Positions 1 to 64,000 of a stretch of 64,000 bases of DNA are shown piece by piece. Numbering within the stretch: position 1 is the first letter of the stretch; every line of letters begins with the position of its first letter. Where the stretch lies: assembly GCA_021287065.1 (NCBI GenBank), contig JAJTBE010000196.1, positions 2,539 through 66,538 on the forward strand, read 5' to 3'. The translations under genes were made by a program, and so were the position numbers. Below the pieces are notes generated by a model. It was given only the letters and a program-made list of their open reading frames with translations. It was not told where the DNA came from and did no database searches. This stretch comes from Bacillota bacterium. GTDB lineage: Bacteria; Vulcanimicrobiota; JAJTBE01.

Positions 1-1020
1 ATCGGAGCGGTTACAATTCTGCTGGCGGTTATGATGGCTCTTATCCAGACCGATTACAAAAGGCTTCTTTCATACCACGCCATCAGTCAGGTGGGATATA
101 TGATCCTCGGCATAGGAACAGGCGTGCCTGCGGGCATAGTCGGCGGAATTTTCCATATGATAAACCACGCAATGTATAAATGCTGTCTGTTTCTCACAGG
201 GGGGTCCGTTGAAAAGCAGGCAGGAACCACAGATTTGAAAAAGCTGGGTGGTCTGGCAAAGACTATGCCCATTACATTTACATGCTTTATAGTGGCGGCG
301 GCGTCCATCTCCGGCGTACCGCCGTTTAACGGGTTTTTCTCAAAGGAACTGGTATATGACGGCGCGCTGGAAAGAGGATGGATTTTCTATGCCGCAGCTC
401 TTCTCGGTTCATTCCTCACTGCTGCATCATTCCTGAAGCTGGGGCATGCAGCCTATCTGGATAAACCTTCGGGAAAACAGGAAGTGAAGGAAGCTCCGTT
501 GAGTATGCTTGTGCCTATGATTGTTCTGGCATTTCTGTGCGTGCTGTTTGGGGTTTACAATCCCCTGCCCCTCAACAACCTCATCCAGCCTATTCTGGGA
601 GAGCGGCTTGAGGGACATAATTTTGCAGGATTTCCCCACAGCGCTTTCCTTGTGGTGATGACTCTCGTCGTGCTTGGGCTTGCATATCTCAACCACATGT
701 ACGGCGTAAAGAAAACGGGTAAAGGTTCAGGGGCGTCGGATCACATCCATTACGCTCCGGGGCTTAAAGGCATATACGCTATGGCGGAGAGAAGAGTTTT
801 TGATCCTTATGAAATTGGTATGAAGCTCATGCTCTGGCTCTCAGTTGCCGCCAGATTTGTGGACAAAGCTGTTGACTGGATTTATGAAGTATTTGCGGTT
901 AAAACCGCAGAGAGTATCTCCTACTGGATAAGGGAGCTTCACAACGGCAGTTACGCAGTGTATCTGATGTGGAGTATTTTAGGACTGACGCTTATTGTTG
1001 TATTTTTCCTGATGTGGTAA
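1..1020 (+). CDS. Proton-translocating membrane subunit, MrpD/NuoL/MbhH-like, 5'-partial
   Basis: Reading frame is open from base 1. Polytopic hydrophobic protein with antiporter-subunit-like motifs (HAISQVGYMILG, FHMINHAMYKCCLF). It sits at the head of an Mbh-type operon. Family call from established knowledge of complex I / Mrp antiporter-like subunits. Confidence 0.7.
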   Translation: MGAVTILLAVMMALIQTDYKRLLSYHAISQVGYMILGIGTGVPAGIVGGIFHMINHAMYKCCLFLTGGSVEKQAGTTDLKKLGGLAKTMPITFTCFIVAAASISGVPPFNGFFSKELVYDGALERGWIFYAAALLGSFLTAASFLKLGHAAYLDKPSGKQEVKEAPLSMLVPMIVLAFLCVLFGVYNPLPLNNLIQPILGERLEGHNFAGFPHSAFLVVMTLVVLGLAYLNHMYGVKKTGKGSGASDHIHYAPGLKGIYAMAERRVFDPYEIGMKLMLWLSVAARFVDKAVDWIYEVFAVKTAESISYWIRELHNGSYAVYLMWSILGLTLIVVFFLMW

Positions 1021-1041
1021 CAGGGAGCAGGAGGAACCGGA

Positions 1042-2466
1042 GTGACTACACTTCTTATCTTAGTCCCCCTTATAGGGCTTATACTGGTCAACCTGCCGTT
1101 TAAAAACGCTCGCAGGACAACATTCTGGTACGCAGTGATGCTTTCATTAATGCAGGCATACATTGTGCTTACATCGGATAAAATTATCTGGGAAGGACAT
1201 TTTGACCCGATAGAAGAGTATTTCAAATTTAATCTGAAAGCTGACAACCTGACTCTTGTGATGCTGCTTTCAATCGGTATTGTGGCATTCTGTGCGCTGA
1301 TGGTTGCAAAGCATATGATTAAGGATGAAGGCGATCTGGCTAATTTTTCCAACCTGATAATTATTATTCTTGCCGGAATGAACGGGGTTGTAATGACCAC
1401 TGATGTTTTCACCCTGTATATATTCCTCGAGATTACTGCAGTTACATCTTTTATAATGATTGCATTCTTCAGAGACAAAGACGCTCTCGAAGGATCATTC
1501 AAATACATCGTTCTTTCCGCTGTTGCCACCGTATTGCTTCTTGCTTCAATAGCCCTTGTGTTCATGGTATCGGGAGGCACATCATTTGAAGCAATAAACC
1601 GGGCTGTGCATGCCAACAATGAAAACCTGATTCTGACAGCAGCTCTGGCTTTGTTTACTGCAGGTCTTCTGATAAAAGGCGGTCTGGTTCCATTTCACGG
1701 ATGGCTGCCTGATGCATACTCATCCGCACCGGCTCCGGCATCGGTTATTCTTGCGGGTATTGTTACCAAAACTACAGGTATCTACAGTTTAATCAGAATC
1801 GTAAACAATGTCTTCGGATTCAGCGGTTCTATAAAGAACATACTTTTGTTTGTGGGTATAATTACAATTTTTGTGGGTGCGCTGGCAGCCCTTGGGCAAA
1901 AAGACTTCAAGCGTATGCTGGCATATTCAAGTATAAGCCAGGTGGGCTATATAGTGATAAGCCTTGGTACGGGAACGGAACTGGGCTTGATCGGAGCAAT
2001 GTTCCACCTGTTCAATCATTCGATTTTCAAGGCCCAGCTCTTTGTGAACTCAGCTGCTGTGGAAAAACAGGCAGGGACAAGAGATCTTGACAAAATGGGC
2101 GGTTTTTCCAAAAAAATGCCCTTTACGGGTCTCACTTCCCTTATTGCGTGCCTGTCAACAGCGGGCATTCCGCCCCTTGCCGGGTTCTGGAGCAAACTTA
2201 TCATCATTGTGGCACTATGGAATTCGGGACATCCGGTATTTGCCGGAGCTGCCGTATTGGCAAGCGTGATTACTCTCGGATATTTCCTTGTGCTTCAAAG
2301 AAAAGCATTCTTCGGCAAGCTGGCGGAAGGTTATGAACAACTCTGCGAAGCTGAGTTCGGACTGATTCTGCCGGCAATTATCCTGACTCTGATAACAGTG
2401 GCGGTAGGTCTTCTGTTCCCTCTGTTATCAAATAATACTCTGATTCCAATGAGTCATATTTTTTAG
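1042..2466 (+). CDS. Second MrpD/NuoM/NuoN-like proton-pumping membrane subunit
   Basis: GTG start after a GGAGCAGGAGG Shine-Dalgarno. 474-aa polytopic protein with SISQVGYIVISLG and FHLFNHSIFKAQLF, paralogous to the preceding ORF. Confidence 0.75.
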   Translation: MTTLLILVPLIGLILVNLPFKNARRTTFWYAVMLSLMQAYIVLTSDKIIWEGHFDPIEEYFKFNLKADNLTLVMLLSIGIVAFCALMVAKHMIKDEGDLANFSNLIIIILAGMNGVVMTTDVFTLYIFLEITAVTSFIMIAFFRDKDALEGSFKYIVLSAVATVLLLASIALVFMVSGGTSFEAINRAVHANNENLILTAALALFTAGLLIKGGLVPFHGWLPDAYSSAPAPASVILAGIVTKTTGIYSLIRIVNNVFGFSGSIKNILLFVGIITIFVGALAALGQKDFKRMLAYSSISQVGYIVISLGTGTELGLIGAMFHLFNHSIFKAQLFVNSAAVEKQAGTRDLDKMGGFSKKMPFTGLTSLIACLSTAGIPPLAGFWSKLIIIVALWNSGHPVFAGAAVLASVITLGYFLVLQRKAFFGKLAEGYEQLCEAEFGLILPAIILTLITVAVGLLFPLLSNNTLIPMSHIF

Positions 2467-2585
2467 GGGTATTTACGGTTTGAACTATGAGTTGACCAAA
2501 GGGGAAATATAAAACAGGGATATAAAATGGAGTGCCCTGACAGATTTCAGGCATTCCGGGAAGAGTTCCGAAGAGAGGTTATGGT

Positions 2586-3080
2586 ATGACAATGCTGGAT
2601 TATGTGTTGTTGTTTATGATGGCGGGCTTTTCAGTGTTTGCTGCGGTGAGGAGATCCCTTCTGCAGTGTGCTTTTGGTCTTGCCGTCGTTAGTATTCTTC
2701 TGACCATAATGATGTTCCGTTTTAATGCGCCGCTGGCTGCAGTGTTTGAACTGTCGGTCTGTGCAGGGCTTATTACGGTTATTTTTGTCTATGCCATCAG
2801 TCTTTCGAGGGTTCATACACAGGAAGAAGAGCAACAGGCGGATCATGAAAGAAAACTCCGTTATGGCGTTCTTCCATATATCATTGTGGCTGCAGGTCTT
2901 GTTATCTACTTCCTGCAGGCTCCGTTGATATTTACAGCGCCTCCGTCACAGGCGGTTAACGATGTGAGGGAAGTTCTCTGGAACCAGAGGCTTTTCGACA
3001 TAATCGGCTTGCTGCTGGTTATTATGGCGGGAGTGTTTGGTGTAGTCGTATTATTCAAGGAGAAAGATGCGAATGAGTAA
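2586..3080 (+). CDS. Small hydrophobic membrane subunit of the hydrogenase complex, MnhB/MbhI-like
   Basis: 164-aa multi-TM protein inside the operon. The specific subfamily assignment is weak. Confidence 0.5.
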   Translation: MTMLDYVLLFMMAGFSVFAAVRRSLLQCAFGLAVVSILLTIMMFRFNAPLAAVFELSVCAGLITVIFVYAISLSRVHTQEEEQQADHERKLRYGVLPYIIVAAGLVIYFLQAPLIFTAPPSQAVNDVREVLWNQRLFDIIGLLLVIMAGVFGVVVLFKEKDANE

Positions 3081-3393
3081 AGATGCAGCTTCCCTTTTCT
3101 GGCTATACAACACCTTTGTGATTCTGGTTTTTTTGTGCGGCATATACCTTGTAGCTGTTACAAAAAACCTGATTAAGGTTCTTATAGGGCTGGAGCTTCT
3201 GACAAAAGCGGCAACCCTTCTGATAATAGTAGCCGGTTATTCCACTGGCCATATAGCAACTGCCCAGGCACTGATTATCAATCTGATAGTGGTTGAAGTG
3301 GTTGTTATTGCAGTAGCTGCCGGTGTAGTACTTTCCATCAGGAAGAAATACGGATCGCTGAACGTGAAAAACATCAGCAATCTAAAAGGATAG
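3067..3393 (+). CDS. NuoK/MrpC/MbhG-like membrane subunit
   Basis: 108 aa with three TM helices. LIGLELLTKAATLLIIVAGY resembles the NuoK/MnhC signature. Confidence 0.6.
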   Translation: MRMSKDAASLFWLYNTFVILVFLCGIYLVAVTKNLIKVLIGLELLTKAATLLIIVAGYSTGHIATAQALIINLIVVEVVVIAVAAGVVLSIRKKYGSLNVKNISNLKG

Positions 3394-3401
3394 GTGAAAT
3401 T

Positions 3402-3749
3402 GTGGATAATCTGCTTCTTCTGCCGCCTATAGCGTTTTTCATAGTAATGGTATTTGTAGCTTTTCAGATCTACAGTTTTTCGTTTTTGTCGTTCAAAAAC
3501 AAAGACAAACCCAAGGGTCAGGGAAAAGCCTATGCGTGCGGCGAGGATGTCGCCAACCACAATATAGCTCCGGAATACGGACAGTTTTTCTCATTTGCAT
3601 TTTTCTTCACAATAATGCATGTTGTAGCTCTTTTGCTTGCCACACTGCCGGCAGGCAGAATCAGCCCTCAGATTGTTGAGGTTGATGTGCTTTTTATCAT
3701 AGGCGCAGTGGTTGCTCTGATGATATTATATAGAAAGAAAAAGAGTTAA
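3402..3749 (+). CDS. Small membrane protein of the hydrogenase operon
   Basis: 115-aa hydrophobic ORF between operon genes with a GTG start. Function not assignable. Confidence 0.4.
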   Translation: MDNLLLLPPIAFFIVMVFVAFQIYSFSFLSFKNKDKPKGQGKAYACGEDVANHNIAPEYGQFFSFAFFFTIMHVVALLLATLPAGRISPQIVEVDVLFIIGAVVALMILYRKKKS

Positions 3750-3780
3750 CCTTTTTCTTTCAACAGGAGGTCGCTGACCG

Positions 3781-4659
3781 TTGAAATTCTTAGAAAAACT
3801 GGTTAACTGGGCGAGAATTAAATCGCCATGGATTATCCATTTCAACACAGGAGCCTGCAACGCATGCGATATTGAAATCGTGGCGTCGCTCACTCCGAGG
3901 TTTGATTTGGAGCGTTTTGGGGTTATCATCAGGGGAACGCCCAGACATGCGGATGTTCTGGTGTGTTCAGGACCTGTTACAAGACAGATTAAAGACAGGC
4001 TTATCCGCATATACGAACAGATGCCGGAACCCAAATTTGTGGTGGCAGTGGGGACCTGTGCCTGTTCAGGGGGAGTATTCAGCGGATGCTACAATATTGA
4101 AGGCGGTATTGACAGCGTAATACCGGTTTCCGCCTATATTCCCGGTTGTCCCGCAAGGCCTGAGGCAATAATCGACGGTGTGGTTAAACTTCTTTCAAGC
4201 CTTGAAAATCCGGCTCCCGCAGCTAAACCGGCGGGTATAAACGATGAAGACGAGGACGAAGCAGAACATGAAACAGAAGAAGCTGCCCCCTATCTTGAGG
4301 TTGAAATTACTCAAAAACCGGCAGAACAGAAAGTAAAGGAAGACCCTCCCCAAAAAGAAGCACCCATTCAGGAAGAAAAAGCACCTCAGCAGGTGAAATC
4401 TGCTCCTGAAAAAGATGAACCAGCCCCGGAAAAACCTGCTCCCTCCGGGACAGAAGCAAACGAAGAAAAAGAAGAACAGAAAACATCTGAAGAAACAACA
4501 ACGCCTGTAAAAGAAGAAGCAGAACCACCAGCAGCAGCAGCAGTTCCGGCAGAACCTGACAAGAAGCATTCGAAACCTGACAAAATAGAAGCACCCTGGG
4601 AAAAACCCAAAAATGGCGATACAAAACCGGAATCCAATCAGGAGGCTGCAAATGGCTAA
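3781..4659 (+). CDS. [NiFe] hydrogenase small subunit, NuoB/MbhJ-like, with a long acidic/Pro/Lys-rich C-terminal extension
   Basis: NuoB-like core: GACNACDIEI ... HADVLVCSGPV ... VAVGTCACSGGVF ... IPGCPARPEAIIDG (FeS cluster N2-type ligands). After residue ~140 comes a ~150-aa low-complexity tail rich in E/P/K/A (PEKPAPS, EEKEEQK). Confidence 0.8.
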   Translation: MKFLEKLVNWARIKSPWIIHFNTGACNACDIEIVASLTPRFDLERFGVIIRGTPRHADVLVCSGPVTRQIKDRLIRIYEQMPEPKFVVAVGTCACSGGVFSGCYNIEGGIDSVIPVSAYIPGCPARPEAIIDGVVKLLSSLENPAPAAKPAGINDEDEDEAEHETEEAAPYLEVEITQKPAEQKVKEDPPQKEAPIQEEKAPQQVKSAPEKDEPAPEKPAPSGTEANEEKEEQKTSEETTTPVKEEAEPPAAAAVPAEPDKKHSKPDKIEAPWEKPKNGDTKPESNQEAANG

Positions 4660-5119
4660 CGAAGAGGCAATCAAAAAAGAACTGGAAGAAAAGTTTGATT
4701 TTCTGAAAGACAAGATCATAATTCCCCGGGAAAGGCGGCTCTTTACCGAACCTGTTGAAATTGAAGATTTTCTCAAAGCTATCGAATATGCTGCCTCCAA
4801 AATGGATTTTGATATTCTGACTACAATCACCGGGCTTGATGAAGGGGAAAGCATTGTCGCCATATATCACCTCGCAAGAAAAGACGGAACCATGCTCAAC
4901 CTGAAATCGAAAACGCCAAAAGAAAACCCTGTTATGAAAACTATTTCAAATCTGTTTAACGGCGCTGTTTTTTACGAACGGGAACTGGTGGATATGCTGG
5001 GGGTTCAAATGGAGGGGCTTCCGGAAGGCAAACGCTATCCGCTGCCTGATGACTGGCCCGAAGGACAGTATCCGCTGAGAAAAGAATGGAAAAGAGAAAT
5101 GCTGGACGCAAAACCATAG
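4652..5119 (+). CDS. NuoC/MbhK-like hydrogenase subunit (30-kDa subunit family)
   Basis: Start chosen at an ATG preceded by AGGAGG and overlapping the upstream stop (ATGGCTAA). The ORF track begins at 4613. Family motif ERELVDMLGV. Confidence 0.65.
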   Translation: MANEEAIKKELEEKFDFLKDKIIIPRERRLFTEPVEIEDFLKAIEYAASKMDFDILTTITGLDEGESIVAIYHLARKDGTMLNLKSKTPKENPVMKTISNLFNGAVFYERELVDMLGVQMEGLPEGKRYPLPDDWPEGQYPLRKEWKREMLDAKP

Positions 5120-5191
5120 CCCGAATCCGCCTGTAGTGAAAATTTGAGGAAAGCCTAACCGAGGCTTCCGGCAGGATCAGGAGGAAAGAGA

Positions 5192-6418
5192 ATGTCAAAA
5201 CTTACCATACCAATAGGTCCCCAGCACCCGGCGCTTAAAGAACCGGAATGTTTTATAATTACCGTTGACGGCGAAAGAATCTGCGAAGCCAACATGAGGC
5301 TTGGCTACAACCACAGAGGCATTGAAAAACGCTGTGAAGAGATTACTTATATTCAGAGTGCCTATCTGATTGAAAGGGTATGCGGAATCTGCTCCCATTC
5401 CCATTCCACCGCATTTATTCAGGCTGTCGAGGAGATCGCCGGGCTTGAAGTTCCAAAGAGAGGTTTGTATATCCGCACTCTGTTCGGCGAACTCGAACGC
5501 ATACACAGCCACCTGCTCTGGCTTGGAGTAGCAGGGCACGAAATCGGATTTGACACTCTCCTGATGTATAGCTGGAGAGACAGGGAAATTGTAATGGATA
5601 TCCTTGCTATGGTTTCCGGAAACAGAGTTAATTACGGTATGAACTCAATTGGCGGAGTCAAAAGGGATATAAGCCCGGAGCAGGCGGATGCAATTCTTAA
5701 AGCAATGGACGATCTTGAGGAAAGAACAAAATACTACATCGAACTGGGCTTGCAGGAAACAACCCTTATCAAAAGGCTTTCCGGAGCCGGTTCCATATCT
5801 TACGAAGACGCAACAAGGCTGGGAGCTGTTGGTCCCACTGCCAGAGCGTCAAAAGTGGATCAGGATGTCCGCCGGGACGACCCCTATGCCGCTTATGCAG
5901 AACTTGAGTTCAATGTTATCACCGACGACCACAATGATGTTTACGGAAGAACACTGGTAAGGCTCGGTGAACTTATGGAATCCTACAAACTGGTTCGCCA
6001 GCTTATTAAAAATATGCCCGATGGACCAATCAGAAAAAAAGGACCCAGAAAAATACCTGCAGGTGAAGCAATAAGCAGGTATGAAGCCCCCAGAGGCGAG
6101 GATGTGCATTATGTAAAGGCAAACGGCACAGACAAAGCTTTCAGGGTGAAAGTCAGGGCGCCGACTCTGGCAAACCTCTCAGCAGTATCAAAAATGCTTG
6201 AAGGCGATTATCTTGCGGATGTACCAATCGTCATTGCCGCCATCGACCCCTGTTTTTCATGCACAGACAGAATGGCTGTAAGAAACATAAGGGGCGGCGC
6301 AACAGAGATGCATAATCCGGGAAGTCTGAGAAATTTCAGCATCGACTGGTACCGCAGAAGAGGTATCGATTTTACCGACCTTAATAAAAAATTGATGAAA
6401 AGACTGGAGAGAGTTTGA
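5192..6418 (+). CDS. Group 4 [NiFe] hydrogenase catalytic large subunit (MbhL/EchE/HycE-like)
   Basis: N-terminal RVCGICSHSH (RxCGxCxxxH) and C-terminal DPCFSCTDR (DPCxxCxxR) Ni-Fe ligand motifs are both intact. NuoD-like fold. 408 aa is the size expected for energy-converting hydrogenases. Confidence 0.85.
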   Translation: MSKLTIPIGPQHPALKEPECFIITVDGERICEANMRLGYNHRGIEKRCEEITYIQSAYLIERVCGICSHSHSTAFIQAVEEIAGLEVPKRGLYIRTLFGELERIHSHLLWLGVAGHEIGFDTLLMYSWRDREIVMDILAMVSGNRVNYGMNSIGGVKRDISPEQADAILKAMDDLEERTKYYIELGLQETTLIKRLSGAGSISYEDATRLGAVGPTARASKVDQDVRRDDPYAAYAELEFNVITDDHNDVYGRTLVRLGELMESYKLVRQLIKNMPDGPIRKKGPRKIPAGEAISRYEAPRGEDVHYVKANGTDKAFRVKVRAPTLANLSAVSKMLEGDYLADVPIVIAAIDPCFSCTDRMAVRNIRGGATEMHNPGSLRNFSIDWYRRRGIDFTDLNKKLMKRLERV

Positions 6419-7356
6419 TGGCAGTCCAGATTCTGGAAATCATAATATTCCCCGGGTTTCTGTTTCTGACAGTTTTCGCTATGATAGCTGAATATCTTGA
6501 CAGAATTCTTTATGCAAGATTCCAGAACAGGAAGGGTCCCCCATGGTTTCAACCCTTTGCGGATTTTATAAAACTTGTGGCAAAGGAAGATATTGTGCCC
6601 GAATGCGCCAACCCCTTTGTTTTCAAGCTAATGCCCATTCTGGCCCTTGCATCGGTGATTACTGCGTCTTTCTATATTCCCATGTGGGACAACAAAGCGC
6701 TGTTTTCATTCGAAGGGGATATTATTGTGATTGTATATCTGCTGACAATCCCCACGATTTCGTTCTTCCTCGGCGGATGGTATTCCCGTTCGCTTTATGC
6801 CACCATCGGCGCAATGCGAAACCTGACCCAGCTTTTTGCATACGAAGTGCCGTTGTTTCTCGCTATACTATCTCCGGCAATTCTTGCCCACACCTGGTCA
6901 TTAAGCGAAATGACGGTGTTTTTCAACAACCATCTGTGGCTTCTGCCCTTCAACATTATCGGTTTTGCCGTAGCTCTGATAGCTCTTCTGGGAAAACTGG
7001 AAAAAGTGCCCTTTGACATACCTGAAGCTGAAACGGAAATTGTGGCTGGAAGTTTCACCGAATACAGCGGAAGACTTCTTGCTTTTTTCCGTATGGCAAT
7101 AGACATCGAAATGGTAGTGGGAGCTTCCCTCGTGGCAGCGGTTTTTCTCCCCTTCGGACTCGGATTGAATCCTGTACTCGGTTTTATACTGTATATTCTC
7201 AAAGTGGTATTTGTAATATTTCTCCTTGCTCTGCTCAGATCAGTTTTTGCAAGGCTCAGAATTGAACAAATGATGGATTTCTGCTGGAAATACCTGGCTC
7301 CGGCAGCGTTTCTCCAAATCGTGGTATGTGTAATCCTAAAGGGAGTGTTACTATAA
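6415..7356 (+). CDS. NuoH/HycD/MbhM-like integral membrane subunit
   Basis: 313-aa polytopic protein translationally coupled to the large subunit (start overlaps the upstream stop). NuoH-like hydrophobic profile. Confidence 0.7.
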   Translation: MMAVQILEIIIFPGFLFLTVFAMIAEYLDRILYARFQNRKGPPWFQPFADFIKLVAKEDIVPECANPFVFKLMPILALASVITASFYIPMWDNKALFSFEGDIIVIVYLLTIPTISFFLGGWYSRSLYATIGAMRNLTQLFAYEVPLFLAILSPAILAHTWSLSEMTVFFNNHLWLLPFNIIGFAVALIALLGKLEKVPFDIPEAETEIVAGSFTEYSGRLLAFFRMAIDIEMVVGASLVAAVFLPFGLGLNPVLGFILYILKVVFVIFLLALLRSVFARLRIEQMMDFCWKYLAPAAFLQIVVCVILKGVLL

Positions 7357-7357
7357 T

Positions 7358-7744
7358 ATGCAAAGACCCGGCAAAATGATATCCGAAGTCCTCAAACATG
7401 TCGGCAAAACACCGGCTACTACCAACTACCCCTTTGAAAAAGCAGAAATGCCGGAACATTTCAGAGGAAAACTTCAATTTCTACCCCACAGATGCAAAGG
7501 CTGCATGCTATGCACAAAAGACTGCCCCTCTGAAGCTATCAAAATAAAAAAAGTGGGCGACAAAAAATTCGAAGCTGAAATCGATCTTGACCGCTGCATC
7601 TATTGCGGACAATGCGTCGAATCCTGCTTCATACAGGCACTTGTAATGACCACCGATTTCGAACTGGCAGCCCTGAACAGGGAAGACCTGAAAATGACAA
7701 TCAACGAAAAAAACTCCCCCAAACCCCCGGCGGAAGAGGAATAA
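7358..7744 (+). CDS. 2x[4Fe-4S] ferredoxin subunit, NuoI/HycF/MbhN-like
   Basis: Two CxxCxxCxxxCP motifs: CKGCMLCTKDCP and CIYCGQCVESC. Confidence 0.8.
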   Translation: MQRPGKMISEVLKHVGKTPATTNYPFEKAEMPEHFRGKLQFLPHRCKGCMLCTKDCPSEAIKIKKVGDKKFEAEIDLDRCIYCGQCVESCFIQALVMTTDFELAALNREDLKMTINEKNSPKPPAEEE

Positions 7745-7975
7745 CAAAAAGAATAACCAACTTAACCGCCCCGGGTTTTTCGCGCGCTAAAAACACACAG
7801 TTAATGTTCGTGATTGCAGAGATTGTTTAAAAGCTATATCAAATTCGCATTGTTCAGGGTATATATACAGAGTAATGAAACGCACAGGGATGGAAGATTT
7901 ACTGATTATGGGGGTTTTATGTTTTTTAAAAGTATCTTAAACTTGTTATCAAATCCGGACGGGGAGGTTTTTTAG

Positions 7976-8932
7976 ATGTTTAAACCTGAAAAGCCGATGC
8001 CGGATAATGTTTCCCCGATGGATGGGGAAAATGCTCAGAATGTTGCCGGGACTGAAACACAGCCGGGAAAAACCGGACAGAAACCGCCTCCGAATACAGC
8101 CATAACATGGGGATGCCTGCTTCTTCTCATATTCTGCGCTCTGTTTTTTACAGAATACATTCTGATTTCCAACGGTGTTCTTTCTTCTGCCGACGAAGGG
8201 GGAGCTATTAAAAAAACAGCGGTTGAATTCAATACTGAAGCAGTATATCCCGGCGGATGGGGAGTTATTGATCTCAGGGAATGTGATCCTCTGGGAAACG
8301 ATCAGATCCACTGGTATTACGAAAAACTGAAAATGGCACTAAAAAACCCCGATACAGGATCGGTATTGGAATACAAAAAAGCAATGGCCGCAAAAGATTT
8401 TGATTTTGATGATACAAAAGGGGTTTCAAGCCCCGTTGACACTGGAAAAGTATATACACGTTCCGATCCCTCCGCCACTGAGTTTTATGTTTTCGGAGGC
8501 GGCACAATCCCCAAAACCATCGATTTTTCAATAAAGCTTGACTCTGCCGAACGAGAGAGAATAAAAACAGCTATGGTTAAGTTCAGGGTTCCTGAAGATT
8601 ATCCGCCGGGAAAGCTGGAAGCGGAACTGAATTTTACCGTGAGAAAAATCACAAATGTAATCCCTCCCCAGGGTTCAAGCCCGGGTTCATTTAATGTGGG
8701 GTCATACCCCCTCAACAGAACTTTTGCCTTTACCATACTGAAAGACAAAGAGGCTTACGACAAAGCAAAAGCAGACAGACTAAAACAAGCAAACGCTCCC
8801 GGCGTCAATATAAACCGCACCATAAACGGAATAATGCTCCTCCTGCTTGTATCCACATTCTGCCTGATGCTCTACAGCTTCAAAAAAGGCTTCGAAAAAC
8901 CATTTGAAGAGGATAAGCAGAAGATGGGATAG
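7976..8932 (+). CDS. Hypothetical membrane-anchored protein
   Basis: 318 aa. N-terminal TM after ~50 residues (WGCLLLLIFCALFF) and a C-terminal TM (IMLLLLVSTFCLML). No recognisable domain. Confidence 0.45.
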   Translation: MFKPEKPMPDNVSPMDGENAQNVAGTETQPGKTGQKPPPNTAITWGCLLLLIFCALFFTEYILISNGVLSSADEGGAIKKTAVEFNTEAVYPGGWGVIDLRECDPLGNDQIHWYYEKLKMALKNPDTGSVLEYKKAMAAKDFDFDDTKGVSSPVDTGKVYTRSDPSATEFYVFGGGTIPKTIDFSIKLDSAERERIKTAMVKFRVPEDYPPGKLEAELNFTVRKITNVIPPQGSSPGSFNVGSYPLNRTFAFTILKDKEAYDKAKADRLKQANAPGVNINRTINGIMLLLLVSTFCLMLYSFKKGFEKPFEEDKQKMG

Positions 8933-8978
8933 ACAGACTGATACCGGAGTGTGGCGGTATAATATTTCAGCTTCGGGT

Positions 8979-10190
8979 TTATTGTTTATCCCTTTCCCAA
9001 ACCCACAGAATATCGAATGCATCCTTATCTTTCATCAGAAGTGTATTTGTTCCGGTTTTAAGATCATAGATAAATGCCTGACCGTCTATGATGTAACCGA
9101 GATATTTTCCATTATCCATCCATCTCAATGCAGTCGGAGCTTTATATGAGATTCTGATAGAAGTGTTATCTTTAATATCATAAATGATCACTCCTGATGA
9201 TTCATCCCCTGATGCTATCAATGTTGAATTATGAGCCGGGTTCCATTCCAGAAATGTTCTTGTGCGAAATTCAAAATTATATTTTTCCGGAATCCGTTTT
9301 TCTATTTTTCCTGTAGATGAATCGAACAGGCATAGCCATAACATTTTATTTTTTTCTTCAGACTTTTTTTCATCTGACTCTTCAGGAAAATATGCTTTTA
9401 ACGCAACGATCTTTCCATCAGGAGAAACAGTCAGAGGCAGATTAATTGAAGGATGGTAAAACCCGGACGAATAGACCTGACCTGCAGGGTATTTCCTGAT
9501 TTTCCCATTTGTATCAATTGTCATCAGTTCGCATTTATCCACATCCTGACAAAATAAGACAAACTGTTTTCCATCAAAGAACTTAGCACCTGAAACAACG
9601 GGTTCATTTGTTATTAGCCTCCCTGAACCGGTTTCCACATCAATCAGGAATCCATTGTTCATCAGTATTGTTTTTGAGGTATCGGTAGAATCCGCAACAT
9701 AACCGCCTTCATAAACATCAGGTAGTATAACTTCTTTTATTGAGGAAAAGATTAGTTCTTTATCTTTAAGCTGTTTGTCCAGCGAAAAATAGATAAAATT
9801 GTAATCACAATAATCAGTGCGATCCACAAAAAACCATTGACAGGCTTTTTTACCTGTTCCTGCATTCCTTACACCAATATCATGCTTTTTTATATAGTCA
9901 TATCCGTATTTATATTTATACGGAAATTTAGTGACGGACTTTTCCCCTATTGGTTTTCCATTATCGAGCCTGATTTTTGAAAAAATCAACGCTCTGTCAG
10001 GTGGCTGTTCTCTTTCTTCTATACTCCCCGGTTTCCTGAATTTATCAGAAGCAATAACCGCATAAAAAGTTCTTTTACTGCCTGTTTCCAGTAATAAAAA
10101 CCCTGACCACACAAATGCCAGCATTAATAGTAGAATTATGAATTTAACAATTTTATCCGGATTTATACTTTTAAAAAAACTCATTTCCAC
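8979..10190 (-). CDS. Hypothetical signal-anchored beta-propeller-like protein (PD40-like repeat)
   Basis: N-terminal TM (FIILLLMLAFVWSGFLLL). One SPDGKIVAL PD40-type motif. Last gene of the kinase operon. Confidence 0.5.
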   Translation of the reverse strand: MEMSFFKSINPDKIVKFIILLLMLAFVWSGFLLLETGSKRTFYAVIASDKFRKPGSIEEREQPPDRALIFSKIRLDNGKPIGEKSVTKFPYKYKYGYDYIKKHDIGVRNAGTGKKACQWFFVDRTDYCDYNFIYFSLDKQLKDKELIFSSIKEVILPDVYEGGYVADSTDTSKTILMNNGFLIDVETGSGRLITNEPVVSGAKFFDGKQFVLFCQDVDKCELMTIDTNGKIRKYPAGQVYSSGFYHPSINLPLTVSPDGKIVALKAYFPEESDEKKSEEKNKMLWLCLFDSSTGKIEKRIPEKYNFEFRTRTFLEWNPAHNSTLIASGDESSGVIIYDIKDNTSIRISYKAPTALRWMDNGKYLGYIIDGQAFIYDLKTGTNTLLMKDKDAFDILWVWERDKQ

Positions 10191-10206
10191 TCATCCTGTC
10201 TCGCAA

Positions 10207-11091
10207 CTATTTTTCTCGCTTTGGAATGCAAATTGGCCAGAAGCCTTTTCCTATTTTTATTGGTTTTTTATCTTTCAGATCCATTCTGAAAATTATCTGA
10301 TTGGCTGAATAATAGAGACTTTTACCGTCTGATGACCAGGAAGGTGGTGGAACAAAGCCTGTGTCGGCTTTTGCCACGATTTCTGTTTTTCCGTTTTCCA
10401 ATGATATCAGCCCGATAGTGCTGCCGGGTTTAAGGCCGGGGCTTTGCAGCGAGTATGCCAGACAAGCACCGTCAGGAGAGATATTTGCATCTGATACACT
10501 GTAGATCCCCCTGAATTCTTTCTCCCTTTTGCCTTTGATATCGTATATACCTATTGATTCGGAGCAGACTACAGCAAGTTTATCTTCATTGTAAAACCAG
10601 GCCGGAACTGGATTTTTCCCGGAAAAATCCGATAAAATTGATGTAATTATTTGCTGAGTTTCCTGATTGAATATATAAACTCTCTCTTCAGAGACAAAAC
10701 AAAAATATTTACCTGAAGGTGAAATTTTTAAATATGAGATATTCGGTTTACCTGTTGTTATAATAGATTTTGAGATTTGCTTGTTGTTGAGCTGTAACTG
10801 ATAAATTATGTTTTCAGGTTCAGAGAAACATACTGAGTTTGCCGTCCTGTTTACGGAAATACAGTATAATCCCCCACCAGCAGAGGGTATGAAGAAGCTG
10901 TTGGCAACACCTGTTGCAGCAAAAAAACATTCAGCAGGAGCAATATTGATTTTCAGATCTTTTTCCAACACCATAAAAACAATCGTATCACTCTGGCTGG
11001 TTTTTAAGGATAACAATAAAAACCCGGAGATAATCATTGTAAAGATGACAACTAAAACGATTTTAATTTCCCGCCATCTTACCCATTTCAT
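10207..11091 (-). CDS. TolB-like PD40 beta-propeller repeat protein
   Basis: Repeated ISPSGKYFCFVS, ISPDGACLAYS and WSSDGKSLYYS PD40 motifs. N-terminal signal anchor. Confidence 0.6.
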   Translation of the reverse strand: MKWVRWREIKIVLVVIFTMIISGFLLLSLKTSQSDTIVFMVLEKDLKINIAPAECFFAATGVANSFFIPSAGGGLYCISVNRTANSVCFSEPENIIYQLQLNNKQISKSIITTGKPNISYLKISPSGKYFCFVSEERVYIFNQETQQIITSILSDFSGKNPVPAWFYNEDKLAVVCSESIGIYDIKGKREKEFRGIYSVSDANISPDGACLAYSLQSPGLKPGSTIGLISLENGKTEIVAKADTGFVPPPSWSSDGKSLYYSANQIIFRMDLKDKKPIKIGKGFWPICIPKREK

Positions 11092-11097
11092 ATCAGC

Positions 11098-13320
11098 CTA
11101 CTTTCTGTTCAAATCATCCAGTTCTTTTATTATCCATTGTTTTTTTTCTTTTTCCAGTCTTATTTGATGTCTGAAGTTTGTTAACAGGATCCTTCTTCCC
11201 TTGGGGTTTGTAATTTCCAGGGTTCCTGTTACGATTGCTCTGGCGTATCTTGCTTCAGCTTCAGGCAGCATAATTTTTAAGCCGGTGATTCTGGCTTTGC
11301 CGGTTTTTGCCTTAACTTTTCCGGCTGTGTCCATAATCAGCCGGGATAGTTCTCCGTTCTGCAGTTCTGAACTGCTGCCGAACAAAGTTTTTATTTCCTT
11401 TTCTTTTCCTGTTTCCATACATGCATACATTTTTTTAACAGTATCAGGCACATCTTTACAGGAGTTTGGTATGAACTTTTTGTCTGCCAGTTTATTCAGG
11501 CACAGTTCCTCTGTTTTGTCGTCGTTAAAATCAAGAAGCCCTTTTCTGAAAAACTCTCCTGCTATTTCATAGTTTTTCATTTTTTCGTAACACAAGCCTG
11601 TAAGGTAGCTGATTTCCTGAGAAACGGGGGTTTGTTTTGAAGCCTGATTAAGGTATTCAAGAGCTTTTTCAGGGTTGGCAAGACCTATGTAAATTTTTGC
11701 ATAAAGCATTAATTCCTCATTACTTTTCTCCGGCTCTATTTTATCAGCACTTTCGAGCCAGAATAAAGCAGACTTATAATCTTTATTCAGATAACCGGAT
11801 TCTGCCAGTTTTGCAAAATACCGGCGGTTTTTCGGATCAAGCTGAAATAGTTTTTTAAAATCATTATAAGCTTGTTCGGATGAACCCATATTCAGAAGAA
11901 GGCAGCCTCTGGCAAACAGTGCCTCCTTATACTCAGGTGCAATGGAAATCGCTTTATTCAAAGCTCCAAGAGCTTCTTTATTGTCTTTTCCTGACTGAAG
12001 CACACCGATGTAATATAGTGATGTGGAATCTTCTGGAAGCAAAGCTGCAGCGGTTTTAAAATCCAGAAGAGCCATCTCTGTCTCATTAAGTCTGAGCCAG
12101 GCATAGGCTCTGTATCTGTAAACGAGAGGGTCCTTTTTTATATCAAGGGCAGTGGTGTATTGTGTAACAGACTGCCTATACTGGCCTTTATTGTAGAGAT
12201 CTATTCCGTCTTTTGTAATTCTTTCGCATTTTGAGTCGTCAGAAATAACAGCCATCCAGAACAAAAAAACGAAAGCGCTGATAAATAGAAATACTCCGGG
12301 ATTTATCTCCTTTGCCTTTGTTTTACCGGATAGACTCAGAGAATATGGCAGCAGAACCGGATCATTCAGTGGAATGATTCTGTCCCAGATTGGCAGGTTA
12401 GTCTTTACATCAATTCTATTCAGGTGTTTAATGACATCTTCCACGCTCTGCAGTCTTTTGTCGGGAAGAATGTTTACCATTATTTCCACAATTTCGCACA
12501 GCTTTGGGTCTGCTTTTGTATTTATGCCTGAAATTTTTCTGAAAGTAAAAGGCTGCACATTCGGGTTTTCGGGATCTATCCCGGTGAGGAGGTAATGCAT
12601 AAGAACACCGAGGGAATAAATATCGCTCCGTTTATCGGTGAAGCCTTTGTATTGTTCAGGCGGTGCATATCCCGGCGTTCCCACCATTGTGCCCTGATGG
12701 GTGTTTGAAAAGACCCTTGCTATGCCAAAATCCACAAGAAAGACTTTATCTCCCGACAGCATTATGTTGGATGGTTTAATATCCCTGTATATAATTGCCG
12801 GTTGTTCCGAATGCAGGTATTTGAGTATATCGAGGATTTGAAATGAAATATCAAGCACTTTTTCCACAGGGAGAGGTAGTCTTTCGTGTTTGATATAGCT
12901 TTCAAGATCTTCGCCTTCAACAAATGTCATAACAAGATAATGCACATTTCCATTGCCATACAAATCGGGCGCCGAGAAATAGTCAATCACCTTCGGAAGC
13001 CCTTTGTGGTGGAGTTTTGCCAGAATTCTGGCTTCTCTCTGAAAATGCTCTTCTGCATCCTGTGAATCCATGCCTCCGGGATTGCTGAACAGCATTTTTA
13101 CCGCCACAACATTATCAAGGGCGGTATCTTCAGCTTTATAAACGCATCCCATTGCTCCTGATTTTACTTCCCTGATAATTTTATATCTTCCGTTGAGAAG
13201 AACAGGTCCGGCGGAATGTGAATGCGCAGGTGAATGCGGTGTGAGGTGGAAGCCGCAGCTGTTGCAGAATTTTGCATCATCTCTGTTTTGAAAGCCGCAG
13301 TCGTCGCAATAAAGAGCCAA
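11098..13320 (-). CDS. Ser/Thr protein kinase with N-terminal double zinc ribbon, one TM and C-terminal TPR repeats
   Basis: CDDCGFQNRDDAKFCNSCG zinc ribbon. Hanks kinase motifs (VAVKML, HRDIKPSNIML, DFGIA, GTPGYAPPE). A TM segment, then TPR-like repeats. Confidence 0.85.
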   Translation of the reverse strand: MALYCDDCGFQNRDDAKFCNSCGFHLTPHSPAHSHSAGPVLLNGRYKIIREVKSGAMGCVYKAEDTALDNVVAVKMLFSNPGGMDSQDAEEHFQREARILAKLHHKGLPKVIDYFSAPDLYGNGNVHYLVMTFVEGEDLESYIKHERLPLPVEKVLDISFQILDILKYLHSEQPAIIYRDIKPSNIMLSGDKVFLVDFGIARVFSNTHQGTMVGTPGYAPPEQYKGFTDKRSDIYSLGVLMHYLLTGIDPENPNVQPFTFRKISGINTKADPKLCEIVEIMVNILPDKRLQSVEDVIKHLNRIDVKTNLPIWDRIIPLNDPVLLPYSLSLSGKTKAKEINPGVFLFISAFVFLFWMAVISDDSKCERITKDGIDLYNKGQYRQSVTQYTTALDIKKDPLVYRYRAYAWLRLNETEMALLDFKTAAALLPEDSTSLYYIGVLQSGKDNKEALGALNKAISIAPEYKEALFARGCLLLNMGSSEQAYNDFKKLFQLDPKNRRYFAKLAESGYLNKDYKSALFWLESADKIEPEKSNEELMLYAKIYIGLANPEKALEYLNQASKQTPVSQEISYLTGLCYEKMKNYEIAGEFFRKGLLDFNDDKTEELCLNKLADKKFIPNSCKDVPDTVKKMYACMETGKEKEIKTLFGSSSELQNGELSRLIMDTAGKVKAKTGKARITGLKIMLPEAEARYARAIVTGTLEITNPKGRRILLTNFRHQIRLEKEKKQWIIKELDDLNRK

Positions 13321-13616
13321 ATTTATGCCCCCTGCCTGATTTTAATATTTTTATACTTGTAAACTTTCGGGTTGAACCTTCTGATTATGTGTTAAAGAGC
13401 TGCTTTGGGAATAACCCGCAAAAATCGGTAAATCATTCCGTATCACCATTATACCTTAATTTGACTTAAAAATGAAGAATCTTCTTCCCTCCGCCCGGAA
13501 ACCTTTTTTGTCCGGTTTTTGTTCATGCATTTAAAATCAGTTGTTTTATGCAGGTTTGTTAAATTCCGGGCTTTAAAGAAATCGAAATTTCCGAGGTTAA
13601 TTTTATAGTCAAAAGG

Positions 13617-13634
13617 TTGTGAAAATATTCACAG
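13617..13634. promoter_or_regulatory. Rex-box-like palindrome TTGTGAA-N4-TTCACAg, followed by a sigma70-like TTGACT-18-TAAAAT
   Basis: Seen directly: ttgtgaaaatattcacag at 13617-13634, a 17/18 match to the Rex operator consensus TTGTGAAnnnnTTCACAA. A -35/-10-like pair lies at about 13647-13682. It is 205 bp upstream of hydG. Confidence 0.3.
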
Positions 13635-13838
13635 CCATTATAAATCTTGACTGTAAGGCAGCATGAGGAATAAAATGTACGGATGCAGATTTATAGAAAT
13701 GCATTCTGAGCGAAATAGACCGGAATTTCCGGCAAATCAGCAGAGAAACAGGCACGGGAAATATTCCGGAACAACCGGAGCTTACCGGTAAAGCGAAGGC
13801 GGACGGCAGCCGCCGCCTCCCAAAGAAAGGAAAGCATT

Positions 13839-15275
13839 ATGCTTAAACTCAACAATCACAATAACAACAATCATAACAATCAGAAACTCGAAAACTTCAT
13901 TGATGAGGATCTAATAATAAAGACCCTTGAAGCCACCAAGGATTGCAGCCGTGAATGGGCAAAAAGAATAGTGGCAAGAGCGCTTGAGATGGAAGGACTG
14001 AATTTCTTCGAGGTATCATGCCTTCTCAACTGTGATGACCCGGAAGTTCTTGAGGATATATTTGCAGCAGCCAGACAGATAAAAGATAAAATTTACGGCG
14101 ACCGAATCGTTATGTTTGCCCCCCTGTATATTTCGAACCTTTGCGGAAACGAATGCCTCTACTGCGCATTCAGAGCCACCAATAAGGAACTTGCAAGAAG
14201 AGCACTCACTCAGGAAGAAATTGAAAGAGAAGTAAAAAATCTGGTGGATCAGGGACATAAGAGAGTCCTTATGGTTGCCGGAGAATCATACCCCCACGAG
14301 GGATTCGAATATGTTCTCAAAAGCATCGACACAGTATATAAAGTTCAGTCGGGCAACGGAAGCATCAGAAGAGTTAATGTAAACATCGCCCCTCTGGAAG
14401 TTGAAGAGTTCAGACAGCTCAAGGAAAAAGGAATCGGAACATTCCAGTTATTTCAGGAAACTTACCATGTGCCTACTTATGAAAAAATGCATACAGGCGG
14501 AAAGAAAAAGAACTTCCTCTGGAGGCTTTATGCTATGGACAGAGCTTTCCAGGCAGGCATAGACGATGTTGGAATCGGAGTTCTCTTCGGACTTTATGAT
14601 TATAAATACGAAATTCTCGCACTGATGCAGCATATCAAACATCTGGAAGACGAATTCGGAGTAGGTCCCCACACTATCAGCGTCCCCAGACTCGAACCCG
14701 CAGACGGATCAAGCGTATCAGTTGAACCGCCCTTCCCGGTAACTGACGAACAGTTTAAGAAGATAGTGGCAATTCTCCGCATAGCGGTTCCTTACACCGG
14801 AATTATTATGTCCACAAGAGAAACCCCTAAAATCCGCAGAGAGACCTTCGCTGTAGGCGTTTCGCAGATTTCCGCAGGTTCACGGACAAACCCCGGCGGA
14901 TACTCTGTTGACGACTTCGAGGAACACTCATCCCAGTTCTCACTCGGAGACCACAGAGCGCTTGATGAAGTTATCAACGATCTGGTAACAATGAAATATA
15001 TTCCTTCATTCTGCACCGCCTGCTACAGACTGGGCAGAACAGGCCACGACTTTATGGATATGGCAAAACCCGGAGATATAAAATACCATTGCAGCCTCAA
15101 TGCACTTTCCACCCTGCTTGAGTATCTCAACGATTACGCTTCACCCCGCACGAAAGAAGCCGGAGAGAAACTTATCAGAGAAAAACTTGATGCATCTGAT
15201 GACGAAAAATGGAAAACCATAGCTTCAGAAATGCTTGAACAGGTTAAATCAGGCAAAAGAGACTGTTTCATATAG
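13839..15275 (+). CDS. hydG: [FeFe]-hydrogenase maturase HydG (radical SAM tyrosine lyase)
   Basis: N-terminal CGNECLYC (CX3CX2C) radical SAM motif. C-terminal CTAC-X22-C auxiliary cluster motif characteristic of HydG. ~478 aa. Confidence 0.8.
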   Translation: MLKLNNHNNNNHNNQKLENFIDEDLIIKTLEATKDCSREWAKRIVARALEMEGLNFFEVSCLLNCDDPEVLEDIFAAARQIKDKIYGDRIVMFAPLYISNLCGNECLYCAFRATNKELARRALTQEEIEREVKNLVDQGHKRVLMVAGESYPHEGFEYVLKSIDTVYKVQSGNGSIRRVNVNIAPLEVEEFRQLKEKGIGTFQLFQETYHVPTYEKMHTGGKKKNFLWRLYAMDRAFQAGIDDVGIGVLFGLYDYKYEILALMQHIKHLEDEFGVGPHTISVPRLEPADGSSVSVEPPFPVTDEQFKKIVAILRIAVPYTGIIMSTRETPKIRRETFAVGVSQISAGSRTNPGGYSVDDFEEHSSQFSLGDHRALDEVINDLVTMKYIPSFCTACYRLGRTGHDFMDMAKPGDIKYHCSLNALSTLLEYLNDYASPRTKEAGEKLIREKLDASDDEKWKTIASEMLEQVKSGKRDCFI

Positions 15276-15320
15276 AGAATCGCCTCCCCTTGAAAAAAAC
15301 ATAAGAGAGGACACGAATTT

Positions 15321-16553
15321 ATGCGCAAAACACCTGAAAGTCTCAGGCTTCACATTGGTATATTCGGCAGAAGAAATGTGGGAAAATCATCCCTCATCAA
15401 CTGTATTGCCCGTCATTCCGTTTCCATCGTTTCGCCTGAGGCCGGAACCACTACGGATCCGGTAAAAAAAGCTATGGAACTGCAGCCTCTGGGACCGGTT
15501 CTCCTCATCGACACAGCAGGGCTTGATGACGAAGGCGAGCTGGGTGAACTCAGAATCAAAAGAACAAAAAAGATTATCGAAGCAACGGAGCTTGCCATCC
15601 TCGTTACGGAAACGGGACAATGGGGAGATTTCGAAGACGGTCTTGTAAAGGAATTCAACGAAAAGAAAATCCCCACGATTCTTATAATCAACAAAGTTGA
15701 TGAAAACCCGCCATCTGCAGACGAAGTTGCAAAACTTAAAGAAGTCTGCAAATCGGTTCTTTCGGTTTCAACGGTTACAGGAGAAGGCGTTGAGGAACTC
15801 CGGCAGGAGATTATCGAAAAAGCTCCCCAGTCATTCCTCGAATCCCCGCCAATCATCAGGGATCTCATCGAACCCGGCGAAACGGCAATTCTCGTTATTC
15901 CCATCGATTTTGAAGCCCCCAGGGGAAGAATTCTTCTGCCCCAGTCCCAGAGCATCAGAGATGTAATCGATAACAATTCGATATGTATTGTGGTTAAGGA
16001 AACCGAGCTGGATCAGTCCATAGCCAATCTGAAAGAGCTTCCGAAGATTGTGGTTACCGACTCTCAGGCATTCGACAGAGTTAAGAGATCCACACCGGAC
16101 AATGTGCTTCTCACATCATTTTCGACCCTGTTTGCCCGTTACAAAGGGGATCTTCTTACTTTTGCAAAGGGTGCGAAAGCTATAAGCCAACTTAAACCCG
16201 GAGATAAGGTGCTTGTTGCGGAAGCCTGCACACATCATCCCATCGGCGATGATATCGGAACTCTGCAGATTCCCCGGAAGTTTGCGGCATTTCTCGGATT
16301 TGAGCCGGAATTCGAATGGGCGCACGGAACCAATTTCCCTGAAGATCTGACAAAATTTAAGCTCATCGTACACTGCGGAGCCTGCGTCTGGAATAGAAAA
16401 CAGGTTCTCTCAAGAATCCAGAATGCTATGTCTCAGGGAGTTCCAATCACTAACTACGGAATTTCATTAGCTTATGTAAACGGCATTTTCGAAAGGGCTT
16501 TGACTCCCTTTGTGGATCAATATCCCGAACTGAAAGAGCTTTTTGAAAAATAA
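15321..16553 (+). CDS. hydF: [FeFe]-hydrogenase maturation GTPase HydF
   Basis: G1 P-loop GRRNVGKSS. C-terminal CTHHP...HCGAC (CxH...HCxxC) FeS-binding motif typical of HydF. Immediately downstream of hydG. Confidence 0.8.
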   Translation: MRKTPESLRLHIGIFGRRNVGKSSLINCIARHSVSIVSPEAGTTTDPVKKAMELQPLGPVLLIDTAGLDDEGELGELRIKRTKKIIEATELAILVTETGQWGDFEDGLVKEFNEKKIPTILIINKVDENPPSADEVAKLKEVCKSVLSVSTVTGEGVEELRQEIIEKAPQSFLESPPIIRDLIEPGETAILVIPIDFEAPRGRILLPQSQSIRDVIDNNSICIVVKETELDQSIANLKELPKIVVTDSQAFDRVKRSTPDNVLLTSFSTLFARYKGDLLTFAKGAKAISQLKPGDKVLVAEACTHHPIGDDIGTLQIPRKFAAFLGFEPEFEWAHGTNFPEDLTKFKLIVHCGACVWNRKQVLSRIQNAMSQGVPITNYGISLAYVNGIFERALTPFVDQYPELKELFEK

Positions 16554-16565
16554 ACGGAAATAAGA

Positions 16566-16607
16566 AAAGCCGCTGCTTCTGAGAAATAACAGGCAGCGGC
16601 TTTTTTG
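16566..16607. terminator. Bidirectional rho-independent terminator between hydF and ruvC
   Basis: gccgctgc-N16-gcagcggc stem followed by TTTTTT on the + strand and an A-run on the other side. Sits between convergent genes. Confidence 0.55.
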
Positions 16608-16647
16608 TATTAAAAAATCGTTTAACTGCTCACAAAAAGAGCGGAGA

Positions 16648-17127
16648 TTATTCCAGATCTCCCATTCTGTAGTAGCAGATTGCTATGCCCAGAGCGTCTG
16701 AGGCATCAACGGGCATTTCCTCATCGCCGAGGTCGAGTTCCATCTTTACAACATCTGCTACAGCGTCTTTTTTTGCCCTGCCGAACCCTGCAAGGCATTC
16801 CTTAACCTGAAGGGGTGTAAACTCCACCACGGGCACATTATGCTTCCCTGCGGCAAGGAGAGCTATCCCCCTTGCTTCACCCACAGTCAGGGCTGTTTTG
16901 GTGTTTCTGTTAAAAAACAGTGATTCGAGAGAAAGTACATCGGGTTTGTATTTTTCAAATAATTCCATCAGACTGTCAAAAAGGTAACAGAGGCGTTTGC
17001 CTTTATTGTCGGTCTTGGGCGTGCGAAGACAGCCGTAAGCAAGGGCTTTCCCTTCTTCCCGTTCATCAACGGAAACAATACCGTATCCCATTTTGGCAAG
17101 CCCCGGATCAATTCCGAGTATGACCAT
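16648..17127 (-). CDS. ruvC: Holliday junction resolvase RuvC
   Basis: MVILGIDPGLAKMGYGIV N-terminus, 159 aa, acidic catalytic residues. Conserved pairing with a yebC-family gene. Confidence 0.8.
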   Translation of the reverse strand: MVILGIDPGLAKMGYGIVSVDEREEGKALAYGCLRTPKTDNKGKRLCYLFDSLMELFEKYKPDVLSLESLFFNRNTKTALTVGEARGIALLAAGKHNVPVVEFTPLQVKECLAGFGRAKKDAVADVVKMELDLGDEEMPVDASDALGIAICYYRMGDLE

Positions 17128-17882
17128 TATTTGCCGCCCATTGATGCCATAATCTCTTCGGGAATGTCGAAATTGGCGTAAACATTCTGGACATCTCCCT
17201 GTTCTTCAAGAGCGTCCATAAGCTTGAAAACTGCTTCAACCTGGGCTTTATCGGTAAGTTTAACTTCGTTTTTGGCGATCATCGAGATTTCAGCCGAATC
17301 CAGTTTAACTTTCTTTGCCTCAAGGCCTCTTTTAACCTGAGCGAAGTTGGTGAAATCGGCGGTTACGACAAATATCCCGTCTTCTTCCTTAACATCATCT
17401 GCGCCTGCGTCGAGGGCAATTTCCATAAGTGTGTCTTCATCGGTGGAATCTGCACTGACCTGAAAAACTGCTTTTTTCTCGAACATCCATGAAACGCATC
17501 CGGAATCGCCCATTGTTCCGCCGTTTTTGGCAAATGCGGTTCTGACTTCGGGAACGGTGCGGTTTCTGTTTTCAGTAGCTGCTGCAACGATAATAGCTAC
17601 TCCGTGGGGACCGTATCCTTCGTACATAACCTCTTCGATACCTTCGCCGCCCTTTTCGCCTGATGCTTTTTCGATGGCTCTCTGAATGTTGCTGTTGGGC
17701 ATATTAACGCTCTTGGCGTTTTCAACAGCGGTTGCAAGTCGGTAGTTGCCGGCGGGATCGGCTCCGCCTTCTTTTACGGCAAGCATAATTTCCTTGGAAA
17801 CGCGGGTAAAGATTTTACCTTTTGCTGCGTCAACTTTTTCCTTTTTAACCTTAATATTGTGCCATTTGGAATGACCGGACAT
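17127..17882 (-). CDS. yebC: YebC/PmpR family DNA-binding regulator
   Basis: MSGHSKWHNIKVKKEKVDAAKGKIFTRV signature N-terminus. 251 aa. Confidence 0.8.
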   Translation of the reverse strand: MSGHSKWHNIKVKKEKVDAAKGKIFTRVSKEIMLAVKEGGADPAGNYRLATAVENAKSVNMPNSNIQRAIEKASGEKGGEGIEEVMYEGYGPHGVAIIVAAATENRNRTVPEVRTAFAKNGGTMGDSGCVSWMFEKKAVFQVSADSTDEDTLMEIALDAGADDVKEEDGIFVVTADFTNFAQVKRGLEAKKVKLDSAEISMIAKNEVKLTDKAQVEAVFKLMDALEEQGDVQNVYANFDIPEEIMASMGGK

Positions 17883-17977
17883 TGTTACCTCCGTTTTTTT
17901 GCTGTCAGATAAAGAGTTTTACAGTTTATCCGTATTTCCTCTGTTGAGGAAATCAGATATTGGTTTTTATGTTCATA

Positions 17978-20959
17978 CTAATAGATTTTATAAACATACA
18001 GATCCCGTTCATAGATGGTCGGCTTGCCCAGGAAATTCTGCAGATAGGTATGCACTCTTTCCCTTGCGCTGTTTTTGAGATACTGATTGTGAACAACAAT
18101 ATACTTGATACGGTTTTTCTTCAGTTCATCAAGATACTGTCTGAGGAGCTTTTCATCAGGGGGAGAAATGGAATATCCCTTTTCCAGATTGAAAAGATAG
18201 ACAGTAAACTGATTTTCATAAATATAAACGGGAATGGTTCCTTCCACCTTATAGGGTATGCCTTTTCCGTGGAACATCTGATAATAGAAATACTCACCGG
18301 GGAGTAGTTCGCCTTTGACTCTCTGAATGGGAGAATCGATGATGCCGAAGTCTTCCGAATCCTTTGCAATTTCCTGATAGAACGAAGGCACATGGAGATC
18401 GCTCAGAGGGATTGGATACGGAGCAGGCGACAACAGGCAAACTTCGAAAAGCATTGCAAGGGAAAGTATGGAAACAAGCAGCCTCTGCTGTGTTTTACTC
18501 CATCCCCTGAAAAGCTGGGTGAGGCCATAGCCTGCAAGAACTCCCAGAGAGAGCATAGCTATAATATTAAACCTGTAAGGTATGGAAATCTGATTGAAGA
18601 ACGGGAAATACTGATAAAACAAAATGTACAGGAAGAAGCGCCACTTGAGATGGATATTCTCCGTTACATACAGATATGGTCCGAGAGAGAAAGAGATAAA
18701 GAACAGTGCGCAGAAAGTCCAGAACCAGATATATTTTCTTTTTCTTGCCATTACTATTCCGGCTATGGCAAGTATTATGGTAAGCCATCCTGCGTAGGAT
18801 GTGCGGGTGAGTCTGTCAACGGTATATGTTCTGTTTATATGATCCTTGCCCATGGTTACATAATCGGCAAGCATACTTACATTACGGAATCTTTTTGAAA
18901 GATACAGGTCGATAAATTCGATGGATCTTTCCCTTTTTACCAAGCCTGCAGCTCCGCTAAGGGAAGCTTTGAATGTGATGAAAAGCGGAAGAATAAGGGA
19001 TCCGGCAACGATTCCCATAATCAGCAGTTTTCTGAAAGGCTGTCTTGCCCAGCGGTTGAAAAAGTCGAAAATACCTGCGGGTCTTTCGCCGGGTTCCGGT
19101 TTGATGATTTTAGACGAAGCAGTCTTTGAAAGGGCGAAAACGATGGCGCCGATTGCTATTACCACACCGGTGAAAGCGAACCAGTATTTCATATATCTTT
19201 CGGGAGAAAATCCCTGCGCGTAAAGGGCGACAGGGGGAATCACGATGGACAGAATCAGAAAACCTGTGATAATAAGGTTTTTTCTGATGGTTTTACTTTT
19301 TTCCGCAGGTGTGTTCTTCTCTTCGGGAAGTTCGGGGTTGAAATAGAGTCTGTTGAGGAGATTCCACCGCAGATAGAGTTTTTTATTAATAATATGGATA
19401 AGAACCGCTATAAAGATAAGAGCGGAGACTGCCAGACCGCCGGCGATTCCACCGACTCCTGATGACTGGGTTATATCCTGATAAAAAATCACGATGCGGA
19501 GCATATTGCCAAGGCAGACAAACATAGCCAGCCAGGGGACGATAACGGCAGCATACTCGCCGAATTCATTGGCTGATGATGGGGCAGCAGCTGTTTTATC
19601 AACCGAGACCGCTGAGCCGGGGGATTTCTTTTCCCCTTTCATCTGCATATAAGTCATAATAAGGGCAATCAGCAATGAAGAGACAGCGATAATTCCAACA
19701 CTTGCAACAATACCGGAGCCTGCAAGCCTGACTGTGGTTCCGAGATTGAGGATTCCGGTAATGCCGATGGTGTATAAGCCAAAAATGAGATACATTTTGA
19801 TTTTTACAAAACCCTGTTCCTTGCTGTAAAACAGACCCTGAAGGCTGTAGGAAAGATTCCTGATGCCCGGCTTGTAATACCAGACCGAATAAACAAGGGA
19901 AATTGCAAAAATCCCTATCATTCCGTAAAAGACTGCCATCACAGGCAGACCTGAATTTACAGGGGAGTAAAGTAAACCGGGAAGCACAAAGGCAGTAACT
20001 GCCAGACAGAAAACAACGAGAAGAAGGGAAATTCTACCGAGGGTTTTCTGAAGCCATCCTTTGAAGCCTGCGGTTTTTCTGCCGCCTCTGGAGAATGAAC
20101 TGCTAATTATGCCGAGAAGTGAAACTCCATGTCCTCTGTCCGTTAAGCCTGCAAGATGAGGATGTTTGGCAACAGATGCAACAGCTTTGGAAATTTCGGG
20201 ATCCGCATCAAGAAGATTCATTTTTTCCAGCAGATTCTCTTTTTTAGGGGTTTTCACAGCCGAGCGGGGATAAGCTTTTCTGTAAAGGAACCATCCGAAT
20301 GCAATAAGGAAGAATACTGCAAGAATTGTTGCAAAATTCCCGTAATAGAAAGCTCCCAGCGCACACATAAAAAGGCTTACACCTGCAAGGATTGGGAAAA
20401 GCTCGCCTTCCTCGTGGAGCATGCGTGCGAAGAAGTAAAGAAACAGGGGAATCCAGGCGATATTGTATGTTTCTGAAACGCCGCTGGTTATGTAAGCAAG
20501 CATGTATGCGGTGAATGCATATACGGCACCTGAATAAAAAGCAGCTTCCTTATTTTTGATAAAGTATCCCGCAAGCAGATAAGCGCAGAAAGCACCAAAA
20601 ATCAGGTTTGCCAGAACAATTATATTGTAAACCACCTGAACGGGGAAAATATACTGAAGGGGCAGCGACCATATAGCGCCGAGGGGATCGATAAAAAACA
20701 GGTTTCCGCCGTAGGGATAGTTCAGAAGGGAAGTAAAAAGGGGAAGTTCGCCTTCGTCAATAAGTCTGCGTTTAACCCACCAGAACCCCCAGACATGTTT
20801 CCACATGTCGCCTTCGAGGTCTCCGATTACATACTGAAAAATGTATCTGATGAGGGGATATGTGTAAATCAAAGAAAAAACGCCGTACATCAGTATGGCG
20901 AAAAGAGAATTAAAAGGTTTAATCTCCCTTTTTATAAACGAAATCAACTTTTTCAGCAT
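17978..20959 (-). CDS. Large polytopic membrane protein (993 aa), possibly YfhO/GT-C-like
   Basis: More than 20 predicted TM helices with large loops. No diagnostic motif recognised, so the family is a guess. Confidence 0.5.
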   Translation of the reverse strand: MLKKLISFIKREIKPFNSLFAILMYGVFSLIYTYPLIRYIFQYVIGDLEGDMWKHVWGFWWVKRRLIDEGELPLFTSLLNYPYGGNLFFIDPLGAIWSLPLQYIFPVQVVYNIIVLANLIFGAFCAYLLAGYFIKNKEAAFYSGAVYAFTAYMLAYITSGVSETYNIAWIPLFLYFFARMLHEEGELFPILAGVSLFMCALGAFYYGNFATILAVFFLIAFGWFLYRKAYPRSAVKTPKKENLLEKMNLLDADPEISKAVASVAKHPHLAGLTDRGHGVSLLGIISSSFSRGGRKTAGFKGWLQKTLGRISLLLVVFCLAVTAFVLPGLLYSPVNSGLPVMAVFYGMIGIFAISLVYSVWYYKPGIRNLSYSLQGLFYSKEQGFVKIKMYLIFGLYTIGITGILNLGTTVRLAGSGIVASVGIIAVSSLLIALIMTYMQMKGEKKSPGSAVSVDKTAAAPSSANEFGEYAAVIVPWLAMFVCLGNMLRIVIFYQDITQSSGVGGIAGGLAVSALIFIAVLIHIINKKLYLRWNLLNRLYFNPELPEEKNTPAEKSKTIRKNLIITGFLILSIVIPPVALYAQGFSPERYMKYWFAFTGVVIAIGAIVFALSKTASSKIIKPEPGERPAGIFDFFNRWARQPFRKLLIMGIVAGSLILPLFITFKASLSGAAGLVKRERSIEFIDLYLSKRFRNVSMLADYVTMGKDHINRTYTVDRLTRTSYAGWLTIILAIAGIVMARKRKYIWFWTFCALFFISFSLGPYLYVTENIHLKWRFFLYILFYQYFPFFNQISIPYRFNIIAMLSLGVLAGYGLTQLFRGWSKTQQRLLVSILSLAMLFEVCLLSPAPYPIPLSDLHVPSFYQEIAKDSEDFGIIDSPIQRVKGELLPGEYFYYQMFHGKGIPYKVEGTIPVYIYENQFTVYLFNLEKGYSISPPDEKLLRQYLDELKKNRIKYIVVHNQYLKNSARERVHTYLQNFLGKPTIYERDLYVYKIY

Positions 20960-21136
20960 CTTGGGATCATTTTATATTAAATAGATGTAAATTTCAATCC
21001 TGAGAAAGGTTTCATGTAAAGTTTTTTAGAGGAATTGGTTTGGGTTAAAAGAATCTTTCCCCAGAAGAACGGGGAGAAACCCAGTGCTGCTGAATTATGG
21101 CATGTATTTATCTGATCGCTAACGGGTATTGGAGCG

Positions 21137-21380
21137 GTTTGCCCAGCTCCCGGAGAAAACTTTTTGAAAAAAGTTTCCTCCGGACCTCCATCCCAAAACT
21201 TTTGAATTGAGGGACCGACCAGGGGGTTAGGACCAACGGACCGGGAGTTTAAGGGACCCTCAGAGGGAACCACGCTTTTTTGGAAAAGCGGGTTTCCCTC
21301 CGAACCTCCTTCCTTGAAAAACAGGAGTATAGGGTTGGGATTGGAGTAGTTTTTACTGATTCAGCGGCATTGAGGGAGAG
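21137..21380. repeat. Dispersed intergenic repeat element, copy 1 (full length with 5' hairpin module)
   Basis: Shares a ~170-nt core with 34780-34950 and 58858-59025: gggaccgacc...ggaccgtcagagggaaccacgcttttttggaaaagcg...ctccgaacctcc.tccttgaaaaacaggagta...ggcattg.gg. Its 5' module gtttgcccagctcccggagaaaacttttt recurs at 31041. Confidence 0.8.
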
Positions 21381-21420
21381 ACTGACACCATTACAAATCC
21401 GGCATGTTTAAGGAGTTTTA

Positions 21421-22623
21421 ATGACTGCAGACAAAAAACAGAAGGTTCTGATTGTTGACGATACTCCGGAGAATATCGATCTTATCAACGGAATCCTTGA
21501 AAATCATTACAGTATAAAAGCGGCACTCAATGGGAAAAAGGCGCTGAAAATCGCTCAATCTCAGGATCCTCCCGATATTATCCTCCTCGATATTATGATG
21601 CCTGATATGGACGGGTATGAAGTCTGCGGACAGCTCAAATCGAACCCTGCCACAGCATCGATTCCTGTAATTTTTATTACAGCTCTTTCAGAGATAGAAG
21701 ATGAAAGAAAAGGGCTGGATATGGGCGCGGTGGATTACATAACAAAACCGGTCAGCCCACCTGTGGTTCTCTCAAGGGTGAGAAATCATCTTGAACTGAA
21801 GCGTTACAGGGATGATCTGGAAGCAATGGTAAAGGAAAAAACCGCAGAACTTCTGGAAGCTGTAGCCGCGAGGGAAAGAATCGAAAGTGAACTGAAAATT
21901 GCCAGAGATATTCAGTTGAGCATACTTCCCCGGACATTCCCGGCTTTTCCCGACAGAACGGACTTCGACATTCATGCCCTTATTGTGCCTGCCCGTGATG
22001 TGGGCGGTGATTTTTATGATTTTTTCCTAACAGGTGAAAACCATCTGTTTTTCTGCATCGGCGATGTTTCAGGTAAGGGAGTTCCCGCAGCACTTCTTAT
22101 GACACTTCTTAAAAAGCTTGTAAAAGTAAAGGCAATGGAAGTTGACAACCCTGCCGAGGTTCTGGAATTTGTGAACCGGCATTTTTACGCGGATAACGAA
22201 GCCTGCATGTTTGCCACAATCTTTTGCGGAATGCTGGATTTGAAAACAGGAATAATGACATATTCAAACGCAGGACATGAGCCTCCACTGATTATCTCCC
22301 CGGAATGGAGCGTAAGGGAAACAAGGGGCGCCAACGGCGGAGCTGTTGGGTTTGAACATGAAACACAATACGAAAACGGAACAATAGAAATCAGGAACGG
22401 CGAAATCATCGGGCTTTATACCGATGGAATCACAGAAGCTTTCAACAGCAACAACAGAATGTATTCCAGAGAGAGGGTTGAAGCCTGGATAAACAGCCAC
22501 AAACCCCACTCTGCGAAAGATCTTGTGGAATCACTGTACAACGAAATAAAGACCTTTTCAGAAGGATCCACAAGAGGAGACGACATAACCGTTCTCGCGG
22601 TTAAATACCATCCGGGACAGTAA
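21421..22623 (+). CDS. Response regulator receiver domain fused to a PP2C-type (SpoIIE/RsbU-like) Ser/Thr phosphatase
   Basis: REC: LIVDDTPENI...ILLDIMMPDMDGYEV. Coiled coil, then PP2C motifs (GGDFYDF, GDVSGKG, DDITVLAV). Confidence 0.8.
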   Translation: MTADKKQKVLIVDDTPENIDLINGILENHYSIKAALNGKKALKIAQSQDPPDIILLDIMMPDMDGYEVCGQLKSNPATASIPVIFITALSEIEDERKGLDMGAVDYITKPVSPPVVLSRVRNHLELKRYRDDLEAMVKEKTAELLEAVAARERIESELKIARDIQLSILPRTFPAFPDRTDFDIHALIVPARDVGGDFYDFFLTGENHLFFCIGDVSGKGVPAALLMTLLKKLVKVKAMEVDNPAEVLEFVNRHFYADNEACMFATIFCGMLDLKTGIMTYSNAGHEPPLIISPEWSVRETRGANGGAVGFEHETQYENGTIEIRNGEIIGLYTDGITEAFNSNNRMYSRERVEAWINSHKPHSAKDLVESLYNEIKTFSEGSTRGDDITVLAVKYHPGQ

Positions 22624-22641
22624 ACCTATCAGAGGGACTGA

Positions 22642-23034
22642 CTACCAGACCATGCTTCCTATTTCTTTTCCGTCAATAAAGCTATATCTTACCTGGGTGT
22701 TGGAAAATTTGGTATTGGTGATATCAGCCTTATTAAGGTTTGCGCCTGAAAGATCCGCTCCGGTAAAATCAGTGCCTGTAAGGTTTGCCTCATAGAGATA
22801 AGTCATTCTCAGATCAGCTTCCGTAAGAACTGCCCCTGAGAGATTTGCTTTTGAGAGGTCTGCTTTTACAAAGCTTGTTTTGATAAGAAATGCACCGGAC
22901 AGGTTAATGCCTGGGAGCGACCATTCCGCAAAGTTGCCTCCGTTTAGGTCGATATGGGCTTCCGGGTTTTCATTTCTCCACTGATTGAATGCTTCCGGGC
23001 CTTTTTTTATTTGTTCGAAACACTCATTGTTCAT
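22642..23034 (-). CDS. Pentapeptide-repeat protein
   Basis: Tandem A(D/N)LxG repeats: ANLSGAVLTEADLRMTYLYEANLTGTDFTGADLSGANL. Confidence 0.75.
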   Translation of the reverse strand: MNNECFEQIKKGPEAFNQWRNENPEAHIDLNGGNFAEWSLPGINLSGAFLIKTSFVKADLSKANLSGAVLTEADLRMTYLYEANLTGTDFTGADLSGANLNKADITNTKFSNTQVRYSFIDGKEIGSMVW

Positions 23035-23331
23035 TTTATATAACTTCCTTTTAGTTGAATCTGTTTATTCATTAGCCTGCAGAAAATTAATTCCTTCTAT
23101 GTCCGCTGCACGGCAGAGAAATGAAAAAACACTGTCAGAATCAATAGAATCCGACATGTATCAACCCTGATGGTCTGATTTCAACAGAAAAAACTTTCGG
23201 ATTATATCCACATGATTGTCTGCGGGAGGATTTTACCTGACTCAGTGGAATTTTCCGTTTTGAGAATATCAAATAAATACAAACCAGAAACGACTGACTG
23301 AAGATCACAAATACAAAGCCCGGAGGAAGGC

Positions 23332-24102
23332 ATGGAAGTAAGAAACAATACCAGATTTTTAATTTTCACCCTGATTTTGATAGCTCTTATGGGAGTTGTT
23401 ATCTATATGTTCAGGGAACACCCTATGGGTGCGGATTTTTCCCAGTTTAAAATGCTCAATCATCAGGATTTAGCCAATCCGGGCGAAAATTTCGGAAAAC
23501 GGGTTGTGGTAAGGGGCAGAGTTACCCCGGCTGCACCCGGTAAGTATGTGGATTTTGCCAATCAGAAAAATGTTCTCGGATATATCGAAGCTAAAACTGA
23601 TCCAACGGCAGGCAACAATGCAAAGCCTTCCTATGTAAGGTTTGGAGCTGTTGATTTCTTTATTCAGGTGGACGCAAGCAGAATTCTGGTTGTGGGGCAG
23701 CCTGAGCAAATCATCGACACCCGCAACAGAATTTATGCCACATCAACACCGGGCCAGTATGTGGATATGATTCGTGAAGGCAATGACTACTCCATATTCG
23801 GCACAATAGGCAAAGACAACGCCGGCAACTATATTCTCATACCCTACAGAGTTACATTCCAGGAAATTCAGCCTGTGGCTAAAGAAGCTGCGGAACTTAA
23901 CCGTAAAATGGCATTTATCCAGTACCTTTCGATTTTTGCCATAGTGGCAGCCTATGTAATAGCACTTGCAAAAGGCGGAGTATTCGGACCTCCGGAAGCT
24001 GAAGAGGGAAACGGCGAAAAGAAAGAAACAGCTTCCAGCGGTTCAGTTGATGAAAATTCCGGTAAAGATTCCAAAGGAAACAAAAATCAAGGAGATGCAT
24101 AA
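23332..24102 (+). CDS. Hypothetical bitopic membrane protein
   Basis: N-terminal and C-terminal TM helices flank a ~170-aa soluble domain. Acidic/Gly/Lys-rich tail. Confidence 0.5.
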   Translation: MEVRNNTRFLIFTLILIALMGVVIYMFREHPMGADFSQFKMLNHQDLANPGENFGKRVVVRGRVTPAAPGKYVDFANQKNVLGYIEAKTDPTAGNNAKPSYVRFGAVDFFIQVDASRILVVGQPEQIIDTRNRIYATSTPGQYVDMIREGNDYSIFGTIGKDNAGNYILIPYRVTFQEIQPVAKEAAELNRKMAFIQYLSIFAIVAAYVIALAKGGVFGPPEAEEGNGEKKETASSGSVDENSGKDSKGNKNQGDA

Positions 24103-24105
24103 ACG

Positions 24106-25203
24106 ATGGAAGATCTCAAGGCTCTTCTTTCAAATCCCGACGATTCATCTTACAAAAAAGCACTCGAAAGCATTGCCGAGCTGACAGCTTCGGCAGGCGA
24201 CGGCGGAGCGCTGAAAGTTCTTGCGGAAATTTTCGAACAGTCAGACGGCAATACCACTGCCAAAAACAGAATAATCAAGATAGCCGGCGGGCTTGAACAC
24301 CCTTCGGCTGTTGATTTTATCAAATCGGCCCTTAACGACGATCTTTTCGAAGTAAGGCGGACTGCAGCTTTATCCCTTAAACTGCTTACTGATGAAGACT
24401 ATTACGACCATATTTACAAAAGTGAAATAGGCCATCACTTCAGAAGGAGCTTCTGGTGCTCCATGGACTTTATGGAGGAAGGACAGGAAGGCGGCAGCGA
24501 TTGCGGCGCAATAATGAAAAGCGTAGCCTCATTGTTTGGCGCTCTCTCATCAGGTTGGACTTATCCGGATCTGGTGAGGGAAACATTCTTTGTTTCCGGC
24601 AGGAAAAAGCCCCTTGAAATGGCTTCCGATGCCAAGGTATTCTTCAAAAATTTCAATTATGGCCTGGAAAAATCGCTAAAAAATTCCGAGCATATCCTGA
24701 AGATGTTTGGCAGTATGGCAAAGGTGTCAAAAGCTGAAACCGGAGAAAAAGAAGAACTGGAAGATATACTCCGCTGCCTTAAGCTTGCTCTTTCAACAAG
24801 ACTGAAGGATCTGGAAGAGGGAATAACCTGCTTTCTTGCCGCTTTTCACTTTTTCAGAATGGAATACAATATCGCAGTATCTCCGGGGCAGTGCCAGCCC
24901 ATAGACGAACCGGGCAGAGAGCTGCAGCAGGTGAATGAGGAATTCAGACAGGCTATAGCTTCGGGTATGGAAAAGCACAGGGATTTCAGAGGCGGAGACT
25001 ATGTGGATATAGGGGAAACTTCCCGTTTTATCGCTGTTCTCAGGGAAAGAATCGACAAATTCACGGAAGCGGCTAAAGACCTTGCAGCCAAAGACAGTAT
25101 CGAACCTGAAGGTTACCTTTATCTCAAGCGGATGGGCATTTATGCATTTGATATAGGAAAATACTGCCTGCTTCTGCTTTCCTGCTGGACCTGCGAGGAG
25201 TAA
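24106..25203 (+). CDS. HEAT-repeat-like hypothetical protein
   Basis: N-terminal PBS-lyase HEAT-like repeats (AVDFIKSALNDDLFEVRRTAALSL). Follows the previous gene after a 3-bp gap. Confidence 0.5.
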   Translation: MEDLKALLSNPDDSSYKKALESIAELTASAGDGGALKVLAEIFEQSDGNTTAKNRIIKIAGGLEHPSAVDFIKSALNDDLFEVRRTAALSLKLLTDEDYYDHIYKSEIGHHFRRSFWCSMDFMEEGQEGGSDCGAIMKSVASLFGALSSGWTYPDLVRETFFVSGRKKPLEMASDAKVFFKNFNYGLEKSLKNSEHILKMFGSMAKVSKAETGEKEELEDILRCLKLALSTRLKDLEEGITCFLAAFHFFRMEYNIAVSPGQCQPIDEPGRELQQVNEEFRQAIASGMEKHRDFRGGDYVDIGETSRFIAVLRERIDKFTEAAKDLAAKDSIEPEGYLYLKRMGIYAFDIGKYCLLLLSCWTCEE

Positions 25204-25215
25204 AGGAGATTAGAC

Positions 25216-25608
25216 ATGGAATTTACCATAAGAACGAAAACCCGTGACGAACTTTTAAACATAACAAGAGAAATCCAGTCGTATGTAACCGATTCGGGAG
25301 TAAAAAACGGCCTTTGCGTCGTATTTATCCCCCACACCACCGCCGGTGTAACCATCAACGAAGGAGCGGATCCTGATGTGGTAAGGGATATTCTGATGGA
25401 ACTGGACAAGAAAATCCCCTGGGAAGACGGTTACAGGCACGGCGAGGGCAACTCCGCAGCCCATATAAAAGCATCTATGATGGGCAGCTCTGTTACTGTA
25501 ATCATAGAAAACAGAACTTTAAAACTGGGAACATGGCAGCAGATTTACTTCTGCGAATTTGACGGCCCAAGATCAAGGCGAGTCTGGCTGAAAATCACAG
25601 AAGTCTGA
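25216..25608 (+). CDS. YjbQ/UPF0047 family protein (secondary thiamine-phosphate synthase-like)
   Basis: GLCVVFIPHTTAGVTINEGADPDV and HIKASMMGSS signatures. 130 aa. Confidence 0.7.
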   Translation: MEFTIRTKTRDELLNITREIQSYVTDSGVKNGLCVVFIPHTTAGVTINEGADPDVVRDILMELDKKIPWEDGYRHGEGNSAAHIKASMMGSSVTVIIENRTLKLGTWQQIYFCEFDGPRSRRVWLKITEV

Positions 25609-25618
25609 GGAGTCATAT

Positions 25619-26224
25619 ATGGAATACGCCCAGATAGCCCTTCAGGTAGCCCTTGGCATTTCCCTTTCAGCCTGTGCGGGCCTGAGAGCTTTTTTACCTA
25701 TTCTTGTTATCGGAGTTCTCACAAAACTCGGATATGTTCAGGTAGGCAGTTCATTTCAATGGATCGCAGGCACTCCGGCTCTGATAATCTTTGGAACAGC
25801 CACTGTGGTGGAAATAGCTGCGGATAAAGTTCCGGTTCTGGACAATTTTCTCGACTCCATAGGCGTTTTTATAAAGCCTGCCGCAGGAACCGTCCTGTTT
25901 TCAACGGTAGTTGCAAAATTCGATCCCCTTATCGCCCTCACCCTTGGGCTTATTGTGGGAGGTTCCATATCGGAACTGGTTCATCACAAAAAAGCTTTCG
26001 TAAGGGCAGGTTCGACAATGTTTACCGCAGGAACGGGAAACGGATTTCTGTCTGCACTCGAAGATGTGGCAGCAATGGCGGGAACGGCGCTTGCAGTAGC
26101 CGCTCCCTATCTTGCCGCGGTTCTGGCGATTTTTCTCATTATCATTTCATATTTTGCAGTGAAACAGGTCAGTAAATTTATCACAAAAATATTTATGGCG
26201 TTCAACAGAAAGAAAACACAGTAA
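25619..26224 (+). CDS. Hypothetical integral membrane protein
   Basis: 201 aa, about 5-6 TM helices, Gly/Ala-rich. Confidence 0.5.
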   Translation: MEYAQIALQVALGISLSACAGLRAFLPILVIGVLTKLGYVQVGSSFQWIAGTPALIIFGTATVVEIAADKVPVLDNFLDSIGVFIKPAAGTVLFSTVVAKFDPLIALTLGLIVGGSISELVHHKKAFVRAGSTMFTAGTGNGFLSALEDVAAMAGTALAVAAPYLAAVLAIFLIIISYFAVKQVSKFITKIFMAFNRKKTQ

Positions 26225-26257
26225 AACGCCGGGGATTACTTTAAATAAACGGAGGTA

Positions 26258-26950
26258 GTGAAAATGGCGGAAATAACTCCAAAAGAAGCTGAACAGATGG
26301 CAGTTCAGTATATAGAGGCGCTGAAAGAGAGACTGGGAGACAAACTGAAAATGGCTGCCCTTTACGGCAGTCTTATCAGGGACGACTTCAAACCTTCCAC
26401 ATCAGACATAAATGTGATGATTGTTACCTCCGCCCTTGATTTTGAATCACTGAAAAATCTCTCGTCAATCACCGGAAAGGCGAAAACAATATCAAGAATT
26501 TCAACCCTGTTTCTGTGCGAAGATGAAATAAAGCGAATGGCTGAACTTTTTCCCATCAAATTTTTTGAAATCAAGAAATACTTCCGGCTGATTCATGGAG
26601 AAAACCTTGTTAAGGACACAAGGGAAGAATGGAGCTTCTTCAGGGAAAGGGCAAGGCAGGAACTGCTCAACATCGAGCTTCGCCTCAGAAAAGCTCTGCT
26701 GCTGGGGTATCCTTCACCTACAATTATGAGAAAACCCCTGATGGTTTATATTCCCCACCTGATGAGCCTTCTGAGAATTCTGGTGGATATGCCGGAATCA
26801 AAACAATTCAGCGAAGACGACAATTTTCTCAAGGGCCTTATCGAAATAAGAGACAAAATAGAAAATGCCGATATAAAGGAACTGGAAAACGCATACAGCC
26901 TGATTTTTGAGAATATAGATCAGGTTCTTAATGCAGTGGAGAAGTTGTAG
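26258..26950 (+). CDS. Polymerase-beta-type nucleotidyltransferase domain protein
   Basis: YGSLIRDDFKPSTSDINVMIV (GS...DxD minimal NTase motif). Helical C-terminal domain. Confidence 0.55.
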   Translation: MKMAEITPKEAEQMAVQYIEALKERLGDKLKMAALYGSLIRDDFKPSTSDINVMIVTSALDFESLKNLSSITGKAKTISRISTLFLCEDEIKRMAELFPIKFFEIKKYFRLIHGENLVKDTREEWSFFRERARQELLNIELRLRKALLLGYPSPTIMRKPLMVYIPHLMSLLRILVDMPESKQFSEDDNFLKGLIEIRDKIENADIKELENAYSLIFENIDQVLNAVEKL

Positions 26951-27018
26951 GATCCACTCAGGGTTTTTAAAGCTGTTTTGAGTATCAATGTTATATTTCA
27001 TCTGACATATTCAGGCTT

Positions 27019-28146
27019 TTAATCATTTTTTTTCACCATTTTGTAAAACAGGCCCGGGTAAGTAATCTGCCTGATGTTCTTATTATTCAGATCATAAACA
27101 TACAAACCGCCGTTGATTTCATTGGAAAAAACAATTTTACTGCCGTCGGGATTTACATCCATATTTAAGCACAATTCTTTTATATAATCCGGCATTTCAA
27201 ATTTCAACGGTGATGAATTGCCGTTGATATCGGTCAACTCAATATACTGCCTGGGTTTTACTTTGTCGGAAACATTTTTAATCTTTTCAATCCGATAAAG
27301 AATAAGCTTATCTTTTCTAACAAATCCACTGAAAAAATAATCTATATTAGCCAACCTTACCTCTGGATATTTTTCAGAATTTATGCCTACTTTCTGAAAT
27401 GAATTTTTCTTTAACGCAACAATAAAATTATTTGCTTCTGAATACAAGGGAAATGTGATTTCATTTGCACTGTATATGATATTGTTCATACCAGTCGAAA
27501 CATTGTAATCATAAAGATCAAACTGCTTATTATCAAAATCATTGAACCCCAGGTATATATGGGCAGGATCTACCGGAAATATTACGGTTAAAATGCATGT
27601 TTTTCCCATAGCCTGACCATCTTTGCATTTCACGGTTTTGTTCAGGTGGACAAAATGACTTTTTTGTGACAGGTAATTATAAATAATGAGTTTTATATCT
27701 GCTTTTCCATTATTTACTACTGTATCATCTAATACATAATATGTATTGTTGAAGTCCAGAATAGCCTTATTTTTGTAAGGAATCGTAATCAAATTAATAG
27801 AATTGCCGGCATTATTCAGATAGGCGTCATTATAAATAAACACCTCATTTCCATTTCGAACTTTCAAACTGCTATTGCCAGAAAAACTGCCGCTGCAATA
27901 ATTGAACAAATTATAATTGTAGTTAAATTCATAAAGAGAAGAGAGTTGATTACCCGTTAAATACAACTTCATTAGCTTTGATTTGCTGCTTGTTCTGACA
28001 AAAAGGATATTGTCATTATCGAGCCATACAGGATTGTGATCGGAGCAATCTTTGAAAAAATCGGAAAAATACTGAGACATATATATGGAGCTTACAATTA
28101 TGAGTAAAACTAATAATACTTTTATTCTTTTACTTTTTTTCATCAT
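27019..28146 (-). CDS. Hypothetical secreted Asn/Tyr-rich protein with a C-terminal PD40-like motif
   Basis: Signal anchor (VLLVLLIIVSSIYM), NPDGSKIVFS near the C-terminus. Strongly AT-rich coding sequence compared with its neighbours. Confidence 0.55.
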   Translation of the reverse strand: MMKKSKRIKVLLVLLIIVSSIYMSQYFSDFFKDCSDHNPVWLDNDNILFVRTSSKSKLMKLYLTGNQLSSLYEFNYNYNLFNYCSGSFSGNSSLKVRNGNEVFIYNDAYLNNAGNSINLITIPYKNKAILDFNNTYYVLDDTVVNNGKADIKLIIYNYLSQKSHFVHLNKTVKCKDGQAMGKTCILTVIFPVDPAHIYLGFNDFDNKQFDLYDYNVSTGMNNIIYSANEITFPLYSEANNFIVALKKNSFQKVGINSEKYPEVRLANIDYFFSGFVRKDKLILYRIEKIKNVSDKVKPRQYIELTDINGNSSPLKFEMPDYIKELCLNMDVNPDGSKIVFSNEINGGLYVYDLNNKNIRQITYPGLFYKMVKKND

Positions 28147-28363
28147 TATTTCCGGAATTATAAAAAAAATGTTTTATATCTGTTATGTATTGATTATTGA
28201 AAAAGTATAGAATCCCTGTTACAGATCAGATATTAATTATTGGCTACTCAAAATGAGCAGGTGTTTCGCCTGTTTCTGATCTCAAAACAGAACTTAACCG
28301 CCATTGAATCTTACAACTGCAAGCTTTGCAAGGGATCTTGGGAGAGGTTTCCGGAGATTGTTC

Positions 28364-30046
28364 TTATCGAGTTGGGGATTCCTGATAGAGGCTTCCTGTT
28401 ATTCTTTGTGCATTTGCCTGCCAGGTATATTGTTTCAGCATTTTTTCCCTTGCGTTTTTACCAAGTTCTGATCTGAGTTTTTCATCTGCTGCCAGTTTTT
28501 CCAGTGCGCGGGCAAAGGGTGCCGATTCATCGATAGCTGTCATCAGGGCATCTTTGCCGTTTACAAAAACATCATTCATCTGTCCGCCTTCGAAACAGAG
28601 AATTGCTTTTCCCGCAGCCATATATTCAAAAATCTTAATGGGAGATGAGTATTCCTTGCCTTTTCCAATGGGCGAAAGAAGAATATCGCAGGCATCCAGA
28701 AATGCAGGGACTTCACCGGGGGGGATTTTTCCGGTTACAAAAACCGATGGATTTTTGCCCACTTCTGAGTCTTCATTCCGGGAAAAAAGTTCTTTTAGGG
28801 CGTTTCTGATAGGTTTCACGGAAATTCCGGCATCAAAAAGTTTTTTAACAAGGGGAGCCAGTTCAGGACCTTCTCCAATAAGAATGAATACAAGCTGAGA
28901 GTTGGCGGGGATGGTCTTTATAATGGCATCGGCAAGAAAATCCACGCCGTGCCAGGGGTAAAAGCTGCCTGAAAATCCTGCGGCGACTCTGTTTTCTATT
29001 CCTGTTTCCCTGCGTATTTCGTCTCCGCCGCATCCGGGTCTGAATTTTTGGGCGTCAGCTCCGTTGGGATTTATAAACACCTTTTCCGGCACTGCTCCTG
29101 CAGCTATTATATCTTCCCTGAGTTTTCCGGAAATGGCGGAAAACCTGTAAGCACCTGAAAGACAGATTTTTTCATAAAGACTTATAAAAAACCGCAGCAA
29201 GCCTCCGGTATTACTCCATCTGCCGCTTTCCCAGCCCAGAAGGGCATTCATTTCAAGAACAAGCGGAATTCCGAGAAAAGCGGAGATTATAACGCCGCTT
29301 ATGCAGTATCTGCCGTGTCTCTGATAAATAAAAGCCGGTTTGATTTTTTTAATTATTCCCATTGCCCTGAATGTAAAAACCATATCAAAAAGCATATCAA
29401 CAATGCCGCCGGTGAGGAGGTTTCTGAACAGCGGCGGAATAATCCGGTATTCCCCTTCCACGCCGTCCATTTTGCCGGGTGAAATTATCACCGGTTTCCA
29501 GCCTGATTTGACAAAACCGCTGAGGGTGCCTTTTACATGGGATGTGGAACCCCTGAAGGTTTCGAGAAGCTGAAGTGAAGGGCAGAGAAAGACGAGGGAT
29601 TTCTCTGTTGGCATTACGGATTGGAATTTACGGTTTTTGACAAACGAAACACCAACCGACGCAGCGCATGTATAAACCAGAGCTGCGGCAGCTACGCAGG
29701 CAGAGAGGAAAACAACGGGAAGAAACATCAGTATCAGGGGGATTAGCCTGAATGGTTTGACAGGGATGATGGAATCTTCGCCTTCGATCCGGATATATTT
29801 TTCTCCAGCGGGAAACCCCAGAAAGAACAGGCTCAGAAGCAATTCCTTGAAATAATTCAGGGGAGGAGTTGATTTTACAACAACAGCGTCAAAGCCGGGT
29901 TTGGATGATTTGCGGAGTTTCAGAAGTTTAGCCGGAGAAAAGGAAAAGCCTCCTGCCGTTTGGAAAGAGGCGCCGGGAAATTTTGCCGTAATACAGGAAT
30001 CCGGAGCGGACGCTGTCTGCCCCGGATGAATATACAATATTTTCAT
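28364..30046 (-). CDS. Membrane-anchored family 1 (GT4-type) glycosyltransferase
   Basis: N-terminal TM region. C-terminal GT1 motifs (FYPWHGVDFL, FVTGKIPPGEVPAFLDACDILLSP, IFEYMAAGKAILC). Confidence 0.75.
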   Translation of the reverse strand: MKILYIHPGQTASAPDSCITAKFPGASFQTAGGFSFSPAKLLKLRKSSKPGFDAVVVKSTPPLNYFKELLLSLFFLGFPAGEKYIRIEGEDSIIPVKPFRLIPLILMFLPVVFLSACVAAAALVYTCAASVGVSFVKNRKFQSVMPTEKSLVFLCPSLQLLETFRGSTSHVKGTLSGFVKSGWKPVIISPGKMDGVEGEYRIIPPLFRNLLTGGIVDMLFDMVFTFRAMGIIKKIKPAFIYQRHGRYCISGVIISAFLGIPLVLEMNALLGWESGRWSNTGGLLRFFISLYEKICLSGAYRFSAISGKLREDIIAAGAVPEKVFINPNGADAQKFRPGCGGDEIRRETGIENRVAAGFSGSFYPWHGVDFLADAIIKTIPANSQLVFILIGEGPELAPLVKKLFDAGISVKPIRNALKELFSRNEDSEVGKNPSVFVTGKIPPGEVPAFLDACDILLSPIGKGKEYSSPIKIFEYMAAGKAILCFEGGQMNDVFVNGKDALMTAIDESAPFARALEKLAADEKLRSELGKNAREKMLKQYTWQANAQRITGSLYQESPTR

Positions 30047-30062
30047 ATAAAATCAGTCGTAA

Positions 30063-30890
30063 TTATCTTTCCGGTAGTCTTGAAGATTCGAATGACAGAA
30101 CCTTCCATAATTCGTATGATGCTACAAGCATCAGGAAAGGACAGACAACAGCAAGCGCTCTCAGCCATACCGGTGAATCCGGACCACCAAATAAAAGCCC
30201 GCCCAGAGCAAAACCCGGATTGATGAAGACGGTAAAAGGTATAAAATCGTGGGCTATTGATGAAATCAAGCCGTCAATGAGGAGTGTTCCCACCAGAAGA
30301 AAGCCTGCAATAAAAGCTGAGCGGGAATGTGCCTTAGCGCTGCTGCCGGATGTCAGCGAACAATACAGTCCAAGCAGAGTAAAGAACAGGATTACGATTA
30401 GATCAAGAATGTAGGTGCCGAATATCTGATGGATCTTCATATTGAGAAGCATTCCCAGTCCGAAGAATACAGGAAAGAATCCGGTCAGCTCCATAAAAAG
30501 CGGATAAAATGCTACGAAAAATTTGCCTTTGAGAATATCTTCCGGAGTCATAAGACTCGACAGAAGAGTCCCGTACGTGCGTTGTTCTCTCTCTGAGGAA
30601 TAAAGGGTAAAGGATGCAGTAATGCTTTTGAACACAAAGTAAAAAAGCTGGAGAAATACAGTGATGGCTACGGCGGTACCTGTGATCTGCTGCCAGTTGT
30701 ATTCCTCGAATACGCTGGCGCCGTTGACTATACACTGAAAAGAACATAAAACAGTAACCGGCAAAATTAAAACAGCAAGGTAACCAACATAACCGGGGAT
30801 CCTGAATTTCTTTTTACTTTCCTGCCGTTTTCTGATGTACAGGTCTTTAATGTAGATTGGGTTATTAAATATTTCTTTTGTAAAAGACAT
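30063..30890 (-). CDS. Polytopic membrane protein, possibly an ABC-2-type permease-like protein (paralogue A)
   Basis: Start set at MSFTKEIFNNPIYIKDLYIRKRQ, which is preceded by AGGAGGT. The ORF track extends to 30935. About 6 TM helices. Roughly 60% identity to the next gene. Confidence 0.55.
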   Translation of the reverse strand: MSFTKEIFNNPIYIKDLYIRKRQESKKKFRIPGYVGYLAVLILPVTVLCSFQCIVNGASVFEEYNWQQITGTAVAITVFLQLFYFVFKSITASFTLYSSEREQRTYGTLLSSLMTPEDILKGKFFVAFYPLFMELTGFFPVFFGLGMLLNMKIHQIFGTYILDLIVILFFTLLGLYCSLTSGSSAKAHSRSAFIAGFLLVGTLLIDGLISSIAHDFIPFTVFINPGFALGGLLFGGPDSPVWLRALAVVCPFLMLVASYELWKVLSFESSRLPER

Positions 30891-31040
30891 ATACCGGTAC
30901 CTCCTGATTTCTGCCGGCTTAGCCCGGTGGAGCACCTATCCTCTATACTATTATACGATCTTGAAGGTTATTTTACAACATGCACCGGGGATTATCCCCA
31001 TGAATTAAGGCATGGATTCATCCGAACGCTCACGAGAATT

Positions 31041-31067
31041 ATGTCCGTTTGCCCAGCTCCCGGAGAA
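31041..31067. repeat. 27-nt fragment matching the 5' module of the dispersed repeat, part of a perfect 13-bp-stem hairpin
   Basis: gtttgcccagctcccggagaaaacttt is identical to 21137-21163. Here ctcccggagaaaa/ttttccgggag form an inverted repeat overlapping the stop of the gene at 31081. Confidence 0.6.
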
Positions 31068-31080
31068 AACTTTTACAGTA

Positions 31081-31911
31081 TCATTTTTCCGGGAGTCTTG
31101 ATGTTTCAAATGAGAGAACTTTCCACAATTCCAGAGATCCGAGAAGCATAAGGAAAGGACAGACAAAGACCACAGCCCTGAACCAAAAAGGCAAAGCCGG
31201 ACTGTAATAAAGAAGTCCCCCCAGGGCAACACCGGGATTGATGAAAACCGTAACCGGGACAGAAGTTCCCTGAGATACGGAAGCTATAAGCCCGTCAACA
31301 AGCAGAGTGCCAACCATTATGAAACCTGCGATAAAAACCGCTCTTGAGTGGGCTTTTGAACTGTTATTGGAGATCATAGAGCAGTAGAGTCCAATCAGCG
31401 TAAAGAAAATTATTACGATAAGATTCAGAAAATACGAACCGACTATCTGGTAAACATTCAGTTTCAGCAATATTCCCATAATTGCAAACAGTGGAAAAAA
31501 GCAGGTCAATTCCATAAACAGGGGATAAAACGAAACAAAAAACTTACCTTTGAGAATATCTTCAGGAAGCATCAGGCTGGAAAGAAGGGAGCCATAGGTG
31601 CGCATTTCTTTTTCAGATGAATAGGAAGTGAAAGATGAGGTAACGCTTTTGAAAACAAAATAGAGAAGCTGAAGAAACATTGTGATAGCCAGAGCTGTAT
31701 AGGAGATACCTTCCCAGGCGCTGCCATCAAATGATGGTGCTCCGTGGAGAGCGTAACGGAAAGTGGAGAGAATAATCAGAGGTGAAAATAAAATAGCCAG
31801 ATAACCTGCCTGAGAAGGTATCCTGAGCTTTTTTTTACTTTCCTGTCTTTTTTTTATATACATCGCTTTGATGTAAATGGGATTTTTTAACAGATTATTT
31901 AAAAACGACAT
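31081..31911 (-). CDS. Polytopic membrane protein, paralogue B of 30063-30890
   Basis: Start set at MSFLNNLLKNPIYIKAMYIKKRQ, preceded by GGGAGGT in the same context as paralogue A. The track extends to 31998. Confidence 0.55.
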   Translation of the reverse strand: MSFLNNLLKNPIYIKAMYIKKRQESKKKLRIPSQAGYLAILFSPLIILSTFRYALHGAPSFDGSAWEGISYTALAITMFLQLLYFVFKSVTSSFTSYSSEKEMRTYGSLLSSLMLPEDILKGKFFVSFYPLFMELTCFFPLFAIMGILLKLNVYQIVGSYFLNLIVIIFFTLIGLYCSMISNNSSKAHSRAVFIAGFIMVGTLLVDGLIASVSQGTSVPVTVFINPGVALGGLLYYSPALPFWFRAVVFVCPFLMLLGSLELWKVLSFETSRLPEK

Positions 31912-32062
31912 ATCCCGGTACCTCCCGATTATCAGAGGAATTATGCCGGTACCTGCACCCGGGCAATTAATAAAGCTTACTTTATTTAAACCCGGCATAA
32001 CTCCTTTGTATAATCTTAAACACCGGACAAACCGAATTGTTCAGAAAATTTCATGGCAATTT

Positions 32063-33484
32063 TCAGATTTTTTTCAGTTCTTTTTCCAGTTCTTTCTTAT
32101 CCTTAGGCGTCCAGCGGGGACCTTTGAGTTTGCGGAGCATTTCCATTGCCTGTTCTCTTGAAATGCCCTGTTTTTCCTCATATTGTTTCCAGAATCCGTC
32201 CCACCATCCCGGAGGTTCAACTTTTGATCCGTCATATTCGGTGGGGCGTTTGGTATCGCCTTCCGTCACAAGGCTTCCCACATAGTCGGCATTCTGATAA
32301 ACCTTCTGAATCTGGCTTGCGATGGAAGTTACATCATTGTCTGTAACAACGCCATTATCAGTGGCTTTGTAGAACTGAATTGTTACCCTCACAGGGTATC
32401 TGTCATCTCTTTCGATAGCGAGGCCGTCGATTTCCGTATAGGGTCCCTCAACCTTGCCGTGGCCGATTACTGCATTTTCAACTCTGCTTCTTGCTGAAGG
32501 AGCAGCATCAGATTTTGATTCTTCACAGGGAGCTGCAGAGGGGCAGGGCGGAGGAATGGGCATTTCCTTATGCTTGAGGGGAATCTGGATAAGAAGGACC
32601 ATATTCAGCCCCTCGGTATTCTTTTTATTTGCCGGTTTATTCTTACTGTTTGGCGATTTTGTGGTTTTGTCAGCCTGTTCAGCCAGAAAATCACTCAGTC
32701 TCTTACCGGTTAGGCTTGTTCTTTTTCCGTTGAGGTTGAAGAAAAGCCTCTGTCCCCAGGTTCCGCCCGCTTCGAATGCATCCCGTTTATTGTCGATAAT
32801 AGTAGTGCTGGTTCCCTCTCTTGTTACAAGAACGGTAAGAACAGCGGGGTTCTTTTCATAAGACTGATAATTGAAAAGGACGGGGTTAAACTGTGCTATT
32901 CCCTTTTGCGGTATGGGGAGAAAACATGCCTGGGCGCTGACGAGAACATGGGTGTCTCTTTTGGCAAGAAGGGATCTTTTTGTGCCTTTCCACGATTCGG
33001 GTTTGCTGAGGTAAAGGCGGGGATCTTCAAGGAACTGTTTGAGATTGATTTTTTTGAGTGTTTTGCCTTTTTCGTTGCCTACGAGCATAAAGAATTTTTC
33101 CGGTTTAATATCACATGATTTGTCTGAAAAATTAGGAAAACGAATAACGGGCATACAGAAGAGCTGATATTTTTCAGTGGCAGGATCCTGAAGCTGGACT
33201 TGTATGGTCATGTCGCTGATATTGGGTCCCACTGATGAGCCTTTGTATCTGCCGGTATCTTCCCAGGTAACATTGAGAACATTGAGTCCGTGCTTAGATG
33301 CAAGCTGGGTTACGGAATTGTCATATACCATATTGACGGTTTTTTCGATAACCTGTTTGTATGCATTATATGCCTTCATTTTTTTCGAAGGTGCCGGTTT
33401 AACATCCTGTTCTCCCACAGCCCATCCGGCGCATACAAGAGCAAACATTACAATAGCCGCCACAGTTGCTATAATGTTTTTCAT
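32063..33484 (-). CDS. Hypothetical secreted protein
   Basis: Signal peptide MKNIIATVAAIVMFALVCAGWAVG. 473 aa. No domain recognised. Confidence 0.5.
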   Translation of the reverse strand: MKNIIATVAAIVMFALVCAGWAVGEQDVKPAPSKKMKAYNAYKQVIEKTVNMVYDNSVTQLASKHGLNVLNVTWEDTGRYKGSSVGPNISDMTIQVQLQDPATEKYQLFCMPVIRFPNFSDKSCDIKPEKFFMLVGNEKGKTLKKINLKQFLEDPRLYLSKPESWKGTKRSLLAKRDTHVLVSAQACFLPIPQKGIAQFNPVLFNYQSYEKNPAVLTVLVTREGTSTTIIDNKRDAFEAGGTWGQRLFFNLNGKRTSLTGKRLSDFLAEQADKTTKSPNSKNKPANKKNTEGLNMVLLIQIPLKHKEMPIPPPCPSAAPCEESKSDAAPSARSRVENAVIGHGKVEGPYTEIDGLAIERDDRYPVRVTIQFYKATDNGVVTDNDVTSIASQIQKVYQNADYVGSLVTEGDTKRPTEYDGSKVEPPGWWDGFWKQYEEKQGISREQAMEMLRKLKGPRWTPKDKKELEKELKKI

Positions 33485-33648
33485 AGTTTTTCCTCCGTTT
33501 GTATTTTTTCGGGTTTCAGAATAGTTATACCAGAATTGGGAAGTTTTATTTCATTACATTTATTAACTTTTTGGTAACATTTTTCTGATTGTATCATGCA
33601 GCATTGTCTGTTATAATACAATTGATCAAATAGAAGGGTAGTGGGGAA

Positions 33649-34692
33649 ATGATAAACAGAATTCCATCACTGGATGTATCAGGGCTGCAGCCCGCACCTC
33701 AGATTAAGGGGTCAGCTTCCCCGGTTATAAAAGAAGAAGCTGATCCCAAAGACGCAGTTATACTCACCGGCTCAAAACCACGGGCGGGGCTGAAAGCTTC
33801 GATTGACAGCCTGCCTGAAATCATTGCGGGCCGAATCGAAGAAAAAGAAGCAAAATCCTCAGTATTAAATACAGAAACAACCTCAGTTAAACACGAAAAA
33901 CCTCCAGCTGTACTCACACAGATGGAAGAGTCACCCTCAATAAGCGAGCTGCTTGGCAGCGATCCTATCACAGTTTTATCCGCAAAGCCTAAGGTAGAAG
34001 GCGGTATTGATGTGGGTCCTTTTGAAAAGAAGCTTCAGGAAGAACTCGGAAGCCTCTCCCGCATTCAGAACCCCTGGGACATAAACGGCCTTCAGGGAAA
34101 AGTAGCCTCAATACAGGAGCTTAACGACACATTTGCGGAAATCACAGCAGACAAATCCATTCCTTACGAGTTTCTTCCGGACGGCTGTTATGCCAGAGCG
34201 CATACCGCCGCACAGAAATATCTCGACAAAGGCATAAACTGCGCAAAACTCTATGTTATGCTTGATAATATAGACTGGAACAATCCTTCAGGATTCCCGG
34301 ATGAAAGATTCAGAGCGGAAAATAAATTCACCAAAGGCGAATGGTGGTATCATGTGGCTCCCGTAGTATTTGCAAAAGACGAATCGGGAAACACAGAAGG
34401 ATATGTAATTGATCCTGCGGTGAACAAAGATCGCCCTATAAAAGCTTCGGAATGGATAAAAGCTTTCTGGACTGAAGATTTTAAGGTTGTTTTTGACACA
34501 ACCCACGCAGATATTTACGAACCTCAGCTTGAAGATTTTACAAACAACCAGCCCAGGGAATTTTCGCAGAAGGAATTTGACAAGTGGATGCCTGAAGCTT
34601 TGAAAACCAACAAAGAATACGGCGCAGAGCTGAAGCAGATTAAGGATAGTTATTACGCCCACCATCCGGAGGAAAAACCGGACAGAGCGTGA
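33649..34692 (+). CDS. Protein-glutamine glutaminase (PG)-like Cys-His-Asp deamidase domain protein with an N-terminal ~190-aa extension
   Basis: LPDGCYARAH and WYHVAPVVFAKDESGNTEGYVIDPAV match my memory of the Chryseobacterium protein-glutaminase catalytic region (PVDGCYARAH ... SYHVAVLV ... IIDPSL), which carries the Cys/His/Asp triad. No signal peptide. N-terminus MINRIPSLDV. Confidence 0.6.
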   Translation: MINRIPSLDVSGLQPAPQIKGSASPVIKEEADPKDAVILTGSKPRAGLKASIDSLPEIIAGRIEEKEAKSSVLNTETTSVKHEKPPAVLTQMEESPSISELLGSDPITVLSAKPKVEGGIDVGPFEKKLQEELGSLSRIQNPWDINGLQGKVASIQELNDTFAEITADKSIPYEFLPDGCYARAHTAAQKYLDKGINCAKLYVMLDNIDWNNPSGFPDERFRAENKFTKGEWWYHVAPVVFAKDESGNTEGYVIDPAVNKDRPIKASEWIKAFWTEDFKVVFDTTHADIYEPQLEDFTNNQPREFSQKEFDKWMPEALKTNKEYGAELKQIKDSYYAHHPEEKPDRA

Positions 34693-34709
34693 TTATGGGA
34701 TAAAACCTC

Positions 34710-34950
34710 AGAGGAAAGCTTGTTTTTTAAAAACAGGTTTTCCTCCGAGCCTCCGAACATCCGTGCCAAAACTTTGGAATTGGGGGACCGACCGGGGGGA
34801 TTTGGACCGACGGGGGTTTGGGGACCGTCAGAGGGAACCACGCTTTTTTAAAAAAGCGAGGTTGCCCTCCGAACCTCCCTCCTTGAAAAACAAGAGTAAG
34901 GGGCTGGGGGATTGGAGTGGTTATTGCTAATTCAATGGCATTGGGGTTAG
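34710..34950. repeat. Dispersed intergenic repeat element, copy 2
   Basis: Aligns with copy 1 over the hairpin module and the ~170-nt core. Confidence 0.8.
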
Positions 34951-35056
34951 ATTTGGTTTTTGTTGTGGGTTTGGCGGCAAAGCAAAGTTAGACAGTTAGA
35001 CAGCAAAGCTGAAGCTTTGCGCTACGGGGATGTAATACAGGGTTGGTGCAGGGTTT

Positions 35057-35320
35057 GTGGAAAAATTGGTACAGGAGATGGGTTTAATGTCTGAAACAGG
35101 AACAATTCAGTTTGAGGATCGGGTTCGAGCCGTTGGGGAAAAGCCCGGGGATGGATTTCATACGGTTATTTTCAACAGGCATTCTGCCTTTTACAAAATT
35201 GATTCGTCAAAAACCGGAGATATCAGTATTCTTGAGCAGGCAAAAGACGACAGAAAGCCCATTCTGATTGAATGCAGTCCGTCGTCCCTTGAAATTATAA
35301 GTGTGAAGGAACTGGATTAG
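35057..35320 (+). CDS. Small hypothetical protein
   Basis: 87-aa ORF. An internal ATG (MSETG) has an AGGAG upstream. No homology recognised. Confidence 0.3.
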   Translation: MEKLVQEMGLMSETGTIQFEDRVRAVGEKPGDGFHTVIFNRHSAFYKIDSSKTGDISILEQAKDDRKPILIECSPSSLEIISVKELD

Positions 35321-35325
35321 ATTCA

Positions 35326-36171
35326 CTAACCCAGTTCAAATGATGTTATTCCGAATATCTTATCTATAGGCAGAAAATCGGTTTTTTCCGAATACATTCT
35401 TGCTGTTTCAAAAACGATCTTCATATTGTATTTCTTCGCGAGATTTACAGCTTCACTGTTAATAAGAGGCACATCGAGGTAGATCCTCTCACCTGCTGCT
35501 ACACCCGACAGAGCTTTGAAAAGATTATCCGCAATATCCTGATTATCTGCAAACAGGGGTCCGATTTTGTATCCTTCCCTGCATTTTCTGATAACTCCGT
35601 AACCTGAGATTTCCCCTTTATCAAGAGTTCCAAAAGCGGCACCATCAGGCTGGTTTATCCATCTTTTAAGAAACTCCGGACGGGGTGCGGAGAACATACG
35701 GGTATCATACTCAGCTATTTCTTCAAAAGGAATATCAGACAGCTCAACAACTCCGCTGAATCCTGATTTTTCAGCTATTCCTTCATAACGGGCGTTTTTG
35801 TATGCGTATGAAAAACCAAGGCGGGAATAATTGTCAACTCTCTCAAGGACGCCATCAAGACCTACATTGCAGCCCTGAAGATGGCGGGATGCAGCTTTGG
35901 CAAGGTGGAATGCAGTCCAGCTTCTCCGCTGATCCGGTTTTATGATGAAAAGCCCGATGAAACCGAAGATTCCACTATAAGAAACAGCAGAAATGGTCCC
36001 TATAGGTTCATCGCCTATCCGGGCTATGAAAAAGCCATTGTGATCCGCTTCGTAAAAGCACTCGGCATCGTGAAGTCCGGGATTCCATCCTTCACCGGCA
36101 GCCCAGTCTATAGCCATTTCCAGATCTTTATGAGTCATTTTGCTGATGCAAATCTTTTCCTGAGTCTGCAT
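35326..36171 (-). CDS. GNAT family N-acetyltransferase (two-domain)
   Basis: FGFIGLFIIKPDQRRSWTAFHLAKAA acetyl-CoA-binding-like motif. 281 aa. Confidence 0.6.
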   Translation of the reverse strand: MQTQEKICISKMTHKDLEMAIDWAAGEGWNPGLHDAECFYEADHNGFFIARIGDEPIGTISAVSYSGIFGFIGLFIIKPDQRRSWTAFHLAKAASRHLQGCNVGLDGVLERVDNYSRLGFSYAYKNARYEGIAEKSGFSGVVELSDIPFEEIAEYDTRMFSAPRPEFLKRWINQPDGAAFGTLDKGEISGYGVIRKCREGYKIGPLFADNQDIADNLFKALSGVAAGERIYLDVPLINSEAVNLAKKYNMKIVFETARMYSEKTDFLPIDKIFGITSFELG

Positions 36172-36192
36172 TAGTGTCCTCCTGAAAGGTTT

Positions 36193-36516
36193 TTAGTTCT
36201 GTTTTCCTGATTTTGCCTTTTCTTCTGCTACCGCTTTTTCCAGATCTTTTATCTCGTTTTCCAGTTTTTCGATGGTCGGTATATTATCGCCGATATCTTT
36301 GATATTTTTCTCGATCTTTTTGACTTCGCCCATTACAAGATCGTATTTGTCCTTAATGATTTTGTTCTCCTGTTGTCTAAGTTGAAGTTCAGCTTCAAGG
36401 GTGATTATCTGTTTCTGAAGCTCTGCGGCTTTTGAAGCGTTGTTTGCTTCCTCACATCCGGAGGAGGCAAAAATCAGAAACAAAGCTGCAAAAAGCACAC
36501 AAATGAATCTTTTCAT
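36193..36516 (-). CDS. Coiled-coil lipoprotein (paralogue 1)
   Basis: Signal peptide plus a lipobox-like ASSGC. Heptad-rich (ELQKQIITLEAELQLRQQENK). Confidence 0.5.
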   Translation of the reverse strand: MKRFICVLFAALFLIFASSGCEEANNASKAAELQKQIITLEAELQLRQQENKIIKDKYDLVMGEVKKIEKNIKDIGDNIPTIEKLENEIKDLEKAVAEEKAKSGKQN

Positions 36517-36534
36517 ATTTTTGTTCCTCCGTTC

Positions 36535-36885
36535 TTATTTCGATTCCGGGGGATTTTTGCCTTCACCGGCGGGTGATTTGGCATTTTGTTCCCTCAGTGT
36601 TTTCAGTTCCTGTTCCAGTCTGTTTTTCTTCTCAAGGAGAAATGGCAGATCTTTCACTTTATTTTTTTCATTATCAAGCTGATCTTTCATTTTCTGAAGA
36701 AGTTTGGGAGTGCTGAGCATTTCATTCTTCATCCGCTCACTGTCATTCTGAAGTTTTGATACTTCTGATTTCAGAGTTTCGACACGTTTTTCCATTGTTC
36801 TGATTTTTGAATTGGAAAGGGAATCGCATCCTGTAAAAGCAAAAGCTGCGATTAAAATCAGAAACAGAACCCTGATTTTATTCAT
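36535..36885 (-). CDS. Coiled-coil lipoprotein (paralogue 2)
   Basis: Signal peptide plus AFTGC lipobox. Same architecture as its neighbour. Confidence 0.5.
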   Translation of the reverse strand: MNKIRVLFLILIAAFAFTGCDSLSNSKIRTMEKRVETLKSEVSKLQNDSERMKNEMLSTPKLLQKMKDQLDNEKNKVKDLPFLLEKKNRLEQELKTLREQNAKSPAGEGKNPPESK

Positions 36886-37690
36886 TTTTCAATTCCTTTT
36901 CGATTGTATTCCTTACTGCCTGAACAAGAAGACCGGGGTAAAAATCGGTATTTCCACTGAAATGTTCACTGAAGATTTCAAGCATACCGAGGCAGTATGC
37001 AGGGGTTTCGAGGGTAAGAAGGTGGTTTATCCTTTCCCCTATAGTTGTATAAGCCTGTTCAAATCTTCTCAGAGGGCTTATATTGTCGAGGGCTTCAGGA
37101 TCATCAGGCTGGATATGTTTTGCAGTCAGTTTGATGAAGTGGTTGAGTCCGTGAACTTTTGCAAATTCGAAACCACTGATTTTTTCGCCTCTGAAATGTC
37201 TGCCTGCTCCAACGAGAAGATTGGTGAGAAACTGTCCTGCAAGGTATCGGGATCCTGCCACATTGCTGGCGCTCCAGCGGTTTGTTTCCCCTATAACCCT
37301 GTCCACTCTCTCCCTTATATCCGCCTTGTCTATCAGCAGGCTGCAGCTATTGATTCTTGCAAGGAAAAGCTCATCGGGGCTGAACACGGCAAATTCAAGG
37401 AGGTGGCCTGTATCGTAAATAACTTTAACTCCATGTTCCGTTTCCTGAAAGCTGAATACGATTTTTTCATTGTCAGGAATCCAGTCGGTATTTTGTCTGT
37501 ATCTGTCCTGCATGCCTTCTTCCGTAATAACGAAAAAGTCATGATCGGACCATTTATCAGGAAGCCTTCCGTCCTCGGCCATAGAGCCGACGGCTACAAA
37601 TCCGAGTATGTGGGGATGATTGTTAAGATTTTCACTAAGTCTGCGGGTAAAATCCCTGAATTGTGAAAGCTGCATTGAAAAACTCCTCAT
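36878..37690 (-). CDS. Nucleotidyltransferase-fold protein, ANT(6)/lincosamide-NTase-like
   Basis: VGSMAEDGRLPDKWSDHDFFVI (GS..x..DxD). 270 aa. Confidence 0.45.
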   Translation of the reverse strand: MRSFSMQLSQFRDFTRRLSENLNNHPHILGFVAVGSMAEDGRLPDKWSDHDFFVITEEGMQDRYRQNTDWIPDNEKIVFSFQETEHGVKVIYDTGHLLEFAVFSPDELFLARINSCSLLIDKADIRERVDRVIGETNRWSASNVAGSRYLAGQFLTNLLVGAGRHFRGEKISGFEFAKVHGLNHFIKLTAKHIQPDDPEALDNISPLRRFEQAYTTIGERINHLLTLETPAYCLGMLEIFSEHFSGNTDFYPGLLVQAVRNTIEKELKNE

Positions 37691-37830
37691 AATGGCGTTA
37701 TAGGTTTTTTGGACAGATTCAATGGTTTATCCTGCCCTGACAGGTTTTAATAAAACAAAGAGGCTGTCCAAAAAGTTGATAAAAATGATTTACTTACCTT
37801 TTGGACAGCCTCTTTTGAAATATTCGCAAA

Positions 37831-38685
37831 TTATTTAATGAAATAATCTGAAATCTTGAGGTAATTCCAGCTTGTTCTGAGGGGATCGAGCCAATAGATG
37901 ATTCCTATGCCCATGTTTCTTCCTGAAAGGTTTGAGCTGAAGAAGATTTCGGGGCTTACTGATATTTTGCCTCTTCCCGGGGGCACTGCTATGGTTGCTG
38001 CAGACCAGCATCTGCCTGTTCCCAGATCTGCCACATCCATAAAGAGAAAATCGATGTAACCGATTTTGCGTGATTTCAGAGAATATTCCATGTCGATTTC
38101 AAACTTTGAAACCTGGTTGGATTTTATCTCAGATCTCTTTTTGGGAGTAACATTGAGATATGTAATCTTATCATTTTCCGCAGCTCTTTTATCGGGGTAA
38201 ATTTTGAATGATCCTGCAATGATGTTTTTGCTGCTTGAAAATGCCAGTTCCTGTCCCTTACTGTTAACAAGGCTTACAACCGCATAAACTTCCTTTATTT
38301 TCTCATCAAGGCCCACTTCAACGGGGTCGGAAACATGAAGGAATACATTGGAGCCTTTTTTTACATTGTAGGTTTTTCTCAGTTTGTTGATTTCGCCGAG
38401 GCTCAGCGATTTCACCTTTTCCCCGCTGTTTGTGCGGTAAAAGTGTACCACTAACTTAGCATCGGGAAGTGATTTAAGGGCGTATTTGATTTCCATTACA
38501 TAGGGAATTTTTACCGGTTTTGGCAGATAGGCAAGACTTCTCGGAGTTATCTTTGTTATCTCCACTGAGTCTATATGGTTTTTGGTAACTGAGCGAACCA
38601 GTTCGGTATCCTTGCAATATCCTGAGGATATCATGGCTGCTGCCATTAAAACCGATAATACTAAAAGACAGAAAAACTTTTTCAT
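37831..38685 (-). CDS. Hypothetical lipoprotein/secreted protein
   Basis: Start set at MKKFFCLLVLSVLMAAAMISSGYC (signal peptide plus Cys). The track extends to 38757. Confidence 0.5.
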   Translation of the reverse strand: MKKFFCLLVLSVLMAAAMISSGYCKDTELVRSVTKNHIDSVEITKITPRSLAYLPKPVKIPYVMEIKYALKSLPDAKLVVHFYRTNSGEKVKSLSLGEINKLRKTYNVKKGSNVFLHVSDPVEVGLDEKIKEVYAVVSLVNSKGQELAFSSSKNIIAGSFKIYPDKRAAENDKITYLNVTPKKRSEIKSNQVSKFEIDMEYSLKSRKIGYIDFLFMDVADLGTGRCWSAATIAVPPGRGKISVSPEIFFSSNLSGRNMGIGIIYWLDPLRTSWNYLKISDYFIK

Positions 38686-38770
38686 TGTGTTCTCCATTGG
38701 TGTCATACTGATTAGACGTTTTACAATATTACTAAGTTTTCCGAATAATTCCTTCAATTTAAGGCGTTAG

Positions 38771-39910
38771 TTAAAACAAAACCCTCACATTGTAAGACAT
38801 TACATCTGCTCCTGCATTCATTGAAGCATCGATCTGAGTTTCATTTAGGGGCGGAAGGGCAGGGAGCTTAACTTCCTTTCTTCCGGCAACCTTTCCGGAG
38901 GCGTCAATTGCTTCAACAGCCACAATCAGAGGTTCAGCTTTGACAGTTCCGTCGTTTCTGAAAGTAAGGCGGATATTGAGCAAGCCTTTTTCGTCTTTCT
39001 GAACTCCATCTTCACGGTAACTGATGATAATTTTCCCATCAGGGGAAATTCCCGCTTTCTGCCAGTCAGAACGCTGATTTCCTCCTGAAATGAGGGTTGC
39101 GGATGAAAGAATAACTTTTTCGGGAAGTTCACCGGATATTTTATTCTTTTTTCTGAATTCAATGAAAGCCTGTTTGTAACTGAGAATTTTCCCGGAAAGG
39201 ACCTGTTTCATACCTGTAAGCATATTCCAGGCTTCCCAGAGATTAATTTCCTCAGGTCTTACATCATAGGGCGCCGCTATGCTTCCAGCCTGTGTAACAA
39301 CAGTCTGTCTTTTTGGGGCAAGGCCCACATTTTCTTTTGAATCCTTTGATGGGTAAAAAGCTGCATCTCCGTTCCAGCAGATAACTTCAACGGAACCGCT
39401 GCCGGTAACTCTCAGTTCAGCTTCGGCGCTTCCGTTTAATGTAAGATACCCCTTTGGTGTTGTTACCTTAACGGTATCTTTATTATCTTCCCTTGTAATC
39501 CAGAGATTGCCTGAAAGAAGTTCGATCTCAACGGAGATTATATCAGTCTTTTTCTCCGCAACAACATCTTTGAATTTAAACCTTGCACCGTTCCCTGCTC
39601 TTACGGAAATGGAACTGCCTGCAATAAAGATATTTCTTTCACAATCAACAGGAATCATGATGGTTCTTCCTGTCTGAACCTGATCCCCTTTGCTTATCAT
39701 ACCGGCTGTTTCCACAACCCTGACAGGTTTTTCCGCGTAGTAAAGAACAGGGCTTAAAACCGTATAGCTGCTCCTGTAGATATGATTGAGAATAAACCAG
39801 CCTGTGGTAACAATAACCACAACAATAATGATAAGAACAGGCAGACTTGATTTGCTTTTGCGTTTGACCTTGATGTTGCCATAGATTGTTTTCGGACCTT
39901 TATTAAACAA
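38771..39910 (-). CDS. Signal-anchored FecR-like domain protein
   Basis: N-terminal TM (LPVLIIIVVVIVTTGWFIL). Beta-rich periplasmic region. FecR-like is a weak call. Confidence 0.45.
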   Translation of the reverse strand: MFNKGPKTIYGNIKVKRKSKSSLPVLIIIVVVIVTTGWFILNHIYRSSYTVLSPVLYYAEKPVRVVETAGMISKGDQVQTGRTIMIPVDCERNIFIAGSSISVRAGNGARFKFKDVVAEKKTDIISVEIELLSGNLWITREDNKDTVKVTTPKGYLTLNGSAEAELRVTGSGSVEVICWNGDAAFYPSKDSKENVGLAPKRQTVVTQAGSIAAPYDVRPEEINLWEAWNMLTGMKQVLSGKILSYKQAFIEFRKKNKISGELPEKVILSSATLISGGNQRSDWQKAGISPDGKIIISYREDGVQKDEKGLLNIRLTFRNDGTVKAEPLIVAVEAIDASGKVAGRKEVKLPALPPLNETQIDASMNAGADVMSYNVRVLF

Positions 39911-39995
39911 AAGAGCCTCCGGTTTTATTTATATTTTTGATACCGGTAAGTAACAGTTCTATAAATATTACATCCGAAGCTCTTTTTTTTCAAGG

Positions 39996-41363
39996 TTAAT
40001 CTTTGCCCATTCTCTCTTTTGCAGAAGAACCAAGAACATTGACAATATCCCTGGGATGGGAATACTGGGGTGAATAAGCCAGATCGAGTGATTCGAGATC
40101 TTCTGCGGTCATGCCCGCTGTAATGGCGGTGGCAAGAACATCAATCCGCTTGTCGGCACCTTCCTCGCCTACAACCTGTGCGCCGAGGAGTTTGCCTGTC
40201 TGTTTTCTGAAGATTCCCTTGAGGTGAATGGGTTTTGAACCCGGATAATAACCGGCATGGGAAGAGGAATTTATCATTATTGTAAAATAATCGAGACCTT
40301 CTTCCAGAATTTCCTTTTCGGTTATTCCCGTTCTTGCGGCAGCAAGTCCGTCGAATGCAACGATAGATGTGCGGAGAACTCCGGCAAATCTCATAAAACC
40401 ACCGGCTGCATTACATCCCGCAACCTTACCCTGCTGGTTGGCAGGTCCAGCAAGGGGCGACCATGACGGAGAACCGGTAACGATATTCATTGATTCAACC
40501 GCATCACCGGCAGCATAGATATCAGGGTCTGAAGTGCACATATAATCATCGGTGGAAATTCCGAATTTTCCTATGTTAAGACCTGCATCAACAGCAAGTT
40601 TTATATTTGGCCTTACACCGAGGCTCATTATGATAAGATCCGCATCTGCCCATCTTCCGTCGGCAGAACAGACCCTGCGGGGTGTTCCTCCGCCGCCGGC
40701 GTCAATCCTTTCAACAGGAGAACCCTTAAATATATGCACGCCTTTTTCTTTCATACGATTTTCGATAAACTGGGCGATTTCGGGATCAAAAGGAGGCAGA
40801 ATCTGTGGAGCCATTTCAAAAACCGATGTATTAAGGCCTCTTTTGCAAAGGACATCGGCTGCTTCTATTCCGATATATCCTCCGCCTATTACCACCGCAG
40901 AAACGGGAGAATTGTTGCGGATATAGTCTTCTATGGAATCCACATCGGGTATGGTTCTCAGTGAAAATATTCCCGGACCGTCTATTCCCGGAAGCTTTGG
41001 TATAATTGTGGATGCTCCTGTTGCAATAATGAGCTTATCATACTCATACTGCCAGGTTGTGCCGTCGGTAAGATTTTTTACATCAAGTTTTCTTGAATGC
41101 CTCTGAATTGCAGTTACTTCAGTATTTACAAAAACTTCAATTCCGTATTTTTCTTTAAGATCAGCGGGGCGTCGGACAATAAGCCTGCCTCTGTCCCTGA
41201 CTTCGCCGCTTATATAATAGGGAAGCCCGCAGCCTGCAAAGGAAATATACGGACCTTTTTCAAATATTGTAATTTCAGCATCGGGATTTGTGCGAGCTGC
41301 TTTTCCTGCTGCGGATGCTCCTGCAGCTACTCCTCCTATAATTGCAATTCTTATTTTTTTCAT
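39996..41363 (-). CDS. CoA-disulfide reductase / NADH oxidase family pyridine nucleotide-disulfide oxidoreductase
   Basis: FAD motif IAIIGGVAAGASAAG. Active-site SFAGCGLPYY single-Cys motif of the CoADR/Nox/Npx family. Second Rossmann motif VIGGGYIGIE. Confidence 0.8.
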   Translation of the reverse strand: MKKIRIAIIGGVAAGASAAGKAARTNPDAEITIFEKGPYISFAGCGLPYYISGEVRDRGRLIVRRPADLKEKYGIEVFVNTEVTAIQRHSRKLDVKNLTDGTTWQYEYDKLIIATGASTIIPKLPGIDGPGIFSLRTIPDVDSIEDYIRNNSPVSAVVIGGGYIGIEAADVLCKRGLNTSVFEMAPQILPPFDPEIAQFIENRMKEKGVHIFKGSPVERIDAGGGGTPRRVCSADGRWADADLIIMSLGVRPNIKLAVDAGLNIGKFGISTDDYMCTSDPDIYAAGDAVESMNIVTGSPSWSPLAGPANQQGKVAGCNAAGGFMRFAGVLRTSIVAFDGLAAARTGITEKEILEEGLDYFTIMINSSSHAGYYPGSKPIHLKGIFRKQTGKLLGAQVVGEEGADKRIDVLATAITAGMTAEDLESLDLAYSPQYSHPRDIVNVLGSSAKERMGKD

Positions 41364-41387
41364 AATTGATTCCGCCTTATCCAGAGT

Positions 41388-42623
41388 TTAATCGGGAGTT
41401 CTGAATTCTATAAAGTTTCTGACATAAAGTGAATAGATAAAAGACAGTGCTCCATCACCAAATTTTTTCTGTATTACTCCCAAACTTGTTTTTCCATCAA
41501 GGGATTTGAGAATTTTTTCAGCTCTTTTATGAACCGGAATAACCTGAGTTCCATGAATCAAAGCCCATCCGAAGTCTTCAGCTCTTGCAGCATAACGGGG
41601 CACCGGGCAGAGGTTTTCTTCAAGGGTTACTTCCAGAACCGGCGGATTATCGGGTTTTGTAACAGGTCCGCAAATCAGGGGATCCATTGGTTTTTCATCC
41701 AGATCAGCCACAACTTTGCAACCGCCGGGGCAATTTGAAATTTTGAGGCATTTTTTGCATTCCTTCGGAATTCGCTGCCGCCATTTTCTCATAACAGGGG
41801 ACTGCCACACAGCTTTTACTTCCTGTTTGAACAGATTTCCGGCTATTACCGATGAATGATCACAGGGGCGCATATTTCCGCAGGGATCGATGGTTGAGTA
41901 GGTGATTCCCGCAAAACAGCCTGAGGATGATGAAGGGAAGTGGCAGTGAGGTATGCAGTTGCCCACAAGAACATTGTAACCGAGAGCTTTAAGCTCTTCC
42001 ACTTTTTCACAGGCTTTTTTAAGCTCTTCAGGGGTGATGCTCAGATCATCCCTGTGTTTTCCGATATATCTTGAGAAAATGGAATACTGGGCGCCGAGAT
42101 CAACGGCAAGCTCTGCTATTTCCTCGATGTGATCGATGTTTTTCTTAGTCAGAACCGTATTGGTGTTTACATTATATCCTGCAGCGTAGGTAAGTCTGAG
42201 GTTGTCCAGAACTTTATCGAAATCTGCGGGGTTTTTGGAACCGGTAAATGCATTATGGGCTTCTGCCGTATTTCCATGAAGGGAAAAGAGGATAGTGTTT
42301 ACATGTCCGCATTTCATCAGTCCTTCGAGGATGCGGTCGGTGTTATCCCAAACTCCGTTTGTGAAAATATGATAGAATTTTCCTGTTTTTTCAAGAACAG
42401 CAAGAATGTCAAAGAAGTTGGGGTTTTCCGTAGGTTCGCCGCCTGTAACCCTGTATTCCTGAACATATTTGTCGAGTTTATTGATTACCCGCTCCCAGCC
42501 TGTAACGCTCAGGGGTTCTCCCTTTGCGCCCTCAAAAGTCCGGGGACAGTTCGGGCAGTTTCCGTATGAACATTTATCCGATATTTCCAGTGATGCAATT
42601 ACCGGTCCACCTAATTCAAGCAT
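41388..42623 (-). CDS. Radical SAM / SPASM-domain enzyme with a C-terminal PqqD-like (RRE-like) domain
   Basis: N-terminal Cys cluster CSYGNCPNCP (CX4CX2CX2C, non-canonical spacing). GGEPTENP SAM-binding motif. C-terminal Cys-rich SPASM region (CIPHCHF...GC...DPCGNMRPC...CKKCLKISNCPGGC). The last ~60 aa (AEKILKSLDGKTSLGVIQKKFGDG) resemble a PqqD/RRE peptide-binding domain. Confidence 0.7.
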   Translation of the reverse strand: MLELGGPVIASLEISDKCSYGNCPNCPRTFEGAKGEPLSVTGWERVINKLDKYVQEYRVTGGEPTENPNFFDILAVLEKTGKFYHIFTNGVWDNTDRILEGLMKCGHVNTILFSLHGNTAEAHNAFTGSKNPADFDKVLDNLRLTYAAGYNVNTNTVLTKKNIDHIEEIAELAVDLGAQYSIFSRYIGKHRDDLSITPEELKKACEKVEELKALGYNVLVGNCIPHCHFPSSSSGCFAGITYSTIDPCGNMRPCDHSSVIAGNLFKQEVKAVWQSPVMRKWRQRIPKECKKCLKISNCPGGCKVVADLDEKPMDPLICGPVTKPDNPPVLEVTLEENLCPVPRYAARAEDFGWALIHGTQVIPVHKRAEKILKSLDGKTSLGVIQKKFGDGALSFIYSLYVRNFIEFRTPD

Positions 42624-42633
42624 TGTTTCTCCT

Positions 42634-43386
42634 TCAGACTCTCTTTTTTCCGGTTTTTTTCATATAATCCCAAAGATCTTTGAGATGTTTGAGATAATTG
42701 AGTATGGCGCCTTTACCCAGCTTACTTTTGCCTTTTTCCCTGTCTCTGAAAATATAGGCAAATTCTTTCCATTTGTTGTGTTTGCCTTTAATGATAACCT
42801 CAAGGACTATTTTCCAGCCGATTGGGTTCAGATCTACACCGTCGATAACATTTTTTCTGAAAAGGCAGAATCCTGATGTAATGTCTTTTACCCTTGTGAG
42901 GGGAGTTCCCATCATTACCGCAGTTTTCGAAATAAATCTTCTTATAAAGGGCCAGTCTTTGGTTCCGCCTCCGGGAATATATCGGCTTCCGATAGCCAGA
43001 TCGCACTCTCCGGATTGTATGGATCTTACCATAGCGGGCAGAATCGCCGCATCATGGCTTCCATCGGCATCCATAACTCCGAGGATTTCGCCGTTGGCTG
43101 CAGCCCAGCCGTCTATAACCGCTGATGAAAGTCCACGCTTCCCTACCCTGCGGATAACCATCAGGTTGTATTTTGATTTTAAACTTTCGCAGAATTCCCA
43201 GGTTTTGTCCGGCGAATCGTCGTCAACGATTACCACTTCACCGTTTATTCCAGCTTCTCCGAGGTGTTTGGAGATTACAGCTATCTGATCTTCTATGCCT
43301 TCCCGTTCGTTGTATGAGGGAATAATTATTGATACTTCAACTCTGCCTTTTCCGGCAGTTTTTTCTTTATCACCGTCAGCACTCAT
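42634..43386 (-). CDS. Family 2 glycosyltransferase (DPM1/GtrB-like)
   Basis: VSIIIPSYNEREGIE, VVIVDDDSPDKT and DADGSHD motifs. Confidence 0.8.
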   Translation of the reverse strand: MSADGDKEKTAGKGRVEVSIIIPSYNEREGIEDQIAVISKHLGEAGINGEVVIVDDDSPDKTWEFCESLKSKYNLMVIRRVGKRGLSSAVIDGWAAANGEILGVMDADGSHDAAILPAMVRSIQSGECDLAIGSRYIPGGGTKDWPFIRRFISKTAVMMGTPLTRVKDITSGFCLFRKNVIDGVDLNPIGWKIVLEVIIKGKHNKWKEFAYIFRDREKGKSKLGKGAILNYLKHLKDLWDYMKKTGKKRV

Positions 43387-43404
43387 CCGATTTTTATCCT
43401 CCGG

Positions 43405-43869
43405 TTAAAGGGAAATTACTTTCCACGCATTCATTATAGTTTCACAGATTTCATCCATACTTGCTACAAATCCGACATGAATATCATTGGCAGAGCCGAA
43501 TTCGTCAGCAGATGAAATACATACCATTATCTTGGATCCCAACTCTTCAAGAACAATGAGTTTATCAAGGGATTCGGTTTTTCCGTAAGCCATCTTCACA
43601 GCAGAATTGAGCAGTATGATGGCTCTCGGTTTGACAGGCCCGTTTATCATAGCCTGCAGAAAGAGATACATCAGCTTTTTTCCAAGAATCTCATTGCCTG
43701 AACCTATAGTATCGGAGCCAAAAACAACAACAATATTTTTCACCTGGGAAGGTTCCGACAGTTTCTGGGGACGAACTTCCTCGAATTCGGAATAATCTCC
43801 CCGGATCATCCGAAGATAATAATTCAGGTCTGTTTCCTGAAATGTTGGGGGCAACCTGTTCTCGGTCAT
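43405..43869 (-). CDS. DsrE/TusD-like sulfur-relay-fold protein with a 45-aa N-terminal extension
   Basis: KNIVVVFGSD ... AIILLNSAV ... KIMVCISSADEFG mirrors the TusD/DsrE beta-alpha pattern with the conserved Cys. Confidence 0.5.
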   Translation of the reverse strand: MTENRLPPTFQETDLNYYLRMIRGDYSEFEEVRPQKLSEPSQVKNIVVVFGSDTIGSGNEILGKKLMYLFLQAMINGPVKPRAIILLNSAVKMAYGKTESLDKLIVLEELGSKIMVCISSADEFGSANDIHVGFVASMDEICETIMNAWKVISL

Positions 43870-44372
43870 TTCGCTTCCTCCCGGTTACTCCGGATTTTGC
43901 TTCGATTCGATGCAATTTCTGCCGCCCACTCCACCGCTTCTTCCGGACTGTCAAAATACCTGATAGGAGCGGATTGTCCGTTTTCATCGGTTATACGGAA
44001 TGTCCCTATACCGGCAACAGGCTTCCCCCATTTCAGGGCGTATGCTATTTCCGACAAAGTTCCGTAAGAACCGCTGATGGCAATCAGCACATCACTGCAT
44101 TTTACAACTATACTGTTACGGGCTTCTCCGAAGCCTGTGGGGATGGAGTAACTGAGATAAGGGTTTGCCCCGGTACGGTCGTCCCCAGGCAGTATGCCTA
44201 TAACCGTGCCTCCCGCATCTCTTGCGCCTCTGGAGGCATGTTCCATTACTCCTTCAAGTCCGCCGCAGTATAATACAGCTCCGGTGCGGGCAACAGCAAA
44301 CCCGGCGCGGTAGGCTATGCCGCCCGTGCTGCTATTGCATTGGCCTGCACCAATAATGCCAATATTAATCAT
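43866..44372 (-). CDS. LOG / TIGR00725-family Rossmann protein
   Basis: INIGIIGAG ... VLYCGGLEGVMEHASRGARDAGGTVIGILP ... ISGSYGTLSE (PGGxGTxxE-like). Confidence 0.7.
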   Translation of the reverse strand: MINIGIIGAGQCNSSTGGIAYRAGFAVARTGAVLYCGGLEGVMEHASRGARDAGGTVIGILPGDDRTGANPYLSYSIPTGFGEARNSIVVKCSDVLIAISGSYGTLSEIAYALKWGKPVAGIGTFRITDENGQSAPIRYFDSPEEAVEWAAEIASNRSKIRSNREEAK

Positions 44373-44595
44373 ATTTTTTTATTCGCCGGTATGTATATCT
44401 ATCCTTCAACAGCAGCAAATCATCATTATTCCCTACAGAATGAATTTTAAAGGATATTCACACAGTTTCACTAATTATTCTGAAGTTGGGAATATATTGT
44501 TCTCTTATTAAATTGTGTGGTTTTATGGTTATCAGGGATGATTTCAGAACAATATATAGAATAAACGATATAGCCAAAAAAATCCGGAGGCTCCT

Positions 44596-47500
44596 GTGAT
44601 AGATGAATCTCAAAAACCATCACTGCTACATATAGATGACAGTAAGGATTTTCTTGATATCTTCTCAATGACTTTCAGGAAGCAGTTTTCGCTTACTTCT
44701 GTTCTGTCAGGAAGCGAAGCTCTGGAAAAACTCAGAAACAATTCTTATGATCTGATTATTTCCGATTACGAAATGCCAATGATGGACGGACTTACCCTTC
44801 TTAAAAGCGTACGGCAGTTGTACCCTGATATTCCTATTGTTTTTCTCACAGGTCAGGGAAACGAGAGAGTGGCAAGAGAAGCTTTTATTAACGGAGCATC
44901 GGACTATTTCACAAAAGATCTCTATGGCTTTGCTTCAAAAGAGAAGCTTTCAAACAGTATAAACACCCTTCTGGAAAAGAGAAAAGCGGAGATCGCCCTC
45001 CAGAGAACCCACGAACGGCTGGGTTATATCATAAAACACGATCCAAACGCCATTGCTGTTTTTGACAATTTTATGAACTATGTTTTTGTCAGCGACAGAT
45101 TTATCAAAGATTACAGGCTTTCATCAGGAGATATTATCGGAAAAAACCATTATGAAATCTTTCCGGAAATACCTGAGGAGTGGAAGGAAATTCATAGAAA
45201 AGTCCTCTCCGGTATGATAATCAGTGCAGATGAAGATATTCTGGTAAGACAGGATGGAACACAGGACTTTATAAAATGGGAATGCCGGCCCTGGTGGGAA
45301 ACACCGGACAAAATCGGCGGCATGATCATGTACACGGAAGTTATTACTGACAGAAAGAAGACTGAAATCAAACTGCGGCAGTCGGAAGAACTATACCGTA
45401 AACTGGTTAATACTTCACCCGACAGTATATGCATCACCGATTTGCAGGGAAATCTTTTATTTGGTTCACTCCGGGCTTATGAAATGCTGGGATATTCCAT
45501 TGAAGACAATGTAATGGGAACAAGCCCAATTATGATGGTGATTCCCGAAGACAGAGAAGCAGCTTATATAAATATGATGAAGATTATGTCCGGAGAAGTA
45601 ATCGGTTCAAATGAATACCGGATGTACAAGAAAGACGGATCATTAATTTACACTGAAATCAACACAACTCCTTTATTCGATGACGACGGAAAAATCAATT
45701 CACTCCTTTCCGTTATCCGTGATGTTACGGAAAGAAAGAAGATTGAAAACAAGATTGTTCACCTCAATAAGGTTCTCAAAGCTATAAGGCATGTCAATCA
45801 GATTATCGTAAAGGAAAAAGAGCCGGACAAACTGATACAGGAAGTCTGTAAAACTCTTATTGAAACCAGGGGCTATGATTTTGCCTGGATATTCACTCTG
45901 GACAGCAAAGGGAATCCGGAGAGGTCGTATGAAGCTGGACTCAGTGAGGAATTCCACAATATAATCAATAATTGTGAAAAAGGCGATATTCTGTCGTGTC
46001 TCAGAAAGATCACGGATGTTTCCGATCCGGTATTAAGCACCCAGTTCAGCGAAACATGCCCGACTTGCCCGGTAAGGGCGATTTACAGGTCAAATCCCGG
46101 AATTCTGGCTAAAATAGAGCACGAAGACAAGCTTTACGGGTATATTTCCGTATCGATCCCCGACATCATCAACATAGATGAAGAGGAAACGGAACTGTTC
46201 AGAGAAGTAGCGGGAGATGTGGGATATGCAATCCACAATATAAAAACCGCAGAAGAAAAGAAAAATACAAGAATTGAACTGAGAAAAGAGCGGGATATGT
46301 TCCGGAAGTATATGGATATTTCCGGCGTGATGATGCTGGCTTTGGATCAAAAAGGCAATATCACACTTATCAACTCAAGAGGCTGCGAAATTCTCGGGTA
46401 CAGACACGAAGAACTTATGGGTAAAAACTGGTTTGACATCTGTATTCCCGATGAAATCAGAGAATCTCTGAGAAATACATATCTCAAAACAATTAAAAGA
46501 GAAAGCAGCAATCCCAATTATTTCGAAGACCATGGTTTTCACAGCAACAGTATTATAACCCGGCAGGGAATCATCAGGGAGATTTCCTGGCATAACTCCA
46601 TGCTGAAGAACGAAAACGGGGAAATCGGAGGGGTTGTCTGTTCAGGCCTTGATATTACAGATATTAATTCCCTGAAAGAAGACTCCGCAAAAGACAGGCT
46701 TCTTATCGACAGTCTGCTTGAAATTAGCCCTGCGAGTATTGTGGTTCTCAACAGGGAAGGTTTGATTACATATGCAAATATTCAGGCTGAGGAACTGCTG
46801 AAAGTAAGGAAGGACTCTATTGTTTCCCTTTATTACAATGCACCGGAGTTTAAAATTACCGACTTTGATAAAAATCCTTATCCGAATGAAAAACTGCCTT
46901 TCAATATTGTTAAAAACACTCAGAAACCGGTATTTAATGTTGAACACTGCATAATCGGAGATGACGAAAGTGTAAAATACCTCTCTATAAACGCAGCCCC
47001 GCTTTTCGACGGTTCCGGCAACTGGGACGGAGTGCTTGCCGTTATTCAGGATATATCAAACCAGATTCTTGTCAAAAAAGACATAGAAAATCTGATGGAG
47101 TTTTACCGCACAATAATCGAGACAACTGGTACAGCCATAATGGTCTTTGGCGACGATTGTATAATCACTCATTCAAACCGGGAAATGGAAAAACTCTCGG
47201 GATTTCCCCTTGATGAAGTCATCAACAAAAAACGCTGGTCTGATTTCGTAACCGGTCCTGATCTTGTAAAGATGCAGGAATACCACAAACTCAGAGGAGA
47301 TCATTCCGATGAAGCTCCGAGGAAATACGATTTTGTGTTTATTGACAGACACGGAACCGCCAAACATGTAATGATAAACATTACCCTTATTCCCAACACA
47401 AGAATGAGAGTAGCTTCGCTTATCAACATTACGGAACAGAAGAGAAGCGAGGCAATGTACAAAGCTATGTTTGACAACACAGCTATGGCTATGGTCCTCT

Positions 47501-49044
47501 TTGAGGAAGACACGACCATTACTCTCGTCAACAGGGAATTTGAGAAGATGACAGGTTACATGAAGGAAGAAATAGAAGGGATAATGAGCTGGACAGATCT
47601 TATAGCTGAAGAGGATCTGGACAGAATGTTCAAATATTATCAGATAAGGATTATCACTCAGGATATTCTTCCAAAGAGCTATTCCACAAAAATTGTGAGA
47701 AAAAGCGGAGAGATAAAGCATGTTGATGTTTCCGTCGCCGTAATTCTTCATACAAACCAGAGAATTGCATCAATTATGGATGTTACAAAAATCAAAAAGA
47801 CGGAAAACAACTTTATCCTGTCTCAGAAAAAGCTGGCTCTCAGCAACAAGATCGCCAATGCGTTCCTTACATTCAGCGATGATCGGACATTTAACGAAGC
47901 ACTGAAGATCATCATAGAAGTAATGAGGAGTGAAACCGGTCTATTCGGATACATTGATGAAAACAGTATGATTGTTTGTCCCTCAGTATGCGGAAAAATA
48001 CCGGAAAAACTGAAGAATGCCATAAACAACGAAACAGTGGATTCACTGGGTGAAAACTCCATCTGGCGTGGTGCGATCAGCGATCAGAAAACCATAATAA
48101 TCAACAGAAAGACTGAACTGCCCGAAGACAGACTTATTCAGGAGGAAACACTTGTTATAAACAGGGCTATCGTTTCGCCAATTATTTACGGAAAACGGAC
48201 CATAGGCCTGCTTGCCATGATCAACAAGGAAACTGATTACAACTATGAAGACGAGGAAACAATCGAATCAATTTGTAATCAGATTGCACCCATACTTTAT
48301 TCCCGGTTTGAAAATATGGCAAAGGAAAAGGAAAAGGAAGAAGCCAGAGAGCAGCTTTTAAAAATAAACAAAGAGCTTAATGATTTTGCACATGTGGTAA
48401 GCCATGATCTGAAATCACCCCTGAATCTTATGAAAGCTCAGATTCAGGCAGCCGGTGAAGATCAGGAATTATTCGGACAGTTGTACCCCAAAATGGTGAA
48501 ACAGGCGGATTACCTGTTATCGTTTATCGATAATCTGCTTAAACTCTCAAGAGCCGGAAGAATAGTGGAACAGAAGATCAATATCAGTTTAAGGCAGCTA
48601 ATCCAGAGCTCCTTCGAATTTCTTGCATCAAACTGCAGGACCTGCGAGCTTAACAACCAGATGCCGCCGCTGAAACTTTATGCGGATTATCAGGGAATGG
48701 ATCAGATTTTCTCCAATCTTATTCAGAATTCCATTAAATTCAAGGATCCAGGTAAGGAAAAGCTTATCATAACAGTCAGCGCCACTGAGAAGAATTCGGA
48801 TTTGGTCATAGTATTTGAAGACAATGGAATCGGTATTGAAGAAACTGTCATCGGCAAGATATTCAATTCCGGTTTTACCACTTCAAAGGAGATGGGAACC
48901 GGATTCGGTCTTGCTATTGTAAGGAAAGTAATCGAAGCCCACAACGGAAAGATAGAAGCATACAGCGAAGGAAAAGGTAAAGGAAGCCGGTTTGTGATTA
49001 CCATACCTGTAGTGGAAGAGGAAAAAACCAGTGATGTAACATAA
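44596..49044 (+). CDS. Hybrid sensor histidine kinase: N-terminal REC, multiple PAS/PAC modules, a GAF-like region, HisKA and HATPase
   Basis: GTG start after GGAGG. REC: DLIISDYEMPMMDGLTLL. Repeated PAS-like blocks. H-box FAHVVSHDLKSPLN. G-boxes DNGIGIE and GTGFGLAIV. Confidence 0.85.
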   Translation: MIDESQKPSLLHIDDSKDFLDIFSMTFRKQFSLTSVLSGSEALEKLRNNSYDLIISDYEMPMMDGLTLLKSVRQLYPDIPIVFLTGQGNERVAREAFINGASDYFTKDLYGFASKEKLSNSINTLLEKRKAEIALQRTHERLGYIIKHDPNAIAVFDNFMNYVFVSDRFIKDYRLSSGDIIGKNHYEIFPEIPEEWKEIHRKVLSGMIISADEDILVRQDGTQDFIKWECRPWWETPDKIGGMIMYTEVITDRKKTEIKLRQSEELYRKLVNTSPDSICITDLQGNLLFGSLRAYEMLGYSIEDNVMGTSPIMMVIPEDREAAYINMMKIMSGEVIGSNEYRMYKKDGSLIYTEINTTPLFDDDGKINSLLSVIRDVTERKKIENKIVHLNKVLKAIRHVNQIIVKEKEPDKLIQEVCKTLIETRGYDFAWIFTLDSKGNPERSYEAGLSEEFHNIINNCEKGDILSCLRKITDVSDPVLSTQFSETCPTCPVRAIYRSNPGILAKIEHEDKLYGYISVSIPDIINIDEEETELFREVAGDVGYAIHNIKTAEEKKNTRIELRKERDMFRKYMDISGVMMLALDQKGNITLINSRGCEILGYRHEELMGKNWFDICIPDEIRESLRNTYLKTIKRESSNPNYFEDHGFHSNSIITRQGIIREISWHNSMLKNENGEIGGVVCSGLDITDINSLKEDSAKDRLLIDSLLEISPASIVVLNREGLITYANIQAEELLKVRKDSIVSLYYNAPEFKITDFDKNPYPNEKLPFNIVKNTQKPVFNVEHCIIGDDESVKYLSINAAPLFDGSGNWDGVLAVIQDISNQILVKKDIENLMEFYRTIIETTGTAIMVFGDDCIITHSNREMEKLSGFPLDEVINKKRWSDFVTGPDLVKMQEYHKLRGDHSDEAPRKYDFVFIDRHGTAKHVMINITLIPNTRMRVASLINITEQKRSEAMYKAMFDNTAMAMVLFEEDTTITLVNREFEKMTGYMKEEIEGIMSWTDLIAEEDLDRMFKYYQIRIITQDILPKSYSTKIVRKSGEIKHVDVSVAVILHTNQRIASIMDVTKIKKTENNFILSQKKLALSNKIANAFLTFSDDRTFNEALKIIIEVMRSETGLFGYIDENSMIVCPSVCGKIPEKLKNAINNETVDSLGENSIWRGAISDQKTIIINRKTELPEDRLIQEETLVINRAIVSPIIYGKRTIGLLAMINKETDYNYEDEETIESICNQIAPILYSRFENMAKEKEKEEAREQLLKINKELNDFAHVVSHDLKSPLNLMKAQIQAAGEDQELFGQLYPKMVKQADYLLSFIDNLLKLSRAGRIVEQKINISLRQLIQSSFEFLASNCRTCELNNQMPPLKLYADYQGMDQIFSNLIQNSIKFKDPGKEKLIITVSATEKNSDLVIVFEDNGIGIEETVIGKIFNSGFTTSKEMGTGFGLAIVRKVIEAHNGKIEAYSEGKGKGSRFVITIPVVEEEKTSDVT

Positions 49045-49059
49045 AGGAGGAGGATAAAA

Positions 49060-49623
49060 ATGAAAAAACTATATTTTGCGGCAGCAGCTCTTTTAGCATT
49101 GTCGGTTGTAATGCCGGTTTTTGCTTTTGACAGGCCTGCGGCAAGGCCCAGACCCACACCTGCAGCAAGGCAGACGAAAGACGGCAGTTCTGCTTCGTCA
49201 AAGACTCTCCCTTCAATAACACCGGCTCAGCAGGCTAATATCCAGAAGCTGGCGGGGGATCTTCAGACAATAAAGGGCAAAAGCACTGTTACTCCTGAGA
49301 TGAAACAGCAGCTTTCAAATGATATAATGGGCATGTGCAAGGGAGCCACAAAACCTTCACAGTCCAGTGTTGACAAGCTCACCACAGATCTTACATCCGC
49401 TTTATCCGACAAGCAGCTTTCGAAACAGGAAATGGTAAAGCTCTCAAAAGATCTCAACTATGTTCTCAATTCCGCCAATATCAGCGACGAACAGATTCAG
49501 CAGATAGTAACCGATGCGGAGACGATTCTCAAATCTTCCGGTATTTCAAAAAGTGATGCGGAAACCATAAAGAACGATCTTCTTGCTATTTCCGGAGAAA
49601 TTAAGAAAAACTACGGAAAATAG
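49060..49623 (+). CDS. Hypothetical secreted helical protein
   Basis: Signal peptide MKKLYFAAAALLALSVVMPVFA. Ser/Lys/Gln-rich. Confidence 0.5.
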   Translation: MKKLYFAAAALLALSVVMPVFAFDRPAARPRPTPAARQTKDGSSASSKTLPSITPAQQANIQKLAGDLQTIKGKSTVTPEMKQQLSNDIMGMCKGATKPSQSSVDKLTTDLTSALSDKQLSKQEMVKLSKDLNYVLNSANISDEQIQQIVTDAETILKSSGISKSDAETIKNDLLAISGEIKKNYGK

Positions 49624-49654
49624 CATTTCACCTTTTTCCATAATCTAATCTTTT

Positions 49655-49686
49655 CCCACAGGGAAGATCCTGTGTTCTTTTTGTTA
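49655..49686 (+). terminator. Rho-independent terminator
   Basis: cacaggg-aagat-ccctgtg hairpin followed by ttctttttg. Confidence 0.45.
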
Positions 49687-49756
49687 CTGTTTTTGCAGGA
49701 AGCTTTGAGAAAAATAATAATAATAGTATCAATAAGTTTTATTTCAGGAGAGGCAA

Positions 49757-52294
49757 TTGAACGAAAACAAGGTAGAAGCTGCAGCAGCGGAAACAGGTGC
49801 AAGGAAAGCTTCGGAAGACTGGAAGCCCGGGGATACAATCCTTGATCTTTACGAAGTCAGGCAGATTTTTGACTCCGGCGGTATGGGTCTTGTTTACAGG
49901 GTTTACCATAGAGGCTGGAATATGGAACTTGCCCTGAAATCACCAAGACCGGCTTTTTTCAGAACACCGGCAGATAAGGAAAAATTCATAAGGGAAGCTG
50001 AGACCTGGATAGATCTTGGTCTGCACCCAAATATTGTTACCTGTTACTATACGAGGGTTCTTGAAGACATACCCCGTATTTTCGCGGAATTTATAAATGA
50101 CGGCAGTCTTGAAAACTGGATTCAGAACGAAAAGCTCTATGAAGGCAGTTATGATGATGTGCTGGACAGGATGCTGGATATTGCCGTTCAGGCGGCATAT
50201 GGGATTCATTATGCCCACGGAATGGGTGTAATTCATCAGGATATTAAGCCTGCCAACATAATGATGACCAAAGACGGATTAGCCAAGGTCTGCGACTTCG
50301 GTTTATCAAAAGCCCGGGCTGTTACAGGGGAGCGTATTGACTTCGGAGCGGAAAAATCGGTGATGGTAAGCAGCGGAGGCCTGACAAGAGCATTCAGCTC
50401 GCCGGAGCAGGCAGCGGGTGAAGCTTTATCGAGGAAAACCGATATATGGTCGTGGGGAATTTCCGTTCTGGAGATGTTTAACGGCGGAGTTTCGTGGTTC
50501 GGCGGTTCTGCTGCACCGGCAGCTCTTGCGGATTATCTGAGAATGGGTCCTGAAAACCCGGCTATTCCCTCAATGCCCTGGCCCCTTGTTGATCTTCTTA
50601 AAAAATGTTTTGTAAGGGATCCCCGGAACAGAATCGGCAGTATGCACGAAGTGATAAGGGATATGAAAGCTGTGTATGAGCATGCCATAGGAAAACCTTA
50701 TCCGAGAAATGCGCCTGCATCGTCTGAACTGCATGCGGACAGTCTCAATAACAGAGCTGTTTCGTATATGGATCTTGGAAGAAGGGAAGAAGCTGTGAAG
50801 GCGCTGGAAGAAGCAATCCAGAGTGATCCCCTGCACCTTCAGGCAAACTTTAACATAGGCCTCACAGGTTTAATTAATGGGAAATACGATGAAAGCCAGT
50901 GGTTAAACCTTCTGAGACAGTCATTCCACAAAGAGGATGTATGGGAAAACGACTACTACTATGCGCTGTTTCTTCTGGAAACAGGAAAAAAGCAGAATGC
51001 GGTTATGTATCTCGAAAGCGCTCTGGAAAAATCCGGCGGTCTTTCTGAAATAAGAAATATTATTGAAAAGATACAGACGGGGCAGCTCCGCAGTTCCAAT
51101 AAAACAGGAAAACCGGGCCTTGTTCTTTCCAGGGTGAAATCCTCAGGTGAAACAGAAGTTATTGCAGACACATTCGGGCAGCTTTTTAAAGAAGCGAAGG
51201 AAGCATTCGATCAGGAAAATTACAAAGTAGCCCTCCAGCTTGCAAGGCAGGCAAGATCCCTTCCCGGATTTGAGAGAAATCAGGAAGTTCTGGATCTGTG
51301 GTTCAACCTTTACCGGAAGGCGGAAAAAACCCATCTCCGGGCAGCATGGCTTTCAAAAAGCCTTGAGGGTCACAGAGAGCCTGTGATTTCCCTTTGTATT
51401 TCATCAGACAGCAACTTCGCTTTGTCCGGAGGTTACGAAGGTTCGCTCAAACTGTGGGATCTGAGGTCGGGACGATGTGTCAGAACCATTGAAGAGTATG
51501 AGGAAGGACAGATTTATCTTTTCATTTCATCCGATGCAAAAATGGCGCTTACAGGAAGCAATCCGGACAGGGTTGTTCTGAGAGAACTTCCTTCGGGCAG
51601 TATTGTATCAGAATTTTCCGTCAGGACGACTTCCGAGGGAGTAGCTTTTGTGGATACAGAAGGAAAAACCGCCGTTACAGAAGGTGAAGATCAGATAGTC
51701 AGACTCTGGGATCTCAGCACCCGTGAGATAATCTGCTCATTCGAAGGCAACAGGGGAGCGGCGGAAATACCGGAACATATGGAGGACGAAGGAATTATTT
51801 CCCTTTGCATGAGCGCCGACGGCGACTGGGCTTTGTCGGGAAGCAGGGATAATTCTTCTGATCTGTGGGATGTATCCGATGGAAAATGTATTTTCTCCTT
51901 TGAAGGACACGAAGGAGCGGTTAATGCAGTATATATTTCAGCAGACGGCAGATGGGCTGCTGCAGGTGGAGACGACAGAGCCATAAAACTCTGGATTCTC
52001 GACTGGGAAATGGATATTCCGAATAAGGATGATGAAAGCGATTTAGACGAACTCATTCATACAAGCATGGAAAATGTAAAACCTTCAGCAAACAAAGTGA
52101 TAAATTTTCTCTCAGACAAAGAGGGAAGCCGGGATCAATCCATGAATGATAATCATGCTTTCAGCGAAGCATCCTTTACAGCGCTTTCCGACTACCTGAG
52201 TTTCATCGGCTGCGGCCGGCTCAGGCAGAGTGAACTGAGGAAAAAGGTAGAGGAATTATCCAATATTGAAAAGAAACAACAGGAAGATGAGTAA
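49757..52294 (+). CDS. Ser/Thr protein kinase with TPR and C-terminal WD40 repeats
   Basis: TTG start. HQDIKPANIMM and DFGLS. TPR region. WD40 signatures (LKLWDL, VRLWDL, SDLWDV, IKLWIL). Confidence 0.85.
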   Translation: MNENKVEAAAAETGARKASEDWKPGDTILDLYEVRQIFDSGGMGLVYRVYHRGWNMELALKSPRPAFFRTPADKEKFIREAETWIDLGLHPNIVTCYYTRVLEDIPRIFAEFINDGSLENWIQNEKLYEGSYDDVLDRMLDIAVQAAYGIHYAHGMGVIHQDIKPANIMMTKDGLAKVCDFGLSKARAVTGERIDFGAEKSVMVSSGGLTRAFSSPEQAAGEALSRKTDIWSWGISVLEMFNGGVSWFGGSAAPAALADYLRMGPENPAIPSMPWPLVDLLKKCFVRDPRNRIGSMHEVIRDMKAVYEHAIGKPYPRNAPASSELHADSLNNRAVSYMDLGRREEAVKALEEAIQSDPLHLQANFNIGLTGLINGKYDESQWLNLLRQSFHKEDVWENDYYYALFLLETGKKQNAVMYLESALEKSGGLSEIRNIIEKIQTGQLRSSNKTGKPGLVLSRVKSSGETEVIADTFGQLFKEAKEAFDQENYKVALQLARQARSLPGFERNQEVLDLWFNLYRKAEKTHLRAAWLSKSLEGHREPVISLCISSDSNFALSGGYEGSLKLWDLRSGRCVRTIEEYEEGQIYLFISSDAKMALTGSNPDRVVLRELPSGSIVSEFSVRTTSEGVAFVDTEGKTAVTEGEDQIVRLWDLSTREIICSFEGNRGAAEIPEHMEDEGIISLCMSADGDWALSGSRDNSSDLWDVSDGKCIFSFEGHEGAVNAVYISADGRWAAAGGDDRAIKLWILDWEMDIPNKDDESDLDELIHTSMENVKPSANKVINFLSDKEGSRDQSMNDNHAFSEASFTALSDYLSFIGCGRLRQSELRKKVEELSNIEKKQQEDE

Positions 52295-53012
52295 AATTAA
52301 CAGTTATTCCATTATGGGAATGAGAGTTGACGATGTTAACATGGAAGAAACTCTCGAAACAATTGACGGTTTTATAAAAAATGGCGGTTCACACCTTGTG
52401 GTTACTCTTGGTGTGGAAATGGTCATGGCTTCTGATAAAGACAAAGAATTCAGCGAAATAGTCAATTCCGCCTCCCTTGTTACTCCCGACTCAGTGGGAA
52501 TACTCTGGGCAGGAAGACGAGCCGGCTATCCTCTGAGGCAGAGGGTCCCCGGTGTGGAACTTATTGATGCAGCAGCAAAAGAATCGGCAAAATACGGATG
52601 GAGAACCTTCTTTCTGGGTGCAAAACCCGGTGTGGCAAAAGCAGCAGGGGAAAAACTAAAGGAAAAGTATCCCGGATTTAATTTTGTGGGCGAGTATCAT
52701 GGATATTTCAAGGATGACGAAGAGCCTCTCAAAGCTATTGAAGAAGCAAAACCGGAAATTATTTTTATCGCACTTGGCTTTCCTGCGCAGGAAAAATGGT
52801 TCATGCGGAACAAGGATCGACTTGGTAACATGGTGGGTGTCGGAATCGGAGGCAGTTTCGATGTGATTTCCGGCAACATCAAAAGAGCGCCGGCAATTTT
52901 CAGAAAACTGGGGCTCGAATGGTTCCACAGGCTTATAACCCAGCCGTCCCGTTTTATGAGGATGGCTGTTTTACCGGCTTTCGCCCTGAAAGTTTTATTC
53001 AAAGGAGTGTAA
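52287..53012 (+). CDS. WecB/TagA/CpsF family glycosyltransferase
   Basis: Start at ATGAGTAA overlapping the upstream stop. SIMGMRVDDVNMEETL and GFPAQEKWF family motifs. Confidence 0.75.
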   Translation: MSKINSYSIMGMRVDDVNMEETLETIDGFIKNGGSHLVVTLGVEMVMASDKDKEFSEIVNSASLVTPDSVGILWAGRRAGYPLRQRVPGVELIDAAAKESAKYGWRTFFLGAKPGVAKAAGEKLKEKYPGFNFVGEYHGYFKDDEEPLKAIEEAKPEIIFIALGFPAQEKWFMRNKDRLGNMVGVGIGGSFDVISGNIKRAPAIFRKLGLEWFHRLITQPSRFMRMAVLPAFALKVLFKGV

Positions 53013-53021
53013 ACCCATAGT

Positions 53022-54095
53022 ATGAAAGCAATGATACTTGCCGCCGGAGAAGGCACCAGACTTTATCCACTGACATACACTCTTCCCAAGCCCATGGTAC
53101 CGGTTATTAACAGACCGGTGATGGAGCATATAATCCTTCATCTCGCAAAACACGGTTTTGATGAAATAATAGTAAATCTTCATTTTCTACCCGAGCATAT
53201 CGAAAATTATTTCCACGATGGTTCCCGTCTGGGAGTAAAAATTATTTATTCCCACGAAATGAAGCCCCTCGGAACAGCAGGGGGAGTCAAAAATGTGGAA
53301 GATCTTTTTGATGATACTTTTATGGTTGTCGGCGGCGACGACCTTTCAGACATAAATCTGACAGAAGTTCTCGAATTCCATAAAAAGAGCCATTCTCTGG
53401 CAACCATAGCCCTTTCAAGAGTAGAGGATGTTTCATCCTATGGTGTTGTGGTTACGGATGAAAAAGGCAAAATTATCGAATTTCAGGAAAAACCTTCGAA
53501 AGAAGAAGCAAAAAGCGAATGGGTAAACACAGGTGTTTACTTTTTTGAACCCGCAATTCTGGATCTTATTCCAAAAGGGGAATTCTACGACTTCGGAAGA
53601 CAGCTTTTCCCAAAACTGAAAGATGACAAATCGCCTTTCTACGGTTTCAGAACCAAAGGATACTGGAAAGATGTGGGCAATCTCAACGAATACCGCCAGA
53701 CACAGCTCGACTGCCTCGGCGAAAAAGTGAAAATCAATTTTCCGGGAAAAGAGATTCAACCCGGCGTGTGGGTTGAAGAAGGCTGCAAAATAGCGGATAA
53801 TGTGAAATTTATCCCGCCTGTGGTTATAGGCAAAAACTGCCACATCGGAAACGGAGCCACCCTGGAAGGTCCTCTTGTAATCGGAAAGTTCAATGTGATT
53901 GAAGATTATGCAAAGGTAACAAGATCGATCATGTGGAACTATAACAATCTCAAAAAAGGCTCAGTTCTTGAAGACTGTCTCACAGGAAGTGAGTGCATCA
54001 TTGAAGAAGAAATGGTGTACGAAGGAACTGTTATCGGCAGCGGCATGAAAAATATCTATGAAAACTATTTTCAGAAAACAAAGGTGAAGAGTTGA
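53022..54095 (+). CDS. NDP-sugar pyrophosphorylase with a C-terminal left-handed beta-helix
   Basis: MKAMILAAGEGTRLYPLTYTLPKPMVPV nucleotidyltransferase signature. Hexapeptide-repeat C-terminus. Confidence 0.75.
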   Translation: MKAMILAAGEGTRLYPLTYTLPKPMVPVINRPVMEHIILHLAKHGFDEIIVNLHFLPEHIENYFHDGSRLGVKIIYSHEMKPLGTAGGVKNVEDLFDDTFMVVGGDDLSDINLTEVLEFHKKSHSLATIALSRVEDVSSYGVVVTDEKGKIIEFQEKPSKEEAKSEWVNTGVYFFEPAILDLIPKGEFYDFGRQLFPKLKDDKSPFYGFRTKGYWKDVGNLNEYRQTQLDCLGEKVKINFPGKEIQPGVWVEEGCKIADNVKFIPPVVIGKNCHIGNGATLEGPLVIGKFNVIEDYAKVTRSIMWNYNNLKKGSVLEDCLTGSECIIEEEMVYEGTVIGSGMKNIYENYFQKTKVKS

Positions 54096-54123
54096 TAAAT
54101 ATCAGTTCTTCAGGGAGGATGAA

Positions 54124-54492
54124 TTGTTAAAAAAGGTTCTTATTGCTGATGATGCGCTTTTTATGCGCATGATGCTCAGGGACATTCTCACAAAAAACGG
54201 GTTTGAAGTTATCGGAGAAGCTGAAAACGGAGAAGAAGCTGTTGAAAGATTCAGAGAACTGAAACCCGACATAGCGCTGATTGATATTCTCATGCCTTTA
54301 ATGGACGGGCTTACAGCCACTGAAAAAATCCTTCAGATCGATCCTGATGCCCATGTGGTTATGATTAGCGCTCTGAGTGAATCTCAGTATGTGGATAAAG
54401 CCCTTGCAATAGGAGCCAGGGATTTTATCGTAAAACCGTTCTCCCCGCCTAATATCGCCGAAGTTCTGGCAAGAGTGGGTAAAAAGGAGTAG
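54124..54492 (+). CDS. Single-domain CheY-like response regulator
   Basis: TTG start after GGAGG. LIADDALFMRMML...IALIDILMPLMDGL...RDFIVKPF. Confidence 0.75.
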   Translation: MLKKVLIADDALFMRMMLRDILTKNGFEVIGEAENGEEAVERFRELKPDIALIDILMPLMDGLTATEKILQIDPDAHVVMISALSESQYVDKALAIGARDFIVKPFSPPNIAEVLARVGKKE

Positions 54493-55746
54493 CTACTTCT
54501 TTATTACCACAAGGTCACCCTCGGATATATCATAATCCTTTGAGGTATCGGTTATCTCTCCGAGGCTTGCCCCTTCAAAAACCTTACCGACAGTAAATAC
54601 ACCGATTTTAAAATATCTCTCGCCTATGATGGTGGTAATCTTATCATCGAAGAGCGGGAGTTTTTTTACTATCAGGAGTTCATCACCGGGTACAATTGCC
54701 AGTTCTTTTCCACCGTTTATAAATACTCTCTTCTCGTTTTCGATTTTGGCTATTTTCAGTTTGGCGTTTTTATCGTTGAAATCCACAGGCATAAGTGTTT
54801 CTCCGATAAGATCCGCATTTTTTGCCTGAGCTATGTACAAAGCCAAATCAGGATCATAGGGTCTGAAATTTATGGCTTTTTTGTAGAAATCCACGGCTTC
54901 GTTATATTTCCCCTTTTTCTCCATATATATGCCCATATTTTTGAGAGCAGTGAAATCGTTGGGGTTTTTATCGAGCTGATCCTGCCATACAGCCGAGGCG
55001 TCATTCCATTTACGCTTCAAAGCCAGCTTTGTGCCTTCATTGTCGGCATCTTCAAGGTTTCTCTTGCGGATGGTGAAATGGGGGGTAAATTTATAAAGAT
55101 TATTTCTGAAAAGTTCTTCGGCATACTTGAAAATCATATCCTTATCCGAGGGAAGATAAGAACTGTCATAGCAGTCATAATCCTTACTGAAACTCTTTCT
55201 GTCCCTGACTGCTCCGATTATCCGCTTTTTATCCTTTGAATAGAAAACCAGATCTATTCTTACAACGCCGGATTGATTCATATAAGGCACATCGTAGGGA
55301 ATCCGTCTGTGAACCCGTTTGCCATTGTCATAATAATAATCATCGCGGTAATATCTTCTGTATCTTGTACCTGTTGAACATTTGGCATCAACTTTGCCGG
55401 AAATAACTCCGTCCACTTCAAGGGTGTCAGCCATTTCATGAAGCATATCCTGATCAGGGGTATCATGAAAACTAATCTGGGCGGATTCAAGCATCTCGTT
55501 GGTCTGTTTCCGATCAAGAACCCTGAAAAACTTCTGATCCCTGATTTTCTGAGCGAACATATCGGCAAGCTCCTCGCCTATTCCGGGGTTATCCCCAAGA
55601 ACATCAGTTACGGCGATAATTTCCATTTTGCCGATATCCCATGCAGATCGTTCATAGTTTTCAAGTTTAATTTCCGTCCCCGCAGCAAAACAGGGACCAC
55701 TGAAAATCGAAACAAAAAGAAATACAAACAGAAATAAAAACTGCAT
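54493..55746 (-). CDS. Hypothetical secreted protein, possibly a CsgG/LpoB-like lipoprotein with TPR
   Basis: Signal peptide. The N-terminal domain pattern is a weak match. TPR-like KGKYNEAVDFYKKAI. Confidence 0.4.
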   Translation of the reverse strand: MQFLFLFVFLFVSIFSGPCFAAGTEIKLENYERSAWDIGKMEIIAVTDVLGDNPGIGEELADMFAQKIRDQKFFRVLDRKQTNEMLESAQISFHDTPDQDMLHEMADTLEVDGVISGKVDAKCSTGTRYRRYYRDDYYYDNGKRVHRRIPYDVPYMNQSGVVRIDLVFYSKDKKRIIGAVRDRKSFSKDYDCYDSSYLPSDKDMIFKYAEELFRNNLYKFTPHFTIRKRNLEDADNEGTKLALKRKWNDASAVWQDQLDKNPNDFTALKNMGIYMEKKGKYNEAVDFYKKAINFRPYDPDLALYIAQAKNADLIGETLMPVDFNDKNAKLKIAKIENEKRVFINGGKELAIVPGDELLIVKKLPLFDDKITTIIGERYFKIGVFTVGKVFEGASLGEITDTSKDYDISEGDLVVIKK

Positions 55747-55834
55747 AAGCGCTCCTATCGGAAATATTCAGGTATGGCAAAAACAAACCAACCGGGCGGA
55801 TCAAATCTGACCGTTTCTGTTTTGTCGTAAATTA

Positions 55835-56788
55835 TCAGAGGTTTATTCTTCTCGCTGTCTGATAATGTCCCGACCAGTAAACATTATTAAGGCTTGTCAC
55901 TTCAACAGGTCTTTTTGCCGTAGGTCTGTGTACAAATTCGCCGTTTCCGATGTAGATACCTACATGAGTATAGTTGCCTCTTTTGTAGGTGTTTTTAAAA
56001 TATACCAGATCGCCGGGTTTAAGCTGTGATTTATCTACCTTTGCTCCGTAATTGGCAAGGCCCTGAGCTGAATACTGGTGTTCAAACCCTTTTGGAGCGC
56101 CTGACCATTCGATAACAGATGAAACAAAATCGGCACAGCGGGCGAAAGATCCCTTGCGGAAATTCTTACCGTCAAATTTGACGGCTGTATTGACCAGTTT
56201 CTGTCCATAAGGAGTTTGAACCTGTTTTTCGGTTTTTGTTTCCGCTGGTTTCTGAGCAAGAGCAGCTTCTTTTGCCCTTTCTCTTTCCTGCTGAACTGCA
56301 AGCCCTTCTGCGTGAATATCTTCAGGGGCTGACGGAGCATGACCGGGCATATTGGTATCATTAACAACTGTGGGGTTAGTGGAGCTTGTGAAGCCGGGGG
56401 GGAGCTGGGACTGCTGCTGACTGACCATTTCAACGGCAGCAGGGGCATTGCTCATTTCCGATGTTTCGTGAGCCATTGCCGGTGTGGTAATAGCAACGGC
56501 GCTGAACAGAGTGAGTCCGATAAGGAAGCTGCTTCCTATTCTGGACATGGTATCTGCCATTCTGGTTAACATTCCGGGACCTGAAGAATCTTTAAGATAA
56601 GAAGCTTCCGACTGCTGGGCGGCTACTTCCGAAGGAATGTTAATCTCGGATTTATCTTCCACTGCTCCTGATGATGCTGATGATAAATCAGGAGTGGTAA
56701 CCTTAATGACTACCCCTTCGTTTTTTGAACCCGGAATATGTAAAGTATAATTATTTGCTGATATGTTTGCTGAGTTAATTCTATCCAT
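55835..56788 (-). CDS. NlpC/P60 (C40) family peptidoglycan peptidase with an MDRIN N-terminus and one internal TM
   Basis: Start set at MDRINSANIS, preceded by GAGGAGG. The track extends to 56833. Hydrophobic segment SFLIGLTLFSAVAITTPAMA. C-terminal Cys/His motifs (ARCADFVSSV, THVGIYIG). Confidence 0.65.
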   Translation of the reverse strand: MDRINSANISANNYTLHIPGSKNEGVVIKVTTPDLSSASSGAVEDKSEINIPSEVAAQQSEASYLKDSSGPGMLTRMADTMSRIGSSFLIGLTLFSAVAITTPAMAHETSEMSNAPAAVEMVSQQQSQLPPGFTSSTNPTVVNDTNMPGHAPSAPEDIHAEGLAVQQERERAKEAALAQKPAETKTEKQVQTPYGQKLVNTAVKFDGKNFRKGSFARCADFVSSVIEWSGAPKGFEHQYSAQGLANYGAKVDKSQLKPGDLVYFKNTYKRGNYTHVGIYIGNGEFVHRPTAKRPVEVTSLNNVYWSGHYQTARRINL

Positions 56789-56947
56789 GAAGGCAATACC
56801 TCCTCGGAGCCATGATACTCCTTTTAGCAGCATGGATCAATATAAAAAATATTAAAATAATGTAAACTTCGAAACATAAAAACGAGGCTGCCCGGAAACG
56901 GAAAGCCTCATTGGATTTTTTTTATATTATTGAAGATAAGTCCGGTT

Positions 56948-58189
56948 TTAACCGCCCGGATCATCTATATGATTTTCAAGATAGTGTGGTTCCTCGGAGC
57001 CTTTAGCCCAGTCGATTTCGAAAGCTTTATCGAAAGCGCTGTTGACTTTTTTATCAAGAACTTCCACATCCGCTTCACGGTTGACTTTGAATCCGGCATT
57101 TGTCCAGTTGGCGCTGCCAAGGATAACCTGATCATCATCAAACACACCGATTTTTGCGTGGAGTTTGTTTTCGGTTGCCTTATCGGGGACATACCATCTT
57201 ACGGGAACTCCGGCATCTTTAAGCTGGGCGGCGGCTTTTTCGTTTACCGCAAAATCCTTGATTTTGAGGGGATTAAGGAGAATTCTTACATCAAGGCCTC
57301 TCTTATGGGCATCAATGAGATTCTCAACGGTTTCTCTCTGTGAAAGGCAGAAAAGTTCGCAGTGGATTGATTTCTTAGCATTTCTGATAGCTCTGTTTAC
57401 GCTCATGCCGATGGTCTGGTCATTTCTGTCAAGGCTGCTGTTGATGAGCTGAACTGCTGAATTTCCCTCAGGATGTGCAGGGGTCTTGTCGATCCAGGGA
57501 AGATCTTTCTGTTCGCCGCCGGATGTAAGCCAGTCTTTGCGGAACATCCATTCCATATTGTCAACTGCAGGACCTTCAACCATAACATCAACATCGCGGT
57601 TGTTGGGTGAATGCTGGCCCCAGTTCATTCCGCCGATAATCGCCTTGTTTCCGTCAACAATCATCATCTTTACATGGTCGATCTGGCCGAATTTTGATTC
57701 GGGGGAGTTAGCTTCCTTTACAGGATAAAGAAGAACATCTACGCCGTTTTTGCGTAATTTTTCAATGGCTTTGCCTTTTTCAGCTTCCATAGGCAATTCG
57801 TTGGGAGGATCCATAATAATCTGGACTTTAACGCCGTTTTTTGCGTCCTGTATGAGAAGATCCACCAAATCTTTTTTATCGAGGCTGAACATTTCGATCT
57901 GGATAGATTTTTTGGCTCCTCTGACAAGGTCCTCGATATTTTTGAAGATATCGCTGGCACTATCACCCTTACTTATTGAGCCGTCCATAAGGGGAGTTAC
58001 TTTGTTGCCGGTGGAAAAATATCTGCGTGAACTTTCCGGGATTTTATCCCAGTTTACATTATCCGACGAGCTTTTTTCAAAACCATCCTTAACACTCTGC
58101 TGATTTTCGCCTCTGGCAGAGGGTTTGGTTTTTGCTTTGCTCTGTACGGGAGCTGCATCGTTTGCTCTTATGCCGTTTATTCTGTCCAT
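56948..58189 (-). CDS. Phospholipase D superfamily protein (two HKD motifs) with an MDRIN N-terminus
   Basis: Start set at MDRINGIRAND, preceded by AGGGAGGA. HVKMMIVDG and LHAKIGVFDDDQVILGSANWT. Confidence 0.7.
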   Translation of the reverse strand: MDRINGIRANDAAPVQSKAKTKPSARGENQQSVKDGFEKSSSDNVNWDKIPESSRRYFSTGNKVTPLMDGSISKGDSASDIFKNIEDLVRGAKKSIQIEMFSLDKKDLVDLLIQDAKNGVKVQIIMDPPNELPMEAEKGKAIEKLRKNGVDVLLYPVKEANSPESKFGQIDHVKMMIVDGNKAIIGGMNWGQHSPNNRDVDVMVEGPAVDNMEWMFRKDWLTSGGEQKDLPWIDKTPAHPEGNSAVQLINSSLDRNDQTIGMSVNRAIRNAKKSIHCELFCLSQRETVENLIDAHKRGLDVRILLNPLKIKDFAVNEKAAAQLKDAGVPVRWYVPDKATENKLHAKIGVFDDDQVILGSANWTNAGFKVNREADVEVLDKKVNSAFDKAFEIDWAKGSEEPHYLENHIDDPGG

Positions 58190-58496
58190 AATATCCTCCC
58201 TGAAGAATAAAGGGATTGTTACTTCTACCACATCCATGATTATATCACAAGTGTAAATATTTTATGTTATCAACATGTTAACATCCGGATAAAAATAGTC
58301 CTTTAGACCATATATACCAGTCTGTTTAACTGCTTCATTATTTCTATTAAACCGAGCTGTTTTACCGGATTTATTGATTGAAATCTGAAAATAACTCAGG
58401 AGCGGGCAGCCCCTAATGCTGCTGAATCAGTAATACTCTTATACTCTCCAGCAATAAAGCTCAAATCACCAGTAAACTTCATAACGGTAACAAAAC

Positions 58497-58842
58497 GCCG
58501 GCGACTGCCGGATCGCAGGCGTCCCGCCTGTCCCCCGGTTAAACAATCTCGTTTTCTATCCTCAATCTCCAAAATGGATATACAACTCCAGCAATAGGGG
58601 CGGTAATAATTATAGAGTTGGCAAGCATTCGGGGGGATCGCGGTATGAGTTTGCGTCGCGGGCGGACCTGCGGGTCCGCGTCGCGGTTGGAAACCGCTCC
58701 TACAATCCCTTGTCAAGCTTGTGGTTATGGGGGTTACTGGCGGTTGGCGGGTGGTTTTGGGAACCGGGGGACAGGCGGGGACGCCTGCGATCCGGCAGTC
58801 GCTGGCTGAGCTTGTGGTTATGGGGGTTACTGGCGGTTGGCG
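58497..58842. repeat. Composite repeat region: 44-nt inverted repeats (58497-58540 vs 58762-58806) flanking 221 bp, plus two identical 34-nt direct repeats (58716-58749 and 58809-58842)
   Basis: Seen directly. gccggcgactgccggatcgcaggcgtcccgcctgtcccccggtt is the reverse complement (one indel) of aaccgggggacaggcggggacgcctgcgatccggcagtcgctggc. agcttgtggttatgggggttactggcggttggcg occurs twice. Confidence 0.75.
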
Positions 58843-58857
58843 TTTTTTTTTGGGATC

Positions 58858-59025
58858 CGGGGGACCAAAGGACCGACCGGGGACTATGGGGATTTGGGGA
58901 CCGTCAGAGTGAACCACGCTTTTTTGGAAAAGCGAGGTCTCCTCCGAACCTCCCTCCTTGAAAAACAGGAGTATGAGGTTGAGGTTTTAAGTGAATTTTA
59001 CTAATTCAGTGGCATTGGGGTTCAG
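58858..59025. repeat. Dispersed intergenic repeat element, copy 3 (core only), followed by an A-rich low-complexity tract
   Basis: Aligns to the cores of copies 1 and 2. Downstream at 59030-59120 there are repeated c/aaaaa motifs. Confidence 0.8.
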
Positions 59026-59127
59026 GGGAATCTTTTTTTTTAAAAAGTTCCCCCTGAAAAACGGCCTCTCCGAAAAAAACGGTCTTCCAAAAAAGCTCCC
59101 CCAAAAATAATCCCAACAAAAAGCGGA

Positions 59128-61587
59128 TTATATAAACAGGTTTACATTTGCCTGGCTTGCTCTTTCCAGATATGTGGCAACTCCGCCTTCTTCAATATCA
59201 TCAATGAGTTCGGATTTTTTGATTCCCATAATCTCCATTGTCATTGTGCAGGCTATGAGTTTAATTCCCTGTTCTCTGGCGCTTTCGATTAACGCATCAA
59301 GGCTTTCAACATTTTTATTTTCCATTACATACTTCATCATTGAAGTTCCCAGACCGCCAAAATGCATTTTTGAAAGGGCGAGCTGATCCGGACCTTTGGG
59401 CATCATGCTGCCAAACATTGTGGAAAGAAGATCTTTCTTTTCCTTCGGGGCATCTTTTTTCTTGAGAACGTTCAAGCCCCAGAATGTGAAGAACATATTG
59501 ACCTTGCTGCCGATGGATGCTGCTCCGTTGGCAATGATGAATGAAGCTAGAGCGCGGTCGAGATCATCGCTGAAAACGATAATCGTAATCTCTTTTCCGT
59601 CAGGACTTTTCAGAACCATATCTGAAGCGGCGGCAGATCCTTTTCTGATGATTGCGGTATATGTACCCTTATCACTTTCAATGGAAACAAGTTCGTTTCC
59701 GGTAGCCATACACCAGGATTTGGCATCTGTGGGGAATCCTGAATCGGAGGCGCAAATCTTAATAGTATCGCCGATGTTGATTTCGTCCATTTTTGCCTTT
59801 AATTTCATAATGGGTCCGGGACATTGAATTCCACAGGCGTTAATCTCATGTTCCACTTTTATTTCTCCTTTTGGTGCTGAATCGGAGGATTCGATACTTT
59901 TGTTGAGGCAAGCCTGAACAAGTGCTTTTCCTGCCTGTTTTTTTGCAGCATCGTAGGTTTTCCATCCACCGCTGAGGTTTTTGGTTTTAAACCCGTGCTG
60001 GTTGAGAATTCTGCAGGCGACATAACTTCTCTGTCCGGAAGCACACATTACTATATAAGTTTTTGATTTATCAAGGGTATTGAGTTTGTTTCTGATTTCA
60101 TCCACGGGAATATTGATGGATCCCGGTATTGTGCCTGAAAGTCTTACTTCAGCTTTCCCTCTGACATCAAGAATGACATTCTTTTCATAATCAAGACAGT
60201 CAACTTCGTCCCAGCGGATAACATCCACATATTTTCTGAGAATATTGCCTGCAACAAAACCTGCCATATTGACGGGATCTTTTGCAGATGAGAAAGGCGG
60301 GGCGTAAGCAAGTTCAAGTTCTTCGAGATCAAACACTGTCATGCCGGATCTTATTGCTGTGGCAAAAACATCTATTCTCTTATCAACTCCATCAATACCT
60401 ACTATCTGTGCTCCGAAAAGCTTTCCGGATCCTGGATCAAATGTGATTTTAACTGCCATCATTGTTGAACCGGGATAATAGGAAGCATGGGAAGACGCAT
60501 GGTTGTAAGAAGCCAGATAAGGGATATTATTTCTTTTCAGGTTCTTTTCGTTCATACCAGTTGCAGCAACCACCAGATCAAAAACCTTGACTATGGAAGT
60601 TCCCTGAGTTCCCTTATAAACCGAATTTCCACCAAGAGCATTTTCCGCTGCGATTCTGCCCTGTTTGTTTGCCGGTCCTGCAAGGGGTATGAGGGTCTGA
60701 GCGCCTGATATGTAATCTTTTACTTCAACCACATCGCCTACTGCAAAAATATCGGGGTTGGAAGTTCTCATGTGTTCGTCGGTTTTAATCCCACCGAGTT
60801 TTCCGATTTCGAGACCTGCATTTTTTGCCAACTGGATTTCCGGTCTGACACCAATGGAGAGGATAACCATATCACAGGGGATCTCAGTTCCGCCCTGTGT
60901 TGTTACATAAGTTTTCTTTCCTCTTTTTTCAAACGATTTAACCCCGTCGCCAAGATGGAGATTAACTCCCTTATCCACAAGGTGGGTCTGAACGAGTGAA
61001 GCCATCTCAACATCGATGGGCGCCATAACCTGTTCAAGCATTTCGACAACAGTAACTTTAACATCCCTGGTTATGAGGTTTTCAGCCATTTCCAGACCTA
61101 TGAAGCCTCCGCCTACGATAACAGCTTCCTCTATTTGCTTTTTATCGATGACAGTTTTAATTTCATCCATATCCGGAATATTTCTCAATGAATAGATTGA
61201 ATCAAGGCTTATTCCGTGAAGGGGCGGTTTTAACGGTGCAGCGCCGGGTGAAAGAATGAGCTTATCATATTCTTCGGTATAGAGTTTATGATTTTTCAGA
61301 TCTTTTACTTCTATAATCTTGTTTTCCGGGTCTATGGAAATCACTTCACAGTGGTTTCTCACATCAATTCCGAATCTGGTTCTAAGTGCTTCCGGAGTGG
61401 TAACAAGAAGATCGGATCTGTCCTTAATCTCCAGACCAATATGATAGGGCAGGCCGCAGTTGGCAAAAGAGATAAATTCTCCCTTTTCAAAAACAATTAT
61501 TTCAGCATTTTCATCAAGTCTTCTGGCTCTTGCGGCAGCACTTGCTCCACCGGCAACTCCGCCAACTATACAAATTTTTGTCGGCAT
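59128..61587 (-). CDS. Four-domain persulfide/CoA-disulfide reductase: CoADR-like flavoprotein + rhodanese + TusA-like + DsrE-like
   Basis: Start set at MPTKICIVGGVAGG, preceded by AAGGAGA. SFANCGLPYH active site. Rhodanese CASGQRS. TusA-like CPGP. C-terminal DsrE-like ITIIVFSDD...FFTFWGL...LIACTMTM. Confidence 0.75.
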   Translation of the reverse strand: MPTKICIVGGVAGGASAAARARRLDENAEIIVFEKGEFISFANCGLPYHIGLEIKDRSDLLVTTPEALRTRFGIDVRNHCEVISIDPENKIIEVKDLKNHKLYTEEYDKLILSPGAAPLKPPLHGISLDSIYSLRNIPDMDEIKTVIDKKQIEEAVIVGGGFIGLEMAENLITRDVKVTVVEMLEQVMAPIDVEMASLVQTHLVDKGVNLHLGDGVKSFEKRGKKTYVTTQGGTEIPCDMVILSIGVRPEIQLAKNAGLEIGKLGGIKTDEHMRTSNPDIFAVGDVVEVKDYISGAQTLIPLAGPANKQGRIAAENALGGNSVYKGTQGTSIVKVFDLVVAATGMNEKNLKRNNIPYLASYNHASSHASYYPGSTMMAVKITFDPGSGKLFGAQIVGIDGVDKRIDVFATAIRSGMTVFDLEELELAYAPPFSSAKDPVNMAGFVAGNILRKYVDVIRWDEVDCLDYEKNVILDVRGKAEVRLSGTIPGSINIPVDEIRNKLNTLDKSKTYIVMCASGQRSYVACRILNQHGFKTKNLSGGWKTYDAAKKQAGKALVQACLNKSIESSDSAPKGEIKVEHEINACGIQCPGPIMKLKAKMDEINIGDTIKICASDSGFPTDAKSWCMATGNELVSIESDKGTYTAIIRKGSAAASDMVLKSPDGKEITIIVFSDDLDRALASFIIANGAASIGSKVNMFFTFWGLNVLKKKDAPKEKKDLLSTMFGSMMPKGPDQLALSKMHFGGLGTSMMKYVMENKNVESLDALIESAREQGIKLIACTMTMEIMGIKKSELIDDIEEGGVATYLERASQANVNLFI

Positions 61588-61683
61588 TAAATCATCTCCT
61601 TTGCATTGTTTCACATAGAACAACATAAAATAAGTGGAGGGTGTTCCCTCCACTTATATATATTTTAACCAATATTCAATTGA

Positions 61684-63084
61684 TTAGCTTTTTCTGGGTG
61701 ATCCGTCGGGCCATACCTTGGGTCCTTTTTTGGTAGGATCAAATTTTACGCCCAGGCTTTCAACAGCTTCGTCCCACTTTGAATCTTTGGCAAATGCCAG
61801 TTCTTTATAGTCGGGACCAAGTGATGATGTTGTGGGTGCAAAAATGTGGAGACCCTTTGAATTGGGATGCTGCTGAGGATTGACCTCATTGGCAAATACC
61901 GCTTCTTCAAATGCTTTCACAGTTTCCTGTGCAGCTTTCTTCAGGTTGTCATCTTTGGTTGTGTCGATGATGTTTGTTGAAAGCTGATGGAGGTCTCTCA
62001 TATCTCTGTAAGGATCCCATCCGCCGCCGTAATTTTCGGCATTGGCGATAGCCTGTTTTACGGTGTCTTTGTCGCTGGTTTTGATAACAGCATCAGCAAG
62101 ACCGTCAACAGCATCCTTAAGCTGATCCATCTTTGTAAGATCGGTGGCTGAGAATGTAGGAATATCGTTGTTGTGTTCTGCATTGACATCAACGATGATT
62201 TTTGCAAATTCTCTGGGTGTAACATCAACTTTGTAAAGATTGCTCTGAACTCTGTTGAGAGCTTCGCCCATTGTTCTTCCGCCGAGCATTGAGTTGTATG
62301 TCCAGCCTGCGCCGCCTTCACTTTCTTCTGAAGCGAGAAGGATCTTTGCGGTGTTTCTGTGTTCATAGGCAACTTCTGTGCTGGCCATAAGGCATGCATC
62401 GTATCCGATAATGTCGATATCTTTGCCTGTTTCAGCTTTAACTTTTTTGAGAGCTGCATCGATCTCAGGAAGTTTGCCGAATTTGCCATCGGTTTCGTCT
62501 GACATTGCGCCGGTCCATCCGCCGCCATGGTCGTTGAAGATAACAGCAATATGATCAGCGGGGAATTTCTTAACTGCATCGGAGATGAGTTTGAACATTG
62601 TGTCGCCGCTTGACATATCCACATGCTGTCCGTGATCAGCGATAACTTCGGAATTGAGCTGGCCCATCTTGTCGTCTTTTGTGACATAGAGGGTGCGGCA
62701 GCCTGACCATGAAATTGTGTTGGGATCTGTAGGAGGAGTCTGTGATTCTCCTTCTTCACCGGGTCCTTTTTTGCCGAATCCGATAGGTGCCGGTTTGGGA
62801 CCTACATCGATGATTGCAGCAATATGGGTGTTTGCATCTGAACCGATCATTTCCATCTGGTCAACATTGCCGACCTGGAACTGGGTGAGGTTGCAGTCTG
62901 CAGCGATAAAGTTGAGAACGAGCCATTTTTTATGGGGTTTAATAGCTCCATCTTCGCTTTTTCCACCGAGATCCACTTTGTCAGCCGGGGGCTGATTTGT
63001 AGCTTCAGCTTCTTTTTTGGGAGCGGCGGGGCCTGCTCCTGAGAGGTAAGTCTGATTAAGTCTTACATCATTAATTCTGTCCAT
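61684..63084 (-). CDS. Clostripain-like (C11) cysteine peptidase with an MDRIN N-terminus
   Basis: Start MDRINDVRLN, preceded by AAGGAGGAG. Catalytic His/Cys context VIFNDHGGGW ... IIGYDACLMAS. Confidence 0.6.
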   Translation of the reverse strand: MDRINDVRLNQTYLSGAGPAAPKKEAEATNQPPADKVDLGGKSEDGAIKPHKKWLVLNFIAADCNLTQFQVGNVDQMEMIGSDANTHIAAIIDVGPKPAPIGFGKKGPGEEGESQTPPTDPNTISWSGCRTLYVTKDDKMGQLNSEVIADHGQHVDMSSGDTMFKLISDAVKKFPADHIAVIFNDHGGGWTGAMSDETDGKFGKLPEIDAALKKVKAETGKDIDIIGYDACLMASTEVAYEHRNTAKILLASEESEGGAGWTYNSMLGGRTMGEALNRVQSNLYKVDVTPREFAKIIVDVNAEHNNDIPTFSATDLTKMDQLKDAVDGLADAVIKTSDKDTVKQAIANAENYGGGWDPYRDMRDLHQLSTNIIDTTKDDNLKKAAQETVKAFEEAVFANEVNPQQHPNSKGLHIFAPTTSSLGPDYKELAFAKDSKWDEAVESLGVKFDPTKKGPKVWPDGSPRKS

Positions 63085-63189
63085 TTAGTCTCCTCCTTGA
63101 GTCTGATTTCTCAATTCTTATTTCAGGGATAATTTGGTTTTACAGAGCCAAATCCTCCCCGGGAATTATTAAAAATATGTTAACTAATC

Positions 63190-63618
63190 TCAATATTCCT
63201 CAACTCTTGGCGTCGGAACCGTCCAACCTGCAGGTCTTTCCGGTCTCGAATCCATAACTCCCAGCAGTGCTGAAAGTCTTCTGATATTACGCTCAAGAGA
63301 TCCGTCACATGCAGAGGCGTTTTTGCGCATTTCCGAGAGAAGCTCTTTAAGCTCATCTTTTTTCTGAGCAAAATTCTGCTCATTAATCTGTGAAAGCGCC
63401 GCCTGCATCTGAGGCAGTTTTTTCTGAACTTCCTGAGAATTTTCAACCCGACGGTTTGCCTTTCTCAGGGCGTCGTCCTTTTCCCGGTTGTGAATCCAGC
63501 GTTCCTTTTCAACCTCGTGGTTTCCGTAATGATACTCATACTTGCCGTTCTGATAGTTGTAACCGTAATGATATTCGTATTCAGTGGTGGTATACTTTTC
63601 CTTTACCTCGTCGGGCAT
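63190..63618 (-). CDS. Hypothetical Tyr/His-repeat protein
   Basis: YEYHYGYNYQNGKYEYHYGNH repeats, then a charged helical region. Confidence 0.4.
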   Translation of the reverse strand: MPDEVKEKYTTTEYEYHYGYNYQNGKYEYHYGNHEVEKERWIHNREKDDALRKANRRVENSQEVQKKLPQMQAALSQINEQNFAQKKDELKELLSEMRKNASACDGSLERNIRRLSALLGVMDSRPERPAGWTVPTPRVEEY

Positions 63619-63637
63619 TGCTTTGGCTCTTTTAAGC

Positions 63638-64000
63638 TACCTTTCGGAATCATCCGCAGCATGCTTTGCAAGTTCGGGAGTTTTTCCGGATATCTTACCA
63701 TTCTTCTCTGCATATTCCGGGAATGAAAACCGGTATTTGTCGTATTCGGTCTGGTTTTCAACCCGTTTTTTTGCATCGGGAAGATCGGCAGTAGTTTTTA
63801 TGTCCTGATCGAGAGTTTCCCCAAAATCTCCGCCTTTAAGCCTGTATTCTACGGTTTTTCCTTCCTGTAGAGTCTGAAGGGCTTTGTATGAAGAGATTTT
63901 TCCCGGGACTACCTGTTCGTTGTTGTAGAGGTTGTCGGACAGACCTTTAAGGGATTCGAACTGATCAGCGGGAAGTATATTGTTGACGCCTCTTCCCTGA
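63638..64000 (-). CDS. Hypothetical protein, 5'-truncated by the window edge (C-terminal ~120 aa)
   Basis: Open frame on the minus strand from the window end to a TAG at 63638-63640. Not in the ORF track because its start codon lies outside the window. Confidence 0.35.

Follow-up and report, generated by a model that had tools for sequence, protein, structure and literature searches.

Several intergenic spacers of the DNA analyzed here (64,000 nt, in the following called the window) share a sequence rich in hairpins, and the question is what this sequence represents: a family of mobile or formerly mobile non-coding repeats, a family of structured RNAs, or a small gene. A preliminary description of the locus had named a MITE/REP-like element and a structured small-RNA family as its two candidates; the evidence collected here favors the former, while the latter is unlikely. 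In this study, we analyzed the copies, their hairpin modules, coding potential, ends and flanking genes, and compared the window with independently assembled contigs and with known bacterial repeats. The repeat family is real and new, and it is of a kind of bacterial repeat already known. With moderate confidence, we regard it as a lineage-specific family of non-coding, non-autonomous interspersed repeats of a mosaic MITE/REP-BIME/CIR type, consisting of selfish or neutral DNA.

Copies of the repeat

Direct reading and alignment revealed a core of about 170–175 nt common to the positions 21193–21378, 34766–34948 and 58846–59020, always on the + strand. Thereby, the three core copies of the preliminary description were found again where it had placed them. 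Pairwise blastn of the cores gave best segments of 78–87 nt with 91% identity (E 1e-23 to 1e-26), and each of three conserved blocks of 23–27 nt was matched exactly three times when at most three mismatches were allowed, with 0 matches expected from 100 shuffles. A fourth core, also on the + strand, is located just outside the window on the independent contig L026. Four cores and two fragments were thus seen directly within approximately 69 kb. The whole elements of this multi-copy family have a size of 170–300 nt. The following pieces were recognized:

Copy 0 (fourth core), L026:1–55, about 2.4 kb left of the window, + strand: found by nhmmer (E 2e-10); upstream of an operon
Copy 1, the most complete, 21080–21378, + strand: left end, hairpin module A, G-rich linker, hairpin module B, third small hairpin, right end; in a divergent spacer
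Copy 2, 34700–34948, + strand: module A (43-nt hairpin 34707–34749 and tail), linker, module B (34821–34878), right end; just after a + strand gene
Copy 3 core, 58846–59020, + strand: linker, module B and right end, without module A; antisense, between two − strand genes
Solo left-end piece, 30987–31095, + strand: homologous to 21068–21164, with a 28-nt exact match at 31047–31074; between two tandem − strand paralogues (30063–30935 and 31081–31998)
Inverted right-end copy, 58410–58440, − strand: CCCCTAATGCTGCTGAATCAGTAATA..., BLAST match of 19 nt with 95% identity (E 2.6e-4)

The copies differ by presence or absence of whole modules, with copy 3 lacking module A, copy 2 lacking the left end, and the left end occurring alone at 30987–31095. 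Copy 2 begins 8 nt past the stop codon of the gene 33649–34692. For copy 3, the right boundary (after GGCATTGGGG) could be placed with single-base precision from the end of an independent contig, and contig L026 starts within the core of copy 0 (ACAGGAGTATTGGGCTTGGGGATTTGGGTACATTTTGCTAATTCAGTGGCATTGG). The solo left end had been listed as a 27-nt fragment. The site is real, but the exact match comprises 28 nt (21137–21164 = 31047–31074) and is the terminal part of a 74-nt stretch with 82% identity (21091–21164 vs 31001–31074). The hairpin of this piece is complete only together with the native 3′ end of the coding sequence of gene 31081–31998 (− strand), to which homologous sequence is present in the paralogue at 30063. 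The statement that all copies have + orientation is true for five pieces and not for the inverted right-end fragment at 58410–58435. This fragment (58410–58440) can be read as a separate inverted partial copy or as the left terminal inverted repeat belonging to a 612-nt composite that reaches from 58410 to 59020.

Genomic context

All copies are intergenic, and they occupy three of the window's four largest intergenic gaps. The neighbors are ordinary chromosomal genes, i.e. the hydrogenase/Mrp operon, HydF/HydG, RuvC and YebC, and furthermore genes for Ser/Thr kinases with TPR/WD40 repeats, a response regulator-SpoIIE phosphatase, glycosyltransferases, a PLD-family enzyme and a CoA-disulfide-reductase/rhodanese/TusA/DsrE fusion. 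Enzymes of mobile DNA (transposase, integrase, Y1/RAYT, reverse transcriptase) are not encoded in the approximately 69 kb seen. Three of the four cores lie 43–107 nt 5′ of a + strand ORF (the response regulator-SpoIIE gene, an 87-aa ORF, and the hydrogenase/Mrp-like operon); for copy 0, the distance to the Mrp/group-4-hydrogenase-like operon is 94 nt. This group-4 [NiFe] hydrogenase operon with Mrp-like antiporter subunits extends over L026:149–3420 and the positions 1–8000 of the window, and the maturases HydF and HydG are encoded at 13839–16553; an anaerobic lifestyle of the host organism is probable. Its label at NCBI, 'Firmicutes bacterium', may not be precise.

The tandem paralogues 30063–30935 and 31081–31998 encode 290 and 305 aa without a Pfam domain and share about 72% nucleotide identity with a period of 1021 nt, and the spacer between them is filled by the solo left-end piece. 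When the two paralogues were used for an empty-site comparison, the similarity stopped inside the coding regions.

Other repeats were observed near copies 0 and 3. A second, GC-rich repeat family forms a 41–44-nt inverted repeat (58497–58540 and 58762–58806; 97% complementary) which flanks about 220 nt and contains the hairpin CAGGCGGGGACGCCTG. Directly after copy 0, at L026:61–95, the similar sequence CCGGGTCAGGCGGGGGCGCCTGAGG of this family is present, and it appears that the second family accompanies the main repeat. Immediately 5′ of copy 3, there is a 57-nt tandem duplication (58716–58772 and 58809–58865; 93-nt period, 91% identity), which overlaps the core start of copy 3 and suggests a local duplication or a nested insertion. 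Further downstream, a perfect 12-bp hairpin (ATAAGTGGAGGG-TGTT-CCCTCCACTTAT, 61630–61657) between the − strand genes 59128–61653 and 61684–63084 may be a terminator or an operator.

Hairpin modules and internal anatomy

The element is a mosaic of two homologous modules with long, AT-centered hairpins, each of them followed by CCTCCGRRCCTCC, and a G-rich linker with GGACC motifs between them. The parts of copy 1 and a hairpin of the same style next to copy 3 are:

21150–21189, + strand: module A, 34-nt hairpin CCGGAGAAAACTTTTT/AAAAAAGTTTCCTCCGG (21150–21183, from the hairpin scan), then the tail ACCTCC
21190–21252, + strand: linker, CCAAAACTTTTGAATTG and then a G-rich tract with repeated GGACC/GGGACC motifs
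21253–21309, + strand: module B, long imperfect palindrome GGGACC..TCAGAGGGAACCACGCTTTT-TTGG-AAAAGCGGGTTTCCCTCCGAACCTCC, homologous to module A
21310–21378, + strand: 3′ part, CTCC-TTGAAAAACA-GGAG hairpin, G-rich stretch and right end ...TACTGATTCAGCGGCATTGAGGG
59021–59058, + strand: third same-style hairpin (TTCAGGGGAATCTTTTTT/AAAAAGTTCCCCCTGAA), directly 3′ of copy 3

Module A (21150–21183 and 34707–34749) aligns end to end with module B (21263–21300, 34836–34863 and the equivalent in copy 3), and the pattern common to both is TCAGAGG(G)AA...TTTTTT/AAAAA...TT(T)CC(C)TCCGRRCCTCC...AAAAC. A hairpin module of about 65 nt is thus duplicated within each element. The palindromes span 34–62 nt, and the two modules of an element are directly oriented. 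The linker between them contains four to five GGACC/GGGGACC motifs, and that of copy 1 has 91% identity to 34766–34799. A tail motif of the CCTCC type, TTYCCYTCCGRRCCTCC, occurs five times, every time at the 3′ foot of a hairpin, while 0.14 occurrences were expected.

Both stem-loops named in the preliminary description exist. The central one forms the top of a far longer imperfect palindrome (about 26 bp), which reaches from GGGGACC to CCTCCC, and the small CTCC-TTGAAAAACA-GGAG hairpin 3′ of module B has a C-A mismatch on the + strand of copy 2. A 5′ module common to copies 1 and 2 had also been described. Structure and tail are indeed common, but much of the stem sequence differs; although the module A stems of the two copies are largely different in sequence, both fold almost perfectly. 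For module A of copy 1, a DNA fold of −11.3 kcal/mol was calculated (z −4.3).

When all 64 kb of the window were scanned for hairpins, these elements accounted for five of the seven strongest. The structure is kept among the copies: in the six modules, 92.9% of the pair cells are standard pairs and three pairs are changed on both sides, values matched by only 4 of 500 shuffles, with the covariation analysis having little statistical power as it is based on 3–6 sequences. When the structures were shifted by one column, standard pairing fell to about 72%. The consensus folds of both strands are equally good (−37.7 vs −36.1 kcal/mol), and departures of the G-U vs A-C type are present on both strands, favoring neither. 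Since no strand is singled out by this wobble/mismatch pattern, it suits a constraint on a DNA palindrome.

On the − strand of copy 2, a small hairpin (GAGGTT-CGGAGGGC-AACCTC, 34858–34877) is followed by GCTTTTTT, which gives a terminator-like pattern. The long module B hairpin would be a competitor of this structure. In copies 1 and 3 the pattern is less pronounced, so that it is probably incidental.

Coding potential

Small ORFs overlap the copies, so that the conserved sequence could be thought to encode a small protein. In all three copies, − strand ORFs start at the same GTG and comprise 62, 98 and 173 aa. Only their first few codons are alike, and their lengths and C-termini are unrelated among the copies. 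A 6-nt and then a 1-nt indel occur within 48 nt of the GTG, and the latter, at 48 nt, shifts the frame between copies. A codon-like substitution pattern, which according to the preliminary description would have pointed to a protein, was looked for and is absent: substitutions are spread evenly over the codon positions (3/4/3 between copies 1 and 2; 7/11/12 between copies 1 and 3). None of the six frames is free of stops in all copies, and the six-frame translations of the three copies, joined as one query, had no match in 5.8 billion proteins. The ORFs on the + strand have no shared start and are not hydrophobic. A small protein, be it encoded by the − strand MVPSDGP ORFs or by another short ORF, e.g. 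for a type I toxin, was rejected in view of the missing conserved frame, the even substitutions and the indels, and we consider this reading extremely improbable. The earlier view that the small ORFs reflect conservation of DNA and not of a protein is thereby confirmed, and annotators should be warned off these spurious ORFs of 62–173 aa.

Element ends and junctions

The right end of the element reads ...TACTAATTCAGTGGCATTGGGG and terminates with ...GGCATTGGGG. Its reverse complement recurs at 58410–58435 and matches all right ends; a degenerate 26-nt right-end pattern detected the three right ends and 58410–58435 only, with 0 hits expected. A weaker reverse-complement match to the right end is found at 21080–21098, where the homology of copy 1 to the solo left end reaches its left limit. 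With these inverted partners at 58410–58435 and 21080–21098, copy 1 (21080–21378) and the 612-nt composite (58410–59020) are bounded by inverted-repeat-like ends. They can be written as CCCC(T)AATGC...GCATTGGGG, and they look like terminal inverted repeats. A clear left inverted repeat is present only in copy 3, where it bounds the 612-nt composite containing other repeats, and copy 2 has no inverted partner of the right end at its left side.

Target-site duplications, whose detection had been suggested in the preliminary description, were sought at both flanks of copies 1 and 3 and at the right flanks of copies 0 and 2. None was found consistently, a weak negative in view of the few and possibly old copies. 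Also, no conserved target sequence of 4–5 nt was evident at the left junctions.

Assembly breaks and copy number

Short-read contigs of the same organism from Logan (k = 31, run SRR17235527), which are independent of the assembly of the window, were placed as follows:

L026: window −2399 to 9875
L020: window 9876 to 21151
L001: window 21333 to 31056
L021: window 31045 to 34795
L025: window 58991 to 66693

Apart from base 3 of L001, the sequences of these contigs and of the window agree completely. Contig ends occur in the solo left end and in each of the copies 0 to 3, and six of the eight informative ends are located inside repeat pieces. Three ends lie exactly 30 nt (k−1) inside repeat boundaries that were defined independently, i.e. 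34795 for the start of the shared core at 34766, 31045 for the end of the exact match at 31074, and 58991 for the right terminus at 59020. A de Bruijn graph breaks in this way when the last 30-mer of a repeat is also present in a copy with other flanks. None of the 30-mers at these breaks occurs twice in the window. Taken together, breaks at k−1 inside the boundaries and 30-mers that are single in the window indicate further near-identical copies elsewhere in the sample. This implies that the family is larger than the members seen here, its size being deduced from assembly break points and not counted. Also, the repeat family explains the fragmentation of the short-read assembly of this organism at these points. 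Apart from the repeat family, L026 and L020 abut without overlap at 9875/9876 inside the − strand gene 8979–10190, for which coverage or a strain variant is a possible cause.

Structured RNA or mobile DNA

Alternatively, transcription of the + strand could yield a family of paralogous structured RNAs, with the copies functioning as small RNAs or, in cis, as leader or 3′-UTR elements. In such RNAs, the CCUCC...CCUCC tails (in copy 1, ACCUCCUU) would resemble the anti-Shine-Dalgarno end of 16S rRNA and could base-pair with ribosome-binding sites, be it those of the downstream gene or those in distant mRNAs, while the GGACC-rich tract could bind a protein. The conserved hairpins with some compensatory changes are in line with this reading, as are the CCTCC tails placed always just 3′ of a hairpin and the + strand ORFs that lie downstream of three of the four cores. 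The + strand RNA folds are better than those of shuffled sequences for copy 1 (z −2.2) and copy 2 (z −4.4), but not for copy 3 (z −1.1), which moreover is not followed by a + strand gene and lies antisense with respect to both neighboring genes. Consensus scans detected neither a sigma-70 promoter nor a canonical intrinsic terminator common to the copies on either strand; Rfam 15 gave 0 matches at gathering thresholds in the whole window and, around copy 3 with E up to 10, only noise (at most 20 bits, E at least 0.58). Furthermore, the 5′ boundaries and the module content vary between copies, which is unlike sibling small-RNA genes, the G-U and A-C mismatches favor neither strand, and the covariation comes from 3–6 sequences. 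A family of structured RNAs is therefore unlikely, even if it deserves some weight.

Mobility by another mechanism was considered as well. Here, a tyrosine (HUH/Y1) transposase would have moved the copies, as hairpin-ended elements, in the form of single-stranded DNA; they would be of the palindrome-associated type derived from IS200/IS605 or of the REP/RAYT type. The enzyme would recognize the two related hairpins and not inverted ends. Insertion into the lagging-strand template would then explain the uniform orientation as well as the missing target-site duplications. This agrees with the two homologous imperfect hairpins in direct orientation per element, with the failure to see target-site duplications, and with the + orientation of all five oriented pieces in what is a single replichore according to the monotonic rise of the cumulative GC skew in the region. 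A cut-and-paste DDE mechanism does not predict such uniformity, but the count is small (roughly 1 in 16 by chance) and one right-end fragment is inverted. The second hairpin has a central position in the element and is followed by about 70 conserved nt, the left junctions do not share a target of 4–5 nt, inverted-repeat-like ends are present although the mechanism does not need them, and a Y1 transposase is not encoded in the approximately 69 kb seen. We therefore judge this route of mobility to be rather improbable. A more novel proposal, in our opinion improbable as well, comes in two versions. In one, the copies would be functional RNAs of a poorly known bacterial lineage, with two homologous long hairpins bearing anti-Shine-Dalgarno-like CCUCC tails and a GGACC-rich tract that binds protein or forms a G-quadruplex, and as a multi-copy family they would block or sequester ribosome-binding sites or else a regulator that binds GGA/GGACC; in the other, they would be relics of hairpin-guided single-strand DNA transposons with strict strand polarity.

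The reading as interspersed repeats of the MITE/REP/CIR type is preferred because of the non-coding, modular and partly truncated build, the inverted-repeat-like ends, the palindromes at DNA level, the mixed gene context and the assembly breaks at the repeat boundaries; the lack of a promoter, terminator or Rfam match agrees with it. The reading is weakened by the negative outcome of the search for target-site duplications, by a left inverted repeat that is clear in a single copy, by the lack of a gene for a mobilizing enzyme in the approximately 69 kb seen, and by the uniform orientation of the five oriented pieces. In the model proposed here, a transposase or recombinase encoded at another place of the genome would have generated the copies, acting in trans. 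This enzyme would recognize the inverted ends and/or the hairpins, and the element would have spread between the genes of an uncultured bacterium's chromosome. In transcripts, the hairpins may incidentally stabilize RNA, cause pausing, or mask the ribosome-binding sites of neighboring genes. Elements are present in the 5′ regions of the response regulator-phosphatase gene and of the energy-converting hydrogenase operon, and their hairpins and CCUCC tails could alter the expression of these genes. The family could also be used as a marker for strain typing.

Other candidates were tried and rejected. A sigma-54 promoter at the TGGCAT motifs lacks the −12 GC in all copies. For integron attC sites, template/variable repeats of diversity-generating retroelements (DGR), retron ncRNA, type I toxin-antitoxin systems and riboswitches or leaders, the anatomy is wrong and the partner genes are absent. 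The window contains no tRNAs.

Comparison with known bacterial repeats

Bacterial MITEs are non-coding, multi-copy sequences of 100–300 nt, mostly intergenic, with inverted-repeat-like ends, transcripts that would fold into long stem-loops, and size variants due to internal deletion (PMC2229807, PMC10969869). With Correia/NEMIS of Neisseria, ERIC/IRU of enterobacteria and RUP of pneumococcus, the present repeat shares the small size, the non-coding, multi-copy and intergenic character, the stem-loops and, in part, the inverted-repeat-like ends. In contrast to these MITEs, it shows no target-site duplication or TA at the termini, its left inverted repeat is inconsistent between copies, and two internal hairpins dominate in place of pairing between the 5′ and 3′ ends. 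It has no sequence similarity to any of them and no known parent insertion sequence.

The CerM-associated intergenic repeat (CIR) of Caulobacter/Brucella consists of two long inverted repeats, i.e. two arms with a linker, is strictly intergenic and has stops in six frames (PMC2229807). This is similar to the arrangement of module A, linker and module B. However, CIR exposes a GANTC methylation motif in the loop and has no terminal inverted repeats, whereas the present repeat has TTTT/AAAA-rich loops, a CCTCC tail after each arm, partly present inverted ends, and an unrelated host lineage. REP, BIME and REPIN sequences are extragenic imperfect palindromes which are mixed with short motifs in mosaics, conserve their hairpins at DNA level and can stabilize upstream mRNAs (PMC3116915, PMC3337134). 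The mosaic of extragenic imperfect palindromes with other short motifs and the conservation of hairpins in the DNA are common to the present family. REP sequences are 20–40 nt in length, typically form inverted doublets (REPINs) and reach hundreds of copies next to one RAYT gene. In the present family, by contrast, palindromes of 34–62 nt form two modules arranged as direct repeats, and the approximately 69 kb seen contain no RAYT gene.

The BOX elements of Streptococcus pneumoniae are modular (boxA-boxB-boxC) with a variable number of modules, intergenic, and hairpin-forming, and a function of them is unproven. The BOX modules are not homologous to each other, in contrast to modules A and B of the present repeat, which has no sequence relation to BOX. 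Palindrome-associated elements derived from IS200/IS605 have subterminal hairpins at both ends and a short conserved target 5′ of the left end, and they lack inverted ends and duplications. Here, two related hairpins and no duplication were seen, but the second hairpin is internal, a common target at the left junction is missing, and inverted ends are partly present. Integron attC sites are imperfect palindromes in one orientation that separate short cassettes next to an integrase gene; arrays of this kind differ in that the present copies are 10–24 kb apart among ordinary chromosomal genes, the RYYYAAC/GTTRRRY core sites are absent from the hairpin feet, and there is no integrase.

Distribution outside the window

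An exact-pattern scan of species-representative genomes with the block TCCGRRCCTCCNTCCTTGAAAAAC showed no occurrence among the matches listed, which is a soft negative, and exact-pattern scans of JGI metagenomes with TCCGRRCCTCCNTCCTTGAAAAAC and GAACCACGCTTTTTTNNAAAAGCG gave 0 matches. In viral contigs, the core block had 0 matches; a single match to the right-end pattern is located inside a phage coding sequence with unrelated flanks and was rejected as a chance hit. Copy 2 had no match in plasmids and phages by BLAST in distant mode. The proteins encoded nearby are also distant from their relatives, which for the 841-aa neighbor all have at most 59% identity and come from mixed phyla, and for the 993-aa neighbor of copy 1 have at most 57% identity and are encoded on ENA contigs of 0.2–7.6 Mb. 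The loci of the relatives of the 993-aa protein (about 69 kb) contained no nhmmer match, no similar hairpins and no matching ends, and their synteny differs from that of the window. On this thin sampling, the repeat family looks lineage-specific; if the preferred reading as MITE/REP/CIR-type repeats is true, it represents one more lineage-specific family of small interspersed repeats.

The 993-aa protein itself (17978–20959) has no Pfam domain and is identical to the NCBI protein LWY06_17915 of the MAG with the label 'Firmicutes bacterium'. Its gene adjoins YebC/RuvC here, while the relatives (about 57% identity) are encoded in large uncultured genomes, on contigs of up to 7.6 Mb, beside the S6-SSB-S18 ribosomal cluster.

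Follow-up and report, generated by a model that had tools for sequence, protein, structure and literature searches.

A rare radical SAM-SPASM enzyme with a C-terminal RRE-fold domain, and its place in a probably composite string of five genes

Five closely packed minus-strand genes lie in a 64-kb window, as we call the whole stretch of DNA analysed, and one of them encodes a radical SAM (rSAM) enzyme that carries both a SPASM region and an RRE-type domain. The original prediction coupled these genes as one cluster, which raises the question of whether the five encode a single pathway and, if not, what the rSAM enzyme acts on. The five genes and the two that follow them are, in order:

43866..44372, minus strand: SLOG cluster 4/TIGR00725 gene (168 aa, LOG-superfamily Rossmann fold; first gene of a trio)
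43405..43869, minus strand: DsrE-like gene (154 aa; second gene of the trio)
42634..43386, minus strand: GT2 gene (250 aa, soluble, Dpm1/PpgS type; third gene of the trio)
41388..42623, minus strand: rSAM-SPASM gene with C-terminal RRE-fold domain (411 aa)
39996..41363, minus strand: CoADR/Nox-type single-cysteine flavoprotein disulfide reductase gene (455 aa, without rhodanese domain)
38771..39910, minus strand: gene for a membrane-anchored protein with a weak FecR-like match (379 aa)
37831..38757, minus strand: gene for a protein of unknown family (308 aa)

The five genes were as tightly packed as predicted, with a 4-bp overlap after the SLOG gene followed by gaps of 18, 10 and 24 bp, and no convincing internal terminator was found within the string. 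From the tight spacing and the lack of such a terminator we infer that the five are co-transcribed, which could still mean a functional link. The FecR-like gene (match at E = 0.006) follows the CoADR-like gene after 85 bp, and its product has a syntenic orthologue of ~62% identity in the related locus L006. The 308-aa protein has an N-terminal hydrophobic segment, probably a signal peptide, and no Pfam or NCBIfam match. Its family occurs near rSAM genes in five neighbourhood groups (the window with L006, L009/L015, L016/L019, L020 and L028), and some of the clusters holding it also encode the His-Xaa-Asn (HxN) repeat proteins described below.

The coupling of the five genes as one cluster did not hold up in comparative neighbourhoods. 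Their order was found only in the 92%-identical L006/L007, where collinearity extends beyond the five genes in both directions. In the comparison with L006, identity was highest for the DsrE-like, GT2 and rSAM proteins, at 92–93%, against 62–79% for their neighbours (SLOG 75%, CoADR 79%), a point that speaks against the modular reading. Elsewhere the trio, the rSAM gene and the CoADR gene were found apart. The same trio begins with a SLOG orthologue (59–75% identity) in L006, L032, L033 and L034, and in the last three (59–74% identity) the trio stands without rSAM or CoADR genes; rSAM orthologues at ~75% identity are followed by a GGDEF gene instead, and CoADR orthologues stand alone. One 7.6-Mb contig, ctg97552l, carries the trio (L032) at ~4.36 Mb, an rSAM gene (L001, 75% identical to that of the window) at ~7.37 Mb and a CoADR gene (L035, 64% identical) at ~0.12 Mb. 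The adjacency of rSAM and GT2 genes is not conserved either: a different GT2 orthologue accompanies the rSAM gene in L009, L014 and L037, and the window GT2 is 64–74% identical to the trio GT2 of L032–L034 but only 27% identical to the one that follows the rSAM gene in L009.

These data bear on the original view that the five genes form one new mycofactocin-like cofactor or RiPP pathway, in which the rSAM enzyme would modify a peptide or small molecule, the GT2 would glycosylate it, the DsrE-like and CoADR-like proteins would deal with sulfur, either supplying or handling it, and a nucleotide-linked intermediate would be processed by the SLOG protein. The same-strand spacing, the order retained in L006/L007 despite the divergence of SLOG and CoADR, and the presence of a GT2 gene near the rSAM gene in L009, L014 and L037 as well all speak for such a pathway, which we nevertheless consider unlikely: in all other relatives examined the modules are not linked, and on one contig megabases separate them, the window GT2 is orthologous to that of the trio and not to the rSAM-linked GT2 of L009/L037, the scores for MftC (TIGR03962, 74.5 against 265) and MftF (TIGR03965, 41.7 against 280) fall far below their cut-offs, and a precursor gene is absent from the window. 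The comparisons lean towards an rSAM product that is independent of the other four genes. We think it rather probable that three modules unrelated to one another were joined into the five-gene string in this lineage, and that the string is not one biosynthetic pathway; the lesson, a cautionary one, is that the close packing of this operon is no sign of a shared pathway.

The assignments of the neighbouring proteins were retained in part. First, the supposed LOG hydrolase belongs to the LOG superfamily, with 145 bits to PF18306 and 132 to TIGR00725 (cut-off 106.9), but is not LOG proper, scoring 36 against 96 for TIGR00730 and 21.7 against 300 for NF058542. Second, the DsrE-like, sulfur-carrier-fold protein resembles the C-terminal half of YedF (TIGR03527, 86.7 bits, over profile positions 58–194 only), and several of its 57 homologues are labelled DsrE family, but its scores lie below the cut-offs of TIGR03527 (110) and of Pfam DsrE (16.6 bits against 22.7). 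The YedF selenium-metabolism protein was rejected as an identity on the TIGR03527 score and on the absence of the TusA-like N-terminal domain. Third, PF00535 (100 bits) confirmed the GT2 assignment, and this protein reached none of the NCBIfam equivalog cut-offs. Lastly, the protein predicted to be a CoADR-like disulfide reductase aligns with CoADR models over its whole length and contains the single redox cysteine motif SFAGC45GLPYY, which fits the SFxxCxLPY motif of S. aureus CoADR, but it stays below the CoADR equivalog cut-offs (TIGR03385, 430 bits against 578.8; NF007123, 383 against 458).

The rSAM enzyme itself matched Radical_SAM PF04055 with 60.8 bits (gathering score 29.5), and its main features map to three parts of the gene:

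42546..42572, minus strand: codons of the CX4CX2C motif (C18, C23, C26), placed by homologue alignment and a per-locus motif table
41718..41957, minus strand: SPASM auxiliary-cluster cysteines C223, C227, C236, C254, C289, C292, C298 and C302, supported by PF13186 and TIGR04085 matches above their cut-offs
41400..41609, minus strand: C-terminal RRE/PqqD-type winged-helix domain, residues ~339–408

The unusual N-terminal cluster noted in the original prediction was borne out, as the motif reads C18-SYGN-C23-PN-C26, i.e. CX4CX2C and not the canonical CX3CX2C. The one-residue insertion is common to the window enzyme, L001, L006, L008, L009, L011 and P0009/P0010; CX4CX2C is kept throughout the subclade of at least ~60% identity, strictly so across sequences of 60–92% identity, and the rest of the family outside the subclade has CX3CX2C or lacks the triad. 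The GGE SAM-binding motif is present, with G61, G62 and E63 invariant within the subclade. The twin-cluster SPASM region was likewise confirmed, with 37.7 bits to PF13186 (cut-off 21.5) and 39 bits to TIGR04085 (cut-off 27). Each of its eight cysteines is conserved in 28–32 of 32 sequences and all are invariant in the subclade, and the arrangement C236-X12-G-X4-C254 with C289-X2-C292-X5-C298-X3-C302 fits CX9-15GX4C ... CX2CX5CX3C, the pattern for two predicted auxiliary clusters. In the structure model (pLDDT 93.4) the best fold matches were SuiB (first, E = 5e-18), SkfB, PqqE, anSME, CteB and TigE, supporting the type of enzyme originally proposed: the window protein has the look of an rSAM-SPASM maturase that modifies peptides or proteins.

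With its cysteine triad, GGE motif and SPASM cysteines conserved, the window enzyme also looks intact. It would be otherwise if the extra residue of CX4CX2C impaired the cluster and the protein were a decaying or non-catalytic relic surviving as an RRE/SPASM binding or scaffold protein. Such a fate has parallels in the family: triad and GGE are absent from seven neighbourhood groups and from P0012, P0013, P0025, P0033, P0088, P0091 and P0093, all of which retain the SPASM cysteines together with the C-terminal domain, where conservation in the family is highest, and two of these proteins, P0012 and P0013, stand fairly close to the subclade (52–55% identity). We judge it improbable for the window enzyme, however, given the strict conservation of CX4CX2C, which includes L009 in a full HxN cluster, and the invariance of G61, G62, E63 and every SPASM cysteine in the subclade. 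Non-canonical cluster-motif spacings are, moreover, tolerated by other radical SAM enzymes.

The C-terminal domain folds as a winged helix-turn-helix, in which three beta strands precede three helices. The proposed PqqD/RRE-like domain was thus upheld in its fold and atypical position but not by the PqqD sequence model, since Pfam searches with the window domain and with 11 homologues returned nothing at E <= 10, PF05402 included; a PDB profile search with the domain ranked PqqD 3g2b first, at E = 0.19.

The rSAM family is rare, with 177 cluster representatives among 1.84 billion, and the ~97 full-length homologues all come from MAGs or metagenomes. One or two HxN-repeat genes lie immediately upstream of the rSAM gene in 11 of the 16 informative neighbourhood groups, among them L009, whose enzyme is 61% identical to that of the window. 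The HxN proteins are ~190–440 aa long and consist of an N-terminal leader, MxYRVxL ... [YF]ELxFF, then a hydrophobic segment and AQAA, and a C-terminal His-Xaa-Asn repeat array ending in PGDxIF. The conserved N-terminal segment that they have in common is circumstantial support, at the level of sequence, for binding of a precursor leader by the RRE. Further genes often accompany those for HxN proteins: four groups contain an HxsC/HxsC4-like second rSAM (the L009 copy scoring 150 bits to NF038332), several contain prepilin-type N_methyl motif (pseudopilin) genes, one such family occurring in seven groups, and in others GT2 occurs together with PMT_2-type (GT-C) genes. In the seven groups where the rSAM triad was lost, HxN genes still adjoin, so what the family conserves may be some function other than radical chemistry. 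The family is previously undescribed, and its usual partner is an HxN-repeat protein.

In the 64-kb window, neither an HxN ORF nor any precursor-like ORF was found, in agreement with the earlier remark that no precursor peptide gene is evident, and the small ORF at 44471-44668 (minus strand) is not conserved as a protein, which supports its dismissal as spurious. The HxN partner had gone unseen in the original prediction because the window encodes none. No HxN gene was found nearby at the other four subclade loci, L001, L008, L011 and L037. The subclade, with HxN genes missing from all five of its groups, might accordingly have switched partners to signalling or redox proteins (GGDEF in L001, L008 and L011; CoADR here), modifying one of them or a new non-HxN substrate. 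In three independent groups the rSAM stop indeed overlaps or abuts the start of the GGDEF gene (~650–675 aa), but a homologue of that GGDEF protein is absent from the window, partners vary by group (GGDEF, CoADR, GT-C), so that there is no common new partner, and L009 is a CX4CX2C form still alongside HxN genes. A switch of this kind seems very unlikely to us.

The window enzyme is instead best read as an orphan that acts in trans, belongs to a family of protein maturases resembling those of the HXS or triceptide systems, and would be co-transcribed with modules unrelated to it. Its most likely target is an HxN-type protein whose gene lies elsewhere in the genome, a substrate that we purely infer, as neither the window nor the other subclade loci hold an HxN ORF. 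The explanation that we favour, with modest confidence, is a composite, lineage-specific transcription unit that would comprise (a) the conserved module SLOG/TIGR00725–DsrE-like–GT2, (b) an orphan member of the rare rSAM-SPASM family with C-terminal RRE domain, which would act in trans, and (c) a CoADR-type disulfide reductase standing alone. The usual substrates of the family would be the HxN proteins from genes directly upstream. The RRE winged helix would bind the leader, the [4Fe-4S] cluster of the CX4CX2C motif would reductively cleave SAM, and the 5'-deoxyadenosyl radical would abstract hydrogen within an HxN motif, leading either to the triceptide kind of crosslink, from His to the C-beta of Asn, or to an HXS-type covalent change, with the SPASM clusters handling the electron. 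A bolder version is possible but doubtful: the family and its HxN partners would form a new system of exported, rSAM-matured His-rich repeat proteins, a counterpart of HXS in uncultured bacteria, among them Vulcanimicrobiota-like and Chloroflexota MAGs, in which the window enzyme acts in trans and shares a transcript with the trio and CoADR because they cooperate, e.g. by glycosylating the matured protein or handling its sulfur or redox chemistry.

The locus indicates a branch of RiPP-type radical SAM maturases that is both rare and uncharacterised and whose oddities are an RRE placed after SPASM, CX4CX2C in one subclade, frequent triad loss elsewhere and, putatively, whole-protein HxN-repeat substrates. 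The rSAM-HxN family ties together two topics of current work, His-containing triceptide crosslinks and the HXS phage-defence effector, a recent discovery, and L009, L002 and L024 offer candidate enzyme-substrate pairs.

The earlier view that no known cluster is matched was supported for the rSAM enzyme. The curated cut-offs of PqqE (TIGR02109, 76 bits against 381), MftC, AhbD and HxsC all lie above its scores, so that it belongs to none of these known cofactor systems, and PQQ biosynthesis was rejected. Mycofactocin (MftA/B/C/F) also combines an rSAM-SPASM enzyme, a GT2 and a PqqD-like RRE, but its RRE is the separate MftB whereas that of the window enzyme is fused, and mftA, mftD and mftE have no counterparts here; it was rejected on the MftC and MftF scores above and on the lack of a small precursor or separate RRE gene. 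Like CoADR and CoADR-RHD persulfide reductases, the 455-aa protein keeps the SFxxCxLPYY single active-site cysteine; unlike CoADR-RHD and its own relatives at ~50% identity, it has no C-terminal rhodanese domain.

In domain content the window enzyme resembles the maturases SuiB/StrB, CteB and TigE, which combine an rSAM barrel, SPASM and an RRE winged helix, but their RRE is N-terminal and identity is only 17–20%. The C-terminal position has precedent in proteusin epimerases of the PoyD/OspD type; these radical SAM enzymes of RiPP pathways likewise carry their RRE at the C-terminus (PMC8326336), but unlike the window enzyme they have the radical SAM cluster alone, without a SPASM domain. HaaB, YhhB and HtkB are rSAM-SPASM enzymes that make His-containing triceptide crosslinks from His-C2 to the C-beta of residue 3, and the motif grammar of triceptide synthases, in which the His-first motifs HAA, HNR and HTK occur among repeated aromatic-X-X motifs, accommodates HxN (PMC11499958). 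Triceptide systems use short peptides, with a crosslink of -2 Da per motif, whereas the putative HxN substrates are 190–440-aa proteins with a hydrophobic segment. A precursor-like protein of this kind adjoins the rSAM gene in 11 groups of related loci, though none does so in the window. No curated triceptide model was reached: YhhB NF041707 was outside the 25 best matches of the window enzyme (weakest 34 bits), and the second rSAM of L009 scored 39.8 against 445.

HXS is an antiphage system (HxsA/B/C/D) with an rSAM-matured, N-terminally processed, periplasmic HxS-repeat effector, HxsA being processed and exported, and 99.7% of HXS systems are in Pseudomonadota (PMC13128918). The window enzyme was rejected as a member, with 53 against 268 for HxsC TIGR03977 and no repeat protein in the window; it also differs in its fused C-terminal RRE. 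No HxsD gene was seen. The HxN family differs in its hosts (Vulcanimicrobiota/Eremiobacterota-like, Chloroflexota and other MAGs), in repeats that are HxN and not HxS, and in repeat proteins that match no HxsA model and lack a peptidoglycan-binding domain. Both, however, encode a His-Xaa-small-polar repeat protein beside an rSAM/SPASM enzyme and a smaller second rSAM, which in L009 matches HxsC4 (150 bits) and HxsC (88 bits), and in both the N-terminal region of the repeat protein precedes an export-like hydrophobic segment.

Five minus-strand ORF calls are packed one behind the other in the window, with a 4-bp overlap followed by gaps of 18, 10 and 24 bp, so the tight single-strand layout of the original prediction stands. 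The five genes, their 3' neighbors and a divergent kinase gene are:

43866-44372, minus strand, SLOG gene
43405-43869, minus strand, DsrE-like gene
42634-43386, minus strand, GT2 gene
41388-42623, minus strand, gene for the 411-aa radical SAM-SPASM protein (rSAM)
39996-41363, minus strand, CoADR-like gene
38771-39910, minus strand, weakly FecR-like gene, 85 bp 3' of the CoADR-like gene
37831-38757, minus strand, gene for a 308-aa protein, 13 bp beyond the 38771-39910 ORF
44596-49044, divergent from the operon, gene for a 1482-aa response-regulator/multi-PAS/GAF histidine kinase

A promoter and terminator scan, which performed no better than on shuffled sequence, gave no convincing internal terminator. 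Rfam at gathering thresholds detected zero RNA elements in the whole window, and therefore no riboswitch ahead of the operon. Judged from this arrangement, co-transcription of the five genes is plausible, and the kinase, whose synteny is kept in the related locus L006, could be a regulator of the operon. Farther along, 36193-36516 and 36535-36885 encode adjacent small coiled-coil lipoprotein-like proteins that are paralogues (30% identity, E = 6e-7).

The original prediction had also treated the five genes as a single coupled pathway, which was not upheld by comparison of 37 related loci, which clustering at 90% rSAM identity reduced to 20 non-redundant groups. A scan of species-representative genomes returned 3 loci only, with L011, from a Vulcanimicrobiota MAG, as the sole addition. 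The five-gene order was found again only in L006 and L007, whose rSAM is 92% identical to that of the window; because both are collinear with the window on either side, from the kinase through the 308-aa gene, they are not independent evidence. L001, L008 and L011 (~75% rSAM identity) lack the other four genes of the string, and in these three independent groups the end of the rSAM gene abuts or overlaps the start of a GGDEF diguanylate cyclase gene of ~650-675 aa that comes next (L001:9248-11203, L008:5944-7926, L011:2137-4161), a junction that suggests translational coupling.

The remaining genes have their own distributions. The SLOG/TIGR00725, DsrE-like (YedF C-terminal type) and soluble GT2 genes (window 42634-44372) form a module kept in Vulcanimicrobiota/Eremiobacterota-like MAGs independently of rSAM, and this trio stands alone, 59-74% identical and without an rSAM or CoADR gene, at L032:6436-8604, L033:6476-8517 and L034:6529-8315. 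The CoADR orthologues of L035 and L036 likewise stand alone. A single 7.6-Mb contig holds the trio at ~4.36 Mb (L032), rSAM at ~7.37 Mb (L001) and the CoADR gene at ~0.12 Mb (L035). Since the modules are separate in other loci and their order recurs only in the collinear L006 and L007, the window string is, as read from gene order, a lineage-specific juxtaposition of three modules, and the operon neighbors of rSAM look incidental. Mobile elements surround L001:226-6519 and L035:2119-10131 on the 7.6-Mb contig (IS66 transposase, group II intron reverse transcriptase, DDE_3 and IS110 transposases), which fits frequent rearrangement of these modules. CHASE2-adenylate/guanylate cyclase genes recur beside the CoADR orthologues (L035:3323-5704, L036:3259-5736); at L033:3006-6363 a CHASE2-cyclase gene and a FecR protein gene adjoin the trio, and in the window the weakly FecR-like gene 38771-39910 follows the CoADR gene.

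The neighboring proteins could be classified to differing depth. The 168-aa protein, described originally as LOG-like, exceeded both cut-offs as a member of SLOG cluster 4/TIGR00725. It failed the LOG models, so that, by these models, it falls within the LOG superfamily yet is no LOG hydrolase. For the 154-aa protein, the match to the YedF model (86.7 bits vs 110) was limited to the DsrE-like C-terminal half, and the TusA-like domain is absent from the protein. The 250-aa protein, which attained no equivalog cut-off, is a soluble Dpm1/PpgS-type GT2. The 455-aa protein aligned with CoA-disulfide reductase models from end to end, at scores under their cut-offs, and retains the single-cysteine motif SFAGC45GLPYY; its closest database entry is 100% identical, and a C-terminal rhodanese domain present in ~50%-identical relatives is missing from it. 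Near relatives of several window genes carry the labels Eremiobacteraeota or Vulcanimicrobiota.

The rSAM protein itself scored over threshold for both the Radical_SAM and SPASM domains and matched no NCBIfam equivalog (PqqE 76 vs 381, AhbD 75 vs 500, MftC 74.5 vs 265, HxsC 53 vs 268). PADLOC returned generic viperin-level rSAM similarity only and assigned no defence system. An AlphaFold2 model built from a 32-sequence family alignment reached a pLDDT of 93.4, and its Foldseek neighbors were SuiB (E = 5e-18), SkfB, PqqE, BlsE, anSME, CteB and TigE, a grouping in keeping with the maturase-type assignment made at the outset. The same alignment confirmed the unusual CX4CX2C cluster motif (C18-SYGN-C23-PN-C26): the one-residue insertion is confined to a subclade at least ~60% identical to the window rSAM, and most members outside it have CX3CX2C. 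Each of eight SPASM-region cysteines is kept in 28-32 of the 32 sequences.

The C-terminal domain (residues ~339-408) begins with four short strands and ends in three helices. Values in the C-terminal domain comparison were 8.4 for the PbtF RRE, 7.5 for TfuB1, 7.4 for TigE, 7.3 for ThcOx, 6.9 for TbiB1 and 6.7 for PqqD. The predicted PqqD-type winged-helix (RRE) resemblance thus held for the fold and not for sequence models, as Pfam at E <= 10 found nothing relevant in the C-terminal 98 aa of the window protein or 11 homologues, and the top PDB profile match was PqqD at E = 0.19. A C-terminal RRE is uncommon though precedented, occurring in proteusin epimerases, which are without SPASM (PMC8326336). 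This domain is the best-conserved part of the family (..EDFGWxLIxGxQVIPV...DGxTTLGxIExxFGxGALSFIYSLYVRxFIEF), and its profile, run against 1.84 billion proteins, matched just 177 cluster representatives. Most matches form the C-terminus of ~340-480-aa proteins; short ORFs of <200 aa, probably fragments, make up about two-fifths of the matches listed.

To characterize the usual partners of this family, ORFs were compared all against all across the loci and then scanned for motifs. One or two genes encoding His-Xaa-Asn repeat (HxN) proteins lie immediately 5' of rSAM in 11 of the 16 groups having upstream sequence. HxN genes directly upstream of rSAM include:

L002:7063-7758
L009:6123-7797
L014:7451-8882
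L016:6609-9012
L020:6483-7460
L024:3-1116
L027:7316-8032
L028:3265-3822
L030:6503-7994

These proteins, of ~190-440 aa, carry C-terminal arrays of HTN, HSN, HAN, HGN and other motifs, with up to 9 per 40 residues, that mostly terminate in PGD[FWYMT][IVL][FY]; in L016 and L017 the arrays take the form of long tandem PLVAHSN repeats. When seven of the proteins were aligned, they shared a conserved N-terminal segment (MxYRVxL), then [YF]ELxFF, a hydrophobic segment with AQAA behind it, and the repeats last. They had zero Pfam or NCBIfam matches, and a literature search turned up no earlier account of HxN repeats in connection with rSAM enzymes.

Other genes accompany the pair. Several groups contain genes with a prepilin-type N_methyl motif, a single family of them being present in 7, and gene blocks with several of these motifs lie alongside HxN and rSAM at L009:2872-6070, L014:3651-7333, L020:2837-6066 and L004:11043-14190. 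Four HxN clusters contain a second rSAM of ~340 aa (L009:1229-2251 and L014:2323-3354, both minus strand; L002:14082-15176; L027:167-1114); the L009 protein, the only copy scanned, was nearest to HxsC4 (150 bits) and HxsC (88 bits), both under cut-off. GT2 genes lie 3' of rSAM in L009, L014 and L037. L009:7893-13204 and L037:3201-8461 share a conserved unit of four overlapping genes. Besides rSAM, it encodes a polytopic membrane protein of ~510 aa with a weak PMT_2 match, a GT2 of 251 aa and a GT-C transferase of the PMT_2 type, and it suggests rSAM-linked, polyprenol-phosphate-sugar-dependent glycosylation outside the cytoplasm. The family of the window 308-aa protein is present in five groups.

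The five informative groups without an HxN gene are exactly the window subclade (window/L006, L001, L008, L011 and L037). The CX4CX2C motif is compatible with HxN association, since L009, whose rSAM is 61% identical to that of the window, has this motif inside a complete HxN cluster. tBLASTn of HxN, pseudopilin, GT-C and GGDEF-partner proteins against the window found no homologues, a generic GT2 being the sole match. The window, L001, L006, L008, L011 and L037 yielded nothing when scanned for HxN at low stringency (three or more motifs within 25 aa), and no credible ORF was found in the 1.27-kb gap 5' of the L008 rSAM. The small ORF 44471-44668 was rejected as a precursor, in agreement with the earlier suspicion that it is spurious: its conservation with L006 is limited to where it coincides with the opposite-strand kinase gene.

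In seven groups the rSAM-family protein is missing the cysteine triad (L014, L016/17/19, L020/21, L022, L024, L025 and L028/29). Genes for these members include:

L014:9107-10330
L019:9125-10312
L020:7504-8730
L024:1148-2395
L025:144-1328
L028:3856-5121

The GGE motif is degraded in those read in the alignment, and family sequences P0012, P0013, P0025, P0033, P0088, P0091 and P0093 are likewise triad-less with a degraded GGE. From these motifs, triad-less members look like pseudo-rSAM proteins. Because all retain the SPASM region and RRE domain and still come after HxN genes wherever upstream sequence exists, the conserved function of the family may be to bind or escort the substrate, with radical chemistry supplied where needed by the rSAM-family protein or an HxsC-like partner.

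Domain content, predicted fold, conserved cluster ligands, genomic partners and operon modularity are tool results; the chemistry is proposed by analogy. The RRE would bind the N-terminal leader of the HxN protein, SAM would be cleaved at the CX4CX2C cluster, and the radical would abstract a hydrogen within the HxN motif, yielding either a C-beta crosslink from His to residue 3, as in triceptides, or an HXS-type modification. His-containing triceptide crosslinks are made by HaaB, YhhB and HtkB (PMC11499958). In HXS, the HxS-repeat effector HxsA depends on HxsB and HxsC for its maturation (+8 Da on SHRSS), and it undergoes N-terminal processing and export to the periplasm (PMC13128918). The window rSAM is a putative RRE-dependent rSAM-SPASM RiPP or protein maturase. 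Its substrate must be encoded elsewhere or be of a different kind, and this is the least secure step of the proposal. Members of the family are few, unusual and previously undescribed, but the window locus itself is without informative partner genes. The window rSAM lies outside every curated family, including PqqE, MftC, AhbD, HxsB/C and YhhB, and the five-gene set is not of the mycofactocin type, in line with the original view that its content differs from mycofactocin. At the system level, the family's usual context most resembles HXS; on the chemical side, the closest analogue is the triceptide class.

Follow-up and report, generated by a model that had tools for sequence, protein, structure and literature searches.

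A shared, predicted disordered N-terminal leader on four unrelated hydrolases of an uncultured Xenobia bacterium, a candidate FlgM-like export tag

In a window of 64,000 nucleotides, the whole stretch of DNA analysed here, an uncultured bacterium (class Xenobia) encodes four unrelated hydrolases, namely a C11 protease, a phospholipase D superfamily protein (PLD), an NlpC/P60 protein (P60) and a protein-glutaminase-like deamidase, which according to sequence comparison and structure prediction share a lineage-specific, non-hydrophobic and intrinsically disordered leader of ~40 residues with two motifs. The leader is tentatively read as a FlgM-like tag by which a set of hydrolases would be secreted through flagellar type III export, an assignment by analogy with a probability of about 0.4, while recognition of the shared leader in trans, a much firmer reading than the flagellar route, is quite probable.

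Genes, start sites and catalytic domains

The clostripain-family (C11) cysteine protease (466 aa; 61684..63084, minus strand) starts with MDRINDVRLN, the PLD with its two HKD motifs (413 aa; 56948..58189, minus strand) with MDRINGIRAN and the NlpC/P60 peptidoglycan endopeptidase (317 aa; 55835..56788, minus strand) with MDRINSANIS, the common pentapeptide being in frame in all three open reading frames. These starts had been set in the first-pass annotation on the basis of Shine-Dalgarno (SD) sequences, and an SD is indeed found directly before each MDRIN ATG: AGGAGG at 63092..63097 with a 7-nt spacer to the ATG at 63084 for C11, GGGAGG at 58195..58200 with a 5-nt spacer to the ATG at 58189 for PLD and GAGGAGG at 56799..56805 with a 10-nt spacer to the ATG at 56788 for P60 (all minus strand). 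The deamidase (347 aa; 33649..34692, plus strand) starts with MINRIPSLDV, which is the start annotated by NCBI. When the window was scanned in six frames for M.{0,2}RI[NDP] heading frames of at least 60 codons, only C11, PLD, P60 and the deamidase were retrieved.

That the true starts lie elsewhere, with MDRIN untranslated or shared by chance, is highly improbable. Such a reading could draw on the in-frame ATGs upstream of P60 (56833) and PLD (58237), on internal Met codons of P60 just before its signal-like segment and on a JGI gene call that extends a P60 homologue upstream. However, the check by ribosome-binding sites that had been proposed found strong SDs before the MDRIN ATGs only, with none at the two upstream ATGs, of which that of PLD lies directly 3' of a TATAAT box, and none at the internal Met codons of P60; the lengths of the NCBI-named entries for C11 (466 aa), PLD (413 aa) and the deamidase agree with the proposed starts. 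Equally, MDRIN occurs three times among ~55 genes and is retained at the protein level: the 15 nt encoding it vary in their synonymous positions and the flanking DNA shows a random level of identity (25-37%), so that the sharing does not go back to a recent DNA copy. A P60 homologue (P0241, 68% identical) retains MDRINSANVS, and conservation of the leader extends to hundreds of homologues.

All catalytic domains were confirmed by Pfam in the window (NLPC_P60, two PLDc_2, Peptidase_C11 and Gln_deamidase_2). C11 matches PF03415 (E = 1e-37, residues 59-443), its catalytic H186 and C231 are invariant among 42 homologues and its AF2 model (pLDDT 82) has clostripain (9cip) and secreted Bacteroides C11 proteases as best PDB folds (Foldseek, E = 4e-18); with this fold and the His/Cys dyad, the gene product is a Peptidase C11. 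The PLD matches PF13091 twice (E = 7e-51; AF2 model pLDDT 90) and is assigned to the superfamily by its two HxK(x)4D motifs, H172/K174/D179 and H344/K346/D351, which are invariant in 42 sequences, with a lipid or a nucleic acid as the putative substrate. The PF00877 match of P60 (E = 1.2e-15, residues 232-314) predicts an NlpC/P60 domain with a papain-like Cys/His core, and the PF18626 match of the deamidase, which is above the cut-off (E = 1.6e-21, residues 159-272), a protein-glutaminase (Gln_deamidase_2) domain.

A conserved leader in the place of signal peptides

The leader consists of motif 1, M-x-I-[NK]-[RK]-[ILV], at the very start of the protein, a spacer of ~25-40 polar residues and then, ~34 residues in, motif 2, [KP]-D-x-V-x-[LI]-[GS]. 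It comprises residues 1-43 of C11 (62956..63084, minus strand; MDRIN ... PPADKVDLGG) and of the deamidase (33649..33777, plus strand; MINRIP ... DPKDAVILTGS), residues 1-40 of PLD (58070..58189, minus strand; MDRIN ... QQSVKDGFEK) with a degenerate motif 2, K-D-x-F, and residues 1-30 of P60 (56699..56788, minus strand; MDRIN ... NEGVVIKV) with a short-spaced, weak motif 2. With a C11-only leader HMM run against all six-frame ORFs of the window, the deamidase was the second-best match (E = 0.005, aligned from Met1), surpassed by the C11 gene only, and the PLD N-terminus the third-best (E = 0.087), while a mixed leader HMM gave the window PLD 10.4 bits. P60 is the weakest member, because the leader HMM gives it 4.1 bits only. 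These profiles argue for one N-terminal leader common to unrelated catalytic domains, with the deamidase belonging to the set, in line with the earlier suspicion that its MINRIP start is related.

In C11 homologues of Ca. Xenobia (Eremiobacterota/Vulcanimicrobiota), the leader is near-invariant, I4, D35 and V37 being conserved in at least 90% of 42 C11 sequences with overall identities of 40-66%. Both motifs occur in 88/120 C11 homologues, in which the D has a median position of 34, and motif 2 in these 88, which were chosen by a both-motif regex that already limits positions +2, +4 and +5 to small residue classes, has V at +2 in 83, L/I at +4 in 84 and G at +5 in 78. The leader is also present in relatives of PLD and of P60 and in a small number of further proteins; at motif 2, the nearest PLD orthologues have K-D-x-[FYLV], while the complete D-x-V-x-[IL]-S is retained in PLD homologues at greater distance. 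MDRIN itself had initially been regarded as the shared tag. What stands of this claim is an N-terminal similarity that is real, conserved and modular, while the pentapeptide is a local variant of a lineage-wide conserved signal, M-x-I-N-R-I... plus D-x-V-x-L-G. An HExxH/glycine-zipper membrane protein at L003:8300 is also found in the leader cargo set.

The description of the leaders as polar and disorder-like agrees with the AF2 models, in which residues 1-43 of C11 (pLDDT ~34) and 1-40 of PLD (pLDDT 36-50) have no secondary structure and are directly followed by catalytic domains with a pLDDT of 90 or more. Equally, classical N-terminal signal peptides were missing as first noted: C11, PLD and the deamidase have no hydrophobic segment (maximal 19-residue Kyte-Doolittle mean <=0.9), and only P60 has an internal one at residues 84-106 (56471..56539, minus strand), FLIGLTLFSAVAITTPAMA, with a 19-residue Kyte-Doolittle mean of 1.81, which is signal-peptide-like in its hydropathy and the subsequent A-x-A motif (IGSSFLIGLTLFSAVAITTPAMA before HE). 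A Sec, lipoprotein or Tat signal peptide, which would require an h-region of ~10-20 residues among the first ~35 as well as a lipobox Cys or RR motif, was rejected, with no h-region, lipobox or twin-arginine motif in the leader.

The leader occupies the place of the Sec or lipoprotein signal peptides of distant homologues, which, where named, belong mostly to other phyla. A hydrophobic N-terminus was found in none of the 120 C11 homologues and none of the 87 nearest PLD homologues, and in 18/33 distant PLD and 77/92 distant P60 homologues. Sec or lipoprotein signals start C11 genes of Actinomycetota, Planctomycetota, Myxococcota, Bacteroidota and archaea, and signal peptides on C11, PLD and P60 elsewhere have the same position as the leader, directly before the domain; other proteins of the same organism bear ordinary signal peptides. 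The best structural matches to C11, namely clostripain and C11 proteases of Bacteroides, are secreted enzymes. A common targeting or export tag, as put forward in the first-pass annotation, predicts modularity, conservation, disorder and signal-peptide replacement, as observed, and this reading is partly supported; one point that does not fit is P60 with a Sec-like segment of its own. With this segment 84 residues in and a leader of 4.1 bits, P60 accords poorly with a simple equation of leader and export signal, and its leader may stay cytoplasmic.

It is unlikely that the leader does not serve export at all and is a cytoplasmic handle or pro-region, which could bind a sigma-28-like factor, a chaperone or an inhibitor, confer latency or anchor the enzymes at the membrane or pole, with the enzymes acting inside or being freed by lysis or vesicles. 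The order of leader, linker, hydrophobic segment and catalytic domain in P60 is that of a membrane-anchored anti-sigma topology with the leader inside, clostripain and protein-glutaminase are made as pro-enzymes and the PLD superfamily includes cytoplasmic enzymes. However, the AF2 models of both C11 and PLD leave the leader undocked from the catalytic domain, it is unlikely that four unrelated folds would share one inhibitory propeptide, the leaders stand exactly at the signal-peptide position of the homologues and a clostripain-like protease, a cell-wall hydrolase and a deamidase would inside the cell have no obvious substrate, or do harm.

Resemblance to FlgM and a possible flagellar route

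For the reading as an export tag, the closest likeness is FlgM, the anti-sigma-28 factor and classic late flagellar type III export substrate, whose N-terminal half the leader resembles to a modest, reproducible extent in sequence. Like the leader, this half has M-x-I-[ND]-x-[IF], ~30 polar disordered residues without a hydrophobic core and then D-x-[VI]-x-[LI]-S at ~32-40 (B. subtilis MKINQF...DKIEIS, Aquifex MVNRIE...DKVTLS), the last motif residue being mostly Gly in the leader and Ser in FlgM; Aquifex FlgM (PDB 1RP3_B) opens with MVNRIE and has EDKVTLS at residues 34-40, which are the positions of C11 D35/V37. Three independent FlgM proteins were scored with the leader HMM, B. subtilis FlgM (exact sequence confirmed) reaching 10.7 bits (p = 4e-5, aligned 1-39), Aquifex FlgM 8.1 bits (p = 2e-4) and E. 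coli FlgM p = 0.014, barely above noise, a similarity that is weak in absolute terms and partly compositional, since leader and FlgM N-terminus are both polar and disordered. The position of motif 2 in FlgM is presumably about the start of the sigma-28-binding region and not solely within the export signal, which is a point against the flagellar route and in favour of the cytoplasmic role considered above.

A leader-derived DNA pattern scanned over metagenomes retrieved C11 genes and four proteins of 86-132 aa, three of which are encoded directly upstream of flgN-flgK, i.e. in flgM position, with Pfam matches beside them to FlgN (L140), to FlgN and FlgK (L153) and to FlgK (L169). The four proteins score 11-23 bits with the leader HMM, and the other pattern-matched N-termini at most 8.5, except for one (L176) at 23.3; the two of the four that were looked up both match Oscillospiraceae-labelled hypothetical proteins. 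The leaders had no match in Pfam, NCBIfam or PDB, and the FlgM models (PF04316 / TIGR03824) matched neither the full-length hydrolases nor the leaders. Membership in the FlgM family was rejected, as C-terminal sigma-28-binding helices are lacking and a catalytic domain follows the leader.

Because conserved positions in a disordered segment recur on unrelated folds, the leader is probably a linear motif that one partner common to these proteins recognises in trans, and because the tag resembles the front half of FlgM, the hydrolases may exit via a flagellar-type channel, with the leader targeting them, unfolded, to the flagellar-type III export gate. If true, the four enzymes would be a secreted lytic arsenal and the natural equivalent of secretion by engineered FlgM fusions and of Yersinia YplA. 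N-terminal and predicted to be disordered, the leader would correspond to fT3SS signals, which are N-terminal, uncleaved and disordered, FlgM fusions being exported (PMC3372961); equally, the YplA phospholipase and the N-termini of FlgM and FlgJ drive fT3SS export (PMC2764114). The non-flagellar proteins exported by the fT3SS, Yersinia enterocolitica YplA, a phospholipase as is putatively the window PLD, and Campylobacter jejuni CiaB/CiaC, FlaC and FspA, are virulence factors or enzymes lacking Sec signals, and their N-terminal 20-36 residues direct flagellar export (PMC2764114). Signals of the YplA type are single cases per organism with no recognisable shared motif, whereas the leader, a candidate signal, is sequence-defined and extends over several enzyme families and hundreds of homologues across the class.

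The expectation that leader genes lie near secretion-system genes was not borne out in the window, in related loci or in long-contig neighbourhoods (~0.6 Mb of related genomes covered). The 64-kb window showed no genes for a flagellum or another secretion system, and none adjoined leader genes on long contigs; with 35 E. coli proteins of the flagellum, its motor and chemotaxis as tblastn queries, no flagellar genes were found in ~0.58 Mb of related loci. In a related family, Ca. Eudoremicrobiaceae, the genes flhA, fliP, fliI, flgG, fliA and fliS are present (PMC9259500 supplement).

Other non-Sec machines and leader types

It is possible, although doubtful, that the leader is a tag for a different or undescribed non-Sec machine, such as contractile injection system/T6SS-like cargo loading, an injectisome-type T3SS or a lineage-specific exporter, the FlgM resemblance then being convergence of disordered signals. 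A modular, conserved, disordered leader in place of signal peptides would equally suit such a machine, the cargo (protease, phospholipase, cell-wall hydrolase, glutamine deamidase and the L003:8300 protein) is effector-like, and for relatives a predatory lifestyle with diverse secretion systems has been predicted. Furthermore, disordered loading signals of ~50 residues are common to the N-termini of PVC/eCIS payloads, and PVC/Afp cargo signals and the T6SS markers MIX, FIX and RIX are short disordered or small N-terminal modules on unrelated toxin or enzyme domains, which include glutamine deamidases as does the leader set, a likeness by description. However, such a machine leaves the independent FlgM matches unexplained, and eCIS cargo genes normally adjoin the particle operon, whereas eCIS, T6SS and injectisome genes were found beside leader genes neither in the window nor in 12 inspected neighbourhoods. 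Equally, sheath, tube and baseplate Pfam families were absent from the window and six long-contig neighbourhoods. Genes for PVC/Afp/T6SS cargo cluster with the injection operon, whereas no such operon was seen near the leader genes here, and a classification as eCIS/T6SS cargo by gene location in or beside an injection-system operon was rejected for the window and the six neighbourhoods.

Double-glycine leaders (e.g. colicin V ...LDSVSGG) are likewise N-terminal and non-Sec, with a D-S-V-S-G-G-like end, and are defined by a conserved G-G (or G-A/G-S) cleavage site, by hydrophobic positions -4, -7 and -12 and by a partner exporter of the C39-ABC type. Classification as a double-glycine/PCAT leader was rejected, as the second Gly is present in 29/88 only and the hydrophobic residues do not keep the required register; a C39 peptidase or ABC exporter was not found in the window. 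The cargo of the leader is a folded enzyme of 300-470 aa, and that of double-glycine leaders a peptide.

Leader sequence of the four proteins and its distribution

Three hydrolase ORFs of the window, all on the reverse strand, contain an in-frame start with the pentapeptide MDRIN, namely a NlpC/P60 protein (ORF 55835-56833, ATG at 56788, Shine-Dalgarno GAGGAGG 10 nt before), a phospholipase D with two HKD motifs (PLD; ORF 56948-58237, ATG at 58189, GGGAGG 5 nt before) and a C11 protease (ORF 61684-63084, ATG at 63084, AGGAGG 7 nt before). In each ORF a strong Shine-Dalgarno precedes the MDRIN ATG alone, which agrees with the start sites chosen in the first-pass annotation, and the lengths of the NCBI-named entries for C11 (466 aa) and PLD (413 aa) match these starts. 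Equally, Pfam agrees with the three unrelated hydrolase identities proposed there (NLPC_P60, two PLDc_2, Peptidase_C11) and assigns Gln_deamidase_2 to a fourth protein, a protein-glutaminase-like deamidase starting with MINRIP at 33649; the catalytic domains are unremarkable for their families. Searching all six frames of the window for M.{0,2}RI[NDP] at the head of an ORF with 60 or more codons recovered only these four genes. The DNA of the 5' ends is unrelated beyond the first 15 nt and these 15 nt differ at synonymous sites, so the identity of MDRIN is held at the protein level and does not reflect a recent copy; this likewise rules out that the 5' ends arose by a recent duplication or by gene conversion. 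The presence of MDRIN three times in one genome, as against MDINRI, MEINRL or MDMNRI in orthologues, suggests that the cargo has co-adapted to a single receptor.

The N-termini of 120 C11 homologues identify MDRIN as a local variant of a longer leader; the tag shared by the hydrolases, as suggested earlier, is thus real as a common N-terminus, while the pentapeptide is not its general form. The C11 leader starts with M-[DEKN]-I-[NK]-[RK]-[ILV]-[GN], continues with 25-40 residues rich in Q/K/S/T/P and poor in L, aromatic residues and M, and leads into a second motif, [KSG]-D-x-V-x-[LI]-G, whose D has a median position of 34. In an alignment of 42 C11 sequences sharing only 40-66% identity, I4, D35 and V37 reach 90% conservation or more, and so do many residues of the catalytic core. 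Searched against all six-frame ORFs of the window, a C11-only leader profile ranked C11 first, the deamidase second (N-terminus E = 0.005, from Met1) and PLD third (N-terminus E = 0.087), and the suspected relationship of the MINRIP protein to the set is thereby substantiated. The closest PLD homologues retain K-D-x-[FYLV] at motif 2, and PLD and HD-PLD proteins of the lineage that are less closely related have the full form (MKIDRNIP...PEDKVNISS, MQINDRNI...QNDSVQLSN).

In approximately 0.6 Mb of loci from Xenobia, the class to which the host is assigned, the leader has been found on every C11 paralogue, but also, upon scanning of these loci, on a 529-aa HEQGH/glycine-zipper membrane protein (L003:8300-9889, forward strand; L-numbers denote loci from related or metagenome contigs), a 221-aa protein (L004:664) and a repeat protein (L013:7014, L026:8637). 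A single sequence-defined leader found in several families of enzymes, and on hundreds of proteins throughout a class, is new, and the literature searched contains no account of a FlgM-like leader on hydrolases nor of an Eremiobacterota-specific secretion signal. A mixed leader profile HMM (A2, 40 positions) returned one irrelevant match from 1.84 billion representative proteins, being too short for such a database, and, with an E-value limit of 10, the leaders retrieved nothing useful from Pfam, NCBIfam or the PDB sequences.

The 529-aa protein (leader MDKINKPG...EDKVEISRNA) combines the zinc-protease-like HEQGH motif with several Gly/Ala-rich glycine-zipper hydrophobic segments, is encoded adjacent to a C11 gene and has no match among Pfam families; a role as a membrane-active effector is possible. 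Tandem arrays of three to four C11 paralogues, each with its own leader copy and some with C-terminal extensions (~570 aa), occur in the Xenobia loci L006, L007 (L007:4361-9431), L008, L014 and L015.

Predicted disorder of the leader and absence of classical signal peptides

AlphaFold2 with family alignments modelled C11 and PLD at a mean pLDDT of 82 and 90, respectively, with confident catalytic domains and unfolded leaders (C11 residues 1-43, pLDDT ~34; PLD residues 1-40, pLDDT 36-50) that display neither secondary structure nor packing on the enzyme. The models are consistent with the polar, disorder-like character initially ascribed to the leader, and an intramolecular propeptide docked on the enzyme is unsupported by either of them. 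As conserved positions in a disordered stretch recur on unrelated folds, they point to a linear motif read by something else, and that the leader would be a targeting motif recognised in trans is well supported.

Hydrophobic N-termini are present in none of the 120 nearest C11 homologues, in none of the 87 nearest and 18 of the 33 more distant PLD homologues, and in 2 of the 28 nearest and 77 of the 92 more distant P60 homologues. C11 genes of Actinomycetota, Planctomycetota, Myxococcota, Bacteroidota and archaea open with ordinary Sec or lipoprotein signals, and in structure the C11 model is closest to clostripain and to secreted proteases of Bacteroides. In the window, the hydrophobicity profiles of C11, PLD and the deamidase are without any hydrophobic stretch, in line with the lack of classical signal peptides reported initially. 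Examined as a Sec, Tat, lipoprotein or double-glycine signal, the leader does not qualify as any of these, and the idea of a double-glycine/PCAT leader was rejected. Since many other proteins of the organism and its relatives carry classical signal peptides, the leader represents a distinct route or function and not an odd Sec signal of the lineage. For the annotation of Xenobia genomes this means that a protease, lipase or cell-wall hydrolase without a signal peptide should not be taken to be cytoplasmic.

The weakest fit to the set is P60 (4.1 bits in the leader profile), with a short-spaced motif 2 (NEGVVIKV); it is also the only one with a hydrophobic stretch, in line with the internal TM noted from the sequence, and this stretch covers residues 84-106 (...FLIGLTLFSAVAITTPAMA, followed by HE). 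With this Sec-like segment behind the leader, the catalytic domain might be carried into the periplasm independently of the leader, which may, by analogy with membrane-bound anti-sigma factors, stay cytoplasmic. An internal start would turn the hydrophobic segment into an ordinary signal peptide, but this alternative is less likely, as no Shine-Dalgarno precedes the respective Met codons and the leader is conserved in the homologue P0241. MDRINSANVS is kept only by this 68%-identical P60 homologue, another homologue of the lineage has a clear leader (MRTLSGV...GDSVTLSAG), and further ones possess different, signal-less N-termini. Signal-less homologues of the same phylum (P0243, P0245-P0248, P0255, P0259) show Met/Gln/Gly-rich low-complexity N-termini (e.g. 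...MMMFMMMYQQMQMQQMLLMMLLMQQG), and another subgroup begins with M..F.[RG]IQ.V..RI..I..RFK.

Resemblance to FlgM and a proposed export route

The two motifs of the leader and their spacing recall the N-terminal half of FlgM, the anti-sigma-28 factor and flagellar export substrate, a likeness that was checked in three ways. The Pfam and NCBIfam FlgM models did not match the leaders, and neither did a search of PDB sequences. The profile A2, built from 40 C11, nine PLD and one deamidase leader, was compared with three FlgM proteins obtained independently of it, of which B. subtilis FlgM (exact sequence verified) scored 10.7 bits (p = 4e-5, residues 1-39 aligned), Aquifex FlgM (PDB 1RP3_B, MVNRIE...EDKVTLS), whose D35/V37 are placed as in the C11 leader, 8.1 bits (p = 2e-4) and E. 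coli FlgM 2.5 bits (p = 0.014), barely above noise. On this scale, PLD of the window reaches 10.4 bits, and no unrelated ORF among the approximately 1,800 scored attained 10 bits or more with an alignment from the first Met.

A leader-derived DNA pattern (GGAGG, ATG-VAN-ATH-VAN, a 66-96-nt gap, GAY-NNN-GTN-NNN-HTN-GG) identified at least 120 loci in a metagenome scan; a control scan of viral contigs gave 45 matches, by estimate roughly the chance number. From 88 in-frame pattern-fitting N-termini the leader profile singles out a small group, which among the matches listed consists of three C11 genes (25-41 bits), a Cys-repeat peptide encoded next to a radical-SAM/SPASM gene (L176, 23 bits) and four proteins of 86-132 aa (11-23 bits; three of 86-88 aa, the L191 ORF being longer), with all others at 8.5 bits or below. 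Two of these four small proteins were looked up and both match Oscillospiraceae-labelled entries annotated 'hypothetical'. Three of the four, of 86-88 aa, are located directly upstream of flgN-flgK, the canonical flgM position (L140:657-923 and L153:4419-4679, reverse strand; L169:1077-1340, forward strand), with Pfam FlgN (PF05130) found in L153 and L140 (E = 6e-11 and 5e-13) and FlgK (FlgK_D1, Flg_bb_rod, Flg_bbr_C) in L153 and L169. The Pfam FlgM model at E up to 1 did not recognize the L140 and L153 proteins; all three are probably divergent FlgM with an unusual C-terminus (...ELAALIFMG). The likeness of the leader to FlgM N-termini is thus reproducible but modest, and must be partly compositional.

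The Cys-repeat peptide (L176:4594-5004, forward strand, 136 aa) joins an N-terminus of the form MQIDKTNITG...GDKVSLGKDEG to seven SGGCG[HY][ST]KP repeats and resembles a RiPP precursor that bears a leader of this type.

The leader hydrolases do not belong to the FlgM family, as no sigma-28-binding domain is present, and inspection by eye revealed no convincing sigma-28-type promoter upstream of the genes. Motif 2 of FlgM is situated at what we take to be the edge of its sigma-28-binding region, so a role of the leader in binding instead of export is conceivable. Export is the most likely function, because the leader replaces Sec signals on enzymes with substrates outside the cytoplasm.

[quoted passage not shown] Residues 1-36 of FlgM or FlgJ are enough for a reporter to be exported, and non-flagellar enzymes such as the Yersinia phospholipase YplA take the flagellar route (PMC2764114). 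Furthermore, the sister family Ca. Eudoremicrobiaceae encodes flhA, fliP, fliI, flgG, fliA and fliS, its flagellar genes are expressed, and a predatory lifestyle with a wealth of degradative enzymes is predicted for it (PMC9259500 and supplement). The FlgM likeness together with this gene content of relatives suggests that the leader might be directed to a flagellar-type III gate. To the entire chain from a motif recognised in trans via export to such a gate we assign a probability of roughly 0.4, with eCIS/T6SS cargo tags as the main alternative. The nearest functional precedents of the flagellar route would be FlgM and the YplA- or Cia-type passengers of the flagellar exporter.

A more far-reaching and rather doubtful scenario is that Xenobia have swapped the Sec signals of an extracellular-type hydrolase set, comprising many C11 paralogues, PLD, P60, protein-glutaminase and membrane-active proteins, for a disordered, sequence-defined leader of ~40 residues feeding a dedicated one-step export, be it a repurposed fT3SS or an undescribed pathway. 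A repurposed fT3SS would export enzymes or effectors in general and so amount to a natural 'FlgM-tag' system. If so, the leader would be the first T3SS-type signal recognizable from sequence alone, type III export signals being, to our knowledge, notoriously undefinable from sequence, and its alignability across hundreds of proteins would provide a direct handle on how type III signals are read. Equally, secretomes might be predicted from genomes of an uncultured, possibly predatory lineage sampled from rumen, gut, sediment and groundwater, and a compact natural secretion tag might serve biotechnology, comparable to engineered FlgM fusions.

Genomic surroundings of the leader genes

The proximity of leader genes to secretion-system genes, proposed as a check in the first-pass annotation, was not observed: the 64-kb window contains neither secretion-system nor flagellar genes, and the neighbourhoods on long contigs (7.6 Mb, ENA ERZ21831104:ctg97552l; 585 kb; 82 kb) contain no secretion genes and no recurrent neighbour. 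A tblastn search with 35 E. coli flagellar, motor and chemotaxis proteins against the window and 34 Xenobia loci (0.58 Mb) gave a spurious CheA fragment only, in a sample that is small, biased, centred on C11 genes and hence uninformative on absence. A conserved 142-aa ORF upstream of C11 (63190-63618) was considered as a dedicated chaperone and rejected, as it is missing at the orthologous locus.

The only faint motility hints in the window, all below curated cut-offs, come from a gene pair. A lipoprotein-like protein with TPR repeats (54493-55746, reverse strand; signal MQFLFLFVFLFVSIFSGPCFA) shows sub-threshold matches to DUF6340, CsgG and FlgT_C, and its gene adjoins that of a single-domain CheY-like receiver (54124-54492), recognized by eye in the translated sequence. 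Otherwise the window encodes housekeeping functions: subunits of a Nuo/Mbh-type complex, the [FeFe]-hydrogenase maturase HydF together with a radical-SAM/BATS gene read as HydG, a large histidine kinase with PAS/GAF domains, Ser/Thr kinases, glycosyltransferases and RuvC.

The exact C11 and deamidase proteins have been deposited as 'MAG: Firmicutes/Bacillota bacterium' on a contig of 81.7 kb, and relatives as Chloroflexota, Armatimonadetes, Synergistia and so on. As all close homologues cluster with MAGs of Candidatus Xenobia/Vulcanimicrobiota (= Eremiobacterota) from rumen, sediment, groundwater and similar habitats, these phylum labels are probably wrong.

Between PLD and C11, an 841-aa single polypeptide (59128-61653, reverse strand) joins rhodanese, TusA and DsrE-like domains to a flavoprotein resembling CoA-disulfide reductase, a fusion also present in the Logan contig L001 of the same locus. 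In the 7.6-Mb Xenobia genome, two group II intron reverse transcriptase/maturase genes of the same length (442 aa, RVT_1 and GIIM; L051:12987-16532), each preceded by a 50-aa ORF, follow directly downstream of a leader-bearing HD-PLD gene. Between the PLD and CoA-disulfide reductase genes, the AT-rich intergenic DNA harbours a GC-rich repeat element (58497-58865) with inverted arms (58497-58540 and 58762-58806) that are 97-100% complementary and ~220 nt apart, and direct 78-nt copies at 58695 and 58788 that are 82% identical. An Rfam scan of the whole window returned no family, and the element may be a MITE- or REP-like insertion; the repeat ORFs of L013 and L026 (FVGAPDKSAGGW units) are, by eye only, reminiscent of it.

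Follow-up and report, generated by a model that had tools for sequence, protein, structure and literature searches.

The inverted and direct repeats at 58497-58842, upstream of a phospholipase D (PLD)-family gene, are on balance best read as the copy-specific central insert of a long-form member of a small, non-coding, MITE-like family of dispersed repeats that ends in terminal inverted repeats of 24-34 nt. This reading is built on the anatomy of the segment, the membership of its flanks in the family, the long and short architecture of the family in relatives, and the recurrence of one small module in the same genome, all of which are shown by the sequence comparisons. We infer that the insert was made by DNA-level insertion, duplication, or foldback events, and that it probably has no dedicated function, serving at most as an incidental transcription barrier or 3'-end stabilizer between co-directional genes. 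The original prediction had offered three explanations for the segment (a MITE with terminal inverted repeats, an invertible DNA switch controlling the hydrolase genes, and a long structured RNA). The first of these came closest and is partly supported, once it is re-framed so that the MITE is the unit that encloses the segment. Throughout, "the window" is the whole 64-kb stretch of DNA that was analyzed, and positions are those of the window unless a contig is named (Table 1).

Table 1. Features of the segment, its surroundings, and the repeat family in the window and in relatives
Feature	Position	Strand	Basis or remark
Left arm of inverted repeat	58497..58540	+	Repeat search, folding
Interior, 221 bp	58541..58761	+	Sequence, folding
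Two-hairpin module	58653..58712	+	BLASTP of + frame translation, folding
Direct repeat copy 1, core 58716-58749	58714..58772	+	Repeat search
Right arm of inverted repeat, 45 nt with one extra C	58762..58806	+	Repeat search
Direct repeat copy 2, core 58809-58842	58807..58865	+	Repeat search; just beyond right arm
Long-form copy ("copy 3") of dispersed MITE-like family	58400..59031	+	Alignments, BLAST, terminal motifs
Left terminal inverted repeat of copy 3, CCCCTAATGCTGCTGAATCAGTAA	58410..58433	+	Inverted relative to 58997-59020 and 21353-21376
Conserved right core of family, copy 3	58866..59022	+	Repeat families D2 and D6; alignments
Family copy 1, short form of ~300 bp, both terminal repeats	21073..21388	+	Repeat search, alignment
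Family left-part fragment	31001..31074	+	Repeat search (D7)
Family copy 2, without left end	34693..34948	+	Repeat search, alignment
PLD-family gene, two PLDc_2 domains, product starts MDRIN	56948..58189	-	Pfam
Terminator-like palindromic T-run hairpins 3' of the oxidoreductase gene, outside the family copy	59021..59100	-	Terminator-like site 59096-59064
Pyr_redox_2 / Rhodanese / TusA / DsrE gene, 819/820 aa	59128..61590	-	Pfam annotation
Family short form, ~255 bp	L009 4695-4950		Between V-ATPase B and D subunit genes, inside operon
Family long form	L016 1050-1625		
Family long form	L017 3423-4048		
Family long form, 706 bp	L019 7139-7844		

Anatomy of the Repeats and Their Setting

A repeat search recovered the 44-nt inverted-repeat pair of the original prediction, with 221 nt between its arms. 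The pair was found in two pieces, 58497-58525/58778-58806 (29 nt, 97% complementary) and 58523-58540/58762-58779 (18 nt, 100% complementary), which combine into a single 44/45-nt pair with one mismatch (G/A, at the fourth base) and one extra C in the right arm. The GCGGACC/GGTCCGC hairpin that had been noticed within the bracketed segment is present at 58662-58668/58673-58679, and the two perfect 34-nt direct repeats are indeed 93 bp apart, with one copy in the bracketed segment and the other past the right arm. Beyond its 34-nt core, the direct repeat continues for ~59 nt in all, or for 78 nt at 82% identity, and the inner 11 nt of the right arm double as the end of its first copy. Both kinds of repeat are far above chance expectation: in 300 dinucleotide-preserving shuffles of the 938-bp intergenic spacer, the longest exact inverted repeat was at most 12 nt (compared with 25 nt in the spacer itself) and the longest exact direct repeat was at most 14 nt (compared with 34 nt).

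Folding predicts that each arm by itself forms two short hairpins, which in the left arm have the stems CCGGC/GCCGG and CAGGCG/CGCCTG, and that two further hairpins form in the interior. The first ~109 nt of the interior are AT-rich and unstructured, and the remainder is GC-rich and contains these two hairpins together with direct-repeat copy 1. The predicted fold of the whole segment has a z score of -9.6 on either strand, and this value is driven entirely by the inverted repeat itself. The locally elevated GC content that had been reported is also present (0.55-0.57, compared with a window mean of 0.43), and 58476-58919 is the largest GC-rich island in the window, with a peak of 0.73. On the plus strand, 58749-58780 carries a canonical G-quadruplex motif (four runs of G3 or more, with loops of <= 7 nt), one of only two in the 64-kb window; it runs from the last part of direct repeat 1 into the inner part of the right arm, and lies in the template strand of the flanking genes.

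The segment occupies the spacer between two co-directional genes; the element lies 308-842 bp upstream of the PLD gene (protein MCE1248551.1) and in the 3' flank of the oxidoreductase gene, which itself lies upstream of the PLD gene. The setting is as originally described: the spacer, given as roughly 900 bp, spans 58190-59127 (938 bp), and the PLD gene with its MDRIN start begins at an ATG at 58189 that is preceded, 7 nt upstream, by GGAGG. Terminator-like hairpins were found directly 3' of the oxidoreductase gene (Table 1) and also at 58511-58498 and 58416-58396; at the first of the latter two sites, the sense (-) strand has a long stem followed by CGUUUUGUUA, which is U-rich. The palindrome at 59021-59058 was picked up in an Rfam search only as a sub-threshold miRNA-like hairpin. 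Outside the repeat element, in an AT-rich stretch directly upstream of the PLD start, 58267-58292 contains an imperfect palindrome, TTATCAACATGTTAACATCCGGATAA, that looks like an operator. The MDRIN N-terminal peptide is common to three neighboring minus-strand genes (55835-56788, 56948-58189, and 61684-63084), which by Pfam encode an NlpC/P60 protein, the PLD protein, and a peptidase C11; this shared peptide may serve a cluster of secreted hydrolases as a common leader or targeting signal.

The Enclosing Repeat Family

The original prediction placed the segment next to a copy of a dispersed repeat, and this copy (copy 3) does abut the segment on its right side. Because the terminal repeats of copy 3 were found at 58410-58433 and at 58997-59020, the bracketed segment sits inside the copy rather than beside it, and the enclosing unit is ~630 bp long. 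Copy 3 has the ends that are common to the family and a center of its own. Its right ~160 nt (from ~58866) align with window copies 1 and 2 and with elements from JGI metagenomes at 84-89% identity; this right core starts at 58866 in a block of G runs and continues through two T-run palindromic hairpins to the terminal repeat at 58997-59020. About 410 bp (58434-58845) are specific to copy 3 and have no other similarity in the window. In the alignment, the canonical central hairpin of the family is absent from copy 3, and the segment stands in its place.

The window contains four copies or fragments of the family. Their terminal inverted repeats have the form CCCnAATGCYRCTGAAT...ATTCAGYGGCATTGRGG, and TAGTAGGGGCGAACCCAATGCCACTGAATTA is a sequence of the family ends. 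The left third of copy 3 aligns poorly with the other copies, and one element with an insert and two partial elements with foreign DNA between them cannot be separated with certainty by sequence comparison. The idea that the interior represents the canonical left part of the family in inverted form was rejected, because the local alignment was no better than those obtained with shuffled sequences (p = 0.05-0.12).

Long and Short Forms of the Family in Relatives

A profile of a spurious minus-frame peptide encoded by the family retrieved nine "hypothetical proteins", seven of them from JGI or ENA metagenomes and two from the source MAG (MCE1249027.1 and MCE1246549.1). In the DNA that we compared (the 64-kb window and ~150 kb from relatives), the family occupies at least five distinct loci in JGI relatives in addition to the two in the same MAG. 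The JGI contigs carry it at 84-89% identity over the core by BLAST, and copy 3 itself matches relatives at 84% identity over ~120 nt. The family has repeatedly been annotated as hypothetical proteins (P0121-P0129 and P0131), all of which are spurious, and the MAG contig that encodes MCE1246549.1 ends within a family copy.

Two size classes are apparent: a short form of ~255-300 bp and a long form of 575-706 bp, the latter found at L016, L017, and L019. In L016 and L017, the central hairpin of the short form (GAAAACTTTTTCAAAAC ... GTTTTCAAAAAGTTTTC) is split by an extra ~290 bp, and its two halves bracket this insert as inverted repeats: a 24-nt repeat (92%) with its copies 288 nt apart in L016, and a 43-nt repeat (79%) with its copies 297 nt apart in L017. 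Bracketed inserts were thus found in two of the three long forms from relatives. No such inverted-repeat bracket was found around the insert of L019; the terminal repeats of this form are 34 nt long (94% complementary), and inside it lies a direct repeat of 142 nt with a period of 256 bp.

No sequence similarity was detected between the central insert of copy 3 and those of the long forms in relatives, and copy 3 parallels these forms in architecture, not by homology. The long forms would arise when the central hairpin of the family is split by a few hundred base pairs of hairpin-rich sequence with runs of G or C that is prone to local duplication, and the surviving halves of the split hairpin would then bracket the insert as an inverted repeat. 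In copy 3 the bracketing arms would be the 44-nt repeats, each consisting of two small REP-like stem-loops, and a local duplication of 93 bp would have generated the perfect 34-nt direct repeats. The order of events that we propose is insertion into the central palindrome, or foldback duplication of the hairpin, at the DNA level, followed by the 93-bp duplication. The arms are 98% identical, compared with 79-92% for the brackets in relatives, and a near-perfect helix of 44 bp looks more like a recent DNA duplication than like an evolved RNA stem. The high identity of the arms could instead result from homogenization by ongoing inversion or gene conversion.

A Two-Hairpin Module Recurs in the Same Genome

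The only part of the segment for which we found a second copy is a module of ~50 nt, which recurs at another locus of the same MAG. In the segment, it consists of hairpin A (58662-58679) and hairpin B (58683-58697) followed by CTCCTAC. When the plus-frame translation of 58653-58709 (ADLRVRVAVGNRSYNP) was compared with MCE1246549.1 (P0128) by BLASTP, the E value was 1e-5; this protein reads ...NSVAL-RANLRVRVGVANPSYDP..., so that the family terminus is followed by the homologue of the module. The Ala-to-Gly and Arg-to-Pro differences between the two translations imply the changes c58684g and g58696c, which affect bases that pair with one another in hairpin B, and hairpin B accordingly appears, as deduced from the codons, to carry one compensatory pair. 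A GTAG head adjoins hairpin B (in the reverse complement of 58683-58703). From its recurrence and the paired change, the module can be regarded as an independent small repeat of the REP-like kind. It faces opposite ways with respect to the family end at the two loci, though with n = 2 this is no more than a coin toss. A 16-nt match to hairpin B that lies 3' of the PLD gene in the contigs L005, L006, and L007 is not a hairpin there and was set aside as a chance match.

Searches for Further Copies

The original prediction had suggested a search for other copies of the 44-nt repeat, and no second full copy was present in any of the collections that we searched. Within the window, the arm core does not occur again even when three mismatches are allowed. 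An exact 22-mer from the arm core had one match among 185,579 species-representative genomes (GTDB, 596 Gb) and none in JGI metagenome contigs, and a related 21-mer had none in viral contigs. The single match, a 28-nt identity at L002 2930-2957, is in the clpS-clpA spacer of a gammaproteobacterial MAG (JBDSMM010000024.1), where it lies within a cluster of three GC-rich hairpins. We estimate that ~0.07 chance matches to a 22-mer are expected in 596 Gb (both strands, uniform composition), and several-fold more in GC-rich genomes, and the extra 6 nt of the match follow from the palindromy of both sequences. Given the size of the database, this palindromy, and the lack of any further similarity, we did not accept the match as a true copy, and it probably arose by chance.

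Searches with larger regions and with translations gave similar results. No blastn match to 58400-59130 was found in plasmids or phages. When the stop-free plus frame (58491-58958) was back-translated and JGI metagenomes were scanned for its peptides, none of the 144 pattern matches was confirmed, and a spurious 173-aa minus-strand ORF used as bait had no match among 5.8 billion proteins. With the plus frame as query, HMMER was run exhaustively against 1.84 billion representatives, and the only matches were an ORF derived from the family and a false positive of repetitive sequence. Apart from the two-hairpin module, the translated searches yielded nothing for the arms or the interior, and the arm hairpin sequence gave no papers when the literature was searched in full text.

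Comparison with MITEs and REP Elements

The enclosing family resembles the MITEs of other bacteria, such as the Correia elements of Neisseria and the RUP and BOX elements of pneumococci, in several respects. It is small and non-coding (the copies span 255-706 bp and contain only spurious ORFs), its terminal inverted repeats measure 24-34 nt (~24 nt in the window copies and 34 nt in L019), and it is dispersed in intergenic spacers, even within operons, in multiple copies (four in 64 kb) that vary in length in a modular fashion. It differs from them in that no clear target-site duplication and no cognate transposase were found in the window and the fetched loci. The flanks of L019 are compatible with a TA duplication and those of L009 have GGTTCGCCCC on both sides, and nothing clear was found at the window copies; no transposase gene was present in the window or in the fetched loci. 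The proposal that the feature is a MITE with terminal inverted repeats thus holds for the enclosing family, which has such repeats and dispersed copies. It does not hold for the 44-nt arms, which lie within the element instead of at its ends, have no target-site duplication, and were not found in another copy in the collections searched.

The segment itself shares features with REP, REPIN, and BIME sequences. It is composed of short, GC-rich stem-loops in alternating orientation with local direct repetition, and it lies between co-directional genes. The arms and the module have predicted stems of 5-7 bp and in this respect resemble the short imperfect palindromes with a head that characterize REP sequences; one module has the GTAG head beside its hairpin, and the stem of that hairpin appears to be preserved by the compensatory change. 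The likeness may extend to an incidental role as a terminator or mRNA-stabilizing hairpin: the long stem followed by CGUUUUGUUA on the sense strand may add to the terminator-like hairpins 3' of the upstream gene, as REP/BIME clusters do. The segment is unlike these sequences in that its arm unit was found at a single locus in everything that we searched and its module in two known copies, and in that its inverted units are separated by 221 bp rather than by tens of base pairs.

An alternative is that 58497-58806 is an independent mobile element that inserted into copy 3, either a second MITE or, like a REPIN, a doublet of inverted REP units, which lacks a transposase of its own and is mobilized in trans from a transposase or RAYT gene elsewhere in the genome. 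Near-identical 44-nt arms around a short non-coding interior fit such an element, as do arms composed of REP-like stem-loops, a GC content of 55-57% that is foreign to a genome of 43% GC, and the recurrence of the module, with its GTAG head beside the hairpin, at a second locus in the opposite orientation to the family terminus. However, the sequences that flank the arms, GTAACAAAAC and TGAGCTTGTG, do not form a target-site duplication. A second copy of the arms was likewise absent from the 64-kb window, from the genomes (apart from the 28-mer described above), from the JGI metagenomes, and from the protein searches with translated ORFs. The spacer of 221 bp far exceeds that of described REPINs. 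Finally, Pfam scans found no Y1 (RAYT) or other transposase gene in the window. We consider a nested element unlikely, though it is the most probable of the alternatives.

Structured RNA

If the segment acted as RNA, with the 44-bp stem as its main helix, it could be the long leader at the 5' end of the PLD mRNA, or else serve the oxidoreductase mRNA as a 3' terminator or stability element. The very stable predicted folds on both strands, the sense-strand stem that runs into the U-rich tract at 58511-58498, and the compensatory pair inferred for hairpin B are compatible with such a role. The fold statistic, however, comes wholly from the repeat, and better terminator candidates are available directly 3' of the upstream gene (59096-59064). 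A perfect duplex of 44 bp would, moreover, be a substrate for RNase III rather than a typical regulatory fold. No Rfam family reached its gathering threshold and there was nothing meaningful at E <= 10; the best sub-threshold matches scored 10.9-20.5 bits, against cut-offs of 38-100, and were to irrelevant families.

Comparison of PLD genes argues in the same direction. Upstream of the homologues that are ~67-69% identical to the PLD protein, the spacers are ~200 bp long, contain nothing comparable to the segment, and are not syntenic with the window. A closer homologue (85%) is an N-terminally truncated fragment on a contig that contains no upstream DNA. Some of the more distant PLD homologues carry the labels Vulcanimicrobiota or Armatimonadota; the source MAG itself is labeled "Firmicutes bacterium" at NCBI. 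With no Rfam match and no conservation upstream of the retrieved PLD homologues, the long structured RNA of the original prediction is unsupported, and we regard an RNA function of this kind as improbable. A retron was dismissed because the neighboring genes encode the PLD and Pyr_redox/Rhodanese proteins and the window contains no reverse transcriptase, and diversity-generating retroelements, integron attC sites, CRISPR arrays, and riboswitches were dropped for want of defining protein or RNA matches.

Inversion of the Segment

Like the invertible promoter switches of fimS, hin, and the Bacteroides invertons, the segment consists of inverted repeats that bracket a few hundred base pairs and precede a gene whose product is probably a secreted enzyme. 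It differs from them in its unusually long arms and in the absence of a nearby recombinase and of an internal promoter-like site. A site-specific inverton whose flipping alters the expression of the PLD gene and the neighboring MDRIN hydrolase genes would account for the geometry, since 44-nt inverted repeats 221 bp apart upstream of a gene are what inverton finders look for. It could also explain the very high identity of the arms, which might reflect recurrent recombination, and the break of an independent assembly within the left arm. The only other copy of the module is opposite in orientation to the family end, which with n = 2 is again a coin toss.

Pfam analysis of 40 ORFs in 31-44372, together with precomputed Pfam annotation of two contigs from the Logan assembly (L001 and L003) that covers the rest of the window and 2.7 kb past its end, revealed no recombinase, transposase, or reverse transcriptase, and only RuvC. 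From position 1 of the window to ~8 kb past the segment, there is accordingly no serine or tyrosine recombinase, and the search that had been suggested for recombinase genes nearby, including beyond the window, was negative as far as the annotation reached. A scan for sigma-70-like promoters, the only type covered, detected none on either strand of 58541-58761. The AT-rich, palindrome-bearing region upstream of the PLD gene (58240-58300) is outside the segment, and the terminator-like hairpins at 58511-58498 and 58416-58396 lie between the two. The assembly break, at 58522, does not coincide with the branch points expected from inversion (58525/58526 or 58540), and the interior is not significantly similar to the canonical family sequence when that is reversed (p = 0.05-0.12). 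As neither a recombinase nearby nor an internal sigma-70-like site was found, an invertible switch that controls the hydrolase genes is unsupported, and in our view very improbable.

Scarcely more probable is a looser version, in which the arms are sites of phase-variable inversion by a recombinase encoded elsewhere, or else the ends of a new hairpin-targeting mobile unit that colonizes the central hairpin of its host MITE. The near-perfect match of the arms, the reversed orientation of the one other module copy, and the contig break within the arm are compatible with either form, which would lie upstream of the hydrolase genes that share the MDRIN leader. If inversion did occur, phase variation would be linked to a cluster of probably secreted hydrolases.

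Assembly of the Spacer

Part of the structure could in principle be an artefact of short-read assembly, a mis-join or collapse where the spacer is rich in repeats. In the independent Logan assembly of SRR17235527, one contig ends at 58522, inside the left arm, and the next begins at 58991, inside the family core, so that 58523-58990 is supported by a single assembly; the MAG contig that encodes P0128 likewise ends within a family copy. Up to these breaks, both Logan contigs nevertheless match the window base for base, the first 26 nt of the left arm included, and contig breaks at dispersed repeats are expected in any case. The exact repeats (25 and 34 nt) are, in addition, shorter than the larger k-mers of the usual metagenome assemblers, and we give an artefact very little credence.

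Significance of the Element and Other Observations in the Window

The feature is most likely an ordinary, lineage-specific repeat element of little import for biology at large. The analysis adds a MITE-like repeat family not described before, which has short and long forms and belongs to an uncultured lineage, and it shows that even conspicuous inverted and direct repeats in front of a gene can be no more than the variable core of an element of this kind. In practice, the element interrupts short-read assemblies and gives rise to spurious "hypothetical proteins", and it would be a false-positive inverton for tools that rely on repeat geometry.

Two other regions of the window drew our attention. 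At 30063-33484 on the minus strand, there are three tandem paralogous genes (290-473 aa, 70-74% nucleotide identity) that have no Pfam match, and a fragment of the repeat family lies between two of them. At 13700-13835, a GC-rich leader with paired CCGGAA/TTCCGG segments, for which Rfam returned no match, precedes a radical-SAM/BATS gene (13839-15275). This gene is followed by a HydF homologue (15321-16553), which points to a context of [FeFe]-hydrogenase maturation.
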